NCBI GenBank assembly: GCA_964554495.1
Contig: CAZKOY010000002.1
Coordinates: 15,408 to 79,407 of the forward strand
Length of the DNA: 64,000 nucleotides
Reading direction: 5' to 3'
From: an uncultured Myxococcales bacterium
Lineage (GTDB): Bacteria; Myxococcota_A; Polyangia; Palsa-1104; JAEUJZ01
Shown: one piece after another, positions 1 to 64,000 of the stretch
How the letters are laid out: each line of letters starts with the position of its first letter
Position numbering within the stretch: position 1 is the stretch's first letter
Notes under the pieces: model-generated
The model's database searches: none
What the model was told of the DNA's origin: nothing
The model's input: the letters and a program-made list of their open reading frames with translations, nothing else
Position numbers and translations under genes: made by a program

Positions 1-90
1 GGTCTGTAGGCACAGTAGGGGACGGTCGCAGGCCCCGGCGAAGCAGCAAAGCAAGCGCACCCGCACGCTCGGGTTGCCGATAAGTGAAAC

Positions 91-1341
91 ATGGCTCAAC
101 ACGACATCGCGCGCCGCGAAGACCACAAGCCACAGCAGTTCGTCGCTCCCGCTCCCGTTCCCGTTCCTGTTCGCCGGGCAGAACCCGTCGAAGCCCCGGC
201 CCATCCGTTGTCGATCCTGCCGCCAAGCAAGACCGCGCCAGTCACCGCGGATCAGGCGCACGCGGGCGCCGTGGCAGCCGGACTGGGTGAGCTAGGCAAG
301 CCCGCCACTGCCGAAAACAAGACCGCGCCGGCCACACCGCCGACCGAACAGAGCAATCCCAACGACGCGCAGCAGCGACAGATCGTCACCGAGCAGATGG
401 AGGCGCTCAAAGAGGCCAAGCACATCATCCGCCCCGGCGACAAAAGCGCGGATGCCCAGCTACTGCAGCGTCAGCTAAAGCAGCTTGGCCTGCACATCGA
501 AGAGACCGGCGTGATGGACAAAGACACGCAGGCGGTCGTCAAAGCCATCCAGACAGGCGGCGGCTTGGGTCCTGATGGTGTGGTCGGTCCCAAGACCATC
601 GACATGCTTTTGACCTTGGACAAGACGCCCAGCAAGCCCACAACAACCGACGGAGGCGATGGCCAAGGGGGCGACTCGTCAGATCACATGCCGGACGATC
701 CCAAGCTGGCTGCGGTGTATCTGTTCAACCGCATGCGCGCCGCCAACGCGAGCGACTCGCTGACTCCGCAGCAAGAAAAAGACATGGAGCGGTTCGTCAA
801 GAGCTGGGAAACCAACAAGGCGCGCTATCAGCAGGTGGCCGAAACGACGGGGGTGCCGGCGAAGCTGATTGCGTCGCTGCACTGGCGCGAATCGACCGGC
901 AACTTCGGCACGTACCTGCATCAGGGTGACCCGCTCGGAAAACAGGCCGTCAACGAGCCCGCCAACATTCCTATTTTCAATGAATGGGAACCCGCGGCCG
1001 AGCATGCGCTGGGCATGAAAAAAGGAATCCGTGACGCCTTCAAGATCGACGAGAACACGTCCGATGAAGCGGCACTGACCAGCTATGCCGAGCGGTACAA
1101 CGGACTCGGTTATTTCAATTACCGCGCCATGGCTTCGCCCTATGTCTATTCGGGCAGCGATCAGTACAAGAAGGGCAAGTACGTCGGGGATGGAAACTGG
1201 GATCCCAATCACAAGGACCAACAGTTGGGAGTCCTGCCGATGATGCGCCGCATCGATCGCTTTGAGCGTGAGCTTGCAGAAAAAGCCGCCAAAGAGCGCG
1301 AAGAACAGAACAAAGATCCGAATCAACACTTCGCGCAGTAA
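91..1341 (+). CDS. Peptidoglycan-binding domain protein with C-terminal lysozyme-family (COG5526-like) domain
   Basis: 416-aa ORF. PG_binding_1-like segment LLQRQLKQLGL...GPDGVVGPKTIDML. C-terminal WRESTGNF...ERYNGLGY...SPYVYSG resembles lysozyme-family proteins. Pro/Ala-rich N-terminus with no obvious signal peptide. Confidence 0.65.
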   Translation: MAQHDIARREDHKPQQFVAPAPVPVPVRRAEPVEAPAHPLSILPPSKTAPVTADQAHAGAVAAGLGELGKPATAENKTAPATPPTEQSNPNDAQQRQIVTEQMEALKEAKHIIRPGDKSADAQLLQRQLKQLGLHIEETGVMDKDTQAVVKAIQTGGGLGPDGVVGPKTIDMLLTLDKTPSKPTTTDGGDGQGGDSSDHMPDDPKLAAVYLFNRMRAANASDSLTPQQEKDMERFVKSWETNKARYQQVAETTGVPAKLIASLHWRESTGNFGTYLHQGDPLGKQAVNEPANIPIFNEWEPAAEHALGMKKGIRDAFKIDENTSDEAALTSYAERYNGLGYFNYRAMASPYVYSGSDQYKKGKYVGDGNWDPNHKDQQLGVLPMMRRIDRFERELAEKAAKEREEQNKDPNQHFAQ

Positions 1342-1577
1342 GCCAGCCAGCCTTCCCCGTCTTTCCTCTCGCACCAGCGTTCGACACAACCCAGTCAGAT
1401 CCTGCGCCCTGGCAGCGCTTCCCTAGTCGCAGACGACGGAATCCAAGGGGCCGCGTCCCGCCGAAATCCTTGCGCGCAGTGGTCGCTAACTGCGGTATGA
1501 ATGGCCCGCGTTCTTGTCTGATGTTTCGGTGCTGAATCGGCACCGCGTGGCCCTATCTCATTCCGCTGGAGACCTTG

Positions 1578-4500
1578 ATGCGACACCCCCTGCGTAGGAC
1601 CCGTGCGCTCGGTGCTGCCTCGATCGCAGCCGCTGGCATCGTCCTTTCCCAAAGCAGCGCCCACGCTCAGCTGCAGCTTGGTCAGATCCAGGGAAGCATC
1701 ACCAATCGCGAGACAGGGCAGCCGCTGCCCGGCGTTACTGTCGTCGTCAACGGTCCCGCACTGCAAGGAGACCAGACGGAAGTCAGCGACCGCCTGGGGC
1801 GCTATGTCATCACGCAGCTTCCGCCCGGCGACGGCTACGTCATGCGCTTTTATTTCAACGACGTGGTGGTCGAGCGCCCTGGGATCCGTATCACGCAAAA
1901 CAAGACGCTGTCGGTCAACCTGGCGATGCCGACGCAAAAAGGCCGCGGAGAGAAGATCGTCCTGCGCGAGCGGGCCCCCAACGTCGATACTGCGACGGCG
2001 AACACCGGGGTCGAGATCAACCAAGAGATCTTGCAGAACACGGCGGTGCGCGGACGTACTTTTGAGTCGGTCATCAGCCTGGCCCCCGGTGCCGCCGACG
2101 TCGCGCCGCGCGGCGTAGCGGGAGGCGATGTCGGCGTGTCGTTCTCGGGCTCTGTCGGCAACGAGAACAACGTCCTTGTCGACGGCCTGAACACAACCGA
2201 TCTGGCATTCGGCCTGCCCTCGACGCAGCTACACCAGTACTTCATCAAGGAAGTGAACATCATCTCGGGTGGCTATCAGGCTGAGTATGGCCGAGCGACC
2301 GGCGGCGTCATCTCGATTGTCACCAAGAGCGGCAGCAACGAATTCCACGGCAGCTTGTTTGGCTCGATCGCCCCTTGGCAAGCGGATGCCACGCCGATCG
2401 CACGCCTGGGCGAAGCCATCGCGACGTCGACGCGTATCCTGCGGCAGTTCGACATGGGCTTCGATCTCGGCGGGCCGATTGTCCGCGATCACGTCTGGTT
2501 CTATGTCGGCTTCGCGCCAACGCTTACGACCAACCTGACCACGCGCAGCATCCGCACGCAGCAGCCAGAAGCGGATCCTGACTATCGCGATCCCAGCTAT
2601 CTATCGGATCCAGAGCTGTCGGCTGTGCCGCGCCTGCAGGCCCGGCGTACGACGCTGGTGCCCGAGCGCACGCGCCAGATTCTAGAGACGCGGCGACTGT
2701 TCAACTGGATCGCCAAGCTAAACGTCAACATCAACCCCGATCACGCATTCATCGTCAGTTACCTGGGTTCGCCGCAGTTTGGCAACGAATACGGCTCGGG
2801 CAGCGGCTACAGCACAACGGGCAGCACCAACCCCTACTCGGGCGATGTCGATGCGCAGGCGATCACGCGAGCCGCGCAGAATCACGACGGCACGCTGCGG
2901 TACATCGGCAAGTTCCTAAACCGCAAGCTGCAGCTTGATGTGCTGTACGGCCTGCACTTGGTCCAGCTACAAGAGATCCCCAATGCAGCGGGTGTGCAGC
3001 AGGTTCGCTACCGCGCGCCTTCTGACGATCCTTATTCGCTGGCTGACTTCGAAAACATCCCCGAGTGTCAGCGACAGCGACTGCCAAACGGACAGATCTT
3101 TAACCCCTGCCCCGTCACCGATTACACACGCGCCGGCTTTGGTCAGTACACGCCGCTGCGCAAGATGGAACGCCACAGCCTGCAGGCGTCGATCACCGGT
3201 TACTTCTCGGCCTTGGGCAATCACGCGCTCAAGTCGGGACTCGACTTTGAAGACAACATCCTCGACAACACCAAGAAGTTCACCGGCAGCGACTTCAGCT
3301 CAAGCGATCCGTACAGCGGTCGCATCTCGTGGGAAACCAACGCGACGGGCGATGGCTTGCGCATTAACCGCGGCTACTCGCTAGAGCGACCCAAGAACTT
3401 CTATGGCCAAGTCGGCACGCCCTGCGCGGGGCAAGAGGGCCGCTGGTGTTTCTCGGACTTTCGCGCTCAGACCGAGACACGCAACTGGGGCATCTTCCTG
3501 CGCGATAGCTGGAACACGTCGTTCTTGCCTGGCTTGGTGATCAACGCCGGCCTGCGCTGGGAACTGCAAGAGCTGTTCGCCACCGACGGAAGTCGCCGCA
3601 TGTTCCTGTGGGACAATATCGCGCCGCGCGTCTCGGCCGCGTACGACTTCAGCAAGAGCGGCCGGTCCAAGGTCTACGTGAACTATGGGCGGTTCTATCA
3701 GTCGGTGCCCATGGATCTCAACGACCGTATCTTCAGCGAAGAGGGCTTCCTGCGCGGACGTGGCTTTGCCAGCAACTGCCCGCGCCGCTCGCTAACCAAC
3801 GTTCCCGGCAATCGCCCCGTGCCCGTGCCTGAGCGCACGCTGTCGGATCCCTGCAGCCTGATCGAGCCGCGCTTGTCCGGTGGCGAGTATGGCCCCGTGG
3901 CGCCAGGCCTAAAGGGCCAGTTCATCGACGAAGTCGTCGCGGGTGTGCAGTACGACATCGGCTGGGACTTGGTGCTCGGCGCGTTCTACACGTATCGTTG
4001 GCTCGGCACAGTCGTCGAGGATCTTTCGGTCGATGGCGGCAATAACTACTTCATCGGCAACCCTGGGGTGGCGCCCGATGCCGGGATCGTCAAGCAGCTA
4101 GAAGAAGAAGCGGCAAGCGCAGCGCAGGCCGCCATGGCCAAGCCCACCGACCCTGCGCTGCAGCAGGCTGCAACCTTCGCTCGCGATCGCTTGAACGTGT
4201 ACAAGGCGATGGTCTTGTTCCCGACACCCAAGCGCGACTATCACGCGGTCACGATCACCGCCAACAAGCGCTTGTCCAATCGCTTCGCGCTGCTCGCCAG
4301 CTACACGTACTCGCGCTTGACCGGCAACTATCCAGGGCCGTTTTCGCCGTACGTGAATCAGCTCGATCCCAACATCTCGTCGCAGTACGACATCATCGAT
4401 CTGACGGCGAACCGCGACGGGCCGTTGAACAACGATCGTCCGCACAACTTCAAGTTCACCGGATTTTACGTGCAGCCGTTCCCGCGTATCGGTTCGTCAC

Positions 4501-4913
4501 TGACGGTCAGCTTGACCTTTACGGCGGTCTCGGGTCGACCGATACAGGTGCTGGGCGCGCACGCGGCGTACGGCGGACGTCAGACCTTGATCCTGCCGCC
4601 GGGCGCAGGCGGCAGAACACCGCCGATCACGCAGTTCGATCTGCACATCGGGTATGAGCAGCGCTTGGGCAGCCAAGTTCGGCTGTCGGTCTTCGGCGAC
4701 CTCGTCAACCTGTTTAACCAGCAGGCGGTGACCAACATCGACGAGGAATACACATTCTCGATCGTAAGCCCGATCCTGTACGGGCAGCCGTCGGACCTGA
4801 AGCGCCTGAAGACCGACGACGGGGCACCGCTGATCGTAAACGGCAACTACGGTCAGCCAACCGCGTTCCAAGCCCCCTTGCTTGTGCGCTTGGGTGCTCG
4901 CCTTTCGTTCTAG
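1578..4913 (+). CDS. Oar-like outer-membrane beta-barrel (CarboxypepD_reg domain + TonB-dependent-receptor-like plug/barrel)
   Basis: Signal peptide ...SQSSAHAQ. GSITNRETGQPLPGVTVVV...GRYVITQLPPG is carboxypeptidase-regulatory-like. About 1100 aa, ending in the aromatic ...LGARLSF typical of OM barrels. GGAG RBS lies 7 nt before the ATG (a TTG at 1575 is also in frame). Confidence 0.8.
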   Translation: MRHPLRRTRALGAASIAAAGIVLSQSSAHAQLQLGQIQGSITNRETGQPLPGVTVVVNGPALQGDQTEVSDRLGRYVITQLPPGDGYVMRFYFNDVVVERPGIRITQNKTLSVNLAMPTQKGRGEKIVLRERAPNVDTATANTGVEINQEILQNTAVRGRTFESVISLAPGAADVAPRGVAGGDVGVSFSGSVGNENNVLVDGLNTTDLAFGLPSTQLHQYFIKEVNIISGGYQAEYGRATGGVISIVTKSGSNEFHGSLFGSIAPWQADATPIARLGEAIATSTRILRQFDMGFDLGGPIVRDHVWFYVGFAPTLTTNLTTRSIRTQQPEADPDYRDPSYLSDPELSAVPRLQARRTTLVPERTRQILETRRLFNWIAKLNVNINPDHAFIVSYLGSPQFGNEYGSGSGYSTTGSTNPYSGDVDAQAITRAAQNHDGTLRYIGKFLNRKLQLDVLYGLHLVQLQEIPNAAGVQQVRYRAPSDDPYSLADFENIPECQRQRLPNGQIFNPCPVTDYTRAGFGQYTPLRKMERHSLQASITGYFSALGNHALKSGLDFEDNILDNTKKFTGSDFSSSDPYSGRISWETNATGDGLRINRGYSLERPKNFYGQVGTPCAGQEGRWCFSDFRAQTETRNWGIFLRDSWNTSFLPGLVINAGLRWELQELFATDGSRRMFLWDNIAPRVSAAYDFSKSGRSKVYVNYGRFYQSVPMDLNDRIFSEEGFLRGRGFASNCPRRSLTNVPGNRPVPVPERTLSDPCSLIEPRLSGGEYGPVAPGLKGQFIDEVVAGVQYDIGWDLVLGAFYTYRWLGTVVEDLSVDGGNNYFIGNPGVAPDAGIVKQLEEEAASAAQAAMAKPTDPALQQAATFARDRLNVYKAMVLFPTPKRDYHAVTITANKRLSNRFALLASYTYSRLTGNYPGPFSPYVNQLDPNISSQYDIIDLTANRDGPLNNDRPHNFKFTGFYVQPFPRIGSSLTVSLTFTAVSGRPIQVLGAHAAYGGRQTLILPPGAGGRTPPITQFDLHIGYEQRLGSQVRLSVFGDLVNLFNQQAVTNIDEEYTFSIVSPILYGQPSDLKRLKTDDGAPLIVNGNYGQPTAFQAPLLVRLGARLSF

Positions 4914-7066
4914 CGCGCTCCGGCTGATTCCTTCGCGGGCTCGACGCGCTTGTTCAGTCGTTCCCACACATCGATAAAGCCCAGGTACAGCAGGCGGCGC
5001 TGCGCCAACAGGAACAGCGCGGCCACGCCGGCCAGAAACGCCGCCAATAGCTCGACCGCTACGCGCGAAATCATCAGCGCATAAACAGGCCGCGGCGGAG
5101 ACGTCACCAAGAGCTCACGCTGGAAATAGCTGTGCGCGTGACCGTACGGCAGCGTGAACTTCGCAGGCAGCCCTTCGTACGCAAGAGCATCACGGCTGCG
5201 CTTCTTGCCTTCGCTGGTCTCGGGCTTGGTCTCGTCGGGTGCGCGCAGGTCGGTGAGCGCTTGCGTGCTTGAGCCCACGGGTTCCGATGACGTGACGGCA
5301 CGCTTGCTGCTGCCAACCAGGAAGACCGCGCCACCCAAAAACACCAGGCCGCCCAGGCACAAGGCACCGATCGCGGTCCAGAGCGTAAAGCGACGACGCG
5401 ATAACCACGCCACGGCCAGCACGATACTAAGCCCCAGGTTGACGACGATAAGCAACGTCAGGGCCCACGACACCAGCACCGCCGAAACGGACAAGCCGCA
5501 GGCGGCCAGCAAGCGATGGCGAAGACGCAAAGAAAGCAGTGCTAGCAAGCGCTCGCTCCAGATGAACAAGAGCGCGAACAACAGCAACCAGCCTTGAGAA
5601 AAGAACGGCAGTTGCAGCTCGGGGGAAAGCTCGACATAAAGCGGCACCCACTCTTGTCCGAAGCGCAGCTCGACGGAGGTCTGCGAAGCGGCGATGGGTG
5701 CTTCCGGCAGCCACAGCGACGCCAACGCAAAGCCCCCACCGTGCCGCAGTGTCTGACGATACTGAACTAGGACATCCTGCGACCCGCTGCCCAGCGGGAT
5801 CCACAAGCTGCCGCTCTCGTCTTGCGTGAGCAGCACCGCCGACTGCTGCAGGCTGGCATAGCTAGCCGCTGCATGCATCGGCATCGTCAGAGCCGCGGCA
5901 CCCTCATTGTCGACGCGCAGCTGTGTCTCGCCTAAGACGTGGCCGTCACCCGACAGAAAGAACGTGTGCCGCGCCCAAGGCAGCGCGAAGCTCGCTGTAT
6001 GGATTGGCTCCAGCCGCTGCGCCCGAAAGCTGAGCGTGTCACCGTCCCGTAGCGCAAAGCCTTGCGCGCCACGATGCTGCGCGGACAAGCCGGTCTCGGC
6101 TGGACTAATGCGCTGTCCCCCCTCCAGCGAGATCGTCGGGCGCAGCAAGGGATGGCTCTCGACCAACACATAGTGAACAGCGGCCGTAAGCGGCGGGCGA
6201 AATGATCCCTTGCGGGCATCTCCGCTGACCAGAGTCCCAGTCAAGCTCAGTGTCTGTTCGCCTGGCGGAAGCTCGAAGCGATAGACCGTGCCCGCAGGCT
6301 CTGAGCGTACGGCTGCTTCCACCTTCTGCACGTGCTCACCGCTGAGCAGCGAGACGGTCAGCGTCTGATGCTGGCGATTGGGATTCCACGCCGTGATCTG
6401 GTACGCAAACTGCGTCGCTTCTGGTTGCAGGCTGATGCGATAACGCGCGGTCGCGGTGATGGGCAAAACCGCCGTGCTACCCGACGCGACTCGTACCACC
6501 TGATAGCGTCGGCTGCCGTCCGCTGGCAGCTCAGATGTCGCAACGCTCGACAGTTCCCCATCGCTGACCAGCGAATCAACCCACAGCACTGCCGGTGTTG
6601 TGTCTAGCTGCAGCCGGTCGCTGTTCGACGTTGCCAAGCGACAGCGCACGCTAAACCTCGCAGCCAGGGGCACCAACTCAAACAGGCTACGCGCGGTGTC
6701 CGCAGCAGATGCCGCGCTACTGCCTTGGCCGGATCGACCCACGATGGCATCGCCTTCGCAGGCATGAATCGACAGACCCGGCCCCGCATGCAAGACGTCC
6801 ACTCGTGCCCACGGACCGCTGCTGCGCCCCGACAGCTGAAGCTGCAGATCTCGCCCCGCAAAGCTGCCACTGACGCGCAGACTTTCGATCACCGTGATCG
6901 ACCCGCGATTCAAGAGCCGCTCATACTCGCTTAAGGACAGCGTGACCTGTCCCGTCGACCCCGCGGCAGACACCGCGCTCGCCGTCGCTGGTGCCGCCGC
7001 ACCTGGGGCCGCTGCGGCCCGCACTGCCGAGCCGATTAGAAAACACAGCACCAACAGACTGCGCAT
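4910..7066 (-). CDS. Hypothetical secreted/membrane protein: about 520-aa extracytoplasmic N-domain plus C-terminal multi-TM region
   Basis: The ORF-track start at 7270 is trimmed to the internal ATG at 7066, which begins a signal peptide MRSLLVLCFLIGSAVRAAAAP. Several hydrophobic helices follow after residue ~520. No domain recognised. Confidence 0.6.
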   Translation of the reverse strand: MRSLLVLCFLIGSAVRAAAAPGAAAPATASAVSAAGSTGQVTLSLSEYERLLNRGSITVIESLRVSGSFAGRDLQLQLSGRSSGPWARVDVLHAGPGLSIHACEGDAIVGRSGQGSSAASAADTARSLFELVPLAARFSVRCRLATSNSDRLQLDTTPAVLWVDSLVSDGELSSVATSELPADGSRRYQVVRVASGSTAVLPITATARYRISLQPEATQFAYQITAWNPNRQHQTLTVSLLSGEHVQKVEAAVRSEPAGTVYRFELPPGEQTLSLTGTLVSGDARKGSFRPPLTAAVHYVLVESHPLLRPTISLEGGQRISPAETGLSAQHRGAQGFALRDGDTLSFRAQRLEPIHTASFALPWARHTFFLSGDGHVLGETQLRVDNEGAAALTMPMHAAASYASLQQSAVLLTQDESGSLWIPLGSGSQDVLVQYRQTLRHGGGFALASLWLPEAPIAASQTSVELRFGQEWVPLYVELSPELQLPFFSQGWLLLFALLFIWSERLLALLSLRLRHRLLAACGLSVSAVLVSWALTLLIVVNLGLSIVLAVAWLSRRRFTLWTAIGALCLGGLVFLGGAVFLVGSSKRAVTSSEPVGSSTQALTDLRAPDETKPETSEGKKRSRDALAYEGLPAKFTLPYGHAHSYFQRELLVTSPPRPVYALMISRVAVELLAAFLAGVAALFLLAQRRLLYLGFIDVWERLNKRVEPAKESAGAR

Positions 7067-7170
7067 CGCCAGATCCTTCCAAAGAGAGTGCGCAGCGCTC
7101 ACCAAGGACACGCTCGCGTACGGATTAAACTCAGCCAGCCGCGCACGGGCGAGCGCGCTGGAGCACACCG

Positions 7171-7623
7171 TTATGGACAGCCGGACACCGCACGCAGCGG
7201 GACCTGAACCGGTGTGGCCGGATACTGCGTCGTGGCATACGCCGTTGCCTGTCCGCTGTACCGTCGGCACGTGCGCCCGCCGCCCAGATCAAAGATCCCA
7301 TCGACAAGAATCCGCACGGGGCCCGTCGGAGCCATGGCGGCCGAGAATCGATCCAGTCCACAGGTCACGTTGAGGAACTCGATGTTCTGGTTGCCGTCGT
7401 AGTCACTCACGATCAGCAAGTTCATCGAGCTGATGCGTTCCTTCTGGCAGCTTTCCTGCGAAAGCGGCACGCCGTTGAGCGTCCACGACAACGCCACGCG
7501 ACCCTCGCCCACCCAGCCCGTTCCGCCGCCGTAGCCAGGGGGTTCACAGCCCACAAGCGAACCGCTCAATCCCAACACACTCAACCACACGGCCGCACCC
7601 TTCGTGATAGCATCGCCGCGCAT
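7171..7623 (-). CDS. Small lipoprotein, function unknown
   Basis: Start trimmed to the ATG at 7623, preceded by a strong AAGGAGGAA RBS. Lipobox LSGSLVGC. Same strand as, and 104 nt upstream of, the 4910..7066 gene. Confidence 0.6.
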   Translation of the reverse strand: MRGDAITKGAAVWLSVLGLSGSLVGCEPPGYGGGTGWVGEGRVALSWTLNGVPLSQESCQKERISSMNLLIVSDYDGNQNIEFLNVTCGLDRFSAAMAPTGPVRILVDGIFDLGGGRTCRRYSGQATAYATTQYPATPVQVPLRAVSGCP

Positions 7624-7697
7624 GGTTTCCTCCTTCTCGTTCTCTCGGAACATCCTGCCGGAACGCGGGCTGCCGACGCAAGCAAAGGCACTGTGAC

Positions 7698-8921
7698 GTG
7701 GCCTCCGCGCCTTCTTCGCAGTCGCGATCCGTTCGCCCGCTGCGCATCTTGGTGTTGCTGATTCTCGTGGCGCTTGGCGTGGCCTCGATCAAGCTGTGGC
7801 CTCGTCGAACCCCAGCCGTTCGCGTCGTACGAGCCACCCTGGGGACCGTTCGCGATGTCGTCTCGTCTTCCAGCGCGGGGGAAGTCACGCCCGCCATGCA
7901 TGCCACGCTGCGAGCCGAGATCGGCGGCCGAGTGCTCAGTGTTCGCAGTCGCAAGGGCTCACGCGTGAAGCGCGGCGATCTGGTGGTCCAGCTTGATCCG
8001 GCGGATCTCGATGCGCGCCTGCGGCAGGCACACGCGGCGTTGGACGCGGCCGCAGCCCAGCGAGCCCAAGCGGACGCACGGCTTGAGACACTGAAGCGGC
8101 AAGCGCAGCGCGCTCAGCTTCTGGCCCAGGCGGGCGCTGGCACGGTGCAGATCAGTGAAGATGCCCGCAGCGCCGTCCGGGAAGGCGAGATCGCGCTGCG
8201 TGCCGCCGACGGGCAAGTGGCACAAGCGCGGGCTGCGCAGCAAGCCGCCCAGGTGCAAAGAAGCCGCTGCGATCTGAGTGCACCATTTGACGGCGTCTTG
8301 ACCGACGTGACCGCCCATCCAGGCGACAGCCTAGTTCCTGGTGCGCCAGTCTTTCAGATCGTCGACGACACGCGTCTGCATGTCGACGCCGTCGTCGATG
8401 AAGCCGATGCGATTCGCGTACAGGTTGGACAGCGGGCCGAGCTTCATCTGGATGCACTGCCCGGACGCAACATCGCCGGTCGCGTGTCGCAGGTCGATCC
8501 GGTCGTCAAGCGCGACATCAAAGGGGCTCGCTCATTGACCGTCGAGGTGGAGGTCAGCGACTTGCCAGCGGCGCACAGCGCAGGACTGCTGCCGGGCATG
8601 TCCGCCAACGTCGAGATCCTGGTTGCCGAAAAACAAAACGTCCTGTGGGTTCCAAGCAACGTCATCATCGGCCGCGGCGTCTCGCGGCATGTCTATCACC
8701 TGGAACCGCAGGGCTCTGCGTATCGTGTGCGTCGACAGCTTGTCGATATCGGCCTGGCAAACTGGGATCGCACGGAAATCCGCGCTGGCCTTCCCGTCTC
8801 GGCTCTGGTTGTCACCTCGCTCAACGAAAAGGGCCTTGAGGATGGGGCCACCGTCGCTGCTGAGCTGCCCGCCAGCGACCCCGCCCAGCCGGCAGCGGCC
8901 AGCGGCCACGCCCGCCCATGA
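7698..8921 (+). CDS. HlyD/MacA-type periplasmic adaptor (membrane fusion protein)
   Basis: N-terminal TM anchor LRILVLLILVALGVASI. Coiled-coil Ala/Gln-rich hairpin region. Beta-barrel region with ...VPSNVII... typical of the efflux adaptor family. GTG start. Confidence 0.75.
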   Translation: MASAPSSQSRSVRPLRILVLLILVALGVASIKLWPRRTPAVRVVRATLGTVRDVVSSSSAGEVTPAMHATLRAEIGGRVLSVRSRKGSRVKRGDLVVQLDPADLDARLRQAHAALDAAAAQRAQADARLETLKRQAQRAQLLAQAGAGTVQISEDARSAVREGEIALRAADGQVAQARAAQQAAQVQRSRCDLSAPFDGVLTDVTAHPGDSLVPGAPVFQIVDDTRLHVDAVVDEADAIRVQVGQRAELHLDALPGRNIAGRVSQVDPVVKRDIKGARSLTVEVEVSDLPAAHSAGLLPGMSANVEILVAEKQNVLWVPSNVIIGRGVSRHVYHLEPQGSAYRVRRQLVDIGLANWDRTEIRAGLPVSALVVTSLNEKGLEDGATVAAELPASDPAQPAAASGHARP

Positions 8922-9616
8922 ACGCGACACAGCCAGTCATCGACGTGCGCGATCTGCGTCGATCCTTCCAGCTTGGCGACGAGCGGGTGGATGCTCTGCG
9001 TGGCGTCAACCTGCGTATCGCGCGCGGTGAATACCTGGCCATCGTTGGCCCGTCAGGCTCGGGCAAGTCGACGCTGATGAACATTCTTGGCTGCCTGGAC
9101 ACACCTACCGCGGGCGAGTACGTGCTCGACGGTGAACCTGTGCAGGATCTCTCGGATGACGCCCTCGCTGAGATCCGCAACCGCAAGATTGGCTTCGTGT
9201 TTCAGAGCTTCAACCTGCTCGCGCGAGCCACGGCTGTCGATAACGTTGCCTTGCCTCTGCTTTATTCAGGGCGCAGCCGATCCGAGCGACGCGAGGCTGC
9301 CCTGCGCGCACTGCACCGGGTAGGCCTTGGCGCCCGCACCGAGCATCGACCAGATCAGCTTTCGGGAGGACAGCGTCAGCGAGTCGCCATCGCGCGGGCC
9401 CTGGTCAACCAGCCGGTATTGCTGCTTGCCGACGAGCCAACCGGCAATCTAGACCAGCGCACAGGCGCCGAGATTGTCGCGCTGTTTGAAGAACTGCACC
9501 GCGAAGGGGTCACCGTGGTCCTGGTCACACACGACCACAAGCTAGCCGAGCGCACCGGCCGACAAATCGAAATCGTCGACGGCAACATCGCGGCAGATCG
9601 CAGGCAAGCTGCCTGA
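8918..9616 (+). CDS. ABC transporter ATP-binding protein (MacB/LolD-type ATPase, no fused permease)
   Basis: Walker A GPSGSGKST, signature LSGGQRQRVAIARAL, Walker [17 protein letters not shown] overlap with the adaptor gene stop indicates an operon. Confidence 0.85.
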   Translation: MNATQPVIDVRDLRRSFQLGDERVDALRGVNLRIARGEYLAIVGPSGSGKSTLMNILGCLDTPTAGEYVLDGEPVQDLSDDALAEIRNRKIGFVFQSFNLLARATAVDNVALPLLYSGRSRSERREAALRALHRVGLGARTEHRPDQLSGGQRQRVAIARALVNQPVLLLADEPTGNLDQRTGAEIVALFEELHREGVTVVLVTHDHKLAERTGRQIEIVDGNIAADRRQAA

Positions 9617-9625
9617 AAAAAACGC

Positions 9626-9650
9626 AGCTACCGCGGCGTGCGCGGTAGCT
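9626..9650 (-). terminator. Intrinsic terminator hairpin overlapping the stop codon of the uracil-DNA glycosylase gene
   Basis: Perfect 9-bp stem AGCTACCGC/GCGGTAGCT with a 7-nt loop. On the minus strand it is followed, after 3 nt, by T7 (plus-strand A7 at 9616-9622). It sits between convergent genes. Confidence 0.55.
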
Positions 9651-10374
9651 CAGCGATTTCGCAGGCCCGCTGCAACACTGCATCCAGCATCGCGGTGGTC
9701 AGGCGACCGGTAAAGGTGTTCTGCTGCGACACGTGATAGCAGTCGATGAGCACCCGACCCGAGGGCAGCGGATGCTCGCCGCTGTGAGCAAAAACACAGC
9801 GCGCGGATCCAGTCGCTGCCAGCACCGCCGCGTGCGCCAACCCACCGAGCGCGACAACGACGCGAAGCTCACGCAGTAGCGCTAGCTCTTGCCGCAAGAA
9901 GGCGACGCAGCGATCTAGCTCGGCCGGCGTCGGACGATTGGCGGGAGGCGCGCAGCGGCCCGCGACGCTGATATAGACCCCATGCAGCCACAGACCGTCG
10001 TCGGAAGCTGTCGACTCCGCCTGCGAGGCAAGGCCTGCGCGATTCAGAGCCGCAAACAAAAAGTCCCCACTGCGATCGCCAGTAAACAGTCGCCCGGTGC
10101 GATTGGCGCCGTGCGCAGCAGGAGCCAAGCCAACGATCAGCAAGCGAGCCTGCGGATCGCCGAAGCCGGGCACCGGCCGGCCGTGATAGTCCCAGTCGGC
10201 GTAGCGCTTGACCTTGGTCGCTGCGACCTCGTGACAGTACCGGCGTAAGCGCGAACAAGCACCGCAGGTCGGAATCAGTGCTTCCAAGTCCGCCATCGAT
10301 GAACAATCCGCCGCAAGGCGCGGCGCGGCCCGATTGCCCAGGTTGGGACGACGCGTGTTTTTGGGGTCCGTCAC
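9628..10374 (-). CDS. Uracil-DNA glycosylase, family 4/5 (UdgB-like, Fe-S type)
   Basis: CGACSRLRRYC cysteine cluster. GLAPAAHGANRTGRLFTGD motif (the GLAPA variant typical of family 5). The start may instead be the internal ATG at 10296 (MADLEAL...). Confidence 0.75.
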   Translation of the reverse strand: MTDPKNTRRPNLGNRAAPRLAADCSSMADLEALIPTCGACSRLRRYCHEVAATKVKRYADWDYHGRPVPGFGDPQARLLIVGLAPAAHGANRTGRLFTGDRSGDFLFAALNRAGLASQAESTASDDGLWLHGVYISVAGRCAPPANRPTPAELDRCVAFLRQELALLRELRVVVALGGLAHAAVLAATGSARCVFAHSGEHPLPSGRVLIDCYHVSQQNTFTGRLTTAMLDAVLQRACEIAELPRTPR

Positions 10375-10593
10375 GTCGTCACCTTATCACGCCACCCACT
10401 CGATGAAGCCGCCGCGGGTCCCCCACTTCTCCCCACAGTGCGTTGTCCGACAGCGCCCCCAAGAGTCACGGCCCCCGACGAGGCGAGGCTTGAAAAACCG
10501 CTCGCTACCTAGGTAATCTAGTTTTATGCCGCATTCTGATCTCTGCGCCATAAGCGCGCGTAAGGGCGTGCTGTTTTCTAGGAGTGCTGTGCT

Positions 10594-13500
10594 GTGACGA
10601 CCAAAAATCCATACTGGATCGTCGGCAATCAAGAAGGGCGCGCCTACGTCGAGCGTGATGCGGATATCAAGCTCCGCCGCGAGCTGACAGATAACCAGCG
10701 CTACTTGTTTCTGTACGGCCCGCGGCACAGCGGAACGTCGAGCCTCATCGTCCACTGCATGGACAGCCTCTCGCCTGGACAGTATTGCTGCACGCGAGTC
10801 GACGTCTCGCGCTTGCCGCTCAACGACTACGCGACGTTTATCGGCCGCTTGCTTGAGACCGTCGCGCAGGATACTGCGCTCGACAAGCAAGTCATCCGAA
10901 CCGATGCGCCCGAGGAAACGATCCTGTCCTGGCTGGGCACATTCCCCCAGCGACTGGTGTTGTTCCTCGACGAAGTGCATTCGCTGGCGCGGGCGCCATT
11001 CCGCGATCAGCTCTTTGGCAAGCTGCGATTTCTGTACAACGTCCGCGTCGAAAACACGCAGTACAGTCGCCTGCAAGTTGTCCTCGCGGGTGCCGCGCAT
11101 CCCGAGCGCCTGATTCCACCGGCCTTGGCAACTCCGTTTGCCGGAGGCGCCATTGGCGTGCCTCCGCTTTCCATCAAGCAGGTCGAAAAGCTGTCCTGGG
11201 ATCTGGAAACCGCGCAGGTACCCATCGACCCGCAGATCAGCCACTTCCTGGCGCAGCAGACGGGCGGGAATGTTCACCTCTGCCAGCTCGTCCTGCACAC
11301 GCTGTGGAACGATGCCGCGCAGTCTCGCTCGGCCATCACGGTGGCCGATGCCGAGCGCACCATCGACCGCTTGGTCCACACAGCCGAGAAGGTCCCGCAT
11401 TTCATGGCCATCTATCAGGCCATGACGGATGACCCGGGTCGCTTGACGGCATTTCTGATGTTTGTCCTCGGCACGCCACCCGATAGCGGAATGTTGCGCG
11501 ACATCAGTCTGATCGGTCTGTGCGACTCGGAAAACCCCTTTGCCTGTCCGATCTATGAGCGCGTGTTTGGCCCTGCAGGTCCACTCGATCTGCAGCAGGC
11601 AATGGCCCGCATGAACGCAGCGCAGAGCGAAAGCGCGCCCTCGCAGCGAACGCCGCAGGTACACATCGAGCCACCCAGTGAAGCCCGCCGCGAGCACTCC
11701 CTGCTGGCCCGCCTGGCTGAAGCCTCTCGCATTACTCCGCAGCGCGACATCAACCCCTTCGCGCTACCCAATACGGAAGCCGAGGCTCTTCCAGAACCCC
11801 CAATGCTGGCTGCCGCGCTGCCTGAACCCCCTCGCCCAAGCCCAGTGAGCCTGTCTTCCTCGGTTGAGTCGCTGCCCGCTTTGATCGATCTGCAGGCCGA
11901 TTCCTCGGCGGACTTCTTGGGCCTTCCTGGGGCTGGCGGACTTGCCATTCCCTCTTTGTCTCTAGAGCCATCGGGTCCCACTCTCACCTCACGAGTGCCG
12001 GCCGCGGCAGCCGCTGCCAGCAACGCTGGGCAGTCATCCGACGCTGTAGTCGAGATCGATCAGACCCAAGAAGACGAGTCGACGTGGGTCGAAGATCCGG
12101 TCAAGGAAATGACCAATCAGCTGGCTGCCGCCCGCGCTGAAAAGGCTCGCGTTGAAGCGGCAAGCCCGACGGACCCAAAAGCTGATCCGAAGCTCAACGC
12201 ACTCCGAGAGACACTGGAAAACAAGCTCATGCTCTCGGCGGAGCTGGATTCCTTCTGCACCAGCTTCTTCCCGCATGTCGCTGAGAAGTTCGTGCTCGGC
12301 ATGTCGCGGCAAGAAAAGACGGATCTCTTGCTGTCGCTGGTCGCGCCCAAAGACATCAACCGACGGCTGCGGGAATGGTCAAGTCGACTTGACGTTCGGC
12401 AAGACATCGTCAACGTCGTTGCCAGCAGCAAGCCAAGCCCCGCTGCGCCGGCCGAAGCGGACAAGCCAAACGGGCAGCCCGCCGCGCCAAGTCCCTCAAC
12501 CGTTGCTGGCCCTGCGCCCTCACCGGCCGCAAGCTCGCCGGTCGCTGCGCTGTCCACGGCCGCTTCGCCGCCAGCAGCGCTGAGCAGCGCAGCGGGTTCG
12601 GCCACCGACGAACCAGCCAACTACAAGCCGCCGATGAATGCGTTGCAGGTTGGGGTTGGACTGGTCCTAGCAAACCGCTACTTCCTCACCAACGAGCTTG
12701 CTCGTGGCCCGGTCGCTGTGGTGTGGAGCGCATACGATCGCATCAAGGATGAACAGGTTGCATTGAAGCTTCTGCATGGTGCAACCGCCGAGAAGTCCGC
12801 GGTTCTTGAGGTGTTCTGGCGCAGCGCGCATCAGATGGCAGCGCTTTCGCACCCGGCGATCGTCGGCATCCTGAACAAGCCGCGCGAAGAGAACGAGATC
12901 CACTACGTCGTAGTGGAGTGCCTGTCCGGTGGCAACCTGCGTCAGTGGGTGCAAGGCGGCAAGCTGTCTCGCGTACACATCATGCGCGTCTTGCAGCGCC
13001 TGGGCGCGGGACTGCAATACGCGCATGAGCGACGCGTGCTGCATCGCAACATCAAACCGACCAATATCCTGTTTGACAGCACCGGCCACGCACGTCTGAC
13101 CGACTTTGGAATGGTGTGGCCACCAGAGGCCATCAGCGACGCAGAGACGCGCAGCGATCGGCTGACCTATACCGCACCAGAAGAGCAGCTTGCCGGCAGC
13201 ACTGGCGACCCACGCGCCGACGTGTACTCGCTGGGTATGTGCGCTCTTTACGCCATCTATGGTCAAGAGCTTCCCAGCCGTGCCGTGCAAGACCGCGGTG
13301 CCTTTATCGATCAGCTAGATGCGACTCCGCAGCTCAAGGCGGTCCTGCGCCGTGCGACCGCCGGCAGTCCAAGTGAGCGCTACGCGTCGGCTGCCGAGTT
13401 CTGCCGCGCCTTGGACTTCGACGCGCCCATGTTGCCGGGAGTCAGTCCGCGTAACTCGATTCCTCCCGAGGGCCAGCGATACTCAGAGCGAAGCGGCGCC

Positions 13501-14901
13501 ATCCAAGCGCTGCCCTCTGCGACATCGCTGAGTGGGCGCGGAACGGCTCCGGCCCCCCCTGTGCCCGCGGCGCCACCGCCCCCAATCCCCGAGGCCACAG
13601 CAATGCGCGCCGGCCAGCCAGCAGGTGGCGCTGCCGACAACCAGGCCCCGATGCCGCAGCTTGCCATGCCGCCCCTTTTGTTTTCGGATCCGCAGGCGCC
13701 GCGCCTCGATCCGGCGGCCCGCGACGTGGCCTTGCCGCCCCGTGTCCAAGCTCCCCAGCCGGTTTTTGTCAGCAATACGGGCGGCACACCGGGGGGAATG
13801 GCTGCGCCGGTTGCGGTGGCGCCCCATCCAGGTGCGATGCAGCGGCCAGCATCCGGTCGTTGGCAGCCGTTTGCCATGATGGGCTTGGCGCTGCTAGCCG
13901 TCGGTGGTGCAGGCTTGGGCTATTGGTGGGGTGGCCAGCGCAGCAACCTGCCGGCCGCGAACCATCCTGGCACAGACAACACCACCGGGACACCGCAGCA
14001 AGTGGCAGTTAATCGCCCTCTGCGCGTCGAGAGCTTGCTGCCCCCCGCTGATCCGACGCCTCCGACGCCTCCACCGACGACAACAACCAAACAAGAGCCC
14101 GCCACGGCCGAGGCCAAGCCGGTTCCAGCCCAGAAACCGACTCCGACGACGGCACAGACAGCATCCGCACAGGCCACAAATGCAGTGGCCCAGAAACCAT
14201 CCGCGGTTGCCAAGTCGCTGGCTGGCATTCAAGTTGCGGCCGCTCCCGGTCAACCTGCCGCGAAGACGGCACCGCTGCCCATCGCGAAAAAAACGACGGC
14301 ACCGGCAGCACCCGCGCAGAACGCAGCGGTTACAGCCGCAGCGGCAACCAAGCCTGTCGCGCCGCTAGAGCAAAAGCCGACGGCGATCGCGCAGGTCAAG
14401 CCGGTCAGCCCTGCTGCGGCGGTGCGCCCGTCCGCGCCTGCCACCAAGCCAGCGCTCGTCGCAGCCAATACACCGCGCCCGCTTGCTGCACAGCCAAAGC
14501 CTGTGCAGCGCCCGCTGGCAGCGACGCCCGCTGTGCAAGCGTACCGACCACAGGCCGTGCAGCGCCCCGTGGCCCTGCCCCCGCCCCCGCGGCCCACCGC
14601 CCCCGCTGAGTCACAAGGTCCGTCCACGGAAGCGGCTCTGCAGGCCGCACAGCAGGCGTTTGTCCGCGGCCAGCATCACCAAGCCATCTCGCTGGCGATG
14701 CAGGTCACAAGCAAGGGCGGCCCTGACGCAGTAAAAGCCTGGCGGTTCGTCGGTGGCGCGGCGTGCAGCTCGGGTCAAGCACAGCTAGCCACCAATGCCT
14801 ACAACCACCTGCGCGATCCCGAGCATCGACGAATGCTCATCGAGCTTTGTCGTCGCAACGGCCTGCAGCACAACGGGTCACAGTTTTCATCGGACGAATA
14901 G
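10594..14901 (+). CDS. Multidomain membrane protein: AAA-like NTPase (degenerate P-loop) + helical death-like/EAD-like module + Ser/Thr pseudokinase (HRN) + TM + Pro/Ala/Thr-rich region + conserved C-terminal module
   Basis: GTG start preceded by an AGGAG RBS. LFLYGPRHSGTSSL / LVLFLDEVH (Walker A/B-like). Kinase motifs VALKLL, HRNIKPTN, DFG, YTAPE. TM segment FAMMGLALLAVGGAGLGYWWG. C-terminal AWRFVGGAAC module. Confidence 0.8.
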   Translation: MTTKNPYWIVGNQEGRAYVERDADIKLRRELTDNQRYLFLYGPRHSGTSSLIVHCMDSLSPGQYCCTRVDVSRLPLNDYATFIGRLLETVAQDTALDKQVIRTDAPEETILSWLGTFPQRLVLFLDEVHSLARAPFRDQLFGKLRFLYNVRVENTQYSRLQVVLAGAAHPERLIPPALATPFAGGAIGVPPLSIKQVEKLSWDLETAQVPIDPQISHFLAQQTGGNVHLCQLVLHTLWNDAAQSRSAITVADAERTIDRLVHTAEKVPHFMAIYQAMTDDPGRLTAFLMFVLGTPPDSGMLRDISLIGLCDSENPFACPIYERVFGPAGPLDLQQAMARMNAAQSESAPSQRTPQVHIEPPSEARREHSLLARLAEASRITPQRDINPFALPNTEAEALPEPPMLAAALPEPPRPSPVSLSSSVESLPALIDLQADSSADFLGLPGAGGLAIPSLSLEPSGPTLTSRVPAAAAAASNAGQSSDAVVEIDQTQEDESTWVEDPVKEMTNQLAAARAEKARVEAASPTDPKADPKLNALRETLENKLMLSAELDSFCTSFFPHVAEKFVLGMSRQEKTDLLLSLVAPKDINRRLREWSSRLDVRQDIVNVVASSKPSPAAPAEADKPNGQPAAPSPSTVAGPAPSPAASSPVAALSTAASPPAALSSAAGSATDEPANYKPPMNALQVGVGLVLANRYFLTNELARGPVAVVWSAYDRIKDEQVALKLLHGATAEKSAVLEVFWRSAHQMAALSHPAIVGILNKPREENEIHYVVVECLSGGNLRQWVQGGKLSRVHIMRVLQRLGAGLQYAHERRVLHRNIKPTNILFDSTGHARLTDFGMVWPPEAISDAETRSDRLTYTAPEEQLAGSTGDPRADVYSLGMCALYAIYGQELPSRAVQDRGAFIDQLDATPQLKAVLRRATAGSPSERYASAAEFCRALDFDAPMLPGVSPRNSIPPEGQRYSERSGAIQALPSATSLSGRGTAPAPPVPAAPPPPIPEATAMRAGQPAGGAADNQAPMPQLAMPPLLFSDPQAPRLDPAARDVALPPRVQAPQPVFVSNTGGTPGGMAAPVAVAPHPGAMQRPASGRWQPFAMMGLALLAVGGAGLGYWWGGQRSNLPAANHPGTDNTTGTPQQVAVNRPLRVESLLPPADPTPPTPPPTTTTKQEPATAEAKPVPAQKPTPTTAQTASAQATNAVAQKPSAVAKSLAGIQVAAAPGQPAAKTAPLPIAKKTTAPAAPAQNAAVTAAAATKPVAPLEQKPTAIAQVKPVSPAAAVRPSAPATKPALVAANTPRPLAAQPKPVQRPLAATPAVQAYRPQAVQRPVALPPPPRPTAPAESQGPSTEAALQAAQQAFVRGQHHQAISLAMQVTSKGGPDAVKAWRFVGGAACSSGQAQLATNAYNHLRDPEHRRMLIELCRRNGLQHNGSQFSSDE

Positions 14902-14975
14902 GGCTCACCAAGAACTGCACAGGCGCTCGGCAAGAGCGCTCTCTGGTGCGAGCCGACCCCGTTATAATCCCGCCC

Positions 14976-16262
14976 ATGTCACGCTTGCGTCACACGCTGC
15001 GCTTGATTGCCCGCGCGTTTGTGATCCTGTTCTTGATGGGACGCACGGCGCTCATCTACGCGCTCGGCTGGTGTGCCATGCGCCTTCGGGGTGAGCCGCT
15101 CGCTGAGCGCCAGCGTTTTTTCGGCGGCTGCGTCTTCACCTTGTTTCGTGACCTAGGCGCGACCTTCATCAAGGTTGGCCAGATCATGTCGACGCGGCCC
15201 GATCTGCTGCCGCCACACATCATTACGGCGCTGCAGCGGCTTCAGGACGACGTCGGCCCATTCCCATTCGCCCTGGTAAAACAGACCATTGAGACAGACT
15301 TTCAGCAGCCGCTTGACGCACTCTTCTCAGATTTTGCAGAGGCCCCGATTGCCTCTGCCTCCGTCGCACAAGTCCACCGCGCGCGGCTCAAGACAGGCGA
15401 GCTAGTGGCGGTCAAAGTCAGGCGTCCGGACATCGAAGAGCTCTGCGGTTTTGACCTGTCTGTCATGCGAATGTACGCCTCGGTCCTGGAGTTTTTTCCA
15501 TCGCTCAAGCTGCTGGCCCCGCGCGAGAGCATCGAACAGTTTGGCCGCGCGATTGGCTTGCAGCTCGACTTCAGCGTCGAGGCAAGAAACAATCACCGCT
15601 TCCGAACGAACTTCGCCAGCGAGCCCGATGTCATCGTGCCAGCGCTCTTCGAGTCCCTGTGTAGCAAGCGGGTCCTGGTGATGGAGTTCATCGAGGGCGT
15701 GAAGATCCTCGACTTCCAACGCTCGGGCCTTGAGCCGAGCCGGTTGGGTCGGCTCGGCTTCCGCATCATGCTGAAGATGGTCTTTTCCGACGGGTTTGTG
15801 CATGCCGACCTGCACCCAGGCAACATCTTGGTCACGCCCGCCGGGAAAGTGGCCCTACTCGATCTTGGCTTGGTCGCCGATCTAGACGACAGCCATCGCA
15901 CGGCTTTTGCTCGGTATTTCGCGGCCTGGGCACAAGGGGATGGCCAGACCATGGCCGATATCATGGTCAAGCATTCTCCGTCGCCGACCGTTGGAGATCT
16001 CGACGGATTCCGCAGCGCCGTGCAAGGCTTTGTCAACCGCTATCACGGCAAGCGTCTGGGAGAGGTCGAAGTCGCCCGTGTGGTGTTCGAAATGATGCAG
16101 ATCCTGCGACGCTATCGCGTCCGAGTGAACGCCACCTTTACCATGGTCAACATCGCCATCGCCGTGACCGAAGGAATTGGCAAGCAGCTCGACCCCTCAC
16201 TCGATCTAATGAATGAAGCCATGCCGTTCTTTATCAACATGCACTTCCCGACGGCGCTATGA
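14976..16262 (+). CDS. ABC1/UbiB-family atypical kinase
   Basis: Start trimmed to the ATG at 14976 (MSRLRHTLRL...). GATFIKVGQIMSTRPDLLP, ASASVAQVHRA, HADLHPGNIL are ABC1 family hallmarks. Confidence 0.8.
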   Translation: MSRLRHTLRLIARAFVILFLMGRTALIYALGWCAMRLRGEPLAERQRFFGGCVFTLFRDLGATFIKVGQIMSTRPDLLPPHIITALQRLQDDVGPFPFALVKQTIETDFQQPLDALFSDFAEAPIASASVAQVHRARLKTGELVAVKVRRPDIEELCGFDLSVMRMYASVLEFFPSLKLLAPRESIEQFGRAIGLQLDFSVEARNNHRFRTNFASEPDVIVPALFESLCSKRVLVMEFIEGVKILDFQRSGLEPSRLGRLGFRIMLKMVFSDGFVHADLHPGNILVTPAGKVALLDLGLVADLDDSHRTAFARYFAAWAQGDGQTMADIMVKHSPSPTVGDLDGFRSAVQGFVNRYHGKRLGEVEVARVVFEMMQILRRYRVRVNATFTMVNIAIAVTEGIGKQLDPSLDLMNEAMPFFINMHFPTAL

Positions 16263-16295
16263 TGAATTACTGAAGAGTTGCATGGCTTTCTCTGA

Positions 16296-16784
16296 ATGAA
16301 CACCGAGTCCCCAGCGATTCTCGAACGCATCCTGCGCGTGCTTCCGGTCTCCAGTCAGCAGCGCTTGCTCATCATGGGCTGGGAAGAATTTCCACCGCCC
16401 CGTGACCCAGCCCGTCTGCTATTACGTGCGCTCGGAGCCCCGACGCCCGTGCATCTCGTCGACTTGGAGATCGAGACTGAGCGCTTCCTGGGCCAACACG
16501 TCGTCACGCAGGGAATCATTCAGCCGCCCAGCAGTCCCGATGGCAGCGCGATGCTGGGGCGACTCTCGCTCTGCCTCTCGCTCCTGCCCCCCAGCCAGCT
16601 GCTCTTGGCGCAGCGTCTCACCGAGCGCTGCCGTCTGACAGGCGTGCTTCTTGAAACCTCGGCGGCTGAGACTTCCGACAGGCTCCGCTTCCCGCGCCCT
16701 GCCCGTGTGATTCCTGTGCCATATCAGCCCCCGCCTCTTGCATCTCTTGCAGTCGTGGCTATTTCTAGCGAGCACCCGAGCTAA
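16296..16784 (+). CDS. Hypothetical protein (162 aa)
   Basis: ORF with GC-rich third positions, 33 nt after the ABC1 kinase gene. No recognisable motif. Confidence 0.4.
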   Translation: MNTESPAILERILRVLPVSSQQRLLIMGWEEFPPPRDPARLLLRALGAPTPVHLVDLEIETERFLGQHVVTQGIIQPPSSPDGSAMLGRLSLCLSLLPPSQLLLAQRLTERCRLTGVLLETSAAETSDRLRFPRPARVIPVPYQPPPLASLAVVAISSEHPS

Positions 16785-17169
16785 AGCGTAACTGGCAAAG
16801 CCGATCTAGGACCGCCTGCGCCGAGGCGTATCTCGTGCAGAGTCAGCGCCGTGTTTTCGAACGCTAGATCGGAAGGGTGATTGACGCGTTTCAGACTCAC
16901 CGCGCATCGAACGTGACAAGAACACGCCCCTTGGGTTGCCCGGAATGAACCGGGCATTAGACTTGTTTGGTAGGGGAATGTTGGGCTAGGCAGCAGCCTC
17001 CTCGCATCCCGTTTGCTTGCCGATGTTCGGCGAATAGCGACGGATTCCCGCGAATACCCAGCATCCCAAAGCAGTCCCACTACGCTGACCGGGTCGGTTG
17101 GTTGACCGATTGTGGTGCAGCGGAAGACGCCCCATGAGCAGTCTCTGCTCGTACGACAGGACACATCCC

Positions 17170-18762
17170 ATGAACCGTTACAGCACCTCAGCAGTAGCGT
17201 CCGATGTGGAAGAAGAAATCGAGGCAGGTGAACCCGTCGCTGAAGTCGAAGTAGAGACGGAGCCCAGCGACTCCAATGATTCCGTCCGCCAGTATCTAAG
17301 GCAGCTCGGCGCCGTTCCGTTGCTGAATCGTGAAGGCGAAGTCGCACTGGGCAAGCGAATGGCGGAAGGCAAGCGACGCGTCTTGTGCGCGGTGCTCTCG
17401 TGCCCGGCCGCCGTCCACGATCTGCTGGCTCTAAAAGAGGCGCTGCAGAGCGGTTCTGTGCGCCTGCGCGACGTCGTTTCGGACTTCGAAACAGAAGAAA
17501 GCGAAGAGATCGATGAGTCCGTCTATATGGATCGAGTCGTCTCGATGCTGGATGCCGCGCAGAATCACTATCGCGCCTGGCAGAAGCTGCGCCGCCCCTC
17601 CGCCACTCAGAAGGCTATGACCGAGGCACAGCGCACGCGTCTAGCAAAGCGTCAAAGCGAGCACAAACAAGCACTGTTCGATGTGGTCTCTTCGATGAAG
17701 ATCCACCCCAAGCAAATCGAGCAGCTCGCAAGTCGTGTCAAGTCGCTGGCCGAGCGCGCAAGTCATGCGAATGCAACCTTGCGGGCTATTGAAGAGCGCT
17801 CAGGGATCCCTGCTCAGGAGCTGCCACAGGCACTGCAGGATCTTTCGCGTTCGGACTCGCGGAAGCGCTCGCTCCTGCGGAAGCTTGGCTTGCGAGAAGA
17901 TGAGCTGACCGCCATGGCTAGCGACGCCACGCAAGCCCTTGCCACGCGAGCCCGCGTGGAACAGGAAGCAGGTATTGCGGCCTCGGCGCTGCTTGAGCTT
18001 GCGGCCGAGCTAGACGACGGCGAAAGGCTGGCGAATCAAGCGCGCCACGAGCTTCTTGAAGCCAACCTGCGGCTCGTCGTTTCGATCGCCAAGAAGTACA
18101 CCAACCACGGCATGCAGTTCCTGGACTTGATTCAAGAAGGCAACCTTGGACTGATGCGCGCAGTCGACAAGTTCGAGTACCAGCGTGGGTACAAGTTCTC
18201 GACGTATGCAACGTGGTGGATTCGTCAGGCGATCACGCGTGGCATCTTTGATCAGTCACGCACGATTCGCATCCCGGTCCACGTGTTCGAGACGGCTCGC
18301 AAGCTCTTCCGCATCTCGTACGAGCTCTCACGCACGCTCGGCCGCGAACCCACACCCGATGAGCTGGCAGAGCGCAGCGGCGTCCCTGTTCTCAAAGTGC
18401 GCCAAGTACTCAAGGCTGCCGCTCGTGAACCGGTTTCGTTGGACTCGCCCAGTGCGGTACGCGAAGGAAGCAGCCTCGGAGACATGCTGGAAGACCCATC
18501 GGCTCGTTCTGCGACCGATTCGTTGGTCGAAGCCGCGCTCGTCTTTCACACGCGCCAGATCCTCAAGAACCTGAACCCCCGCGAGCGGAAGATCCTGCGC
18601 ATGCGGTATGGCATTGAACAAGACTCGGACCGGACGCTCGAAGAGATCGGACAGAGCTTTGGGCTCTCGCGCGAGCGGATCCGTCAGCTGGAGGTACAAG
18701 CGCTGCGCAAGCTGCGTCATGCTAGTCAGACTCGCGAGCTCAAGTCCTTCATCGAGCCCTAG
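17170..18762 (+). CDS. rpoD: RpoD-family (group 1/2) sigma-70 factor
   Basis: Acidic N-terminus. Region 1.2 [26 protein letters not shown]. Region 2 [39 protein letters not shown]. Region 4.2 [29 protein letters not shown]. Start trimmed to the ATG at 17170. Confidence 0.85.
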
Positions 18763-18881
18763 GCTCTTTCGCCAGGCACCAGCTTCTTGCTAGACCGCAA
18801 CGCCTTCGTTCAAGCCAATCACACTGCTCCCGGCAATATTCGCGCGACGCTCTGCCCGCCCGTGTACCATTCGGCAGAGTG

Positions 18882-20675
18882 ATGAGCAGGGTTGTTCTCG
18901 GACTAAACGCCTATCATGCAGACGCGAGCGCCGCTCTCTTCGTCGACGGCGTTCTGCGCTATGCGATCGAAGAAGAACGACTGAATCGTCGCAAGCACTG
19001 CGGAGGATTTCCTGAACAAGCGGTGCAAGCGTGTATGCAGCTTGCTGGTCTGCACGCAGCCGACATCGATCACATCGCCGTCTCGCGTGACAGCCGAGCG
19101 CTGCTCGCGCGCAAAGCACTCTACATCGGTGAGCGCGCACTCCGAGCACTGACGGACAGCTCTGCTGAGCGTGCTCGCTTCTTGGCGGCCTTGTCGCAGC
19201 GAATCGACAACCGCAAGCGCTTGCATCGCTTGGCCCACGACCTAGAGCAGTCGTTGGGCTCCTTGTCATCGCGGACACTGCTACATCCCATCGAACATCA
19301 CCGCGCGCACCTAGCCAGCGCTTTCTTTTGTTCCAACTTTGCAGAGGCAGCCGTGCTGTCCGTCGATGGCTTCGGTGACTTCTCGTCGACGATGTGGGCG
19401 GTCGGACAAGACCGGCAGCTGCAGATCCAAAATGGCGTCCATTTTCCTCACTCGCTAGGCGTGCTGTACACGGCCGTGACCCAGTGGCTCGGTTTCCGCA
19501 AGTACGGCGACGAGGGCAAGATCATGGGCCTGTCGGCCTACGGACAGCCGACCCTCCTTCCCCGTCTGCGCACTCTAGTGAACCTGCGTCCTGATGGGAC
19601 CTTCGCACTGAACCTTTCGTACTTCCGCCACCATCGCGAAGGCGTCGACATGAGCTTTGGATCTGACACGCCCCACGTCGGACTTCTGTACAGCCCGGCC
19701 CTGTGCGATCTGCTGGGCAGTCCGCGCCCAGCCGGACCCGGTATCGAGGAGGAGCCTTACTATTGCGACATAGCGGCCAGCCTACAGGCTCTTTTGAATG
19801 AGGCCATGGTCCACATCTGCCGGCACCTGCAGCGACGAACCAAGCAGAAGAATCTCTGCCTCGCTGGCGGTGTCGCACTCAACTGCGTCGCCAATGCAGC
19901 GATTCTTGAGCAGACCGACTTCCAAGATCTCTTCATCCAACCTGCCGCAGGAGACAACGGCACAGCCATCGGCGCCGCGCTATGGGTCGAGCACCAAGTC
20001 CTTAATCAGCCACGGCGCTTTGTCATGCGCCACGCCTATACCGGACCCACCTTCGACGATGCCGCGTGCCAGCACGCTCTAGATGCGTGGCTAGCGACTC
20101 AGCCAACCAGTCTGCGCATCGAGAGGCTCACCGACGAAGCGCGCTGTGTCCGCACCGCCGCCGCGATCGCCCAAGGTGCCGTCGTCGGCTGGTTCGCCGG
20201 AGCCATGGAGTTTGGCCCCCGCGCTCTCGGGCACCGCAGCATCCTGTGCGATCCGCGCCGCGCGGACATGAAAGATCGGCTGAACCGACGCATCAAACAC
20301 CGCGAGCCGTTTCGCCCCTTTGCCCCTGCCATCCTGGCCGAGCGTGTTCACGAGTGGTTCGAGCGCGGAACACCCTCGCCGGCCATGCTTCTTGTCGATC
20401 GCGTTCGCCCAGAAAGGCGGGCGCTGGTGCCAGCGATCACTCATCGCGATGGCACCGGCCGCCTGCAGACGGTCTCCGCCGAGACCTGTCCCCTTTTCCA
20501 CCGCCTGCTGCTTGCCTTCGAACGAACGACCGATGTTCCGATCGTGCTCAATACCTCGTTCAATGAGCATGAGCCGATTGTCTGCACCCCCATGGATGCG
20601 CTGCGCTGTTTCGCCAAGACGCACATGGATGTGCTCGTCCTGGGCCCCTTCTTTATCGAGCGCCCCCCCCTATAG
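18882..20675 (+). CDS. Carbamoyltransferase (NodU/CmcH family)
   Basis: N-terminal VLGLNAYHADASAALFVDG...AIEEERLNRRKH. About 600 aa with C-terminal ...VLNTSFNEHEPIV typical of the family. Confidence 0.75.
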   Translation: MSRVVLGLNAYHADASAALFVDGVLRYAIEEERLNRRKHCGGFPEQAVQACMQLAGLHAADIDHIAVSRDSRALLARKALYIGERALRALTDSSAERARFLAALSQRIDNRKRLHRLAHDLEQSLGSLSSRTLLHPIEHHRAHLASAFFCSNFAEAAVLSVDGFGDFSSTMWAVGQDRQLQIQNGVHFPHSLGVLYTAVTQWLGFRKYGDEGKIMGLSAYGQPTLLPRLRTLVNLRPDGTFALNLSYFRHHREGVDMSFGSDTPHVGLLYSPALCDLLGSPRPAGPGIEEEPYYCDIAASLQALLNEAMVHICRHLQRRTKQKNLCLAGGVALNCVANAAILEQTDFQDLFIQPAAGDNGTAIGAALWVEHQVLNQPRRFVMRHAYTGPTFDDAACQHALDAWLATQPTSLRIERLTDEARCVRTAAAIAQGAVVGWFAGAMEFGPRALGHRSILCDPRRADMKDRLNRRIKHREPFRPFAPAILAERVHEWFERGTPSPAMLLVDRVRPERRALVPAITHRDGTGRLQTVSAETCPLFHRLLLAFERTTDVPIVLNTSFNEHEPIVCTPMDALRCFAKTHMDVLVLGPFFIERPPL

Positions 20676-20687
20676 GCGACTCGTTCC

Positions 20688-21203
20688 CTATCGACTGGAA
20701 GGCTCGACGACCACGCTGATCTGCGTGGCCCGCAGCGCGGCTTCTGCGTCGCGGTCGCGGTGGAAGTGCAGGTCGGGAAGCTGTTTCATCATCACGATAT
20801 CGGCCAAGCGTGCGCGCAAAAACGGAGTCACGCGCAACAGCCCATCGTTGATGGTCTTCTGCTGCGTCTCAAGCAGGACACGCGCTGCTCCGGGAGACAT
20901 TCCGCTGGGCCGCTGTGGCGACGCATCGCGGCGTGCGTAATACACTTTGGCGTTCCGCAGATCCGGGCTTAGCTGCACGCGGGCAATCGTGATGTCTGAA
21001 AGGCGCGGATCGCTGACCTCCAACCGGAACAGGCGATCCAGCTCCTCAAAGATCAGACGTTCCAGGCGCAAAAGCCGCGGTCCCGCTCCACTGGATCCGG
21101 CATCGGCCAAGACGTCATCGACGACAAATGGCGCATCCGCATCCGCTGTTGGTGCTCTGCCAGTGCGCTCTCCGCGCCCCCGCACTCTTTCTTGCTTGCT
21201 CAT
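20688..21203 (-). CDS. rbfA: Ribosome-binding factor A with extended basic N-terminus
   Basis: LERLIFEELDRLFRLEVSDPRLSDITIARVQLSPDLRNAKVYY matches the RbfA core. Start trimmed to the ATG at 21203. Confidence 0.7.
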   Translation of the reverse strand: MSKQERVRGRGERTGRAPTADADAPFVVDDVLADAGSSGAGPRLLRLERLIFEELDRLFRLEVSDPRLSDITIARVQLSPDLRNAKVYYARRDASPQRPSGMSPGAARVLLETQQKTINDGLLRVTPFLRARLADIVMMKQLPDLHFHRDRDAEAALRATQISVVVEPSSR

Positions 21204-21348
21204 GCGTTCTTCATACGACGAAACGCAGCCATCGATAAGAAAACTAGGCCCGGCCGCGCACACAACCCGCGGTACGCAAACGGTATGGCTCGGTGCTCAC
21301 GGACGCGGCGCCCACAGGGCAACCGCCGCATCGCGATGAACGTTCAAG

Positions 21349-21870
21349 CTACGTCGTCCCCGACGGCGTGGCCTGGCACACATTCACCGCCGACTCGGCC
21401 TTCTTGCCAAGCATGATCTCTGCTGGGAAGTACTGCTTGCCGCGCTGCACGAACACCTGTCCGCTCGTCGGGTAGACACAGCCGGTGATCGCGGCTTGCT
21501 GCCAGCAGTCCGCTTTTCGGTTAAACGCCCGACACGAGTCGACGGCAAAGGTTAGATAGGCTCCGCCCTGCGTGTCTTTCTGCGGCTGCGGATCGATCAC
21601 GCGCACACGCATCACCGTCGCTGGCAGCAGCACACGCGAGAAGCGCGAGCGCGTCGACTCTTTTTCTGAAAGCGGTGTCACCAGCTTCGCCTGCACCACC
21701 GACTGGGCCGTTCGCTGTTCGGGTGTAGCAGCCGGCGTTGGCTCTGCGACATTCTGGGCCTGTGCGACGGGAACAGGCACGGCCTTCTTTTCCTGGGCAG
21801 CCTCAGGCGGCAGCGGTTCGGCCGAGACCGGCCACGCCAACAACATCAGACAAAGCGCGAGACGTTTCAT
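21349..21870 (-). CDS. Secreted hypothetical protein (4 Cys)
   Basis: Signal peptide MKRLALCLMLLAWPVSAEP preceded by an AGGAGG RBS. The start lies 68 nt inside the upstream membrane-protein ORF. Confidence 0.55.
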   Translation of the reverse strand: MKRLALCLMLLAWPVSAEPLPPEAAQEKKAVPVPVAQAQNVAEPTPAATPEQRTAQSVVQAKLVTPLSEKESTRSRFSRVLLPATVMRVRVIDPQPQKDTQGGAYLTFAVDSCRAFNRKADCWQQAAITGCVYPTSGQVFVQRGKQYFPAEIMLGKKAESAVNVCQATPSGTT

Positions 21871-22489
21871 GATTCCTCCTCGGCGAAACAAGGACTTCAA
21901 CGAGCAAAAAGCTGAAGACAACCGGCAGCCACAGCGCGATCAGATAGGCCGGCGTCTCGGCGATGTTGCAGGCCGCCAGCCCGACCAACAGCGCTCGCGA
22001 CGTCACTGCCACGCTTAGCTGGGCCAGGACATGCAGGACATAGCGACGATGCCGTGCCATCTGACGAGCCCACGCAGCGCGCAGCCCTTGCACCATCCCC
22101 CATACGACAACAAGGCCCGATGCAACAAAGCCCAGCGTCGATAGCAGGCCGCCTTTGGCCGATAGCGACAAATAAAAGCCCGATGGAGCCAGCGCGAGCA
22201 AGACCGCAGCGCCAACGATCCGCCCCAGCCAGCGATGCAATCGGGGAACGCGGCGCAAAAGCCACTTGGACGTCAAAAGCACGCATCCAGGCAAAGCCAG
22301 CGCTGCCGAGGCCACGTGTGTCCGCAGCGCCAGCAACCACAGCTCCTGCCGTGGCAAGGGTAGCTTTTCGATCAGAAACGCGGGCATCTCTTCGACGAAG
22401 TACGACAGGCTGGCCGTGCTGATCGCAAGCGATCCAAAGATCAGCAGCGAGAGTGTGATGAACCGCACGATCGACAGGCTGCGTGGCAT
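21803..22489 (-). CDS. Integral membrane protein, DUF2306-like
   Basis: Multiple TM helices. ...VPRLHRWLGRIVG... resembles the HRxxGR motif of DUF2306 (recalled from memory). Confidence 0.5.
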   Translation of the reverse strand: MPRSLSIVRFITLSLLIFGSLAISTASLSYFVEEMPAFLIEKLPLPRQELWLLALRTHVASAALALPGCVLLTSKWLLRRVPRLHRWLGRIVGAAVLLALAPSGFYLSLSAKGGLLSTLGFVASGLVVVWGMVQGLRAAWARQMARHRRYVLHVLAQLSVAVTSRALLVGLAACNIAETPAYLIALWLPVVFSFLLVEVLVSPRRNHETSRALSDVVGVAGLGRTAAA

Positions 22490-22539
22490 GCCGCCTATAG
22501 ACGCGCGATGCCGGGAAACGATCTGCGCTTGCGGTCACT

Positions 22540-22556
22540 GTCCGTTCGCGAGGCTG
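22540..22556 (+). promoter_or_regulatory. Candidate SOS/LexA-type operator upstream of recA (GTCCGTTC-N3-AGGCTG)
   Basis: GTCCGTTCgcgAGGCTG. The same 8+6 nt blocks with the same 3-nt gap occur upstream of lexA at 49392..49408. The right part, RYBYGTTC, resembles the right half of the reported Myxococcus LexA box. Confidence 0.3.
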
Positions 22557-22758
22557 TGCCCCCTAAAGCACGCGATCGTCTACGTGTTTTATGTCACTGG
22601 ACATTTGTGTGGGTGTCTTGTTATAGCGCGGGCAACACGGCGAGCACGGGGCAGCCATGACTGCGCAGCGACGACAACCATGCCGCCGAACGGCCCGACT
22701 GCGCCCCCGTTGTCAGCCCCCCGCCGCAAGAATGAGAGTCAAAGGAGACAAACCCGAC

Positions 22759-23919
22759 ATGGCAACCGACAAGAAAGACGAGTCCCGCAGCGCGGGCAAG
22801 GGCAACGGCACCGCGGTTCACAGCCACAGCGAGCGCGAGGCGGCACTGGAAGCCGTCACCAGCAACATCGAAAAACAGTTCGGCACGGGCGCCATCATGC
22901 GCCTGGGCGAAGGCATCGCGCTGCCCGAGGTGCGGGTGATCCCATCGGGCTCGCTGGCCCTCGATATCGCGCTTGGCTGCGGCGGCTTTCCCCGCGGTCG
23001 CATCCTTGAGATCTATGGGCCCGAGTCCTCGGGCAAGACCACGCTGGCCCTGTCGACGATCGCCGAAGCCCAGCGCCGTGGTGGTGTCTGTGCCTTCGTC
23101 GATGCCGAGCATGCCCTCGACGTCAGCTACGCCAAAAAGTTAGGCGTCAAGACCGATGACCTCTTGGTGTCGCAGCCGGATCACGGCGAGCAGGCGCTTG
23201 AGATCACGGACATGCTGGTCCGCTCGGGTGCCGTCGATATCGTCGTCGTCGACTCGGTCGCGGCCTTGGTTCCCAAGGCGGAAATCGAAGGCGAGATGGG
23301 CGATCAACACATGGGCCTGCAGGCCCGCCTGATGTCGCAAGCGCTGCGCAAGCTGACTGGCACCATCGCCAAGTCGAACACGCTGGTCATCTTCATCAAC
23401 CAGATCCGCATGAAGATCGGCGTCATGTTCGGCAACCCCGAGACAACGACCGGCGGCAATGCGCTGAAGTTCTATGCCAGCCAGCGCCTGGATATTCGTC
23501 GCGTCGGCGCCATCAAGCAGGGCGAAAAAGCCGTCGGCAACCGCACCCGCGTCAAGGTCGTGAAGAACAAGCTGGCGCCGCCCTTCCGCGAGGTCGAATT
23601 CGACATCCTGTACGGCGAGGGCATCAGCAAAGAGGGCGACTTGGTTGACCTGGGCGCCGAAGCGGGCGTGCTGGAAAAGGCCGGCGCTTGGTTCGCGTAC
23701 AACGGCGAGCGCATCGGCCAAGGTCGCGAGAACGCCAAGGAATACCTGCGCACGCATCCCGAGATCGCCCAAACCATCGAGGCCGCCATCCTCACCAAGC
23801 ACAGCATCCAGCGCGCCGGGGTCGAAGCCCCTGCCGCCCAAGCCGCGCCGACCCCACCCGCCGCCGAAGCCCCCCCTGCCCCAGCCCGCGGCCGCAAGAC
23901 CGCCGAGGCTCGCGCCTAG
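22759..23919 (+). CDS. recA: Recombinase RecA
   Basis: [76 protein letters not shown] before the ATG at 22759. Confidence 0.97.
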
Positions 23920-24067
23920 CTGACCCCACGGGCCCCCAAGCCAGCGCGGCGACGAGGGCGGGGTCGCGCTGGTGCCAGGTATCGATGCGCAATGCGCCTT
24001 GCGCGCAGATTGACAACAAGCAAGAAGCCCTTCAGCGCGTCCGATATTGCCTATCAGCCAGGCGATA

Positions 24068-24505
24068 TCACTTGTAACGCGATCCCCGAAATTCGAGATT
24101 CCCCATCTCTGTTTCGCGAATTGCGATCACTGCCTTCATCTCCAACGCTCCAGTAGCAACGGACAGCGTTCCCGAGATCCATTTGAACTCGGGAATACCT
24201 GCTATTGCGCACGTGCCACCTGGGCGAAGGCTGGCCTGCAGCGCGGACGCCTCACGATCTGCCTCGATGTTGCACTCTTGTTTGTCGGACTGCACCTGGA
24301 CCGACATATCTGCACTGCTACTGCTATTTCCAATCTTCATCGTGGCAATCGCAGCACGATAAATAAATTCCGGCGAGCTCAATGATCCACCCCACATGCC
24401 GGCGAAAGATCCTGGATCTCCGCAAGCGGATAATACCGACAAAAAGAAGAGCCCAAGCCCATTGAAGAATAGGGCGGTAGTTGGCCGCCGTAATGTGGTC
24501 CACAT
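24068..24505 (-). CDS. Small lipoprotein in a low-GC patch, function unknown
   Basis: MWTTLRRPTTALFFNGLGLFFLSVLSACGDP (lipobox LSAC). The gene body is visibly lower in GC than its flanks. Start chosen at the ATG at 24505. Confidence 0.5.
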   Translation of the reverse strand: MWTTLRRPTTALFFNGLGLFFLSVLSACGDPGSFAGMWGGSLSSPEFIYRAAIATMKIGNSSSSADMSVQVQSDKQECNIEADREASALQASLRPGGTCAIAGIPEFKWISGTLSVATGALEMKAVIAIRETEMGNLEFRGSRYK

Positions 24506-24861
24506 GGTCATTGATGACTCCCAACGATTTGGCTCTGCGGCCAATTTCAGCACCGAGAGCAGAGCGCGCTGCTGCTACGGCTGCCGCTGCTGCCGCTGGA
24601 TGTGTAGTACGCAACAAAGACTGGAAACCTGACTGCCACGCGAAGGTCGGCGCAGGCCCAGGACTCGATGCACGAGTGCCTCGCCGCTCCACTCGCTCTG
24701 CCGCTCTGCCGTCAGAAAGCGCCGCGTCTTCGAGCGCGCCCTCTTGTCAAACACCTTGTCGCTCGATGCCCCAGTCCCCGCAGCCGGCCAGCGCAGCCAA
24801 AGAATCGATGAGACGCCACGCGTGCCAAAAGGGGCAACAGCCCCCAGACCCCCAGACGCTG

Positions 24862-26154
24862 CTAAGGCCGGGTTGAGGTCCACGCTGGATCGTCGGTGAC
24901 CTGCTGCTTCAGCCAGTCGAGCAACCGCACGCCCTGCGCTGTCGTTTTCCCCGGCGAACCAAGGAAGGTGTGGCTGTCGCCCGTCACGAAGTAGTACTTG
25001 AAGCGGCTGCGCGGGGCGATGCGCTTGTCGGCAAGGTCGTACAGGTTGTTCTTGAACACCTGTGGCTGCTGCGCGCCGAAGAACCCGCGGATGACCTTGT
25101 CCTCGGTATACGACAGCAGCGCCATGCGCTCGGTCGGGTACTTCGTGGCCAGGATGTTGATCATGTCCGACAGATCGCTCTGGCAGTTTGCACACAGCGG
25201 ACCGAACGTCGCTTTCAAGTTCCACGACGCATACCACTTGTCGCGTAGATCCTTGGGGATGCCATTTTCGATGAACACCGGCCCGCTGTCGTCGACCAGG
25301 TACACGCGGTTTTCTGGGAAGTAGCTGTGTACCAAGTCATAGCTGCTGGCCGCACCAAAACCCCCGGCGCTGCTGCCGCTGAGCACGACCTTTTCCGGCT
25401 CGGGCAGCGTCGCCGCCACGCGCTTGAGGAACGCCACCAGGTTTGGCCGGCCCTTGTGATGCACGACCTTTTTCTTCCCGAGTCCTTCGTATGTCTGCAC
25501 GGCATCGCCCGAGTGAACATCGCCCGTGCAGTACGGCACAAAGACCATGTTGTAGTCGGCAAAGGGATTGTCCGGCGAGCGGCTGAGGATCGAGTCCGCA
25601 AGGCCGCCGCGCTGCCCTTCAAACTGCGCCTTGCCATACGGCCCATGCGTCGACGTGTTCAGGACCGCGCAGGTCAAATAATCCCAGCAGGCCCCGCCGC
25701 CCATCAGAAAGAACAAGAGGTTCTTGCTGCCGTTCCAGTTGACGCCAATGCCGGTGGTTGTGCCTTCGTCGCAGACCGAGTCGGGGAAGTCGACCCAGGT
25801 CCAGGTGTCCGCCGGCACCGAGAGCGGCATGCCCAGCGGCGGTCGCGGCGGCTTCATCGGATCCATCGGCTTCATCGGATCCATGGGATCCATCGGCTTC
25901 ATCGGATCCATCGGCGGGTTGTTCTGCCCATCGAGCCCGTCTTCGCCGGTTGGCTCGGCAGGCGCACAAGCCATCACCAGCGACAGCGCCACCCACCACG
26001 CACGCCGTCCCGCCCGGCTGTAGCGACGCGGGCCGGTCGGCGGGGTGCCCGCGGTGGTGTGTGTGTCAAAACACGCGCTCAGGTTCAGCTGCACGGCCTG
26101 CGAGGAAGGAACCGGGGACGCCATCTGCCACCTCCGCTGTGGGAAAGGCGGCAT
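24862..26154 (-). CDS. Pectin acetylesterase/Notum-family (PAE-like) serine esterase, probably a lipoprotein
   Basis: LFFLMGGGACWDYLTC, VVLSGSSAGGFGA, VDDSGPVF, GDSHTF match the PAE-family GGGxC / SxSAGG / D / H pattern. N-terminal ...LSLVMACAP lipobox. PMDPMK repeat linker. Confidence 0.7.
   Translation of the reverse strand: MPPFPQRRWQMASPVPSSQAVQLNLSACFDTHTTAGTPPTGPRRYSRAGRRAWWVALSLVMACAPAEPTGEDGLDGQNNPPMDPMKPMDPMDPMKPMDPMKPPRPPLGMPLSVPADTWTWVDFPDSVCDEGTTTGIGVNWNGSKNLLFFLMGGGACWDYLTCAVLNTSTHGPYGKAQFEGQRGGLADSILSRSPDNPFADYNMVFVPYCTGDVHSGDAVQTYEGLGKKKVVHHKGRPNLVAFLKRVAATLPEPEKVVLSGSSAGGFGAASSYDLVHSYFPENRVYLVDDSGPVFIENGIPKDLRDKWYASWNLKATFGPLCANCQSDLSDMINILATKYPTERMALLSYTEDKVIRGFFGAQQPQVFKNNLYDLADKRIAPRSRFKYYFVTGDSHTFLGSPGKTTAQGVRLLDWLKQQVTDDPAWTSTRP
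25852..25914 (-). repeat. In-frame 18-bp tandem repeat (about 3.5 copies) encoding (PMDPMK)n
   Basis: cttcatcggatccatcgg repeated at 25852, 25870 (1 mismatch) and 25897, with a half unit at 25888. Confidence 0.9.
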
Positions 26155-26293
26155 CGTGTCACAGTCCGCCGGGCGTCTCTACCCTCGTTTTGTGCGGAGC
26201 CACCAGGTCCGCTGGCTGAGCAGGCGCAGATATTACATTCATACATGATCGATTCTATTTAATCGACATAAAATCGGAACATAGACAATTTAT

Positions 26294-27736
26294 TTATGTT
26301 GAAATTCCGTTTACCTGGCCGTCTGCAGCGTCGAATAGCGGGATCGTCTCGCCATCCACAGCGACGGCAGCGGACCAGCCCAGGCGTTCTTTGATCAGAC
26401 TGGCTAGGGCCTGCGCCGGACCGGGCTCGCCGTGAACGATATAGGTCTTTTGTGGCGGTGTCGTAAAGCCTAAAAGCCAGCGCATAAGCTCGCTCTGATC
26501 GGCGTGCGCTGACAGCCCATCGATGATCTCAACCTGCGCCCGCACCGGCACCATCTGACCGTGCATGCGAAGCTGTGTCGCACCTTCCAGAAGCGCTCGC
26601 CCGCGCGTCCCGGCCGCTTGATATCCGACGAGCAGGATGGTGTTTCGCGGATCGTCCAGACGCTGACGCAGGTGATGCAGGATGCGACCGCCCGTCATCA
26701 TGCCGTTGCCGGCAATGATCACCATCGGCCCCTTGCGCCCGTTCAGCCACTTCGACTGCTCGACGGTGCGCATCGCGTGGTACTCGCGGCTGTGCAGCGG
26801 GCACGATCCGCTGCGCAGCGCGGCGTCCATCGCTTCGTCGTGCTCTTCGGGAAAGCGCAGGGTTAGCTCGGTGACGTCGATGGCCATCGGGCTGTCGACA
26901 TAGACCGAGATCAGCGGCACCTCGCCGCGGTCTTCAAGCTGCCCCAGCGTCCACAGAAGCTCTTGCACGCGCCCGACGGCAAAGGCCGGAATCAGTACCG
27001 CCCCGCCGCGGTGTGCCGTCTCGCTGATGACACGCGCAAGCTGAGCCGGCGCATCGCTGCGATGGCAGCGATCGCCATACGTCGACTCGATCAGCAGCAC
27101 ATCGCCCTTTGGCACCGGCTCGGGATCGCGCAGAATCGGCCGTCCCCAGCGGCCGAGATCGCCGGAAAAAATCAGCCGCTTGCCAAGGCCTTCCCAAAAC
27201 AGATCCACCGACGCGGAGCCAAGGATATGGCCCGTACGTCGCAGCGTCGCCGACAGGCCCGGCAGCACGGAAAAGCTCTGCGCATAGTCTTGCGGCTGCA
27301 GAAGCGGAAACACCTGCTCGACATCGTCCGCTGAATACAGAGGCAGCGCCGGGTGGTGCTTCGAGTACTGGTGGCGGTTGGCGTACTCGGCTTCTTCTTC
27401 CATCAGTCGGGCCGAATCGGTCAAAAGGATGCGCAACAGCGCTGCCGTCGCCCGCGTGCAGTACACCGGCCCGCGATACCCCCGCCGCACCAAAAGCGGC
27501 AGATACCCTGAGTGATCGATGTGCGCGTGACTTAAGACGATGGCATCGAGGCTGCGCGGCTCAAACGGCGGCTCGCCCCAGTTGCGCAGGCGCAGGTCTT
27601 TCAGCCCCTGGAACAGCCCGCAGTCAAGAAGCAGGCGCTGCCCCGCCCACTCGATCAGGTGCTTGGATCCCGTGACGGTTCCCGCCGCCCCACAGAACGA
27701 GAGCCGCGGCCCCAACGAAGTCGTATCGGCTTGCAT
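26294..27736 (-). CDS. MBL-fold beta-CASP family hydrolase (RNA-metabolising metallo-beta-lactamase)
   Basis: HAHIDHSGYLP (HxHxDH), ESTYGDR, GLSAHADQSELMRWL. About 480 aa, typical of the beta-CASP family. Confidence 0.8.
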   Translation of the reverse strand: MQADTTSLGPRLSFCGAAGTVTGSKHLIEWAGQRLLLDCGLFQGLKDLRLRNWGEPPFEPRSLDAIVLSHAHIDHSGYLPLLVRRGYRGPVYCTRATAALLRILLTDSARLMEEEAEYANRHQYSKHHPALPLYSADDVEQVFPLLQPQDYAQSFSVLPGLSATLRRTGHILGSASVDLFWEGLGKRLIFSGDLGRWGRPILRDPEPVPKGDVLLIESTYGDRCHRSDAPAQLARVISETAHRGGAVLIPAFAVGRVQELLWTLGQLEDRGEVPLISVYVDSPMAIDVTELTLRFPEEHDEAMDAALRSGSCPLHSREYHAMRTVEQSKWLNGRKGPMVIIAGNGMMTGGRILHHLRQRLDDPRNTILLVGYQAAGTRGRALLEGATQLRMHGQMVPVRAQVEIIDGLSAHADQSELMRWLLGFTTPPQKTYIVHGEPGPAQALASLIKERLGWSAAVAVDGETIPLFDAADGQVNGIST

Positions 27737-27901
27737 ATCGGTCTGTCTATCGTAGGCGCCCCAAGCCCATGGAAGCGAGGAGAGATCGTGGCCCGGACAG
27801 CGCAGGCGCGGACGGCTCCATGACAGCGTCCAACGTCTGTGCTTGAGCCCGCTTTCCCGTCGCTGGTCCGCTGCTTCTGTGATCTATTTTTTTCTAGACA
27901 T

Positions 27902-27917
27902 CTGTTCAAATGAACAG
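27902..27917. promoter_or_regulatory. Palindromic operator candidate CTGTTCA-AA-TGAACAG (fits CTGT-N8-ACAG)
   Basis: 7-bp perfect arms inside an AT-rich patch of the divergent MBL/GST intergenic region, 60 nt upstream of the GST ATG. Confidence 0.4.
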
Positions 27918-27976
27918 TATCTCTCTGCCCGCCTCACCAACCGCCGTACCTCGGCGCAATCACAAAGGAGTCCACC

Positions 27977-28588
27977 ATGAGTCTGACCTTCTACTACGCC
28001 CCCCAATCGAGTGCTTCGCCGGTCCACTGGACGCTGGAAGAGTTGGGCATTCCCTATGAGAAAGTGGCGATCGACATCCGCGCTGGCGAGAACAAGAAGC
28101 CCGAGTTCTTGAAGATCAACCCCAATGGCAAGGTGCCCGTCATCGTTCACAACGGCGTACCCATCTTTGAGTCGGCGGCGATTCAGATCTATCTGGGCGA
28201 GACGTTCGGCGTCGAAAAAGGCCTGTTCCCAGCGCCAGGCCCGCGCCGCGGCGAAGCGATGATGTGGATCATCTGGACCAACGTGACCCTGGGCGATGCC
28301 GTGATGCGCGTCGGACGCAACCTCAGCGAGTGGGCGCCGGCTGACGAGCGCAACGCCAAGGCCGGCGAGCGCGGCAAGACCGATGCGCTGGATCTGCTGG
28401 CCATCGTCGACACGGCGCTCACGGGACGCGACTACCTGCTCGGCGATCAGTTCTCGATCGCCGATCTGCACCTGGCCTCGTGGCTGGAGTACGTCGGCAT
28501 GATGGGCATCGACTACAGCGGTCTGGCTCGCCTTTCGGCCTGGGCCAAGCGCTGCACGTCACGCCCCGCCTGCGCCAAGGCTCCGTAA
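27977..28588 (+). CDS. Glutathione S-transferase
   Basis: FYYAPQSSASPVHWTLEELGIPYE...INPNGKVPVIVHNGVPIFESAAIQIYL is a thioredoxin-like GST N-domain. AAAGGAG RBS. Confidence 0.85.
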   Translation: MSLTFYYAPQSSASPVHWTLEELGIPYEKVAIDIRAGENKKPEFLKINPNGKVPVIVHNGVPIFESAAIQIYLGETFGVEKGLFPAPGPRRGEAMMWIIWTNVTLGDAVMRVGRNLSEWAPADERNAKAGERGKTDALDLLAIVDTALTGRDYLLGDQFSIADLHLASWLEYVGMMGIDYSGLARLSAWAKRCTSRPACAKAP

Positions 28589-28740
28589 GCTCGACCGCGC
28601 CAAGAGCGCCTCTCGCAAAGCCCCTCCGCCCGTCGCCCCTCTTCCATTTCGTACGCCTTGCCGTCGCGGGCGCGGTCTTGCAGATCTCGACGATCTGCGC
28701 CGTGCCCATCGCAAGCAGGCTTCCTTCCCCACCCGTCGCA

Positions 28741-29901
28741 TCAGAATGACGAGTGCCCCGCAGCTAGACCGCTTGGACGTGTGACTTCCTGCGCAGGAAG
28801 GCGGATCAGATACGCGGTGTCGTCGACCACGAGCCAGCACAGGTGCCCCTGCTGAAGCGGAAGAATCGCTTTCAAGTGGCCCTCGATCGGCCACGTGCCG
28901 CGGTCTTCGCCGTTCCTTGCCAGGATGCGGATCCGCGAACGTTGCCCCCACACGTCCTGCCATTCGCCGATCAGGGTCAGGCCACCGTCGGTGGTCGTCG
29001 CCACACGGTGAATGAGGCCACGCTGACGAAGCGCGTGGACGAAGGAAAGCGATCGACGGTGCAGATCGATGGCCACCACGACATTTTCCCGTGCTGCGTC
29101 GAGCGGCGCATACTCGCTCGTGTCGTAGGTTTCGCCGAAGTACAGAAGCCGGCTGCCATCGCGGGCCATGACCGGTGGATGGATTTGCAACGGCAGATCC
29201 ACCGCCAGCGTAAAAGAGTCCAGGCTGCGAGGCGGAACGCTCGACAGATCCATACGCTTGAACAACACGCTTCCGCGACGTGCATCCTGTCGATAGATGC
29301 AAGCCACCAGCGCAACCGAGCCGTGCTCAGACACATCACAATAGAGGCTGTCCGAGCGCTCGGTCAGCCCCGCCGAGTGCCCCGTCGAAAGCTCCGTGAC
29401 ATAGATGCGCGATGCCGCGGTCCAGTGATACAGGCGCCCGGCGCCCAGCACGAAGGAGCCCGTGAGCATCGACCGCGATACCTGCGGCAGCGCGTCGGAT
29501 AGAACGTGCGCTGTGCCGGCCTTGAAGTCCAACAGGCAGTCGACCGTCGTGCGAACACCCACGACGTGGATGAAGTCTCCCGTGACGCCCCCGGACTCCC
29601 CCCATACGATGGCCTGCATGCCCATGGGGTCGACCCAAAATAGGCTCGGCCGGGCGCCAGGAACAAGACAGGGATGGCCGGCAAGCTGAACGCGACGCTC
29701 GGCCGTGCCCTCGCGGCGCACGGCCCGCTTCATGCCGTCCAGATAGACCAGCGCATCCCCAGCCAGCCGCGGCTCGACACCAGAGTCGTGTAACGAAAGG
29801 CTGCGCTCAACCCACAGACTCGGGGAACCCGGAACAAGCAGCTCAACACAGCCGCAAAGAAACCAGGCAAGGAGCGTGAACCCACCCCACCAGCCGTGCA
29901 T
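28741..29901 (-). CDS. Hypothetical exported protein (possibly beta-propeller-like)
   Basis: Start trimmed to the ATG at 29901 (MHGWWGGFTLLAWFLCGC...). Beta-strand-rich sequence with no recognised motif. Confidence 0.5.
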   Translation of the reverse strand: MHGWWGGFTLLAWFLCGCVELLVPGSPSLWVERSLSLHDSGVEPRLAGDALVYLDGMKRAVRREGTAERRVQLAGHPCLVPGARPSLFWVDPMGMQAIVWGESGGVTGDFIHVVGVRTTVDCLLDFKAGTAHVLSDALPQVSRSMLTGSFVLGAGRLYHWTAASRIYVTELSTGHSAGLTERSDSLYCDVSEHGSVALVACIYRQDARRGSVLFKRMDLSSVPPRSLDSFTLAVDLPLQIHPPVMARDGSRLLYFGETYDTSEYAPLDAARENVVVAIDLHRRSLSFVHALRQRGLIHRVATTTDGGLTLIGEWQDVWGQRSRIRILARNGEDRGTWPIEGHLKAILPLQQGHLCWLVVDDTAYLIRLPAQEVTRPSGLAAGHSSF

Positions 29902-30262
29902 GATTCGATTGTACTCTGGCGCTGCCCCAGACTCTGGCGACGGTTCGCACTCTACGCTCGACCCCATGCGGCCCAGCGGGCCGTGAAACCATCGAGCATC
30001 TAGACTGCATCGTGGTGAAAAGCGCGCAGAATCACTCAATCAATAACTAAATACAAATAACCAATTTTTTCATATTTTGATATAGTGATATTTTCCAAAT
30101 AATCGATGGCTCGTCTTCATTTGAAACGCTATCTGGCCCTTTCTACAAGGATTGCCCCAAAAGCGGTGGTGGCGGATGGCGGCTGACTCTTGGCCTCAGC
30201 ACGTGGCCGCGCCAGCACGGCGGTGATTTGCTGGTGGCTGCACGCTTGGTGCAAGGAAGCTG

Positions 30263-31141
30263 CTAGCCGGACTCCAGAGCCGGGCGATGCGCGATGGCAC
30301 CGACCAGCATCGACGGCACGATCACACCATCGTGAGCCAATACCTCGGCGCGCAGACGATCAGCCAGCGTGTCAACGTCGATCTCGGCGGCCGTGGCAAT
30401 CTGAAAGCGCACAATGGCGGGGACCAAGCTGCGGATGGTCTCGGCCAGATAGTCATAGACCGGACTGTCCGCGCCACCGTCGACACGCCCAGTCAGCAGG
30501 CAGGCAGGATGGGCCAGGCCAGCCTGCAGCATGGTGCTGCGCAAGCGCAAGCCCATGTTCAGCTCGACGCCGGCCTGCTTGATCGCTTCGGACAGGACCC
30601 TCCATAGCGATTGAAACGTCGGCGACGGCGGGAAGCAGCCCTGCCAGCCCAGGGCCATCTGCACTTCTTGAAACATCACGACGCCCCCGGGGCGCAGCAG
30701 AGTCGCCAGCCTCTTCAGGCACAGTGTCGGATCGGACTGGTACATCAACACCATGCGCCCGACGACCGCATCAAACGAAGACGTCGGTACGCACGACAGC
30801 AGCGCTTCATCGTCGGCGCAGATGAACTCGACGTTGGCCAACCCAAGCTGTCGGGCGCGATAGCGCGCGGTCAGTACCGCTTCTTTCGATCGGTCTGCCC
30901 CGACGACGCGACCCGAGGGACCGACCAAGCGCGCTGCCAAGAACGCGACATCCCCAACGCCGCAGCCGAAGTCGATCACATGTTGCCCAGGCGAGAGCCC
31001 CGCATCCACAAGGTGCAGTCGCGTCTGGCGTTCGTAGTACGCGGCCTGCTGCATCAGTCTGGCTAGCTCGGCCTGCGTATGACCCAAAATGTACTCAGGT
31101 TCTGCGGACAAGGACGATTCGCTCCTTCGTTCTTCGTTCAT
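30263..31141 (-). CDS. Class I SAM-dependent methyltransferase
   Basis: VIDFGCGVGDVAFLAARLVGPSGRVVGADRS (motif I / post-I), FDAVVGRMVLMY. Confidence 0.8.
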   Translation of the reverse strand: MNEERRSESSLSAEPEYILGHTQAELARLMQQAAYYERQTRLHLVDAGLSPGQHVIDFGCGVGDVAFLAARLVGPSGRVVGADRSKEAVLTARYRARQLGLANVEFICADDEALLSCVPTSSFDAVVGRMVLMYQSDPTLCLKRLATLLRPGGVVMFQEVQMALGWQGCFPPSPTFQSLWRVLSEAIKQAGVELNMGLRLRSTMLQAGLAHPACLLTGRVDGGADSPVYDYLAETIRSLVPAIVRFQIATAAEIDVDTLADRLRAEVLAHDGVIVPSMLVGAIAHRPALESG

Positions 31142-31282
31142 GGAGGCAAGCTGTCTTCACGAGACACGCTGCTGTCCAAACATCCTATGGTCCGCTTATC
31201 GCATAGCGCGTCTAATCGGTCAAGGTCGGCATTGGCGCTCTTCTGCTTTACTCCTTTCTTGTAACCAGCGACACTAGTTGTC

Positions 31283-32590
31283 ATGGAAAAATCTATACCG
31301 ACACCAACAGCTGTACCGGACACCATGATTGAGATCTTAAGCAACGTATTTTTGGGTGCTAGCGGCGAAGCGAAAATCGCAGAGCTCGCGGAACGCTTGA
31401 ACACACCGTTTGACTTCGTCCGGCCCGATGGAACGAGCACTCGCTTCGGCGCGGGAGCACCACAATTTCGTATTGAGCTGCGCACGGAACGGGCGCTACG
31501 TGCGGCGCTACGCCTGGACGCCTTGGCGCTGGCCGAAGCGTACATGGATCGAGAGATGGAGTTGCAGGGAGATCTATTTGCAACGATGCGCATCCAGGAG
31601 CACCTAGGCGATCACCATCCATGGGTGCGCATGGCCGCAAGACTTGAGCCACTCCTCCTGGGCAGAGAGCGCAGCAATCCTCGCTGGATTGCGCTTCACT
31701 ACGATTCTGGAAATGCGCAGCTTTTGGCGGCAGATCGCGACTACAACACGTACACGCCGGGCGTGTACCTGGATGACGACGATTCGCTAGAAATGGGCGC
31801 CGAGCGCAAGCTTAGTGACGCGTTCAATTTCTTGGGGCTGCGCGCTGGCGATCACTTGCTGGAAGTTGGCTCGGGCTGGGGGGGAATGTTGCGCTATGCG
31901 TCCCGTCGCGGCGTTCGCGTTACGGGCATTACGCTGTCGCGCCACCAGAAGGAATACTGCGACGCACTGATCAAGAAAGAGGGACTGCCAGCCCAGGTGC
32001 TGTACCAGGACTTCTTCACATTTCGTCCAAATCAGCGCTTCGACGCCATTTCCGGCATGGGAGTGATGGAAGACCTGTCCGACTACCGCCGCGTCATGCA
32101 GAACCTGGCGCAGTGGATCAAGCCGGGCAAACGCATCTACTTCGACTTTGCCGCCGAGAGAAAACGCTTCGACACGCACAGCTTCATCACCCAATACATC
32201 TGGCCGGGCACCTTCCGCATGATCTTCTTTCCTGAGTTCATCGAGGCCGTGCGCGAGTCGCCCTTCGAATTGATGAAGGTCGAAAACGATCGCCGCAATT
32301 ACTATCTGTGGTGTCGTAAGTGCTATGAGCGCTGGGTGGCGTCGCGCGATGCGGTAATTGCGCAGTATGGCGAGCGCATCTACCGCATGTATCTGCTGCT
32401 GTTTGTGTCGGTATCGGCCAACATGAACCGCCCTTCGCACACGGCAACGGCCTATCGCGTTGTGCTAGAGATGCCGGATGATAGCGATGGCCAACGTAGT
32501 ACCCCCCTGGCGCGGCAGGTTATGGATGGTGCGGAATCGGCGGTTAGTTCCGTGCGCGAAATGTTTCTGCACAACGTGCTGAAGCGCTGA
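31283..32590 (+). CDS. Cyclopropane-fatty-acyl-phospholipid synthase-family (CMAS-like) methyltransferase
   Basis: HYDSGNAQLL...YTPGVY, LLEVGSGWGGMLRYASRRGVRVTGITLSRHQKEY, FDAISGMGVMEDL are CMAS family hallmarks. GC lower than the window average. Confidence 0.75.
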   Translation: MEKSIPTPTAVPDTMIEILSNVFLGASGEAKIAELAERLNTPFDFVRPDGTSTRFGAGAPQFRIELRTERALRAALRLDALALAEAYMDREMELQGDLFATMRIQEHLGDHHPWVRMAARLEPLLLGRERSNPRWIALHYDSGNAQLLAADRDYNTYTPGVYLDDDDSLEMGAERKLSDAFNFLGLRAGDHLLEVGSGWGGMLRYASRRGVRVTGITLSRHQKEYCDALIKKEGLPAQVLYQDFFTFRPNQRFDAISGMGVMEDLSDYRRVMQNLAQWIKPGKRIYFDFAAERKRFDTHSFITQYIWPGTFRMIFFPEFIEAVRESPFELMKVENDRRNYYLWCRKCYERWVASRDAVIAQYGERIYRMYLLLFVSVSANMNRPSHTATAYRVVLEMPDDSDGQRSTPLARQVMDGAESAVSSVREMFLHNVLKR

Positions 32591-32623
32591 GCATCACTAC
32601 GCCTGCAAGCGCAGTAACGGATG

Positions 32624-33436
32624 CTATAGCCCGTGATTGGGCCATTTGGGCTTCAAGTTACCCGCTTTGAACGCCGCAGCCCCGATGGTGTGTTTGTCGC
32701 GGCGCATGAACATCGAAATAACCTGCTCGGCTTCGATGCGCAGCCGGTCTTCCAGGGTGCGACCGACTCCGCGCAGGATCGTCTCTTTGTCGGTGCGGAT
32801 CGCGCCTTGCGGCAACTCGGCGATTTCGTGAGCCAGCGCCAAGGCGCGCTCCAAGGCTTTGCCGCGCGGCACGATTTCGTTGACCAATCCGATTCGCTCG
32901 GCCTCAGCCGCCTTGATGCGCCGTCCCGTGATGATTAGCTCCATGGCTTTGCTGAATCCGACGACCAGCGGCAGACGCGCCGTCAGGCCATCGCCGCCCA
33001 CGATATTCCAGCGCCGCTCTAGCGCGCCGAACTCCGCGTTTTCTGCGGCAATACGGATATCAGCGAGTAGGGCAGTCTCTAGTCCCGCCGCAAATGCATA
33101 GCCATTTACAGCAGCAATGATGGGTTTAAATATATCTATCTTGCGTGTATATCCACAGACACCAGGCTGGTTGTATAAATCTTTGCGATACTGGTCGTAA
33201 TCGCCAAAAGCCTCCCAATCTGCTGCATCCTGCAGATCCCACCCCGCGCAGAACGTACTGTCGCCAGAGCCAGTGATGACCAAGACAAAGGCGTTTTCGT
33301 CATCGCGGAAGCGCTGAAACGCGTGATGCAGCTCGCTGTTCATGCGCCGGTTGATGGCATTGTGCTGTTCTGGGCGGTTGTACGTGATGATGGTGACGTG
33401 ACCCTGCATCTGGTACTGAAGCGTCTCGTATGTCAC
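32624..33436 (-). CDS. Enoyl-CoA hydratase/isomerase (crotonase) family protein
   Basis: VTIITYNRPEQHNAIN, VITGSGDSTFCAGWDL, PIIAAVNGYAFAAGLETALLADIRIA. GTG start with an AAGGAA RBS. Lower-GC gene. Confidence 0.85.
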   Translation of the reverse strand: MTYETLQYQMQGHVTIITYNRPEQHNAINRRMNSELHHAFQRFRDDENAFVLVITGSGDSTFCAGWDLQDAADWEAFGDYDQYRKDLYNQPGVCGYTRKIDIFKPIIAAVNGYAFAAGLETALLADIRIAAENAEFGALERRWNIVGGDGLTARLPLVVGFSKAMELIITGRRIKAAEAERIGLVNEIVPRGKALERALALAHEIAELPQGAIRTDKETILRGVGRTLEDRLRIEAEQVISMFMRRDKHTIGAAAFKAGNLKPKWPNHGL

Positions 33437-33468
33437 GGCCGATTCCTTTGTTGGGGGTAAGAATGGCG

Positions 33469-33504
33469 AAAAACAGTCTTAGTATCGTAAGTTGATACTA
33501 AGAC
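33469..33504 (-). promoter_or_regulatory. Perfect 11-bp inverted repeat plus U-tract in the crotonase leader (attenuator/terminator-like hairpin or operator)
   Basis: GTCTTAGTATC-gtaagtt-GATACTAAGAC (33476..33504). On the minus strand it is followed directly by TGTTTTT, and it ends 32 nt before the GTG start. A possible promoter TTGATT-17-TATCTA lies at 33567..33539 (minus). Confidence 0.45.
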
Positions 33505-33814
33505 ACATCGATAACAAATCAGCGACAAAGCTATTTCATAGATATCAGCAATTTAACAATTAATCAAGGAGTTCAGTTCAAGCCACGCTGCGGCTTGGGT
33601 GCTGTTTCCCCCGGACCCCGCCCGCCCAGTTGCCTGCCGCAAAGGGCTCCGCTTGCATCCCCAGGGTGCGCCAGACGCCCGGGTACGGCGCCCCGCGGCA
33701 TCCCGCTGTCTAGGCGGTACCTGACGGAAAAGGAATACGCATCCTGCCGAGGCCAATTTTGATATTATGCATATTAGTCTGACGAAGGATTTGCTTCGAT
33801 CGAAAGGTGCCATT

Positions 33815-36800
33815 ATGCCGATTGCAGCCGGTCAGGTACTGCAGCAGCGTTTTGTCCTGGACGAGGCAGTGGGGGAAGGCGGGATGGGGACTGTCCTCCG
33901 CGGGCGCGACCTACATACAGGATCCACCGTCGCAGTAAAGGTACTGCGCGAGCGCGGCAGCAACATGCGCGATGAGGAGCGCTTCCAGCAAGAAGCTCGT
34001 GTGCTGGCTGATCTGCAGAACCCCGGTATTGTGGCCCACGTTGCACATGGTCAAACGCCCGAAGGGCTGCCGTACCTGGTGATGGAATGGCTCGCGGGAG
34101 AGGATCTGGCCCAGCGCCTGCGCTACCAGCCACTGACGGCGCGCAGTGCCATTGTCCTGATGCAGGGACTGGCTCGCGCGCTGGGCGTGGCGCATGCGCA
34201 TGGGATCGTCCACCGAGACCTAAAGCCATCGAACATCTTCCTGCGCGATGGGCAAGTGCATACGCCGGTCATCATCGACTTCGGTATCGCCAAAAGACGC
34301 CAGGGCTCGAACTACACACGGATGACGCAGACGGGCATCCTGATGGGAACGCCCGAGTACATGGCGCCTGAGCAAGCACGCGGCCAGCGCTCTGTCTCTC
34401 CGGCCACGGACATCTTTTCGCTGGGCTGCATTCTGTTCGAATGCCTGACGGGCCGGGCGCCCTTTTCGGGCGACCACATCGCCGCGACGCTGGTCAAGAT
34501 CCTGTTTGAAAGTCCCCCTCCCCTGCAGGTGTTGCGGCCCGACTTGCCCGAATCACTAGCACGGCTAATCGAGCGCATGCTGGCCAAGGAACAGAGCGCC
34601 AGGTACCAGACGGTGAGCGAGTTGCTGGAGGCGCTGACGGGCCTGGAAGTGCTGCCGGATGTGGGCCCATCGGCCGCCGCGCTGGACGTCCAGATGGGAC
34701 CCAGCATTCGTGATGACATGTCGCTGGTCAGCGTAGTCGTCGCAACGGCACGCCGCGAAGATGCCTTCGCTGCCACCATCGATTCCAGCATGCAGCCTGC
34801 CACCAGGCCTCGGCTCGATGAGCTGCGCGGCAGCCTCTTAAGCCTGGGCGCGTCATGCGATCAGCTGGCCGATGGTTCGCTGGTGGCGACGCTGGTGCAG
34901 GGGCGATCTTCCGCAGCAACCGACTTGGCCGCATCAGCGGCGCGCTGCGCTCTTCTGATCAAAGAACGTTGGCCGACGGCGGTGGTTGTAATCGCTACCG
35001 GGCCCGGCGCGCTGAATAGAAATGTACCCATCGGCACGGTAATCGACCGGGCTGGTCGCAACATGCGCATTGCGGCAGAGCGCGCAGATGGCGGGCCCTT
35101 GTTGGACGGGCTGACCGCGCGTCTGCTGGGACCTTCGTTCATCACGTCTCGTCTGCCGCAAGGCGGAGAGCTATCGCTGCTGGAAGGCGAACGGAGTGAT
35201 GTCGACGAGTCACGGCGGCTTTTGGGCAAGCCAACACCGTGCGTGGGGCGCGATCCTGAGCTGGGGCTCTTGGACACGACGCTCAACAGCTGCATCGAAG
35301 AGAGCCAGCCGGTTGCGGTCCTGGTTGTTGCCCCAGCTGGTGTTGGAAAGTCGCGCCTTCGTCACGAGTTCTTGCGCCGCGTCGAGGCGCGGGGGCAGTC
35401 GATCGAAATCCTGCTGGGCCGTGGCGATCCAATGAGCGCGGGAGCGCTGTACGGCCTTCTAGGTCAGGCTCTTCGTCGGCTCTGCTGCGTACTGGATGGG
35501 GAATCGGCCGTGCAGAGACAGCAAAAGCTGGCCGAGCGCATCGGTCGCTACCTGCCACCTGGCACGGCTGGCGATGTGGTCCCCTATGTGGGCGAGATCT
35601 GTTCGATTCCTTTTTCCGCGGATGAAGACGCACAACTGAAAGCGGCACGCAGCGACCCCAAGCTGATGAGCGATCGCATCAGCTTTGCACTCCTGTCTTT
35701 CTTGCGCGCCGAGTGCAGTCAGCATCCCGTGCTGCTGGTGATGGAGGATCTGCACTGGGGTGATGTGCTCACTGCGAAGCTTTTGGGAACGGCCATTACC
35801 GAGCTGACCGATTCGCCACTGATGGTGCTAGCGCTGGCACGACCCGAGGTCAAAGAGCTGTTCCCCAAGGGAATGCCCCGCTGCATGCAGGAACGGAATC
35901 TGCCTCCGTTGAGCAGGAAAGCCAGCGAGCGACTCGTAAAAGAAGTGCTGGGGAAGGATATTTCAGCCGACACAGTAGCGCGCATCGTCCGCCAGGCAGA
36001 CGGCAATGCTTTCTATCTGGAGGAGCTGATCCGCGTTAGCGGTGAGCTGCGCGAAGCCGAGCAGCCTGAAACCGTGCTAGCGATGCTGCAGATGCGCATC
36101 GGCCGACTGCCCAGCACAGCGCGTCTGGTGCTGCGCGCTGCAGCGGTGTTCGGCGAAGTGTTCTGGCGCGGGGGCGTCGGTGTCTTGGTCAATGACGCGC
36201 TTACCGCCGATAGACACGAGCGAGATCTGGACACGCTGCTCGATGCCGAGTTCATCGTCGCCAACACGCGCAGCCGCATTCAGGACGAGCAGGAATATTC
36301 ATTCCGCCATGCACTGGTGCGCGAAGCAGCGTATGGGCTTCTGAGTGAACAAGATCGTCGCGTCTGTCACGCCCGCGCGGCCGAATATCTGCAGCGCGCA
36401 GGAGAGACCGACCCGCTGGTATTGGCCGAGCACTACGATCGCAGCGGTGACAAGACGCGTGCGCTGGAGTTCATGACACAAGCGGCGCTGCAGGCTCTTG
36501 AGGGAAACGATCTGTCCTCGGCGCTGGCGCGGGCTGCCAAGGCCATCAACGCAGGAGCCAGTGGCGCATCGCTTTCGCGACTGCGGGGCGTCCAAGCCTG
36601 GGCCAACTTCTGGAGCGGCAACCTGCTCTTGGCCTTTGATGAAGCGCGCGAAGCCGTGGCGGGACTACCGCCGGGTAGCTTTGCGTGGTGCAGCACGATG
36701 GGCAGCTTGTTCCTTTCGGGAGGTCTGGCCGGCAAGCAGGCGGAACTAGCACCGTACGTCGAGCTTCTGGTCACAACGCAGCCCACACCCGACAGCCGCG

Positions 36801-37744
36801 GTAAGTTCGTCGAAGCTGCATCATCGCTGGTGTCAGCGCTCAGCCTGGCTGGCGCACGCAAGAACGTCCAGCGCTTCCTGGTGCGAATTGACGAGATTGT
36901 CTCCATCAGCGACCCCAGTGACATGTCGGTACGCGGCTGGGCGGCCAACGCGCAGAACTGGTTTGTCCGCTTCCTAGAGCCCGATCCATGGCGCAGTCTC
37001 ATGACCGCGCAAGATGCGATGCAAGCCTTTGCAGCTCTCGGGGATCGTCGGATGCGGGCGACAGAAACGGTCTATCTAGGGCTGGCGCAGTGGGATCTGG
37101 GCGAGCCGGATCGCGGCGAAGCCACACTGCGCGAAGCGCTGGACATTGGCCTGCGGCTGCAAGAGATGCTGGTTGTGCGGTTGGTGCGCTGCTACCTGCC
37201 GCAGATTCTGATCGAGCGCAACGATCCGGCCTTGCTGCCGGTGGCCGAGGAGCTTCTGCAGCAGGTGCTCAAGACGGCCGCGAACACGTATTACGCCGGG
37301 CTGGCGCAGACGGTCATGGCGCAGATCCACCTGCGTCGTGGCGATGTGCAGATCGCTGAACAGGCAGCGCGCCAAGCGGTCGATCTGATGCGCATTTCTC
37401 CGTCGCTGCGCTGTCTGGCTTATGCGTCGCTGATTCACGCGCTTCTGCATATGAAGCGCGCCCATGAAGCGACCGATGTCGCGATGCAAGCAGCAGCAGC
37501 GGTCGATGGTATTGGTGGGGCCGGTCGACACGAGCTTCCGCTCTGGCATGCCGCAGCGCAGGCAGCGCTGCAGGCAGACTCGCCACACGCCGGGACTACG
37601 CTGCGCCGCGCCGTCAGCGAACTAACGCGGCGCGCGGACAAGATTCCCAACGCAACCGAGCGGCAGCGTTTTCTGCAAGGCGTTCCTGTAAATGCGCAGA
37701 TATTGGCCCTGGCACAGAAACACGCCACCCTGCTACAGGGTTGA
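33815..37744 (+). CDS. Ser/Thr protein kinase fused to a degenerate cyclase-homology-like domain, AAA_16-type P-loop NTPase and TPR-like C-terminal region (PknK-like)
   Basis: GEGGMGTVLRG, VAVKVL, HRDLKPSNIFL, DFGIAK, GTPEYMAPE. Later VVAPAGVGKSRL (Walker A) and LLVMEDLHWGD (Walker B). Long helical-repeat tail. Start trimmed to the ATG at 33815. Confidence 0.85.
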   Translation: MPIAAGQVLQQRFVLDEAVGEGGMGTVLRGRDLHTGSTVAVKVLRERGSNMRDEERFQQEARVLADLQNPGIVAHVAHGQTPEGLPYLVMEWLAGEDLAQRLRYQPLTARSAIVLMQGLARALGVAHAHGIVHRDLKPSNIFLRDGQVHTPVIIDFGIAKRRQGSNYTRMTQTGILMGTPEYMAPEQARGQRSVSPATDIFSLGCILFECLTGRAPFSGDHIAATLVKILFESPPPLQVLRPDLPESLARLIERMLAKEQSARYQTVSELLEALTGLEVLPDVGPSAAALDVQMGPSIRDDMSLVSVVVATARREDAFAATIDSSMQPATRPRLDELRGSLLSLGASCDQLADGSLVATLVQGRSSAATDLAASAARCALLIKERWPTAVVVIATGPGALNRNVPIGTVIDRAGRNMRIAAERADGGPLLDGLTARLLGPSFITSRLPQGGELSLLEGERSDVDESRRLLGKPTPCVGRDPELGLLDTTLNSCIEESQPVAVLVVAPAGVGKSRLRHEFLRRVEARGQSIEILLGRGDPMSAGALYGLLGQALRRLCCVLDGESAVQRQQKLAERIGRYLPPGTAGDVVPYVGEICSIPFSADEDAQLKAARSDPKLMSDRISFALLSFLRAECSQHPVLLVMEDLHWGDVLTAKLLGTAITELTDSPLMVLALARPEVKELFPKGMPRCMQERNLPPLSRKASERLVKEVLGKDISADTVARIVRQADGNAFYLEELIRVSGELREAEQPETVLAMLQMRIGRLPSTARLVLRAAAVFGEVFWRGGVGVLVNDALTADRHERDLDTLLDAEFIVANTRSRIQDEQEYSFRHALVREAAYGLLSEQDRRVCHARAAEYLQRAGETDPLVLAEHYDRSGDKTRALEFMTQAALQALEGNDLSSALARAAKAINAGASGASLSRLRGVQAWANFWSGNLLLAFDEAREAVAGLPPGSFAWCSTMGSLFLSGGLAGKQAELAPYVELLVTTQPTPDSRGKFVEAASSLVSALSLAGARKNVQRFLVRIDEIVSISDPSDMSVRGWAANAQNWFVRFLEPDPWRSLMTAQDAMQAFAALGDRRMRATETVYLGLAQWDLGEPDRGEATLREALDIGLRLQEMLVVRLVRCYLPQILIERNDPALLPVAEELLQQVLKTAANTYYAGLAQTVMAQIHLRRGDVQIAEQAARQAVDLMRISPSLRCLAYASLIHALLHMKRAHEATDVAMQAAAAVDGIGGAGRHELPLWHAAAQAALQADSPHAGTTLRRAVSELTRRADKIPNATERQRFLQGVPVNAQILALAQKHATLLQG

Positions 37745-37814
37745 CTGGCACGCTTTCAGACCTCCGACATCCACCAGCGTGCAGGTCTGTCGAAATTCCC
37801 CCCTCAACCAGTTC

Positions 37815-38390
37815 TTACAACGGCAGCGGCGGCGGCGCCTTGGAGTTGATTCTTGCCGTCAGCACGTGGTCGCGCCAGGCGCCGTTTATATACAGGTACT
37901 CGCGCGCCAAGCCCTCGATGACGAAGCCAAGACGTGCAAGCACTGCGGCGCTGCGGTGATTTTCGGGGATGTAGTTGGCCATGATGCGATGCAGCGCAAG
38001 CTGGCTAAACACCCAGTCGATGCTCTCAGCAAGTGCCTCGGTCATCAGGCCCTGTCCGACGCAGTCCTGGTCCAAGCCATAACCCAAAAAACAAGCCAGA
38101 AACGGGCCGCGCAGGATGCTTGAAAAATGGACGAAGCCGATCACGCGCTGCGGGTCGGCTTTCGGCCGCAGAAACAGACGCAGGCTGCGCTCAGCCTCAC
38201 AGTCAGAACGGGAAAGGGCTAGCTGCTCACGCCAGTGAGGCTCGGTAAAGAACGCCTCGGCACGCGGCGGATCCCACGGCGCAAAATGTACTCGGTTTCG
38301 TCGCTGAAAGTCCGCGACGGCGGCTGCGCAGTCGACGTCCGGCACATTCAACCACAGTCGCGGCGTCGCAATGCAAAGCTCAGGGTTCAT
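37815..38390 (-). CDS. GNAT-family N-acetyltransferase (RimJ/RimL-like)
   Basis: ...VGQGLMTEALAESIDWVFSQLALHRIMANYIPENHRSAAVLARLGF... is a GNAT acetyl-CoA-binding core. Start trimmed to the ATG at 38390. Confidence 0.75.
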   Translation of the reverse strand: MNPELCIATPRLWLNVPDVDCAAAVADFQRRNRVHFAPWDPPRAEAFFTEPHWREQLALSRSDCEAERSLRLFLRPKADPQRVIGFVHFSSILRGPFLACFLGYGLDQDCVGQGLMTEALAESIDWVFSQLALHRIMANYIPENHRSAAVLARLGFVIEGLAREYLYINGAWRDHVLTARINSKAPPPLPL

Positions 38391-38483
38391 GGATGGAAAG
38401 CGGGAATAGCATGCCGAGCGAAACGAGCACGGCGTGATGCGGCCCAGCACACAACGACCGGATCGCGCGTGCCGTGCCGACGC

Positions 38484-38930
38484 TTACTTCAGAAGCAACC
38501 AGACGATGTCGCCCATCAGGCCCAGGATGGCAAAGGCACCAATGGCAAAGCTCAGCGTGCGCCACGGCTGCTTGCCGGCGAGATAAACGAACGAGTGAAG
38601 CCAGCGCGCACCGACGAAGATGCCAAAGATGATCTTGGCGTGCTCGGCGGGACCACCCAGCAGCACGAACACCAGACCCAAGGCCAAAAAGGGATAGATG
38701 TTGGCTTCGGCGTTGCGATGGGCGCGCAGGACGCGGGCCACCTCGGGCGGGTCGGTCTCAGTCACATGCGCACCCTTAGCCACCGTCGCGGCGTCCTCGG
38801 GGTTGAGCGCGGTCTTGGTCTTGCCGCGCACGCCCCCGCTATAGCCCCAAAGGAACATCAGGTTCAGACACAGAACGAGCGTCGCGAGGACATAAACCAT
38901 GAAGGCGGGATTGCTGGCGAGGGTCTGCAT
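38484..38930 (-). CDS. MAPEG-family membrane protein (microsomal GST-like)
   Basis: About 148 aa with 4 TM helices. RVLRAHRNAEANIYPFLALGLVFVL resembles the MAPEG signature. Start trimmed to the ATG at 38930. Confidence 0.65.
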   Translation of the reverse strand: MQTLASNPAFMVYVLATLVLCLNLMFLWGYSGGVRGKTKTALNPEDAATVAKGAHVTETDPPEVARVLRAHRNAEANIYPFLALGLVFVLLGGPAEHAKIIFGIFVGARWLHSFVYLAGKQPWRTLSFAIGAFAILGLMGDIVWLLLK

Positions 38931-39189
38931 ATGCACTCCTTCCCTATACAGGGTCACAGAATCACTAGGGTACACGGGCAAGACCCCTGGCTGCAGCAAC
39001 CATTACATTGGACGCCTGACCCAGGGCCCGGCATCCCCGGCTTGCATCCAGCGCGCCGTCCCCCGACCGGGGCTGCTTTGCCCCGCGGCAAAAAAGCGCT
39101 TCGCCGCCCTGTGACGCTGGCATATCCTCAGTCTTGGCGAGGGGATCGGCCCGCCTTGGGATCCTCCCCCGCGGGGGACAAAGAAGGCC

Positions 39190-41082
39190 ATGTCAGACGA
39201 GCGCGAGGAGAGCGAGAAGCTCGTCGGTGCGGTGCTAGCCAACACCTACCGCATCGAAAAGATGATCAACGAAGGCGGCATGGGCGCCATCTACCGAGCC
39301 CGCCACATTCGCACGGGCGGCACCTGCGCCGTGAAGATCCTGCACTCGCGCTCAGCCCAGAACAGCGAGCTATACGAGCGCTTCCAAGACGAGGCACGCA
39401 TCATCAGCTCTCTGCATCACCCGAACATCGTGACGGTGATGGATCTGGACAAGGACCAGACCGGCTGCGCCTTCATTGTCATGGAGCTTCTCGAAGGCGA
39501 AGACCTGCAAGACCGGCTAGAGCGCCTCGGCAAGCTGCCACTTGAAGACGCGCTCGAAATCGTCAAGCAGATCGGCAGTGCGCTGCAGGCGGCGCATCAG
39601 CGCGGCGTCATTCACCGCGATCTCAAGCCACGCAATATCTTCCTTTCGCAGCAGGATGTCGGCGGCAAGATGATCGAGGTGGCCAAGGTCATCGACTTTG
39701 GCGTGTCGAAGATCCCGCGACCGTCGGATCGCGCCACCAAGGATCTCTTGGTCCTGGGTACGCCGCGCTATATGGCGCCCGAAGGCGCGATGGGCCAGAA
39801 CTCGCAGATCGATGGCCGATCCGATCAGTGGTCGGTGGCGGTCATCTTGTATCGCATGCTGGCCGGCAAGCTGCCCTTTGATCAAGAGAGCGTCATCGAC
39901 CTGTTCAAGCAGGTGATCAACGACGATCCGACGCCGCTTGAGACGCTGGTTCCCGACCTGCCGCCCAACATCGCCGTCGCCGTCAAGCGCGCCTTGTCCA
40001 AGAAAAAGGAAGCGCGCTATCCGACGATGCTGGAGTTTCTGGCGGCGATCGAGCTTCCCGAGAACGAAAAAGCCAAGCTCCGCAAGAAGCGAGCCGCAGC
40101 CGCCAAAGCAGCGCAGGCCAGCCAGGCCGCAAGCCACTCGGGAAACGCGCCGGCCCTGGCGCCGCGTATCGCCTTTGTGCGCATGCTGGGCTTTGCTGGC
40201 ATCGGTGCGCTAGTCATGGCGCTTCTGCTGTTCCCCATCGTCCGCATGCTGTCGCGGCGCCCGGCCCAAGCCAGCGAGATGCTGCTTGCCGCCGAGCAAG
40301 CACTGATGGAAGAGCGCTGGGCCGATGCTCAGAGGCTGGCTGACCGCGTGCTCGAAATGAAGGGTGTCCCCGAAAGCGTGCGCGCCACCGCCGAGATCAC
40401 CAGTAAGCGAGCCAAGAACGGCACGCAGTCGCAGGAGTCGTACAAGAAGCTCGATGCAGCGATCGGCGCCAAGGACTATGACAGCGCGCTTCTGATCACG
40501 CGCGAGCTACCGCCGACCTTGCGCTTGAACCTGACGGCGCAGCAGCAGTACGAGATGCTTCTGACCTTGGTCGTCGGCAGCCACATCCAAAAAGCCGAAG
40601 CTGCGCGCACCGCCGGATCATGCGCCGACGTGCAGACTCACGTCGACAAGGTCCTTTCGGCTTCGCCTGACAACGAAGGGGCTCTTCAGGCGCGCTGGCG
40701 CCCCTGCGCTTCATTTGCTGGCGCTGTGCCACCGGGTCCCAAAAAGCTCGCCGGTTATCCGCCGGTCCGCGATGCACAGGGCACCGGGCTTGAGCTGCCG
40801 GGTGACTTTCCCGGCGGAGCAACCAGCCTGTCGGACATCGATCGGTTCCTGCGCGAAGCCCAAGTTGCGCACCAGCAAGGTCGCCTATGGCCGGCCGTCA
40901 GCTTGGCGCACGTCGCGACGGGTACGCCACTGCGCGCTCCAACCGCGTGGCGCATCGTCGGATCGACTGCCTGCGCGCTAAAGAACGCGACCTTGGTCGG
41001 CTTGGCCCTCGATCACCTCGACCCTGGCTCGCGCGAATTCGTTCGCGCCGCCTGCGAAAAAGCCGGCTTTTTGATCCGCTAG
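39190..41082 (+). CDS. Membrane Ser/Thr protein kinase with an extracytoplasmic helical region and a conserved C-terminal module
   Basis: NEGGMGAIYRA, CAVKIL, HRDLKPRNIFL, DFGVSK, GTPRYMAPE. TM segment FAGIGALVMALLLFPIV. C-terminal AWRIVGSTAC module. Confidence 0.9.
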   Translation: MSDEREESEKLVGAVLANTYRIEKMINEGGMGAIYRARHIRTGGTCAVKILHSRSAQNSELYERFQDEARIISSLHHPNIVTVMDLDKDQTGCAFIVMELLEGEDLQDRLERLGKLPLEDALEIVKQIGSALQAAHQRGVIHRDLKPRNIFLSQQDVGGKMIEVAKVIDFGVSKIPRPSDRATKDLLVLGTPRYMAPEGAMGQNSQIDGRSDQWSVAVILYRMLAGKLPFDQESVIDLFKQVINDDPTPLETLVPDLPPNIAVAVKRALSKKKEARYPTMLEFLAAIELPENEKAKLRKKRAAAAKAAQASQAASHSGNAPALAPRIAFVRMLGFAGIGALVMALLLFPIVRMLSRRPAQASEMLLAAEQALMEERWADAQRLADRVLEMKGVPESVRATAEITSKRAKNGTQSQESYKKLDAAIGAKDYDSALLITRELPPTLRLNLTAQQQYEMLLTLVVGSHIQKAEAARTAGSCADVQTHVDKVLSASPDNEGALQARWRPCASFAGAVPPGPKKLAGYPPVRDAQGTGLELPGDFPGGATSLSDIDRFLREAQVAHQQGRLWPAVSLAHVATGTPLRAPTAWRIVGSTACALKNATLVGLALDHLDPGSREFVRAACEKAGFLIR

Positions 41083-44000
41083 CTCTGCACACGCTCGTCG
41101 CTGCGCAGCCCTGCCAAGCGGTCGGCCTTGATCGAAACGGCACCGTCTTGTCGCTGCAAGATACCGTCGACGATCACAAGCGATGATCCACGCAGGGTCG
41201 CGCGATGCGCTTCATACACAGCCGGCGGCACGATGATGTTCAGAAGTCCGGCTTCGTCTTCCAAGGTCAAGAAACAGAAGCCTTTCGCCGTCGGTGGTCT
41301 TTGCCGCACGATGCACAGACCAGCGCTGCGTACCCGCGAACCTGGACGCGCTGCGCTCGCCTGCTGCGAGTTCAACACCCCCTGCTCGGCAAGCTGCGAT
41401 CGCAAAAGCGCAACAGGGTGTGGTCCGACGCTCAGCGAGGCGCCATGGAAGTCGGCGGCGATGCGCTCGGCAAGCGTCATCTCGGCAAGCGGTGACTCAG
41501 AATCGGCACTGGCACCGGCCAAGAGCCCCTCGCGATCGCCCATGGCGCTGACCTGCCACAGCGCGCTGCGTCGACTCGGCTGCCCGTCGAGGCGAGCAAA
41601 AGCACCAATCTCGGCCAAAGTCGCAAGATCGCGCGGCGACAAAAACGGCACCCGCTTGCGCAGGTCTCCCAGGCTCGCGTATGGCTCACGCTCGCGCTCT
41701 GCCACAAGTGCCTCGGCCGCTGCCTGCGACAGCCCGCGGACATAGCGCAGGCCCATGCGCAGCGCTGGCTGCTTGAGCGAGCCTCGCTGTGCCGATTCGG
41801 TGCCGTTCTCTGTCGCGTTCTCTGTCGCGTTCTCTGTCGCGTTCTCTGTCGCGTTCTCTGTCGCGTTCGCAGCCATCCCGTGCGCGGCCTGCACATCGCT
41901 CAGCGTGCAGCGCACCTGTGAAGTGTTGATCTCGATCGGCAGGACGCGCACACCGTGTCGCTGCGCGTCTTTGACCAGCGTCGCTGGGTGATAAAACCCC
42001 ATCGGCCATGCATTGAGCAGCGATGCATAAAACGCTGCGGGATGATGCGCTTTGAGATACGCACTGGCATAGGTCAAGTATGCGAAGCTGATGGCGTGTG
42101 ACTCAGGAAATCCGTATGCGGCAAACGCGGTGATCGACTGAACGATCTCGTCGGCGGCGGTCCCTGTGATGCCGCGCGCAGCCATGCCCTCGCGCAGCGT
42201 GGCCACCATGCGCGCCATCTTTTCAGCACCGTGCTTTCCGCCCATGGCCCGACGAAGCTCGTCGGCTTGCCCCCCGGTAAAACCGCCCGCGATCATCGCC
42301 ACGCGCATGATCTGTTCCTGAAACAGCGGGATACCCAACGTGCGCGCCAAGACCGGCTCTAGCGACGGATGCAGAAAGCGAACAGGCTCGCGTCCAGCAC
42401 GCCGCTTGAGATACGGATGCACCATGTCACCGATGATCGGGCCTGGACGAATCAGCCCGACCTGCACGACCAAGTCATAAAACGTGCGTGGCTGCGTGCG
42501 CGGCAAGATGGCCATCTGCGCCCGGCTTTCGATCTGGAATACTCCGACGGTGTCACCACGGGCAATCAGGTCATACGTCGCGCGATCGCCTTCGGGTAGC
42601 GTGTGCAGATCGAACGGGACTCCGTGATGGTGCGGCACAAGCGCACGCGCTTCGGCCAGCGCTGCCAGCATGCCCAAGCCCAATAAATCGATCTTCACAA
42701 TGCCCAGATCTTCGACATCGTCTTTGTCCCACTGCATGACGACGCGACCGGGCATGGCCGCGGGCTCTAGCGGCACGACTTCATCCAAGCGGCCGGCCGC
42801 GATGATCATGCCGCCGGGGTGCTGCGCAAAGTGGCGCGGCAGATCTTGGATCTGCGTCCACAGCGTCGCAAAGCGCTGACCAGCAAGCGAATCAGGATCG
42901 ATGCCGGCTTCGCGCATGCGCTGGGGTAGCGTGGCCGTTTCGCCCTGCCCTGTCTCGGGGCTGGGAGCGCGCGGATCTTCGTAATGCCCCACGGACTTGG
43001 CCAGGCGATCGATGGCTTCGCCGGGAAGCTCTAGCACTTTGCCCAGGTCGCGCACGGCGCTGCGCCCGCGATACGTGATGACGCTGCCAGTCATGGCGCA
43101 GCCGTGGGGGCCGTACTTGCGATACAGGTGCTGGATGATCTCTTCGCGCGCTGCACCCGATGGCAGATCGAGGTCGATATCGGGCCACTCACCACGCTCT
43201 TCGGACAGAAAGCGCTCGAACAGAAGATCCATCTTCAGCGGGTCGCAGGCCGTGATGCCAAGCGCGTAACAGACGGCAGAGTTGGCGGCGCTGCCGCGGC
43301 CCTGCGCCAAGATGCCGCGGGCTCGACACAGCTCGATGATGTCCCAGACGATCAGGAAATAGCCGCTGAGTCCGAGCTTGGCGATCAACCCAAGCTCACG
43401 ATCAAGCTGAGCACGAACTCGATCGGAAAATGGCTGAAAGCGCGTCGGGGCTGCGTCAAGCACGCGAGCGCGCAGAAAGTCATGCTGCGCGGCCTGCTTG
43501 TGCTCATGCGGCAGCGCGGGATCGCAGCCTGGTACTGGATAATCGGGAAAGCGATAGCCCAGATCGCGCAGCGAAAACTGGCAGCGTGCGGCGATGTCGA
43601 GCGTGCATTCCAGCGCTTGCGGTACGTCGGAAAACAGCGCAGCCAGGTCTTTGGGCGGCTTCAGATAGCGCTCGCCATTGCGCAGAAGTCGCGTGCCGGC
43701 CGTGCGCAGCGTCACGCATTGGCGCACGCAGTCCAGCGCATCGCACAAGAGCGCGCGGTCGCGCTGCGCGCTGCGCACATCGTTGCTGACAACCAGCGGA
43801 ATTTCATGCCGCTGCGACAGGCGCAACATGGCCAGGTTGCGACGATCTTCCTCGCGCTCGAAGTGGACCTGCAGCTCTAAAAACAGACCCTGCTGACCGC
43901 TGCGGCAGAACATCGATCGCAAGCGCTGCAGCGTCTTTTCGACGGCAGAAACGGCATCGCTGCGCCCCGAAGACACCTGGGAAAGCGCGTGGGCGACGAT

Positions 44001-44396
44001 CGAATCAGGGCCCCCGACGATGGCAATCAAGCCGGTGGACAGATCTTCAAGATCATCGCTGGACAGCGCGCCCTGTGGGCCGCTGCCTTGGCGGCGCTTC
44101 TCGCTGCTGATCAAGCGGCACAGGTGGCGATAGCCGACGGCGTTTTCGCACAGAAGCAGAAGCGGCTGCCCGTCAATGCAGAGCTCAGCTCCGACGATAG
44201 GATGGATGCCAGCCCGCGCCGCTGCTTTCAAAAAACGCGCCGCGCCGTATAGGCCGCAGCGATCGGTCAAGGCCAGCGCGCGATAGCCAAGCGCAGACGC
44301 GGCAGCGACGAGCTCTTCCGGCTGGCTTACGCCACGCAGAAACGAAAAGCCGCTCTGGCAGCGCAGCTCAACATAGTCACCAAGGGCCGATGACAT
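41079..44396 (-). CDS. dnaE2: Error-prone DNA polymerase DnaE2 (ImuC)
   Basis: N-terminal PHP YVELRCQSGFSFLRG. Pol III alpha core ...GIPLFQEQIMRVA.... OB-fold tail. 1105 aa, last gene after imuA-imuB. Confidence 0.95.
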   Translation of the reverse strand: MSSALGDYVELRCQSGFSFLRGVSQPEELVAAASALGYRALALTDRCGLYGAARFLKAAARAGIHPIVGAELCIDGQPLLLLCENAVGYRHLCRLISSEKRRQGSGPQGALSSDDLEDLSTGLIAIVGGPDSIVAHALSQVSSGRSDAVSAVEKTLQRLRSMFCRSGQQGLFLELQVHFEREEDRRNLAMLRLSQRHEIPLVVSNDVRSAQRDRALLCDALDCVRQCVTLRTAGTRLLRNGERYLKPPKDLAALFSDVPQALECTLDIAARCQFSLRDLGYRFPDYPVPGCDPALPHEHKQAAQHDFLRARVLDAAPTRFQPFSDRVRAQLDRELGLIAKLGLSGYFLIVWDIIELCRARGILAQGRGSAANSAVCYALGITACDPLKMDLLFERFLSEERGEWPDIDLDLPSGAAREEIIQHLYRKYGPHGCAMTGSVITYRGRSAVRDLGKVLELPGEAIDRLAKSVGHYEDPRAPSPETGQGETATLPQRMREAGIDPDSLAGQRFATLWTQIQDLPRHFAQHPGGMIIAAGRLDEVVPLEPAAMPGRVVMQWDKDDVEDLGIVKIDLLGLGMLAALAEARALVPHHHGVPFDLHTLPEGDRATYDLIARGDTVGVFQIESRAQMAILPRTQPRTFYDLVVQVGLIRPGPIIGDMVHPYLKRRAGREPVRFLHPSLEPVLARTLGIPLFQEQIMRVAMIAGGFTGGQADELRRAMGGKHGAEKMARMVATLREGMAARGITGTAADEIVQSITAFAAYGFPESHAISFAYLTYASAYLKAHHPAAFYASLLNAWPMGFYHPATLVKDAQRHGVRVLPIEINTSQVRCTLSDVQAAHGMAANATENATENATENATENATENGTESAQRGSLKQPALRMGLRYVRGLSQAAAEALVAEREREPYASLGDLRKRVPFLSPRDLATLAEIGAFARLDGQPSRRSALWQVSAMGDREGLLAGASADSESPLAEMTLAERIAADFHGASLSVGPHPVALLRSQLAEQGVLNSQQASAARPGSRVRSAGLCIVRQRPPTAKGFCFLTLEDEAGLLNIIVPPAVYEAHRATLRGSSLVIVDGILQRQDGAVSIKADRLAGLRSDERVQS
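41804..41870 (-). repeat. In-frame 12-bp tandem repeat (5.5 copies) inside dnaE2 encoding (NATE)5
   Basis: cgttctctgtcg x5 on the plus strand, then a partial cgttcgc. Translates on the minus strand to ANATENATENATENATENATENGTE. Confidence 0.95.
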
Positions 44397-44416
44397 GGGC
44401 CGCCTCGATCCCCGCT

Positions 44417-45784
44417 TCAGTCATAGACCGCATCGACGAACCAGCTGCCCTGATCTAGGTCATGGCGCAAGCGCAGCAGACTGCCGCTTTCCAGCTCGAC
44501 ATCGAAGTAATCGTGCGTCTGTCCGCCCTCGCAAAATCGATAGGGGCCGCCACTGCGCCGCACCTCGCCAGCATACGGTCCGCCGTCTAAGCGAGTCGGT
44601 GCCACGGCCTGACACAACACCTGCGCTGGTTGGGCAGGACGCAGGACGCGCGTCGCCAGAAACAGGCTCAGCGTTGCCGTCGCGGCGTTCATGTCTAATC
44701 CGCGCAAGGCTGTCGCAGCATCGCTGCGAGGTCGACGCAGGCTAGGCTCGACGAATTCGGCCAGATCCGCAGCCCCCGGCGTATAGCGGTCCGGTACCTG
44801 CGGCTGCCCGATGCGGCTCGCTCCGCACAGCGCTTGCAGGCGAGCCAGCGTCGTCGCCAAGCGCTCGGGCGCGGGGCCAGCCGGCGCAAACAGATCGAGC
44901 TGCACCGGCCGCGGGTCGACGGGCTGTGCGCGAATCTCGATGCGCTCGATGGCGGCACGCAGCGGCTGTGATTCCAGCGACACGCGCACAAGATCCAGCA
45001 GCGCAGACACTTTCTGCGTCGGAGCAGCCACCGCGATGGCGCGACGCTCTTCCCCATGCGAGGCCCCGCGGGCCAAGAGTGGCTCTGCAAGCTGCAGGCG
45101 TAGTTGCAAGCCGCCACACGCCGATGATCGCGCCCGCAACCTCGTCACGACGCGATCGAGCAGCCCACGAAACACGAACAAAAGCGGCTCTAAATCCGCC
45201 ACAGGATCGAGCAGACCTTGCTCTTCGACAACCTCTGCCGATGGGGGCGAGGGGTAAAGCGGAGCCTGGCACTCGCCGCAGGCCAGCTGATGCAGAAGCA
45301 GACCACTCTGCCCCAGGCGAGCAGCTACGGCTTTTCGTGGCAAGCGGGCCAAGTCGCCGACCTGTGCAAGGCCCCACTGCTGCAAGCGCACGCTCTGATC
45401 CGCCGACGGATCCAGCACGGACAAGGGCAGCGAGGCGATGGCGCTGCGTTCCCAGCCAGCCGGCACGATCGCCGACGGAGCCTGCGGACTCAGCCCGCGA
45501 GCCCGCACCTGCGCCACGGCCTTGTTGCTGGCGATGGCTACACCGACAGAAAAATCCAGCTCTGTCGCCATGGCCTGCATGGCCGAGACGAGCTCATATT
45601 CACTGGGGTACAGCCGTCGCAGATCGCCGACTTCTAAGCAGACCGTGGGATCCAAAAGGGAACGCCCGCGCTCAATCCGCGGCGAAAATGCCGTGGCCAG
45701 ATCGTGCAGTGCATCCAAACGAGACGCCGCAGGCGCGACCGCATCAAACAGGCGAAGACAGGCAATCCGCGAAGGCAGGCGCAT
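44417..45784 (-). CDS. imuB: ImuB, Y-family polymerase-like mutasome subunit
   Basis: Start trimmed to the ATG at 45784 (MRLPSRIACLRLFD...). Y-family-like core ...VGVAIASNKAVAQV.... Positioned between imuA and dnaE2. 16-nt overlap with the imuA stop. Confidence 0.85.
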   Translation of the reverse strand: MRLPSRIACLRLFDAVAPAASRLDALHDLATAFSPRIERGRSLLDPTVCLEVGDLRRLYPSEYELVSAMQAMATELDFSVGVAIASNKAVAQVRARGLSPQAPSAIVPAGWERSAIASLPLSVLDPSADQSVRLQQWGLAQVGDLARLPRKAVAARLGQSGLLLHQLACGECQAPLYPSPPSAEVVEEQGLLDPVADLEPLLFVFRGLLDRVVTRLRARSSACGGLQLRLQLAEPLLARGASHGEERRAIAVAAPTQKVSALLDLVRVSLESQPLRAAIERIEIRAQPVDPRPVQLDLFAPAGPAPERLATTLARLQALCGASRIGQPQVPDRYTPGAADLAEFVEPSLRRPRSDAATALRGLDMNAATATLSLFLATRVLRPAQPAQVLCQAVAPTRLDGGPYAGEVRRSGGPYRFCEGGQTHDYFDVELESGSLLRLRHDLDQGSWFVDAVYD

Positions 45785-45798
45785 GGCAGTCTCCGTCG

Positions 45799-46689
45799 CT
45801 ATCGCAGCATGCGCAGGGCGATCGAGTCGCCGGGAGCAGACAGTCGGCTGCGCGTCACTTCGATGGCTGTGCGCTGGCTGTGCAGAAGCCAGCGACCGCC
45901 GGGAACGCGCTGCCAGATGGCTTCTCCGCTGGCGCAGCGCAGGGTTGCCACGGCAAAGCTGCCGCTGACCGCTTCGTCGCTGACCAGCAAGAGCGCGGTG
46001 TTGGCTTTTTCGGCTCGTCCCAGCACGCGAGACCAAGCCGCGCTCGATGCGCAGGCCCGTGCCGCCTGCTTGTTGCGCGTCGCGGCCCCCCCCAAATAAA
46101 GAACCACCAGGCCAAAGCCCCCAGCCGACAGCAGCAAATCCAGCGCCTTCAGTCCGTCGCTGACGCGGTCTTCAGGGCTGGCCGTTGTTGCTTCGTTTGC
46201 CGATGCGCTCTTCCCGACTGCGGCGCGATCTGTCTCGATGGACTCGCGATCGCCAGTGCGAGGGCGAACCCACAGCAGCTGATGCAGATCGACGCCGATA
46301 CGCTCTGCAGTCTGCACATCGAGCGCATCTTCGACGTCGATGAATGCACACAGCTCACCGCGCTGCGTTGCCGCGGCCAGGGCCAAAAGGGTAAAGGCTA
46401 GCTTGCCAGCCCCACCCGCGATCTCGACGAGCTTGCCGCGCGGCAGGCCCCCGCGCAGAGCGGCATCCAGCGGCTCTAGCGTCGTCGAAAGCGGAGCCGG
46501 AGCATGACGGGCTGGAGCCTGCGCCGCGAGCTTCTGCCGCAGCATGGACAGGGCATCGGCTTGGCCAGGATTACCACCAGCAGCCAAGCGGCTCGGGCCA
46601 AACGAGCGCAGCGACTCTTCTGCGCTTGCTTCCGCCGGCAGAGAGAAATCGCTCGTCGCTGAAAGCGCTCGGGCAGCCATACTTGACAT
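45799..46689 (-). CDS. imuA: ImuA, RecA/SulA-like mutasome subunit
   Basis: LDAALRGGLPRGKLVEIAGGAGKLAFTLLALAAATQRGELCAFIDVEDALD is a RecA-fold-like core without a canonical P-loop lysine context. Start uncertain: ATG at 46689, 46680 or 46719. Confidence 0.8.
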   Translation of the reverse strand: MSSMAARALSATSDFSLPAEASAEESLRSFGPSRLAAGGNPGQADALSMLRQKLAAQAPARHAPAPLSTTLEPLDAALRGGLPRGKLVEIAGGAGKLAFTLLALAAATQRGELCAFIDVEDALDVQTAERIGVDLHQLLWVRPRTGDRESIETDRAAVGKSASANEATTASPEDRVSDGLKALDLLLSAGGFGLVVLYLGGAATRNKQAARACASSAAWSRVLGRAEKANTALLLVSDEAVSGSFAVATLRCASGEAIWQRVPGGRWLLHSQRTAIEVTRSRLSAPGDSIALRMLR

Positions 46690-46780
46690 ACGAACAGTGT
46701 ACAAATGAGCAGTGATCAAGCAAGAAGAAAACAGGTAAACACAGGCAAAATTTTACCTGCTGACCTTATCCGGCCCTGGA

Positions 46781-48196
46781 TTAGGACGGCGCGTGCAGGC
46801 TGCGATACGTCGCCGATAGCAGCGGTCGTGGCAGAGCCAGAACGCGTACCAGCGGCGCTCGCCCCGGCACACTCAGCCACTCGTCGCTGCGCTGCACGGA
46901 AAAGACGGCCGGCGTCGCGTGAAACTGGTCACAGGCGACGACTCCGCGCAGGACCTCATAGCCATCGCCAGGATATCCGTCGACGAGGACCGAGCAGCCT
47001 GGCGGCGTGCGCGTAAACGCCCAGGGCTTGACGAAGAAGTGCGGCTCGCCGGGCGGATGCGTCGTGAAGTACTTGCTCAAATACAGAAGCGCGCCGGGGT
47101 GTTTGTCGACAAACCCCGCGCCGTACAGACGACGAAAGCCCTGAAAAAGTGGCTGCGCTTTCTGCTCTAGCTCGCTGGCGTCGAAGTCCAGGCTGACGCT
47201 GGCCCCGTCGAAGCGAGCGCGAAAATCGAGCAGGTTGCGAAACACGACATGCTGCAAGCGCGGAGCCTGCGGGGCCCGCCGCACTGGCTCTGGCCCCAGG
47301 GCGGTCACGAGGCTTTCGTCGCTGATCAGCTCAAACTCCGTCGGTCCTGCGACGATGATCTCGCCGTGGATTTGCGATCCAAAAAGATCCGCGCGAGCAG
47401 CAGCCAGCCCGCGCGACACTGGGCCGTCTTCGGGCCGCACCTTGATCTGCTTGCGATAGCGACGGGTAGCACTGCCCTCTTTGTGGCGAAAATAGCTGGC
47501 GTCGTAAAACGAGCAGTGAGCTCGCCCTACGTCTTTGCACTCGGCGAGAGAGCGGACGGCAAACGTGGCGGCGAGCGGCATGACGGCCAGGCAGGCAAGC
47601 TCTCCGCCTAGCTGCAGCGTTGGGCTGCGCTGAGCCGCCTCGGACACAGACAGCGTAAGGCACAGCGGGATCAGGCCCGCGGTGGTTTGCGATGGATCGG
47701 CGATCTCCGCTTCGCTGTACAGCGTCTCTGCCAACAGCCAGCTATGCGAGCGACGATTTCCGACGGGCATTAGGCGCAAGCCAAGCCCGCGGTCTGGCTG
47801 CACAAACAGGCCTGTCCACACCACCAGGACCGGCCGTCGTCCCAGGCGCCGCGGCGAGGCCAAAAACAGCGCATGCTCCGTCAGAAAACGGTGCCATGCA
47901 CTGCCTTTTTGCAGCCAGCCAGCGGCAAGCGCCCGCGCTAGGCCCTGGGCATAGCGTTGCTGCAGTCGTGCCAGCGACTCTGCGTCGAGATCCAGCGAGA
48001 ACCCCAGAGGGCCGCGCGCCAGCGGCCACTTTTCCTGCAAGACCACCTGCCAGCCGAACGCATTGCCTTGCAGAAGCGGCACACAGGCCTGGGCCACGCG
48101 CAGCGGGACCGAGCCGCGCAGCGTCGGTGACCTTCGCTCTAAACGAAACAGGCCAGCCAAGGCATCAGCGACCGAAAAACAGACCAGATCGGCCAT
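46781..48196 (-). CDS. Hypothetical 471-aa protein with two similar beta-rich lobes (DUF6065-like, from memory)
   Basis: ATG at 48196. N-lobe ACVPLLQGNAFGWQVVL...VVWTGLFVQPDRGLGLRLMPVGNR. C-lobe FFVKPWAFTRTPPGCSVLVDGYPGDGYEVLRGVVACDQFHATPAVF. 18 nt after the upstream gene and 91 nt before imuA. Confidence 0.6.
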   Translation of the reverse strand: MADLVCFSVADALAGLFRLERRSPTLRGSVPLRVAQACVPLLQGNAFGWQVVLQEKWPLARGPLGFSLDLDAESLARLQQRYAQGLARALAAGWLQKGSAWHRFLTEHALFLASPRRLGRRPVLVVWTGLFVQPDRGLGLRLMPVGNRRSHSWLLAETLYSEAEIADPSQTTAGLIPLCLTLSVSEAAQRSPTLQLGGELACLAVMPLAATFAVRSLAECKDVGRAHCSFYDASYFRHKEGSATRRYRKQIKVRPEDGPVSRGLAAARADLFGSQIHGEIIVAGPTEFELISDESLVTALGPEPVRRAPQAPRLQHVVFRNLLDFRARFDGASVSLDFDASELEQKAQPLFQGFRRLYGAGFVDKHPGALLYLSKYFTTHPPGEPHFFVKPWAFTRTPPGCSVLVDGYPGDGYEVLRGVVACDQFHATPAVFSVQRSDEWLSVPGRAPLVRVLALPRPLLSATYRSLHAPS

Positions 48197-48214
48197 GGCA
48201 CAAGATCCGAGGAC

Positions 48215-49150
48215 TCAGCGACGAGGGCGCTTGGCCGCGGCCTGAATGTTCTGCCACAGCGCGCGATCCTGTGGCGTTCCCAAAAGGCGCAGACACTCTC
48301 CTAACCGCTGACGGTGGGGCGGGGAAAAATCGAGTGCGGCCAGCGAGCGCACGCGCGTGGCCAGCGCGGGGCTGAGCGCCGTACTCGTCGGTGTCGTGGC
48401 ACGACGCGCGGGCGGTGATGCCACCAAGCACAGCTCTCCTGCGGCCTGGGCTGCCACGCTGGGATCGTCGCTGTGCAGAGCAATCTCGGCCAACGCCGGG
48501 CTGCGATCGTGTTGGCTGAGCACCGCCAAGGCGGACATGGCGGCACGCTGCAGGCCCGGCTGCTCACGTTCCTGAGCCAGCGTCGAAAGCAGACCTGAAA
48601 AAGGCGCCCATGCAGCCACCGGCAGTGCTGCCAACGCCCCCAACGCAGCCTCGCGCAGAGGCAATGGCAGGCTGCCTGAACGATCGAGGGTGATGGCCAC
48701 CAGGCGACGGGCCGCGTCGGTGACTTCTGGCGTCAAGTCCATGCCCTGCGGTGGCCCGCCAAAGTCGCCCTCCCAGGGAGCAAGGCCAATGCCCTCGCCG
48801 ATTCGCAGCAGGGTCTCGGCGACGGTCCGAGTCATGCCTTCGTCAAGGCGCTGGCTGCGTACCAGCGGCAGCACGGTATCCAAAAAGATCGGCAGCAGCT
48901 GACACGCTCGCTCGGGATGCTGCAGCGACATAAGACCGAGACCGCGCAGAAGGACCGTCGCCGGCCGGCTCTGCCCACGCGTCGCACTATCGGCCCACAG
49001 GGACAGTAGGCGCGAGCCCCCCAGACGGGCCGCCAAGCGCTCTAGCTCGATGGGATCGCCCGCCACCGCCGACAGCTCACTCGGACGGGGCAGAGCAACG
49101 TCCAGAGCCAGCGGCGACAGGGATAAGAGCCCGAGCAGGACCACTAACAC
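48215..49150 (-). CDS. Hypothetical helical-repeat (HEAT/ARM-like) protein with hydrophobic N-terminus
   Basis: GTG start at 49150. MLVVLLGLLSLSPLALDVA. Repeated ...LREAALGALAAL..., ...LQRAAMSALAVL..., ...DPSVAAQAAGELCLV... HEAT-like units. First gene of the cluster, divergent from lexA. Confidence 0.55.
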   Translation of the reverse strand: MLVVLLGLLSLSPLALDVALPRPSELSAVAGDPIELERLAARLGGSRLLSLWADSATRGQSRPATVLLRGLGLMSLQHPERACQLLPIFLDTVLPLVRSQRLDEGMTRTVAETLLRIGEGIGLAPWEGDFGGPPQGMDLTPEVTDAARRLVAITLDRSGSLPLPLREAALGALAALPVAAWAPFSGLLSTLAQEREQPGLQRAAMSALAVLSQHDRSPALAEIALHSDDPSVAAQAAGELCLVASPPARRATTPTSTALSPALATRVRSLAALDFSPPHRQRLGECLRLLGTPQDRALWQNIQAAAKRPRR

Positions 49151-49391
49151 GTGCTTCTCCGTATCTGTCGCGGAGCCGCTGCAGGCCGCGCGTCCATGCC
49201 GCGATGGGGACCTAGCCTCTTGATGCAGCTACGTCGCATTCTTTACAGCCTACTCGCGACGGAGCGAGGGCGAACAAGAATTCGTCCGCGATCTCGCGAA
49301 CTTGCACCTGCTCAAGGCCCTTTGCCGACCGTTCTGTGGACGGCCGGGCCGCCTGCACAGACCCTGCATTTCGGGGGTTTGACATAGGACC

Positions 49392-49408
49392 GTCCGTTCA
49401 GTAGGCTG
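49392..49408 (+). promoter_or_regulatory. Candidate LexA operator overlapping a putative lexA promoter
   Basis: GTCCGTTCagtAGGCTG lies immediately downstream of a TTGACA hexamer (49379..49384). GTTCAGT occurs twice (49396 and 49415). The motif is shared with the recA upstream region. Confidence 0.35.
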
Positions 49409-49497
49409 CCAAAAGTTCAGTCCCCCCCCTGAGTCCGCAAAAGGCCATCCTCCGACGCGCTGGCCCGCGAATTCAGACCCGGCAGGCGAGGTCGATC

Positions 49498-50349
49498 ATG
49501 AGAGACAACGACGGAAAACAGCATTCAACGACGACGATGACGCGGCGAGGGCGAATAAGTCGTCCCCCCGCAGTCAGCCCTCGCCCGGCCCTGCGCCTGG
49601 CCGGTGATCGCGACACAGCACTGGAAGGCGACCGCGGTGAAGCCGACGAGCCTGGGCGCGATCGCCTGACCGATCGGCAGCGTCAGGTGTTGCAGTTCAT
49701 TAGCCAGAGCATCCGCAGCCGCGGCTATCCCCCGACGCTGCGTGAGATCGGTCAGCATATGCAGATCCGATCGACAAATGGCGTCAACGACCATCTGCGA
49801 GCGCTCGAACGCAAGGGTTTCTTAGAGCGCCACGATCTGAAGTCGCGAGCCCTGCGCGTCAAGAACCCCGACGGAGAGCAGAGCGACGATGGCCAGAGCC
49901 TATCGCGCGCGGCCAGTCAGGCCATGGTCACCGCCGCAGCGGCCCTTTCCGAAGACGTCGTCGAAGTGCCGCTGCTTGGCCGCGTCGCCGCCGGTCAGCC
50001 GCTCTTGGCGTTTGAGCAGCGCGAAGACACGGTGCAAGTTGACCGCTTCTTTTTGGGCAATCACCGCGATGTCTTCGCGCTGCGCGTCAAGGGCGACTCG
50101 ATGATTGAAGCCGGTATCCACGACGGCGACTATCTGTTCGTCAAGAAACAGTCGGTGGCCCACGCGGGCGACATCGTCGTCGCGATGATCAACGACGAGG
50201 CGACGGTGAAGTACTTTTATCCCGAGCGCGATCGCATCGTCTTTAAGCCCGCCAATAGCCGCATGGTGCCCATCGAGGTCAAAAAGAGCGAGTTCAAGCC
50301 CGTAAACTTGCTCGGCACCGTCGTCGGTATCTATCGCCGCATCACGTAG
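49498..50349 (+). CDS. lexA: LexA repressor (S24 peptidase) with N-terminal extension
   Basis: [29 protein letters not shown] (wHTH), cleavage-site context [27 protein letters not shown], and catalytic Lys context TVKYF. The start could be the ATG at 49537. Confidence 0.92.
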
Positions 50350-50354
50350 TGACG

Positions 50355-52649
50355 TCAGAAGCGCCCACGGACACCGAGCGACGGCAAGATCCAGTTAAAG
50401 CCGTTTAGCTGCGGCATGTCGAAGCGCGTGATGTTGCCCTGCCGCGGATAGGCGATACCAAAAACCGCTTGCCCAAAGGTGGTGTTGACCACTTCCAGAA
50501 ACACATCCAGAGCAAAGCGACGAAAGATCCACTCGCGATCGATGCGCACATCAAACTGGATGGTGTCGGGGATGCGCTGGTTGTTGCGCACGGTGCCGGC
50601 GCCGTCGGGGGGAATGAGCTGGGTGTACGGCCGACCCGTCGAATAAAAAAACCGCCCGCCCAGCATCAGGTTCCAAGGCAGCCGTAGCTGCAGCACCGCG
50701 TTTAGCACGTGCGTCTGGTCATAGTCCGCAGGCCGCAAGCCGCAGGTGTACGAGCGCTCCGCCCGCCCCAGCGTATACGCTAGCCAGCCTGTTACGCGGC
50801 CACGCTGACGACGCAGCATCAGCTCCATGCCATAGGACACACCGTCGACCTGCCGCATCACCTGCGCGATATAGCCCGTCAGCGACTCGGGCGGCGGCGA
50901 GGTGCAGAGCTGCGGCGTGAAGTCGAGGACGACATCGTTGGATTTTTCGTAGCGCTGATAGAAGCCGGTCAGCGCAAAGAACAGGTTCCAAGGCAGCGTC
51001 GCTTCTTGTCCCAAAGCCAGGTGCGTCGCGCGCTGCAGACCCAGCTGCAAAGCAAAGGTATCGATGCCGGGCAGCGGCACGGGAAAGCTCGGCGGCTGCT
51101 GATAGATTCCGACGCCACCGTGCAGCGTCAGCCACGATGTCAGCTGCGATCGAAGCTGCAGTCGCGGATCGAAACCAAGCAGCGTCACCGTCCCCGCGCG
51201 ATACACATCAACTCGCCCAGATAGCGTCAACTGCAGGCGGCCGGGATGCAGCGGACCGACGGTGGCGACACCATACGCCGCGCCAACCATGCCATCGCGC
51301 GATGTGCCCAGCTCGCCGAGATCATCGGGCCGCGCTCGCACGGGATCGGGGTCAAAGTTCTCGGCAGTAAAACGCGAGATCTCGCCGTCGATACCAACGC
51401 GCAGGCGCAGCCAGGCACCATGCTCGCCGGTCCCGATCTGCGTGCGATAGCTGGCCAAGGCGCGCATGTTCAGAGACAGCTTGCGCACGCCATTGCCTTG
51501 AAAGATGGTCATCTCATCGACACCGCCGACGGCTCCGGCTTCCACCTGCCAGCCATGACCACTGTGGCGATACACAGCCTGCAGGCGGTGAAACATCACG
51601 CGAAAGGTGTTGTCGACGGGCTTCTGCGCCATCGCCGACAGGTTGGGGTCGACAATAGTCACCTGATCGTACGAACCGAGGACCTGGACCGAAAGCCCAC
51701 GGACATCGAGGCGCAGATGATAGTCCCAGTACCCAACGTCGACGCGGCTGTCGATGGCATGCACGATCGGACCGGGATAGCCATAGTGCCCCGACAGCGA
51801 CACGCGCAGACCGCCGGGCAAAGGCGCCTCTAGCAGCGCCGAGACATCGTAAAGCTTTACTTCCAGCTCACCATGCCAAGCATCGGCCCGCGCCGCGCGC
51901 GTGCGGCCCACCATCACGCCGCCGCCGTAGCGCCCCAGCGACGCATCGTAGGCACCGGGATAGAAGTCGATCTGATCGACCAAGCGCGCGTGCGCAATGC
52001 CGCCCCCCACGAGCAAATGAAACAGCTGCGGCACGCGCATGCCGTCGAGAAAAAAGCCGTTCATCCCGGGACTGGCACCGCGCACAACAAACACCGGCAG
52101 CAGCGGAACCGGCGTCGCAACTCCCGGAAGAAGTCCCATCACGCGAAATGGATCGCCCAGGCTGCCCGGCAGCGTCGTCAGCTCTTCGCCGCGCAGGCTG
52201 GTCTGCTGGCCTTGGTGCGGCGGATCCGCGCGCACCACCGTCGCAAACGGACTGTTCCCGCGGGCTCGACGCAGCAGAAACTCGTGGCGATTTTCGCCGG
52301 GACGTAGCACAAGCTCTTGCCGCAGCGACTCAAAACCTGCTGCGATGATGCGCAGCCGCAGCTTCCCCGCCGACACCTTCAGCGTGAAGTCACCGTCGGC
52401 ATTGCTCAGCACCGATGCCGCTTCACGCGACGGCGAGCGGGCGTTGTCAGCTTCAGGTGAAGCTGCTTGTGCGACGGGCTCGATGCGAATCTCGGCCGCG
52501 GCGATGCGCGCAATCGATCCGCGGGCAAACACGCGGCCCTGCAGAATCGCGGGCGCCTCGTCGGCTTTTGCAGTCGAAGCCCGAAGCAAAAGCCCCCAAG
52601 TCAGCGAGGCCAAGACAGCGATTGGCAGCGCCCAGCGCGACACAGACAT
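50355..52649 (-). CDS. Oar-like outer-membrane beta-barrel (CarboxypepD_reg + TonB-dependent-receptor-like)
   Basis: Start trimmed to the ATG at 52649 (signal peptide MSVSRWALPIAVLASLTWGLLLRASTAKA). GRVFARGS...DGDFTLKV is a Cna/CarboxypepD-like domain. Plug-like LPGSLGDPFRVMGLLPGV. C-terminal ...GVRGRF. Confidence 0.75.
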   Translation of the reverse strand: MSVSRWALPIAVLASLTWGLLLRASTAKADEAPAILQGRVFARGSIARIAAAEIRIEPVAQAASPEADNARSPSREAASVLSNADGDFTLKVSAGKLRLRIIAAGFESLRQELVLRPGENRHEFLLRRARGNSPFATVVRADPPHQGQQTSLRGEELTTLPGSLGDPFRVMGLLPGVATPVPLLPVFVVRGASPGMNGFFLDGMRVPQLFHLLVGGGIAHARLVDQIDFYPGAYDASLGRYGGGVMVGRTRAARADAWHGELEVKLYDVSALLEAPLPGGLRVSLSGHYGYPGPIVHAIDSRVDVGYWDYHLRLDVRGLSVQVLGSYDQVTIVDPNLSAMAQKPVDNTFRVMFHRLQAVYRHSGHGWQVEAGAVGGVDEMTIFQGNGVRKLSLNMRALASYRTQIGTGEHGAWLRLRVGIDGEISRFTAENFDPDPVRARPDDLGELGTSRDGMVGAAYGVATVGPLHPGRLQLTLSGRVDVYRAGTVTLLGFDPRLQLRSQLTSWLTLHGGVGIYQQPPSFPVPLPGIDTFALQLGLQRATHLALGQEATLPWNLFFALTGFYQRYEKSNDVVLDFTPQLCTSPPPESLTGYIAQVMRQVDGVSYGMELMLRRQRGRVTGWLAYTLGRAERSYTCGLRPADYDQTHVLNAVLQLRLPWNLMLGGRFFYSTGRPYTQLIPPDGAGTVRNNQRIPDTIQFDVRIDREWIFRRFALDVFLEVVNTTFGQAVFGIAYPRQGNITRFDMPQLNGFNWILPSLGVRGRF

Positions 52650-52788
52650 CACGGGCAGCTTAGTCAGGTTTCCCGTCGGAAGCGAGCCTGTATCGACAGA
52701 TACATGAGGTGACAAACGGGGTGCGTCTCGACAAACTCACCGGCAACCGCCGCGGCGCTTGCATACGGGACGCGCTTTCGCCGAAGGT

Positions 52789-55700
52789 ATGAACTGGGAC
52801 ACGCAGGAGAACGAGCCCGTGGATCTGTTCGATCGCTTCAACCGCCTTGCCAACCAAGTCGGCGGAATTCTGGGTGAGCTTGCCGATGATGTCCGACCAC
52901 ACGTCGAGCTTGCTTCCGCACTGCTCGATCGTCGCGACTTCGACGGTGCCATTGCCGAGCTTAAGCTTGCGCTAGAGAAGCGCCGCGATCACGCCCGTGC
53001 CCTGTACCTGTTGGGCCTGGCGCACAGCCAGCGTGGCCGCCCCGGCGATGCGGAAGAAGCCAAGCGTGCGCTGGAACAAGCACTGGCCGTTCGCGAGGGG
53101 TACGCCGAAGCACACGTGGCACTGGGCGATGCGCTGCGACAAGGCGGTGAATACGAAGCCTCGGCCGAAAACTATCGCACCGCCCTGCCCTTGTTGTCCG
53201 ACGCGGCCGCTCGCGCCGATGTCGAGCGCCGCTTGGGCGCCCTGTATTTAGAGACCGATCAGATCGACAAAGCTGTGCGCGAGCTTCGCAAGTCTGTCTC
53301 GGCCAACCCCGAAGACGCGGCGAGCCAAGGGCTGCTCGGTCAAGCGCTGGTCAAGTCAGCACAGCGACGAGCGGAACCCCCCGGTGGGCCGACGTTTGAA
53401 GCTGCACGGCAGTGCCTTCTGCGCGCGGCACGGGCGGAGCATCCCTCTCCATCGATCCTCGCCACGCTTGGAGCGCTGCTGCTGGCAGCGGATCAGGTTG
53501 CGGATGCCGAAAAGGCGCTGCTGCGTGCGCTCAAAGAAGCGCCTGAGCTGGTTTCGGCGCTGCTCACCCTCGGGAAGCTGCGCCTACGGCAGGGCGATGT
53601 GGCCAGCGCATACGAGCAAGGTCTGCGCGCCTATGCCAGCCTGCGCGGCCAGCCGGCGAGCGGCCCGGATCGTTCTACGTCGCAGGCTACGTCGCAGGCT
53701 ACGTCGCAGGCCACGTCTACCGACAGCGCACAGCAGCGTGCCGAGGTGCATATGCTTCTCGCGCGCTGCCATGTAAAGACGGGCACCATCGAGCGTGCGC
53801 TTGCCGCGTATGACGAAGCCTTGGCCGAGCTCTCGACCGCGCGCACACAGATCGCCGCTGGGCCCGAAAACACCGACGCACTGAGCCGAATTGATCATGT
53901 CGCCGCCGAGCTTGTCCACGAGGCACTACACGTCGCATTGCTGCACGATCATGTGACGCATGCCGTCGCGCTGGCCAAGCATCCCAATATCCCGCGCAGC
54001 CCCGACAGCCTGGCGGCACAGGCTCTGGCGCCGGGCATCTTGGTCGCAGATGCTGATGCGCTGATCCATCAAGCCCTTGAGCTTGGCGACACCATCGAGG
54101 TGCGTTTGGCTGCCGCTGAAGTCGAGCTTCGCCGCGGGCAGCGAGCTGCAGCCGGTGCTCAGCTGCGACGGGCAGCCGCATTGGATGCCAACGATCCGCG
54201 TCCGCGCAAGCGCCTGAGCGCGCTGTACGATCGCGAGCGCGAAGCTTTGCCGCGCGATCTGTATGGTCTGCTGCGACGTACGCACGATCTGCTTTCGAGC
54301 AGCCCCGATCTGTCGACGTTTGGTCCCGATGCCTCGCGCATCATCGAGCTATTCGATCGCCCGCTTTTGGTCACGGTGATGGGCGAATTCAACGCCGGCA
54401 AGTCGACGTTTGTAAACGCGCTGCTCGGCGAAGAAGTGGCGCCCATGGGCGTGACCCCGACTACAGCCACCATCAACCTGCTGAAGTACGGTCGCGAACA
54501 AGGGGCGCGCGTCGTATACCGCGATGGGCAGAGCCGCCACGTTCCCTGGGCCAAGGTTCCGTCGCTGTTGCGCGGTCTTGACCCACAGGAAGCCGCACGC
54601 ATTCAGCTGGTTGAAGTTCTGTATCCGCTGGATGTCCTGCAGCGCGTCAACGTCGTCGACACGCCCGGTTTGAACTCCATCCTGCCCGAGCACGAGGCAA
54701 CCGCGCGCGAGTTCATCGCCCAGGCCGATGCCGTGGTGTGGCTGTTTACGGTCGATCAAGCCGGCAAGAGCAGCGAACGAGAAGCCCTGTCCGCGATCCG
54801 CGCTGCCGGCAAGCAGATCTTGGGTGTCCTGAACAAGATCGACCGCCTGCCTCAGCTCGCAGACAGCGACGGGGCGATGAGCGATCTCGCCACTTCGCCC
54901 GCGCTGCAGAGCATCCTCGATCATCTGCGCGAAAGCGACAGCGGTCTGGTCGATCTGCTGGAAGCGATCGTGCCCTTTTCCAGCCGCGAAGCCATGCTCG
55001 GTCGCAAGAGCAGCGACGCTGAACGCATGCGCCGCGCCAACCTGCCCGCCTTAGAGCAGGCGCTTGAAGAGCGGTTTTTCCAACGGGCGCAGGCCATCAA
55101 GCACAGTGCCGCACGAGCGCGCCTGCTGGCTCTGCTCGACCGCGCACGCACGCACATCGAAGGGCTGATCAGCAGCCCGACTCGCGACAGCCTAGAGCGC
55201 GATCTGCGCCTGCTGCAGGCCGATGGTCTTTTGTTCCAGCGCGATCTGCTTCCGCGTGAGCGCAAGCTATTGCTAAACGACGCCGATGCGGCCCATCGCG
55301 CCGCTGCACGCGAGACCTTGGACTTCGTCCGGCCGCGCCGCTGGCCCTTTTCGGAACACCAGGCCGCCCCCGCCGACCGCGACTTCTTGCTGACTCTGCT
55401 CGACGAAAAGTTTGTCGCCATGGCCAAGGCGTCGCGCGGCCGCGTGCTGGCCGATCTGCACCTGGGCCAACACGACAGCGAGATCGAGTTCGTCCGCCTG
55501 CTGGATGAGCAGGTCTATGGCCGATATCGCGCGTTCTCGCGGGGCTATCTGCGCGGCGGCAAGGTTGATGACTTCTTCGTCCGTGTGCTGCCCAAGCTTG
55601 AGCTCAGCGAGGCCGCGATTGGCCGCGCTCTCGAACGCGACTCACCGACTGCGCCAGAGATCCTGGAAGAGGAGCTCCTGACCCCTCTGCGCGCCTTTTT

Positions 55701-55860
55701 CGAGACGCTGCAGCGCGAGCGTACCGCCCGCCTGCGCAAGGCCATCAGCGACGAAGAGCTGCGCTGCCTAGATATCGAAGAGCGCCTCTTGTTCCCGCTG
55801 TGCGCCCTCCGCGACATCGTCAGCGACGCGGCTGCACCGCCTGCTGCGCATTCCGACTAA
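52789..55860 (+). CDS. TPR-repeat protein fused to a bacterial dynamin-like GTPase
   Basis: About 480 aa of TPR-like repeats, then G1 GEFNAGKSTFVNALLG, G3 VVDTPGLNS, G4 LNKIDRL and a long helical stalk. GAAGG RBS before the ATG at 52789. Confidence 0.8.
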   Translation: MNWDTQENEPVDLFDRFNRLANQVGGILGELADDVRPHVELASALLDRRDFDGAIAELKLALEKRRDHARALYLLGLAHSQRGRPGDAEEAKRALEQALAVREGYAEAHVALGDALRQGGEYEASAENYRTALPLLSDAAARADVERRLGALYLETDQIDKAVRELRKSVSANPEDAASQGLLGQALVKSAQRRAEPPGGPTFEAARQCLLRAARAEHPSPSILATLGALLLAADQVADAEKALLRALKEAPELVSALLTLGKLRLRQGDVASAYEQGLRAYASLRGQPASGPDRSTSQATSQATSQATSTDSAQQRAEVHMLLARCHVKTGTIERALAAYDEALAELSTARTQIAAGPENTDALSRIDHVAAELVHEALHVALLHDHVTHAVALAKHPNIPRSPDSLAAQALAPGILVADADALIHQALELGDTIEVRLAAAEVELRRGQRAAAGAQLRRAAALDANDPRPRKRLSALYDREREALPRDLYGLLRRTHDLLSSSPDLSTFGPDASRIIELFDRPLLVTVMGEFNAGKSTFVNALLGEEVAPMGVTPTTATINLLKYGREQGARVVYRDGQSRHVPWAKVPSLLRGLDPQEAARIQLVEVLYPLDVLQRVNVVDTPGLNSILPEHEATAREFIAQADAVVWLFTVDQAGKSSEREALSAIRAAGKQILGVLNKIDRLPQLADSDGAMSDLATSPALQSILDHLRESDSGLVDLLEAIVPFSSREAMLGRKSSDAERMRRANLPALEQALEERFFQRAQAIKHSAARARLLALLDRARTHIEGLISSPTRDSLERDLRLLQADGLLFQRDLLPRERKLLLNDADAAHRAAARETLDFVRPRRWPFSEHQAAPADRDFLLTLLDEKFVAMAKASRGRVLADLHLGQHDSEIEFVRLLDEQVYGRYRAFSRGYLRGGKVDDFFVRVLPKLELSEAAIGRALERDSPTAPEILEEELLTPLRAFFETLQRERTARLRKAISDEELRCLDIEERLLFPLCALRDIVSDAAAPPAAHSD
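53677..53717 (+). repeat. In-frame 12-bp tandem repeat (about 3.4 copies) encoding (TSQA)3
   Basis: acgtcgcaggct at 53677 and 53689, acgtcgcaggcc at 53701, then a partial unit. Confidence 0.9.
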
Positions 55861-55953
55861 CGCACGCCATACGCTGCTTTGGCAGAATTCGGAATGATTC
55901 CCTACACAGATAGAAGCTAGCCATCATCCATCGATTTGTGTGATGGTTCAGTC

Positions 55954-56985
55954 ATGCTCGATGCCATCACACTGGATCAGCTGCGGATGTTCTTAACCGT
56001 GGCAGAAGAGGGCTCGTTCTCAGCGGCAGCACGCAAGCTGTCGCGCGTGCAGTCTGCCGTCAGTCAGTCGATGGCCAATCTGGAACGTCAGCTGAACCTG
56101 ACGTTGTGGGATCGGCACAGCAAAGTACCCACGCTGACCGAACAAGGACGCGCACTCTTGGCCGCCGCCGCTCGCGTGTCTAGCGAGATGACGTCTCTGC
56201 GTCAGCTTGCCGCCGCCATGCAGGCGGGGCTAGAGCCCTTTGTCTCGCTGTGCATCGACGCGCTGTTTCCGCTGTCGGCGTTGATCGATCTGTGCCTGGG
56301 CTTTGCCAAGCAGTTTCCGGCCGTCGACCTGCGCGTCGATACTCAGACCATGTCAGCCGTATCCGCCCGCGTGCTCTCGGGTGCGGCCACGCTGGGGGTC
56401 GTAAGTCCCATGGGGCTTTCAAACAAGCTGGAACGCCGCGTCCTGTCGCAGATCGTGATGGTGCCGGTAGCCGCCCCCAAGCACCCGCTCGCACAGCGTC
56501 GCGGACGAATCCCACAGCGAGCCTTCGAGCCCCATGTTCAGATCGTCCTCAGCGAGCGCATCGAGCCAAGTGACGCAGACCGCGCCGACGAGGGCGTGCC
56601 CGATCAAGGCGTGCTGTCAAGCCGTACCTGGCGGGTATCAGACCTGCATACGAAGCATGAGCTTCTGCGATCAGGTCTGGGTTGGGGGAATCTGCCGGAA
56701 CATCTGATCCGGGACGAGCTAGCAAATGGTCGCTTGGTCCGCCTGCAGCCAGAAGGCTGGGGCGACGACGAGCATGCACTGTACCTGTCCGCCATCTATC
56801 GCCCCGATACGACGTTTGGCCCGGCCCACACATGGGTGCTGCAACAGCTAGAGTCGCTGTGTCTGCGCGACTCGCGCCGCCCTGCCCCACCAACTGATCG
56901 TCACGATTTCCCGGAAAAAGCGAACTTAGGCCAGCGGCGTACACGAAAACGGAGTCAGGCAGGTGCCACATCCAAGAAGCCATAG
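55954..56985 (+). CDS. LysR-family transcriptional regulator
   Basis: LDQLRMFLTVAEEGSFSAAARKLSRVQSAVSQSMANLE is an LTTR HTH, followed by a periplasmic-binding-protein-like effector domain. The tail after ~300 aa is basic and low-complexity. Confidence 0.85.
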   Translation: MLDAITLDQLRMFLTVAEEGSFSAAARKLSRVQSAVSQSMANLERQLNLTLWDRHSKVPTLTEQGRALLAAAARVSSEMTSLRQLAAAMQAGLEPFVSLCIDALFPLSALIDLCLGFAKQFPAVDLRVDTQTMSAVSARVLSGAATLGVVSPMGLSNKLERRVLSQIVMVPVAAPKHPLAQRRGRIPQRAFEPHVQIVLSERIEPSDADRADEGVPDQGVLSSRTWRVSDLHTKHELLRSGLGWGNLPEHLIRDELANGRLVRLQPEGWGDDEHALYLSAIYRPDTTFGPAHTWVLQQLESLCLRDSRRPAPPTDRHDFPEKANLGQRRTRKRSQAGATSKKP

Positions 56986-57064
56986 AAAGAAAACGGATGG
57001 CGACAGTACATAGGAATACAAAAAGGAATCAAAATAGGAACCTGCGTCCAGCCCTCTTGCGAGG

Positions 57065-57895
57065 CTATAGCGAGCCGGGCGTGTCCCGTCCCTGCTTGCG
57101 TAGCTGAGTAATATAGAGCAGCTCATTTTTCGACCGCTCGTCGTTGGGATCGAGCTCCAGCGCCGCCCGGAACCTGGCCTCAGCTTCGTCGAGGCGACCC
57201 AGCTCGATCAGGCTGAAGCCCAGGCCGCGCAGCGCTCGCGTCTTGCGCCCGACCAGGTCTTCTGGAGAGCCCAGCGACGCATGATCGAGCGCCTCGCCGA
57301 ACAGCTTCAACGCGGCTTGCCAGTCATGCCGCGCTTGCTGAATGTGCCCTAGCTCGACGAGGTACTGCCAGCTCCAGGGTGACAAGACGAGCGCCTTTTC
57401 GACCCAGGTGCGTGCATCGTCGGCATTGCCTAGCTCAACCAAGGCATAGCCTTTAAAGAAGTATGCGGTGGCCCAGACCGGCCCCAGGACCTTGGCACTC
57501 ACTCCGTCTTTGGCGGCCAGCAGTGAATACCCCAGTGCCTCGGCGTTGGATGTCGCGCAGTAATACCGGGTCGCTGTTCCGGCGTAACGCGACTCATAGT
57601 GCGCAATGACAGGTTCGAAGTGCTCGCGGATGGCGCGTTCCGGCTGGCGAGACCGCACCAGCGTGATTCCCTGCTGCACCTGCTGCGCCCAAGACCCTTC
57701 ATCCTCGTCGGCACTGGGCGCAGGCGCGCTGCTCTCACCGCTGGTGCGCTTCAAGCCATCATCGGTCGCTGAGACCGTGGGCTTGGTACTGGCGCAGCCA
57801 CTTTGCGACAGCGCAGCAGAAAGGAAAAGCGCAGCGCATGAAACGAGTGTGAACCGACGCGGCCATGTCCACGACCAGGCAAGAGAGCGCATCAA
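57065..57895 (-). CDS. TPR-repeat lipoprotein
   Basis: Signal/lipobox ...LSAALSQSGCAS. TPR-like units (WATAYFFKGYALVELGNADDA..., ALKLFGEALDH..., AEARFRAALELDPND). Confidence 0.65.
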   Translation of the reverse strand: MMRSLAWSWTWPRRFTLVSCAALFLSAALSQSGCASTKPTVSATDDGLKRTSGESSAPAPSADEDEGSWAQQVQQGITLVRSRQPERAIREHFEPVIAHYESRYAGTATRYYCATSNAEALGYSLLAAKDGVSAKVLGPVWATAYFFKGYALVELGNADDARTWVEKALVLSPWSWQYLVELGHIQQARHDWQAALKLFGEALDHASLGSPEDLVGRKTRALRGLGFSLIELGRLDEAEARFRAALELDPNDERSKNELLYITQLRKQGRDTPGSL

Positions 57896-58022
57896 AATCC
57901 CCCTCTTTTGCTTGTATCACGATTGGCCGATCGCTTGGGCGGGCTCGCGCAGAGCGCGTTGTTCACGTCGCTGTCCGCCGCGAGGATTGCTTCGCTGCAG
58001 CAATCGGGTTATCTGCGCCGAT

Positions 58023-59315
58023 GTGTTTTCGCAGCGCATCCCATGGCAGGTAGCGCCAAACAGGCTAAGCACGGCTCTCGATGGATACCGACAGACCGGA
58101 AGGCCGCTCTGCGATCTGACGATAGCCAATCCAACGCGGGCGCTGTCACACCTGTATGACGACTCTGTTCTGCGCGCTCTTGGCGTGTTGTCGAGCAGCG
58201 CCGTGCTGCACTATGAACCGACCCCGCGCGGACTGCTGCCCTGTCGGGAAGCAGTGGCGGCGTACTACGCTCGACGCGGCATTTCTGTGAATCCCGATCA
58301 GCTAGTCCTGTGCGCCAGTACCAGCGAAGCGTATGGTTGGTTGTTTCAGCTGCTCTGCGATCCGGGGGACGGCGTTCTGTTTCCCCAGCCCAGCTATCCC
58401 TTGATCGATCACCTGGCCCGCCTAAACGGCGTCCATGTCATTCCGTATCCGCTTCGCTTCTGCGGCGATCACTTCGTGCTCGATCGCTCTGCACTGGAAC
58501 AGCAGGCGCAGGGCATGGACGCTGCATCGCCAGCAAGCCAGAATAAAGCCCGACCGCGAGCGCTGATCTGCGTCAGCCCAAATAATCCAACCGGCTCGAT
58601 CCTGCGCCGCAGTGAGCTGCACGCCCTGTGGGGGCTGTGCAGAAATCGGAATCTGGCCCTGATCGTCGATGAGGTCTTTTCGGACTATGGGCTACTGGAC
58701 CCCGCGGCCCCCCCCGAAAACCAGCGAGATCCGCGTCTGCCGTCGGTGCTGACCGAAATTCCTTTTTCTTCCGGTCGCAATTCGGACGACGACCCGTCAC
58801 TTACCTTTGTGCTTTCTGGACTGTCCAAGGTCCTGGGTCTGCCGCAGCTTAAGTTGGGGTGGATTCACATATGCGGCCCCGAGCCTCTGCGCAGTGAAGC
58901 CCAGGATCGCTTGGAGCTGATCGCCGACACATTTCTGTCCGTGAATACGCCGGTACAGCAAGCGGCAGCCAGGCTCCTTTCGCTGCAACCACAGCTTGGC
59001 GCCGCACTGCGCAGTCATCTGCAGAGCAACCTCGATCGACTGCGCATGGTCCTGCAAGGCAGTGCGGTATCGGCGCTGCCGGTCGAGGGTGGCTGGTACG
59101 CCCTGCTGCGCGTGCCTGCCGTTCTATCGGACGAAGACTGGGCGCTGCGCCTGCTGCAGCAGGACGGCGTCCTAGTACACCCCGGATACTTTTTTGATCT
59201 GCACGAGCCAGGGATGGCGTTTGTCGTGATCAGCTTGCTAACCGCAGAGGCGGATTTTCAGGCGGGACTGCAGGCTCTACGCCACCGCGTCACGCAGGTC
59301 CTACACAGCGGGTAG
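58023..59315 (+). CDS. Class I/II PLP-dependent aminotransferase
   Basis: Start set at the GTG at 58023, giving MFSQRIPW...NRLS...GRPLCDLTIANPT, typical of this family. PLP-Lys context LSGLSKVLGLPQLKLGW. The upstream part of the track ORF overlaps the divergent TPR gene. Confidence 0.75.
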   Translation: MFSQRIPWQVAPNRLSTALDGYRQTGRPLCDLTIANPTRALSHLYDDSVLRALGVLSSSAVLHYEPTPRGLLPCREAVAAYYARRGISVNPDQLVLCASTSEAYGWLFQLLCDPGDGVLFPQPSYPLIDHLARLNGVHVIPYPLRFCGDHFVLDRSALEQQAQGMDAASPASQNKARPRALICVSPNNPTGSILRRSELHALWGLCRNRNLALIVDEVFSDYGLLDPAAPPENQRDPRLPSVLTEIPFSSGRNSDDDPSLTFVLSGLSKVLGLPQLKLGWIHICGPEPLRSEAQDRLELIADTFLSVNTPVQQAAARLLSLQPQLGAALRSHLQSNLDRLRMVLQGSAVSALPVEGGWYALLRVPAVLSDEDWALRLLQQDGVLVHPGYFFDLHEPGMAFVVISLLTAEADFQAGLQALRHRVTQVLHSG

Positions 59316-59346
59316 ATCGGAACGAAGAACTAGACTCAGCGCGGGA

Positions 59347-59562
59347 TTACGTGCGGCGAGTAATCAGTCCGCGCGTCGGGTCATAAGGAGACACGCCAAC
59401 GAGAACCTGATCGCCCAAGACCACGCGGATGCGGAAGCGGCGCATGCGACCCGATAGGCGGGCCAGGATCTTGTGCCCATCTGGGGTCACAACTTCAAAG
59501 TTACCGCCCACCATCACGTTGGTGACGGTGCCGTTCATCTCGACCAGATCATCTCGGCTCAA
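59347..59562 (-). CDS. infA: Translation initiation factor IF-1
   Basis: 71 aa. VEMNGTVTNVM...F.V....GH.ILARLSGRMRRFRIRVVLGDQVLVGVSPYDPTRGLIT.R matches the IF-1 S1-fold. Confidence 0.9.
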   Translation of the reverse strand: MSRDDLVEMNGTVTNVMVGGNFEVVTPDGHKILARLSGRMRRFRIRVVLGDQVLVGVSPYDPTRGLITRRT

Positions 59563-59574
59563 ACGGATTCTCCT

Positions 59575-60087
59575 CTACAGAAGCTTCTTCTGCTGGCGCA
59601 GGCCTTCCATCACGCGAGCGTATTCGACTTCCCACGTGGCGGTGCCTTCTTCCAAGTTCTTGATGCGACGCCGCACTTCACGATCGATATCGGCATCGAC
59701 TTGCATGTGTTTCTTAAGCACCGCGGCCATCTTCTTGCGCATCTCACCATCGTCGCCGAATACCTCGTCGATCGACTGCGAATGCATAAACGCTTCCAGC
59801 GTTTGGTTGGCCAAGTACAGCAGCGAATCTTCGCCACTTGGGAAGTCGCGCTTGTCCGCAAACTCGCGCTTGATCTTGCCGAACTGCTCATACGGCAAGC
59901 GACGGCGCTCCATATAGTCCTTGGCCTGCTCTGTCAGTTCGCGATCCAGCCGCAGGTACTCTTTGAGTACGGCCTCGACATCGAGCTGGGCCTCTTTCGG
60001 GTCGTTGACTTCGATATCACCGTCGTCCTTCAGCTTGCGGATAAGCTCCGCAGCAATGACGGGGATCTTGGTCGCATAGAGCTTCAT
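59575..60087 (-). CDS. DUF507-like conserved hypothetical protein
   Basis: 170-aa charged helical protein. C-terminal RRRIKNLEEGTATWEVEYARVMEGL resembles the DUF507 signature (from memory). 12 nt upstream of infA. Confidence 0.5.
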   Translation of the reverse strand: MKLYATKIPVIAAELIRKLKDDGDIEVNDPKEAQLDVEAVLKEYLRLDRELTEQAKDYMERRRLPYEQFGKIKREFADKRDFPSGEDSLLYLANQTLEAFMHSQSIDEVFGDDGEMRKKMAAVLKKHMQVDADIDREVRRRIKNLEEGTATWEVEYARVMEGLRQQKKLL

Positions 60088-60317
60088 CGGGTGTACTCAC
60101 GATTGACGAAGGCTTCACAGGCAGCCGGCTCGTCTAGATGCGGCAGGATATGTGGGCCTGTTTGCAAAAAGCAAGATGAAAAGCCAGCCTCACAATCTGC
60201 GGTCCGTCCCGAGCGAACTCTGCGCCACAGGATGACGATAATTCGGAAGCATTCCCGCTCGATACGTCGGTTGACAGGGACAGTCGACCTGAATATGCTC
60301 CGACGACTCGACGGTAC

Positions 60318-61079
60318 ATGGCTGGCGCTCGCCTAGACATTTCAGGGCTGCACAAGTCCTTCGACTTTGAAGGACGCAGCATTCAGGTCTTGCAGGGAAT
60401 CGATCTCACGATTGAGCCCGGCGAGATGGTTGCCGTCGTTGGGGCATCGGGTGCGGGCAAGTCCACGTTCCTGCATGTGCTCGGGACGCTGGATGTGCCG
60501 ACGCAGGGGCGCATCGTGATCGACAACTGCGACATCACCCGATTAAGCAGTGGTCAGCTTGCCGCCTTCCGCAATCGCACCATTGGCTTTGTCTTTCAAT
60601 TTCACCACTTGCTGCCGGAATTCACGGCCCTGGAAAACGCGGCCATGCCCGCCATGATCTCGGGCCTGTCCGAGTCCAAAGCCAAAGCGCGAGCCTCAGA
60701 GCTTCTGGAGCGAGTCGGGCTAAGTCACCGACTGCAGCACCGTCCCGGCGAGCTATCCGGTGGTGAGCAACAGCGCGTGGCCCTGGCCCGTGCGCTGGTC
60801 ATGGAGCCAAAGCTGCTTCTGGCGGATGAGCCGACAGGAAACCTCGATCGCAGAACGGGCGCCGAGATTCACGATCTGTTGGTCAAGCTGAACCGCGAGC
60901 GCGGCATGACCCTGCTGGTGGTTACACACAACGATGATCTGGCCATGCGACTGCAGCGGCAGCTTCGCATGACGCAGGGACGCTTGGTCGAAGGCGACGC
61001 GAGCGCGGTCCATGACAAGGGTGGGACCCAAAGCCCTTCCAGCAGCGTCGACCCATCCATGCAGGGAGCCGTTTCGTGA
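60318..61079 (+). CDS. lolD: LolD-type ABC ATP-binding protein
   Basis: [70 protein letters not shown] overlap with the bamA start. Confidence 0.8.
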
Positions 61080-63643
61080 ACCATCGAACTCAGGCTGTAG
61101 CGGCTCCGCTTGGTCTCGCTATGTTGCGCCGCTCGTCGCAGCCTAGCTTTCTGGTGGTGGCCTTACTGATCGGCTGGCTGCTGCCTACGGCACGCTCGGC
61201 ACGCGCTGCGGATGCGCCGGATGCCGAAGTTCCCATCGGCAAGTCGATTGGCCAGATTCGCTTCAAGGGCCAAGTCAAGGTCGAAGCCGCTGCGATGGCG
61301 CGTGTCCTGCGCGAGCGCATCGGCTATCGCGAGGCCTGCCCGGTCTGCGACGCCCGCGATCCGCAGACGGGTGGGCTGCGCAAGATTCCCTGCGTGCGCG
61401 CCAGCATGGTCGGCGAAGCACTGGATCTGTGCTCTGTGCGCGAGGATATGAAGGTCCTTTGGCGCATGGGCAGCTTCGACGATGTCTCCGTCGAAGTCGA
61501 TGAAGGAAAAGAGGGCCTCCTTCTGACCTATGTGGTCCGCGAGAAGCGCACCATCCGCAAGATCTACGTCGCCGGCAATAGCGAAGTCGGACTCGACAAG
61601 ATCAATGAGACGCTCGATCTAAAACGCGACACGATTTACGACCCCGCCAAGGTCAAACGCAATGCCGAGAAGATCCGCGAGCTATACGTCGAAAAGGGAT
61701 ATTTCCTGGCCGACGTACGCTCGGAAGTGAAGATCTTTTCCCCGACGCAGCTAGACGTCTACTACTACGTCGATGAGCGCGCCAAAGTCGAGGTGCGCAA
61801 GATCGGCTTCATCGGAAACCACCACGCCACCGAAGCCGAGCTGCGCAGTGTCATGGGAACGCAAGAAGGCAACTGGCTGGGCTTTCTTACGTCCGCCGGA
61901 ACGTATCGCGAGGATGCGTTTGAACGCGACACTCTGCTCATCACCGCCTTTTATTACGATCGCGGCTATGTCACCGCCAAGGTTGGCAAGCCGCAGATCG
62001 AGATGTCGCCGGACAAGCGCTTCCTTTATCTGGTCATCCCAATCGAAGAGGGCGAGGTCTATACGATCGGCAACCTCGACTTCAAAGGTGAGCTGATCCG
62101 CCCACGCGAAGACATGCTGCGCGGTCTTGCCACGAAGCCCGGCGAGAAGTTCAACCGTACCAAGCTGTCAGGCGACATCATCGCCATCAACGATCTGTAC
62201 AAGAACCTCGGCTACGCCAACGTCAACGTCACGCCTGAGACCAAGGTCGATCCTGACAAACGCACCGTCGATCTGGTCTTTGATCTGCAGCAAGGCAAGA
62301 AAGTCTATTTCGAGCGCATCAACATCCGCGGCAACAGCAAGACGCGTGACAAAGTCATCCGTCGTGAGCTGAAGATCTCGGAAGGCGACCTGTACAGCCA
62401 GCGCCTGCTGGATCTTTCAAAGAATCGCGTGCAGGCCCTTGGCTTCTTTGAAAAGGTCGAGATCTCGACGAAGGCTGGCTCAAACGACGAGCGTATTGTC
62501 GTGAACCTCGAAGTCACCGAGCGCCCGACAGGTACCTTCCAGATTGGCGCCGGCTTCTCGTCGTTCGAGAACTTCATCGGTCAGGCACAGGTCGCGCAAA
62601 ACAACTTGTTTGGCCGCGGGACAACGCTGCAGCTCTCGGCGCAGATCTCATCGCTGCGGCAGTTCTTTTCCGTCAACTACACCGACCCGTACTTCCTCGA
62701 CACGCGCATCACCTTCGCGTTCTCGGCATATAACCAGCTCCTCTATTACCGCGACTTCACTCGCACGGCGCGCGGTGGCGATCTGACGTGGGGTTATCTG
62801 TTCGGCGATTACCTGCGCCTGCTGGGCACGTATCGCCTGGAATGGGTGCAGGTTGGTCAGGTCGCGCAGGGTGCGCAGCTTTCAGGTTTTGGCGCGATCC
62901 AACAGGTGGCAGGCGGCACGCTGCACAACCTGTATCGTAAGGGCTGGACCTCGGCGATCCGCGGCTCGCTGGTCTACGACAGTCGCAACGATCGCATGTT
63001 CCCGACGTACGGCCAGTTCCACCTGCTGTCGGCTGAGATTGCCGACAAGTACCTGGGATCCGAGATCGACTATGTCCGCTTGACTGGCACGCTGCGCTTC
63101 TATCGTCCGCTCTGGGGACCGTTCGTGTTCCGTCTGCGCGGCGAGAGCGGCTTGGTGTTCTCGCGCAATGCGGCTGGTGTGCCGATCTATGAGCGCTTCT
63201 TCCTCGGCGGCATCAACAGCATCCGCGGCTATCGCCTGTTCACGCTGGGTCCGCGCATCCAGATCCAAAACGCGCTAGAGCCCGACTCGTTCATCCGCAC
63301 GTTCTCAGTCGGCGCCAACTGGCAGGTGTTTATGAACTCAGAAGTCGAGTTCATGATCTTGCCTGCAGTGAACATCAAGGGCGTGGTCTTCTTCGACGCT
63401 GGCAACGGCTACAACTTGGAAGACAAGTACTGCAGCAGTCAGTCGGCGAACGCCAACCTGCCGGAAGCGTTCAATCCCTGCGTGAAGTATCCAACGCTGC
63501 AGAACCTGCGCTACTCGGTCGGCTTCGGCTTCCGTTGGTTCTCACCGATCGGGCCGCTGCGCTTTGAGTGGGGCATCCCGCTCAACAAAGCGCCCGATGA
63601 AGAGTCGATGGTATTTGAGTTCACCATCGGCAACTTCTTCTAG
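61076..63643 (+). CDS. bamA: Outer-membrane protein assembly factor BamA
   Basis: Five POTRA-like repeats (e.g. [50 protein letters not shown]). Omp85 barrel with RGY...GG motifs. C-terminal EFTIGNFF. Confidence 0.92.
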
Positions 63644-63728
63644 GCCATCGCACCGCCTACGCAGACCGCAGGCTGAGCAGCGCATGGCACCTCGCTGCCG
63701 ATCCGCATTCCGCCCAGTCATCGTGCGG

Positions 63729-63770
63729 AAAAAAAAAGAGGCCAGCCGGCTGCGAAGCTGACTGGCCTCT
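63729..63770 (-). terminator. Strong Rho-independent terminator for a minus-strand transcript
   Basis: 9-bp perfect stem AGAGGCCAG/CTGGCCTCT (extendable), followed on the minus strand by a run of 8 U. Confidence 0.75.
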
Positions 63771-63948
63771 TGACCCCCGCCCGGTCGTGGTTGAGATGTT
63801 TGAGCCCCTACTTTTAAGTAGGTGGGTTCCACTTGACCGAATTGGGCTTCCCGACTCGCGGGCATGCACGCCACGGCCAGAGGCAGATCCCGGCTGCAAA
63901 CGCGTAGGGAAAAAACACTCCCAACCGGGGCGATACAGGCAGACAGGT
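63729..63948 (-). ncRNA. Candidate ~220-nt small RNA (class unknown)
   Basis: Sigma70-like promoter TTGACC-17nt-TACTCT (63984..63956, minus) and the terminator at 63729..63770. Internal hairpin CCTACTT-TT-AAGTAGG (63807..63822). The frames that stay open here are Cys/Trp-rich with lower GC3 than genes in this window, and one runs through the terminator. Confidence 0.3.
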
Positions 63949-64000
63949 CGAATCGAGAGTACGGCGCACGCACGCACGGGTCAAGCCGGCTGATGCAATC

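Follow-up and report, generated by a model that had tools for sequence, protein, structure and literature searches.

Genes of the locus

The window, meaning the whole 64-kb stretch of DNA that was analysed, contains a plus-strand lexA gene that faces five closely spaced genes on the minus strand, encoding a 311-aa protein, a 471-aa protein, ImuA, ImuB, and DnaE2 (Table 1). An earlier sequence-only reading of this DNA had listed these ORFs, and a check of the sequence finds all of them in place. The gaps it had given are also correct, with 18 nt separating the 311-aa gene from the 471-aa gene, 20 nt between imuB and dnaE2, 347 bp separating lexA and the 311-aa gene, and, given that imuA starts at the ATG at 46689, 91 nt between the 471-aa gene and imuA. 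The 16-nt overlap of imuA and imuB has not been reproduced, since no in-frame start codon is present there. The first in-frame ATG of imuB is found at 45784, just after a GGAG sequence, which leaves 14 nt between the two genes, likewise in the related locus L001.

Table 1. Positions of the genes and regulatory features of the locus in the window.
Feature	Position	Strand	Description
lexA	49498..50349	+	283 aa; TIGR00498, 225 bits (cutoff 111); LexA_DNA_bind (PF01726) and Peptidase_S24 (PF00717)
Putative lexA promoter/operator	49379..49421	+	TTGACA (49379-49384), 17-nt spacer, TAGGCT (49402-49407); twin GTTCAGT (49396-49402, 49415-49421)
Putative promoter of the 311-aa/471-aa pair	49247..49277	-	TTGTTC (49277-49272), 19-nt spacer, TAGGCT (49252-49247)
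311-aa HEAT/ARM-repeat protein gene	48215..49150	-	Short hydrophobic N-terminus; 13 homologues; AF2 pLDDT 84.5
471-aa two-lobed protein gene	46781..48196	-	dUTPase-like fold in the model; orphaned member of the MNIO-NTase-TIGR04222-X-TauD-linked family
A/T-rich inverted repeat	46734..46757	-	GGTAAA-N12-TTTACC, just upstream of the putative imuA -35
imuA promoter-like region	46696..46723	-	TTGCTT (46723-46718), 16-nt spacer, TACACT (46701-46696); putative
Candidate SOS-box-like site	46712-46697	-	CTGCTCATTTGTACAC; overlaps the spacer and -10 of the putative imuA promoter
imuA	45799..46689	-	RecA-like; 296 aa from ATG 46689
imuB	44417..45784	-	Inactive Y-family-like; 455 aa from ATG 45784; start taken at the in-frame ATG that follows a GGAG ribosome-binding site
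dnaE2	41079..44396	-	Error-prone DNA polymerase III alpha; 1105 aa; NF004225, 1176.6 bits (cutoff 939)

The LexA of the window has both the N-terminal LexA DNA-binding domain and the S24 self-cleaving domain. DnaE2 passes the NF004225 cutoff as a member of the error-prone Pol III alpha subfamily and shows PHP, DNA_pol3_alpha, finger, HHH_6, and OB domains. The matches of ImuB are weak (IMS_C with 20 bits against a cutoff of 20.7, plus Pol IV); its position and orthology agree with the genes called at the ImuB position of relatives, and its orthologues in L001 and L006 show 65–67% identity. ImuA carries a GGAGKL P-loop-like motif and matches the RecA Pfam family over the N-terminal core (57.8 bits), and its match to the NF033429 ImuA family (40.8 bits) is under the cutoff of 150. 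In L085, imuA is called from an ATG placed equivalently with respect to the -10 hexamer.

LexA-regulated imuA-imuB-dnaE2 cassettes of the Caulobacter, Pseudomonas, and Mycobacterium type and the ImuA3 type of Myxococcus xanthus have been described (PMC12926913, PMC12288472, bioRxiv 10.1101/2020.12.14.422803). The cassette of the window resembles them in the gene order A-B-E2, the putative ImuA, which is RecA-like and consistent with the ImuA3 group (PMC12926913), the putative inactive Y-family-like ImuB, the error-prone DnaE2, the Myxococcus-type SOS-box-like site in the putative imuA promoter, and the nearby lexA. Unlike in the known cassettes, lexA is divergent and two unrelated genes lie between it and the cassette. 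In M. xanthus, dnaE2 is 6.6 kb away, each gene has a separate promoter, and the split genes are under mixed LexA/DdiA control, whereas in the window the three genes are contiguous and the imuA start looks leaderless.

Neither the 311-aa nor the 471-aa ORF has a Pfam or NCBIfam match. Both genes are under purifying selection. The comparison set comprises ~150 related loci. Compared with the 96%-identical locus L004, the 311-aa gene has a dN/dS of 0.08 and the 471-aa gene one of 0.13, and the values span 0.08–0.30 in the comparisons overall.

Promoter-like regions and SOS-box-like sites

A sigma-70 consensus scan of 44300-49600 gives no promoter above threshold, so every promoter discussed here is proposed from conservation. 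The candidate operator of the sequence-only reading (49392-49408) falls within a strongly conserved block that would contain the lexA promoter and operator. This block is invariant across six aligned loci, including the distant L084, and is also present in L090 and L091. The GTTCAGT-N12-GTTCAGT arrangement (49396-49421) occurs once in the window, where 0.01 occurrences are expected by chance. The putative promoter of the 311-aa/471-aa pair, missed by the sigma-70 scan, belongs to a TyGWTC-19-TAsGCT block that is conserved in position in the alignment of the window, L004, L001, L005, and L006.

The imuA gene appears to keep its own promoter with an SOS-box-like operator. The imuA ATG is 6 nt past the predicted -10, and the start is probably leaderless. 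The candidate site CTGCTCATTTGTACAC is the best match of the window to CTRHAMRYBYGTWCAS, with 1 mismatch, and one such match per window is within chance (0.57 expected). At 3 mismatches the motif is depleted in the window (67 matches vs 95 expected), so the weight of the site comes only from its position and conservation. An SOS-box-like site with at most 1 mismatch is found upstream of imuA, together with the promoter-like region, in 10 of 10 related loci from three lineages, whereas 0 of 600 background windows have such a site. The lexA site of the window itself has 3 mismatches to the published consensus, which makes the motif model imperfect for this lineage.

The inverted repeat next to the putative -35 may be an UP element or a regulator site. 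It is conserved in the window, L001, L004, L005, L006, and L034, is degenerate in L085 and L088, and has been kept despite the insertion of a methyltransferase gene upstream of it. In L005, L006, and L034, this SAM methyltransferase gene lies on the opposite strand and separates the 471-aa gene from imuA, which rules out a single operon in those three loci. In the L085 and L141 lineages, an A/T-rich gap of 280–354 nt precedes imuA, with the same promoter-like region. The 91-nt gap of the window has no predicted intrinsic terminator or terminator-like hairpin, so read-through into imuA is possible there.

Folds and gene neighbourhoods of the two additional proteins

The 311-aa protein had been called HEAT-like, and its AF2 model bears this out, being all-alpha with 16 helices. 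The helix pairs are stacked in a solenoid, as in HEAT/ARM proteins, and the Foldseek matches are importins (importin-4), the PP2A-A subunit, and designed armadillo proteins, with probability 1.0. No Pfam HEAT match is found in the protein. The N-terminus is hydrophobic as described earlier, but a signal peptide is doubtful, since there is no basic n-region and the hydrophobic stretch is ~6 residues long in distant homologues.

The 311-aa gene is divergent from lexA in 9 of 9 loci with readable context, and these loci differ in the gene that follows it and in what lies on the far side of lexA. In L084, L090, L091, and L092 (38–42% identity) the gene is divergent from lexA and followed by a Polysacc_synt or Ser/Thr kinase gene; the distant loci have neither the 471-aa gene nor imuABC. 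Model and neighbourhood are best explained by a HEAT/ARM protein that would act as a scaffold and whose gene stays linked to lexA. The possibility that it is a diverged form of the TIGR04222 protein encoded before the 471-aa homologues elsewhere has been considered and rejected (hhalign probability 0.1–0.3%).

SOS-induced envelope proteins whose genes diverge from lexA are known in Gram-positive bacteria, namely in Bacillus subtilis (yneA), Mycobacterium tuberculosis (Rv2719c/chiZ), and Corynebacterium (divS). The 311-aa gene is similar in its conserved position opposite lexA and in the hydrophobic N-terminus of its product. It differs in that the product is a HEAT/ARM protein with no LysM or cell-wall domain, and in that the 311-aa-proximal half of the intergenic region, including the putative promoter, shows no LexA box-like site, with no SOS-box-like match at up to 3 mismatches.

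The two-lobed description of the 471-aa protein agrees with its AF2 model (pLDDT 85.9, pTM 0.88), which has two beta-rich lobes. The protein had also been described as having no obvious DNA-metabolism motif. This needs qualifying, as the best PDB matches of the model are dUTPases and dCTP deaminases. No dUTPase or DCD family of Pfam or NCBIfam is matched. The top Foldseek match is the EBV dUTPase (probability 1.0, E = 1e-4), with low TM-scores (0.26 and 0.41). The likeness to the monomeric, internally duplicated herpesvirus dUTPase and to the dUTPase/dCTP-deaminase fold (PDB 2bsy, 2we0, 1f7o, 2r9q) is in the two beta-rich lobes in one chain, at ~10% identity. Unlike the herpesvirus enzyme, the 471-aa protein shows no internal duplication detectable by sequence (hhalign probability 0.6%). 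The family profile has no match among PDB sequences even at E = 10. Assignment to DUF6065 (PF19541), on which no literature has been found, has been rejected at 11.9 bits against a gathering threshold of 26.6; weak DUF6065 matches in 19 of 34 relatives (best E = 6.7e-6) cover only the N-terminal RVAQxCxP...N..G motif. The family has >400 homologues and ~50 invariant residues, including His, Asp, and Glu, all of which are retained in the orphan copy of the window. Its members are probably two-lobed dUTPase-fold proteins and enzymes.

The usual slot of this family is the fourth in an MNIO(BufB-like)-nucleotidyltransferase-TIGR04222-X-TauD operon (108 of 139 loci). MNIO, NTase, TIGR04222, and/or TauD genes are beside the homologue in 63 of 80 genome loci and 45 of 59 metagenome loci, in the order MNIO, NTase-like, TIGR04222 with a Cys/Gly tail, 471-aa family member, and TauD. 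The MNIO protein, a multinuclear non-haem iron oxidase, is most similar to BufB and HvfB, the TauD protein is a dioxygenase, and the X protein is a membrane protein that matches TIGR04222 and has C-terminal CGGGGGC repeats. Cys-rich TIGR04222 proteins are putative MNIO substrates (PMC12452194), and to these MNIO (DUF692, BufB/HvfB-like)-TIGR04222 RiPP-like clusters the 471-aa family adds a conserved member that had not been named before. Unlike such clusters, the 64 kb of the window contain no MNIO, NTase, TIGR04222, or TauD gene, the Sorangium MNIO, NTase, X, and TauD proteins giving no tblastn match, and the 471-aa gene stands alone beside imuABC. The SOS motif is not enriched upstream of the MNIO operons, where the mismatch distribution equals background. 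ImuA-like matches near the MNIO operons of L077 and L081 are not imuA, as they cover only a 70–80-aa RecA-core stretch that also matches the recA of the window. Among standalone homologues, one in Variovorax is located ~1.5 kb from an ada-oxygenase-alkB alkylation-repair operon, and the neighbours of an acidobacterial one (L043) are uninformative.

In L085, L086, and L141, the MNIO-NTase-X-471 genes are followed by imuA-imuB-dnaE2, with neither lexA nor the 311-aa gene present, and this sister-lineage operon directly upstream of imuABC has no TauD. The 471-aa homologue of L088 is likewise directly upstream of imuABC. In the NJ tree of the family, the window clade is sister to L007, L085, and L088 and is nested inside the MNIO-linked family; L007/L087, within the same clade, have no imuABC. 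The adjacency of the 471-aa gene and imuABC has been kept in three sub-lineages (54–100% identity) while both outer flanks were reshuffled. In the window clade, lexA and the 311-aa gene stand in the place of the first three genes of the operon.

Proposed assembly of the locus and alternative readings

These patterns suggest that the two additional genes came in separately, the 311-aa gene together with lexA and the 471-aa gene together with imuA. Neither is therefore likely to be a novel component of the mutation machinery. The reading that we favour, with somewhat better than even confidence, is a lineage-specific junction of two independently conserved pairs, most likely with three transcription units, and not a five-gene SOS mutasome operon. 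The first unit would be lexA, autoregulated via the twin GTTCAGT boxes overlapping its own promoter. The second would be a 311-aa/471-aa bicistron with a promoter ~100 nt upstream of the 311-aa start and >100 bp from the lexA operator. The third would be imuA-imuB-dnaE2, read from its own conserved promoter with the Myxococcus-type SOS-box-like site in the spacer and -10. As for the order of events, an ancestral MNIO operon without TauD may have come to adjoin imuABC on its upstream side. Later, in the window clade, lexA and the 311-aa gene would have taken the place of the first three genes of the operon, which would leave the 471-aa gene as a still-selected orphan on the transcript of the 311-aa gene.

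The sequence-only reading had proposed that the two genes could be accessory components or cargo of the SOS mutasome, for which the conserved putative promoter and SOS-box-like operator of imuA and the methyltransferase insertions leave little support. Its other proposal, an insertion between lexA and the cassette, is closer to the evidence, except that the locus would be a junction of two conserved pairs and not an insertion of a two-gene module. It had also named a lack of synteny with imuABC as an argument against a link. Such a lack is seen for most of the 471-aa family, in which 108 of 139 loci are MNIO/TauD-linked, and for the distant 311-aa homologues, but not for the three sub-lineages that keep the 471-aa/imuABC adjacency, which makes a functional link possible. 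The 471-aa gene would have stayed beside imuABC after the MNIO operon broke up, and its retention there with its invariant residues is what a functional link would also predict.

It is unlikely, although conceivable, that the 311-aa/471-aa pair is SOS-regulated cargo, with LexA acting from within the 347 bp shared with lexA, or from a site not recognised as such, and the pair being damage-induced without supplying mutasome subunits, in analogy to yneA, Rv2719c/chiZ, and divS. The pairing of lexA and the 311-aa gene in every readable locus while the flanks vary, kept down to 38% identity, suggests a shared regulation, which may have escaped the motif search. The putative 311-aa promoter also has, in the window and L004, a spacer (CTCCGTCGCGAGTAGGCT) that is similar to GTCCGTTCGCGAGGCT upstream of recA and to the lexA sequence GTCCGTTCAGTAGGCT. 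However, this resemblance is not conserved in L001, L005, and L006, the twin GTTCAGT boxes are ~245 nt away from the start codon of the 311-aa gene and >100 bp upstream of the promoter-like block of that gene, and no SOS-box-like match lies near that block.

Less likely again is a 471-aa protein recruited from the MNIO operon as a dUTPase-fold nucleotide-binding or -hydrolysing protein with an influence on the dNTP pool or on which substrates DnaE2 uses. The dUTPase and dCTP deaminase matches, the imuABC adjacency in three sub-lineages with differing upstream partners, the intact invariant residues and low dN/dS of the orphan, and the Variovorax homologue near a repair operon would all fit such a role. 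On the other hand, the family context is overwhelmingly MNIO/TIGR04222/TauD without DNA-repair genes, L007/L087 of the same clade have no imuABC, and the junction with imuA tolerates the insertion of an opposite-strand gene. The TM-scores are low and there is no dUTPase family or PDB sequence match, and imuABC works without such a gene, both generally and in M. xanthus (PMC12288472, PMC12926913).

A combination of these ideas is very unlikely, namely that a nucleotide- or DNA-damage-linked enzyme captured from the MNIO/TIGR04222 operon became a fourth, lineage-specific component of ImuA-ImuB-DnaE2, with the HEAT protein as a scaffold and the pair damage-induced from the region shared with lexA. 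Least probable is one five-gene operon from the lexA-divergent promoter with the internal imuA promoter as an auxiliary, which would suit the single strand, the gaps of 18, 91, 14, and 20 nt, and the lack of a predicted hairpin before imuA, but conflicts with the conserved imuA-proximal promoter and box, the methyltransferase gene inserted in three relatives, and, in the L085 and L141 lineages, the long A/T-rich gap with the same promoter-like region. Neither SOS control of the pair nor a mutasome link of the 471-aa protein has support, though both are possible.

If the locus is indeed a junction of two conserved pairs, tight spacing alone would be a poor ground for proposing new mutasome subunits. 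With its stable pairing to lexA in a single myxobacterial lineage, the HEAT-repeat gene would be a candidate new SOS-associated gene, and an uncharacterised, enzyme-like family of >400 members is assigned to the MNIO/TIGR04222/TauD clusters. The window would then offer a natural experiment in which the 471-aa gene has been orphaned beside imuABC with selection maintained. The putative imuA promoter, in turn, would combine a conserved SOS-box variant with a probable leaderless start in a contiguous myxobacterial imuABC cassette.

Layout and Gene Identities

The ORF list bears out the lexA-divergent five-gene layout of the sequence-only reading, with all five minus-strand ORFs at the coordinates claimed, and direct reading of the sequence confirms the gaps of 18, 91, and 20 nt. 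An overlap of 16 nt between imuA and imuB is not reproduced, and there is no in-frame start codon at that place; the first in-frame imuB ATG (45784) is preceded by GGAG and leaves a 14-nt gap after imuA, a spacing also found in the relative L001. Family scans identify dnaE2 firmly (NF004225, 1176 bits), while imuB gives a weak Y-family/IMS_C match and imuA is a RecA-like protein scoring under the ImuA model cutoff. Pfam and NCBIfam scans return no match for either the 311-aa or the 471-aa protein. Compared with a 96%-identical locus (L004), the dN/dS values of their genes (0.08 and 0.13, respectively) are within the range of lexA, imuA, and imuB, indicating that both are real, selected genes.

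Coordinates of genes and sequence features in the window and, where named, in related loci (L numbers)
Feature	Position	Strand	Basis or remark
lexA	49498-50349	+	ORF list; TIGR00498, 225 bits (firm)
311-aa gene	48215-49150	-	ORF list
471-aa gene	46781-48196	-	ORF list
lexA promoter/operator block, TTGACA-17-TAGGCT; GTTCAGT-N12-GTTCAGT	49396-49421 (GTTCAGT-N12-GTTCAGT)	+	Conservation
Putative 311-aa promoter pattern, TyGWTC-19-TAsGCT	~100 nt upstream of start codon	-	Position-conserved
imuA promoter-like pattern, A/T-rich GGTAAA-N12-TTTACC, then TTGCTT, 16-nt spacer, TACACT		-	Conservation
GTCCGTTCGCGAGGCTG	22538-22560		~200 nt upstream of likely recA start
recA ORF	22657-23919	+	
CTGTTCAAATGAACAG	27902-27917		Near-perfect palindrome, CTGT-N8-ACAG type
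beta-CASP metallo-beta-lactamase gene	26294-27736	-	
Glutathione S-transferase gene	27977-28588	+	
Ser/Thr kinase gene	39190-41082	+	Convergent with dnaE2; 3' ends share 4 nt
TonB-dependent-receptor-like gene	50355-52715	-	Convergent with lexA; 5-nt gap
Inserted methyltransferase gene	L006 11448-12638	-	396 aa, SAM-dependent
Hexanucleotide tandem repeat (CCTTGT)n	L091 ~1440-1490		~7 copies, just upstream of 311-aa homologue start
Group II intron-type reverse transcriptase	L085 19645-20292		RVT_1 + GIIM; ~2.7 kb downstream of dnaE2, past Metallophos gene
471-aa homologue and neighbours, Variovorax rhizosphaerae	L053 5965-11281		Standalone; divergent from 2OG-FeII_Oxy_3 gene

Regulatory Sequences and a Probable imuABC Unit

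A sigma-70 scan returned no promoter anywhere in the cluster region, so all promoters described here are inferred. At lexA, the promoter/operator block occurs only once in the window (0.01 expected by chance) and is invariant even in the distant loci L084, L090, and L091. The promoter-like pattern of the 311-aa gene lies over 100 bp from the lexA boxes and has no SOS-box-like site with ≤3 mismatches near it.

Every locus compared shares a conserved stretch of about 70 nt upstream of imuA. The imuA ATG is located 6 nt past the conserved TACACT -10 hexamer without a Shine-Dalgarno sequence (window 46689-46701; L085 11713-11727), suggesting that the imuA mRNA has no leader in any of the three lineages. 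The sequence CTGCTCATTTGTACAC, spanning the spacer and -10 of this promoter, is similar to the M. xanthus SOS box, CTRHAMRYBYGTTCAGS (PMC9705874), and is the window's best match when that consensus is relaxed; 0.57 such matches per window are expected by chance. A site at ≤1 mismatch is present upstream of imuA in 10 of 10 loci from the three lineages, compared with none of 600 random 320-nt windows. In L005, L006, and L034, a SAM-methyltransferase gene on the opposite strand separates the 471-aa gene from imuA, and the imuA promoter block is the same despite this insertion. Based on the conserved promoter and box and on this insertion, imuABC is probably an autonomous, LexA-controlled unit. 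In the window, no terminator has been found in the 91-nt gap between the 471-aa gene and imuA, so read-through from upstream genes into imuA may occur.

Two further sites have been observed in the window. Upstream of recA, GTCCGTTCGCGAGGCTG is very similar to GTCCGTTCAGTAGGCTG of the lexA promoter and may represent a recA SOS operator and -10. The palindrome CTGTTCAAATGAACAG, intergenic between the metallo-beta-lactamase and glutathione S-transferase genes and with two mismatches to the SOS-box pattern, could be a site for LexA or another regulator.

The lexA/311-aa and 471-aa/imuABC Pairs

The description of the 311-aa protein as HEAT-like holds, as its model folds into an all-alpha solenoid (pLDDT 84.5) with structural matches to importins, the PP2A-A subunit, and designed armadillo proteins. 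Its N-terminus is hydrophobic, but a signal peptide is doubtful because a basic n-region is absent and the hydrophobic stretch shortens to only about six residues in distant homologues. Only 13 homologues have been found, and the gene is divergent from lexA in all nine loci with readable context. In the distant loci L084, L090, L091, and L092 (38-42% identity), a Polysacc_synt-type or Ser/Thr kinase gene (the latter directly in L090) lies downstream of the 311-aa homologue, with neither the 471-aa gene nor imuABC there.

The 471-aa family is much larger, with over 400 homologues, most of them from Polyangia and some from Acidobacteriota and Variovorax. Comparison of neighbours by tblastn places its members inside a conserved operon in 63 of 80 genome loci and 45 of 59 metagenome loci, in the order MNIO, nucleotidyltransferase-like protein, TIGR04222 membrane protein, 471-aa homologue, and TauD-type dioxygenase. 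The MNIO enzyme belongs to Pfam MbnB_TglH_ChrH, with BufB/HvfB as the nearest NCBIfam models, and the TIGR04222 protein has a terminal Ser/Gly/Cys tail, for example CGGGGGCGGGGGC. The operon, with a CGGGGGC-repeat tail on its TIGR04222 protein, is widespread (L002, L003, L085, and about 100 other loci), and in L085 a C39 peptidase gene is immediately upstream of the operon. Cys-rich TIGR04222 proteins have been listed as putative MNIO substrates in a 2025 enzyme survey (PMC12452194). The 471-aa family and TauD appear to be undescribed members of MNIO/TIGR04222 RiPP-like clusters.

The gene order of the cluster, where the 311-aa gene runs divergently from lexA and the 471-aa gene and imuA come after it, is limited to the closest relatives, L001, L004, L005, and L006 (471-aa identity 61-96%), where imuA-imuB-dnaE2 is complete as far as the contigs reach. 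The L034 contig (DAORCZ010000798.1) ends early and covers the 471-aa, methyltransferase, imuA, and imuB genes in window-type order (67% identity over the covered part; 63-67% across the genes). It is labelled "Pseudomonadota bacterium" but probably comes from Myxococcota and was mis-binned or mis-classified. In L085, L086, and L141 (54-56% identity), a TauD-less MNIO-NTase-TIGR04222-471 operon immediately precedes imuA-imuB-dnaE2, and neither lexA nor the 311-aa gene accompanies it; in L088 the 471-aa homologue likewise comes immediately before imuABC. L007/L087 (49%) carry the TauD-less operon followed by a Big_2 gene, without imuABC. In a neighbour-joining tree, the window clade branches as the sister of L007, L085, and L088, nested in the MNIO-linked family.

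In the simplest history, a TauD-less MNIO operon would have come to sit upstream of imuABC, and lexA with the 311-aa gene would later have taken the place of its first three genes in the window clade. Homology of the 311-aa protein to the TIGR04222 protein encoded ahead of the 471-aa homologue at other loci has been considered and rejected. Since the 311-aa gene is paired with lexA elsewhere without the 471-aa gene or imuABC, and is unrelated to the TIGR04222 gene, the cluster is most likely a junction of two pairs with separate histories. The proposed unusual insertion is recast as such a junction of two conserved pairs.

The 471-aa Protein and the Mutasome

The 471-aa protein is two-lobed as predicted, with two beta-rich lobes in a confident AlphaFold model (pLDDT 85.9, pTM 0.88). 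The best PDB structural match is EBV dUTPase, a monomeric enzyme with an internal duplication (E = 1e-4, probability 1.0), followed by trimeric dUTPases and dCTP deaminases, at low TM-scores of 0.26 and 0.41. At the level of sequence, links are weak or missing. The family has no match among PDB sequences, and no internal repeat is detectable by sequence. Against DUF6065, the window protein reaches 11.9 bits, and 19 of 34 relatives give hits that are also below threshold. Fifty columns are invariant in the 34-member alignment, several His, Asp, Glu, Lys, and Arg residues among them.

A nucleotide or DNA-damage role of this protein linked to the mutasome is improbable in our estimate. The possible dUTPase-like fold of the model would fit such a role, and the window's orphan copy retains every family-invariant residue. 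Three sub-lineages keep the 471-aa/imuABC block despite changes in the outer flanks, and the selection argument for the lexA/311-aa pair applies equally to this block. The Variovorax homologue, divergent from a 2OG-Fe(II) oxygenase gene, is also ~1.5 kb from an operon of ada, "Oxygenase-NA" (PF09859), and alkB-like genes. On the other hand, MNIO/TIGR04222/TauD is the dominant context of the family, L007/L087 of the same clade lack imuABC, the 471-aa/imuA junction tolerates the methyltransferase gene, and characterised ImuABC systems work without such a partner (PMC12288472, PMC12926913). Comparative genomics gives no support to the reading of the two genes as new mutasome components.

The known LexA/imuABC locus thus occurs here in a new form, with lineage-specific neighbours. 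The HEAT gene paired with lexA and the uncharacterised family of the 471-aa protein in MNIO clusters offer the main leads.
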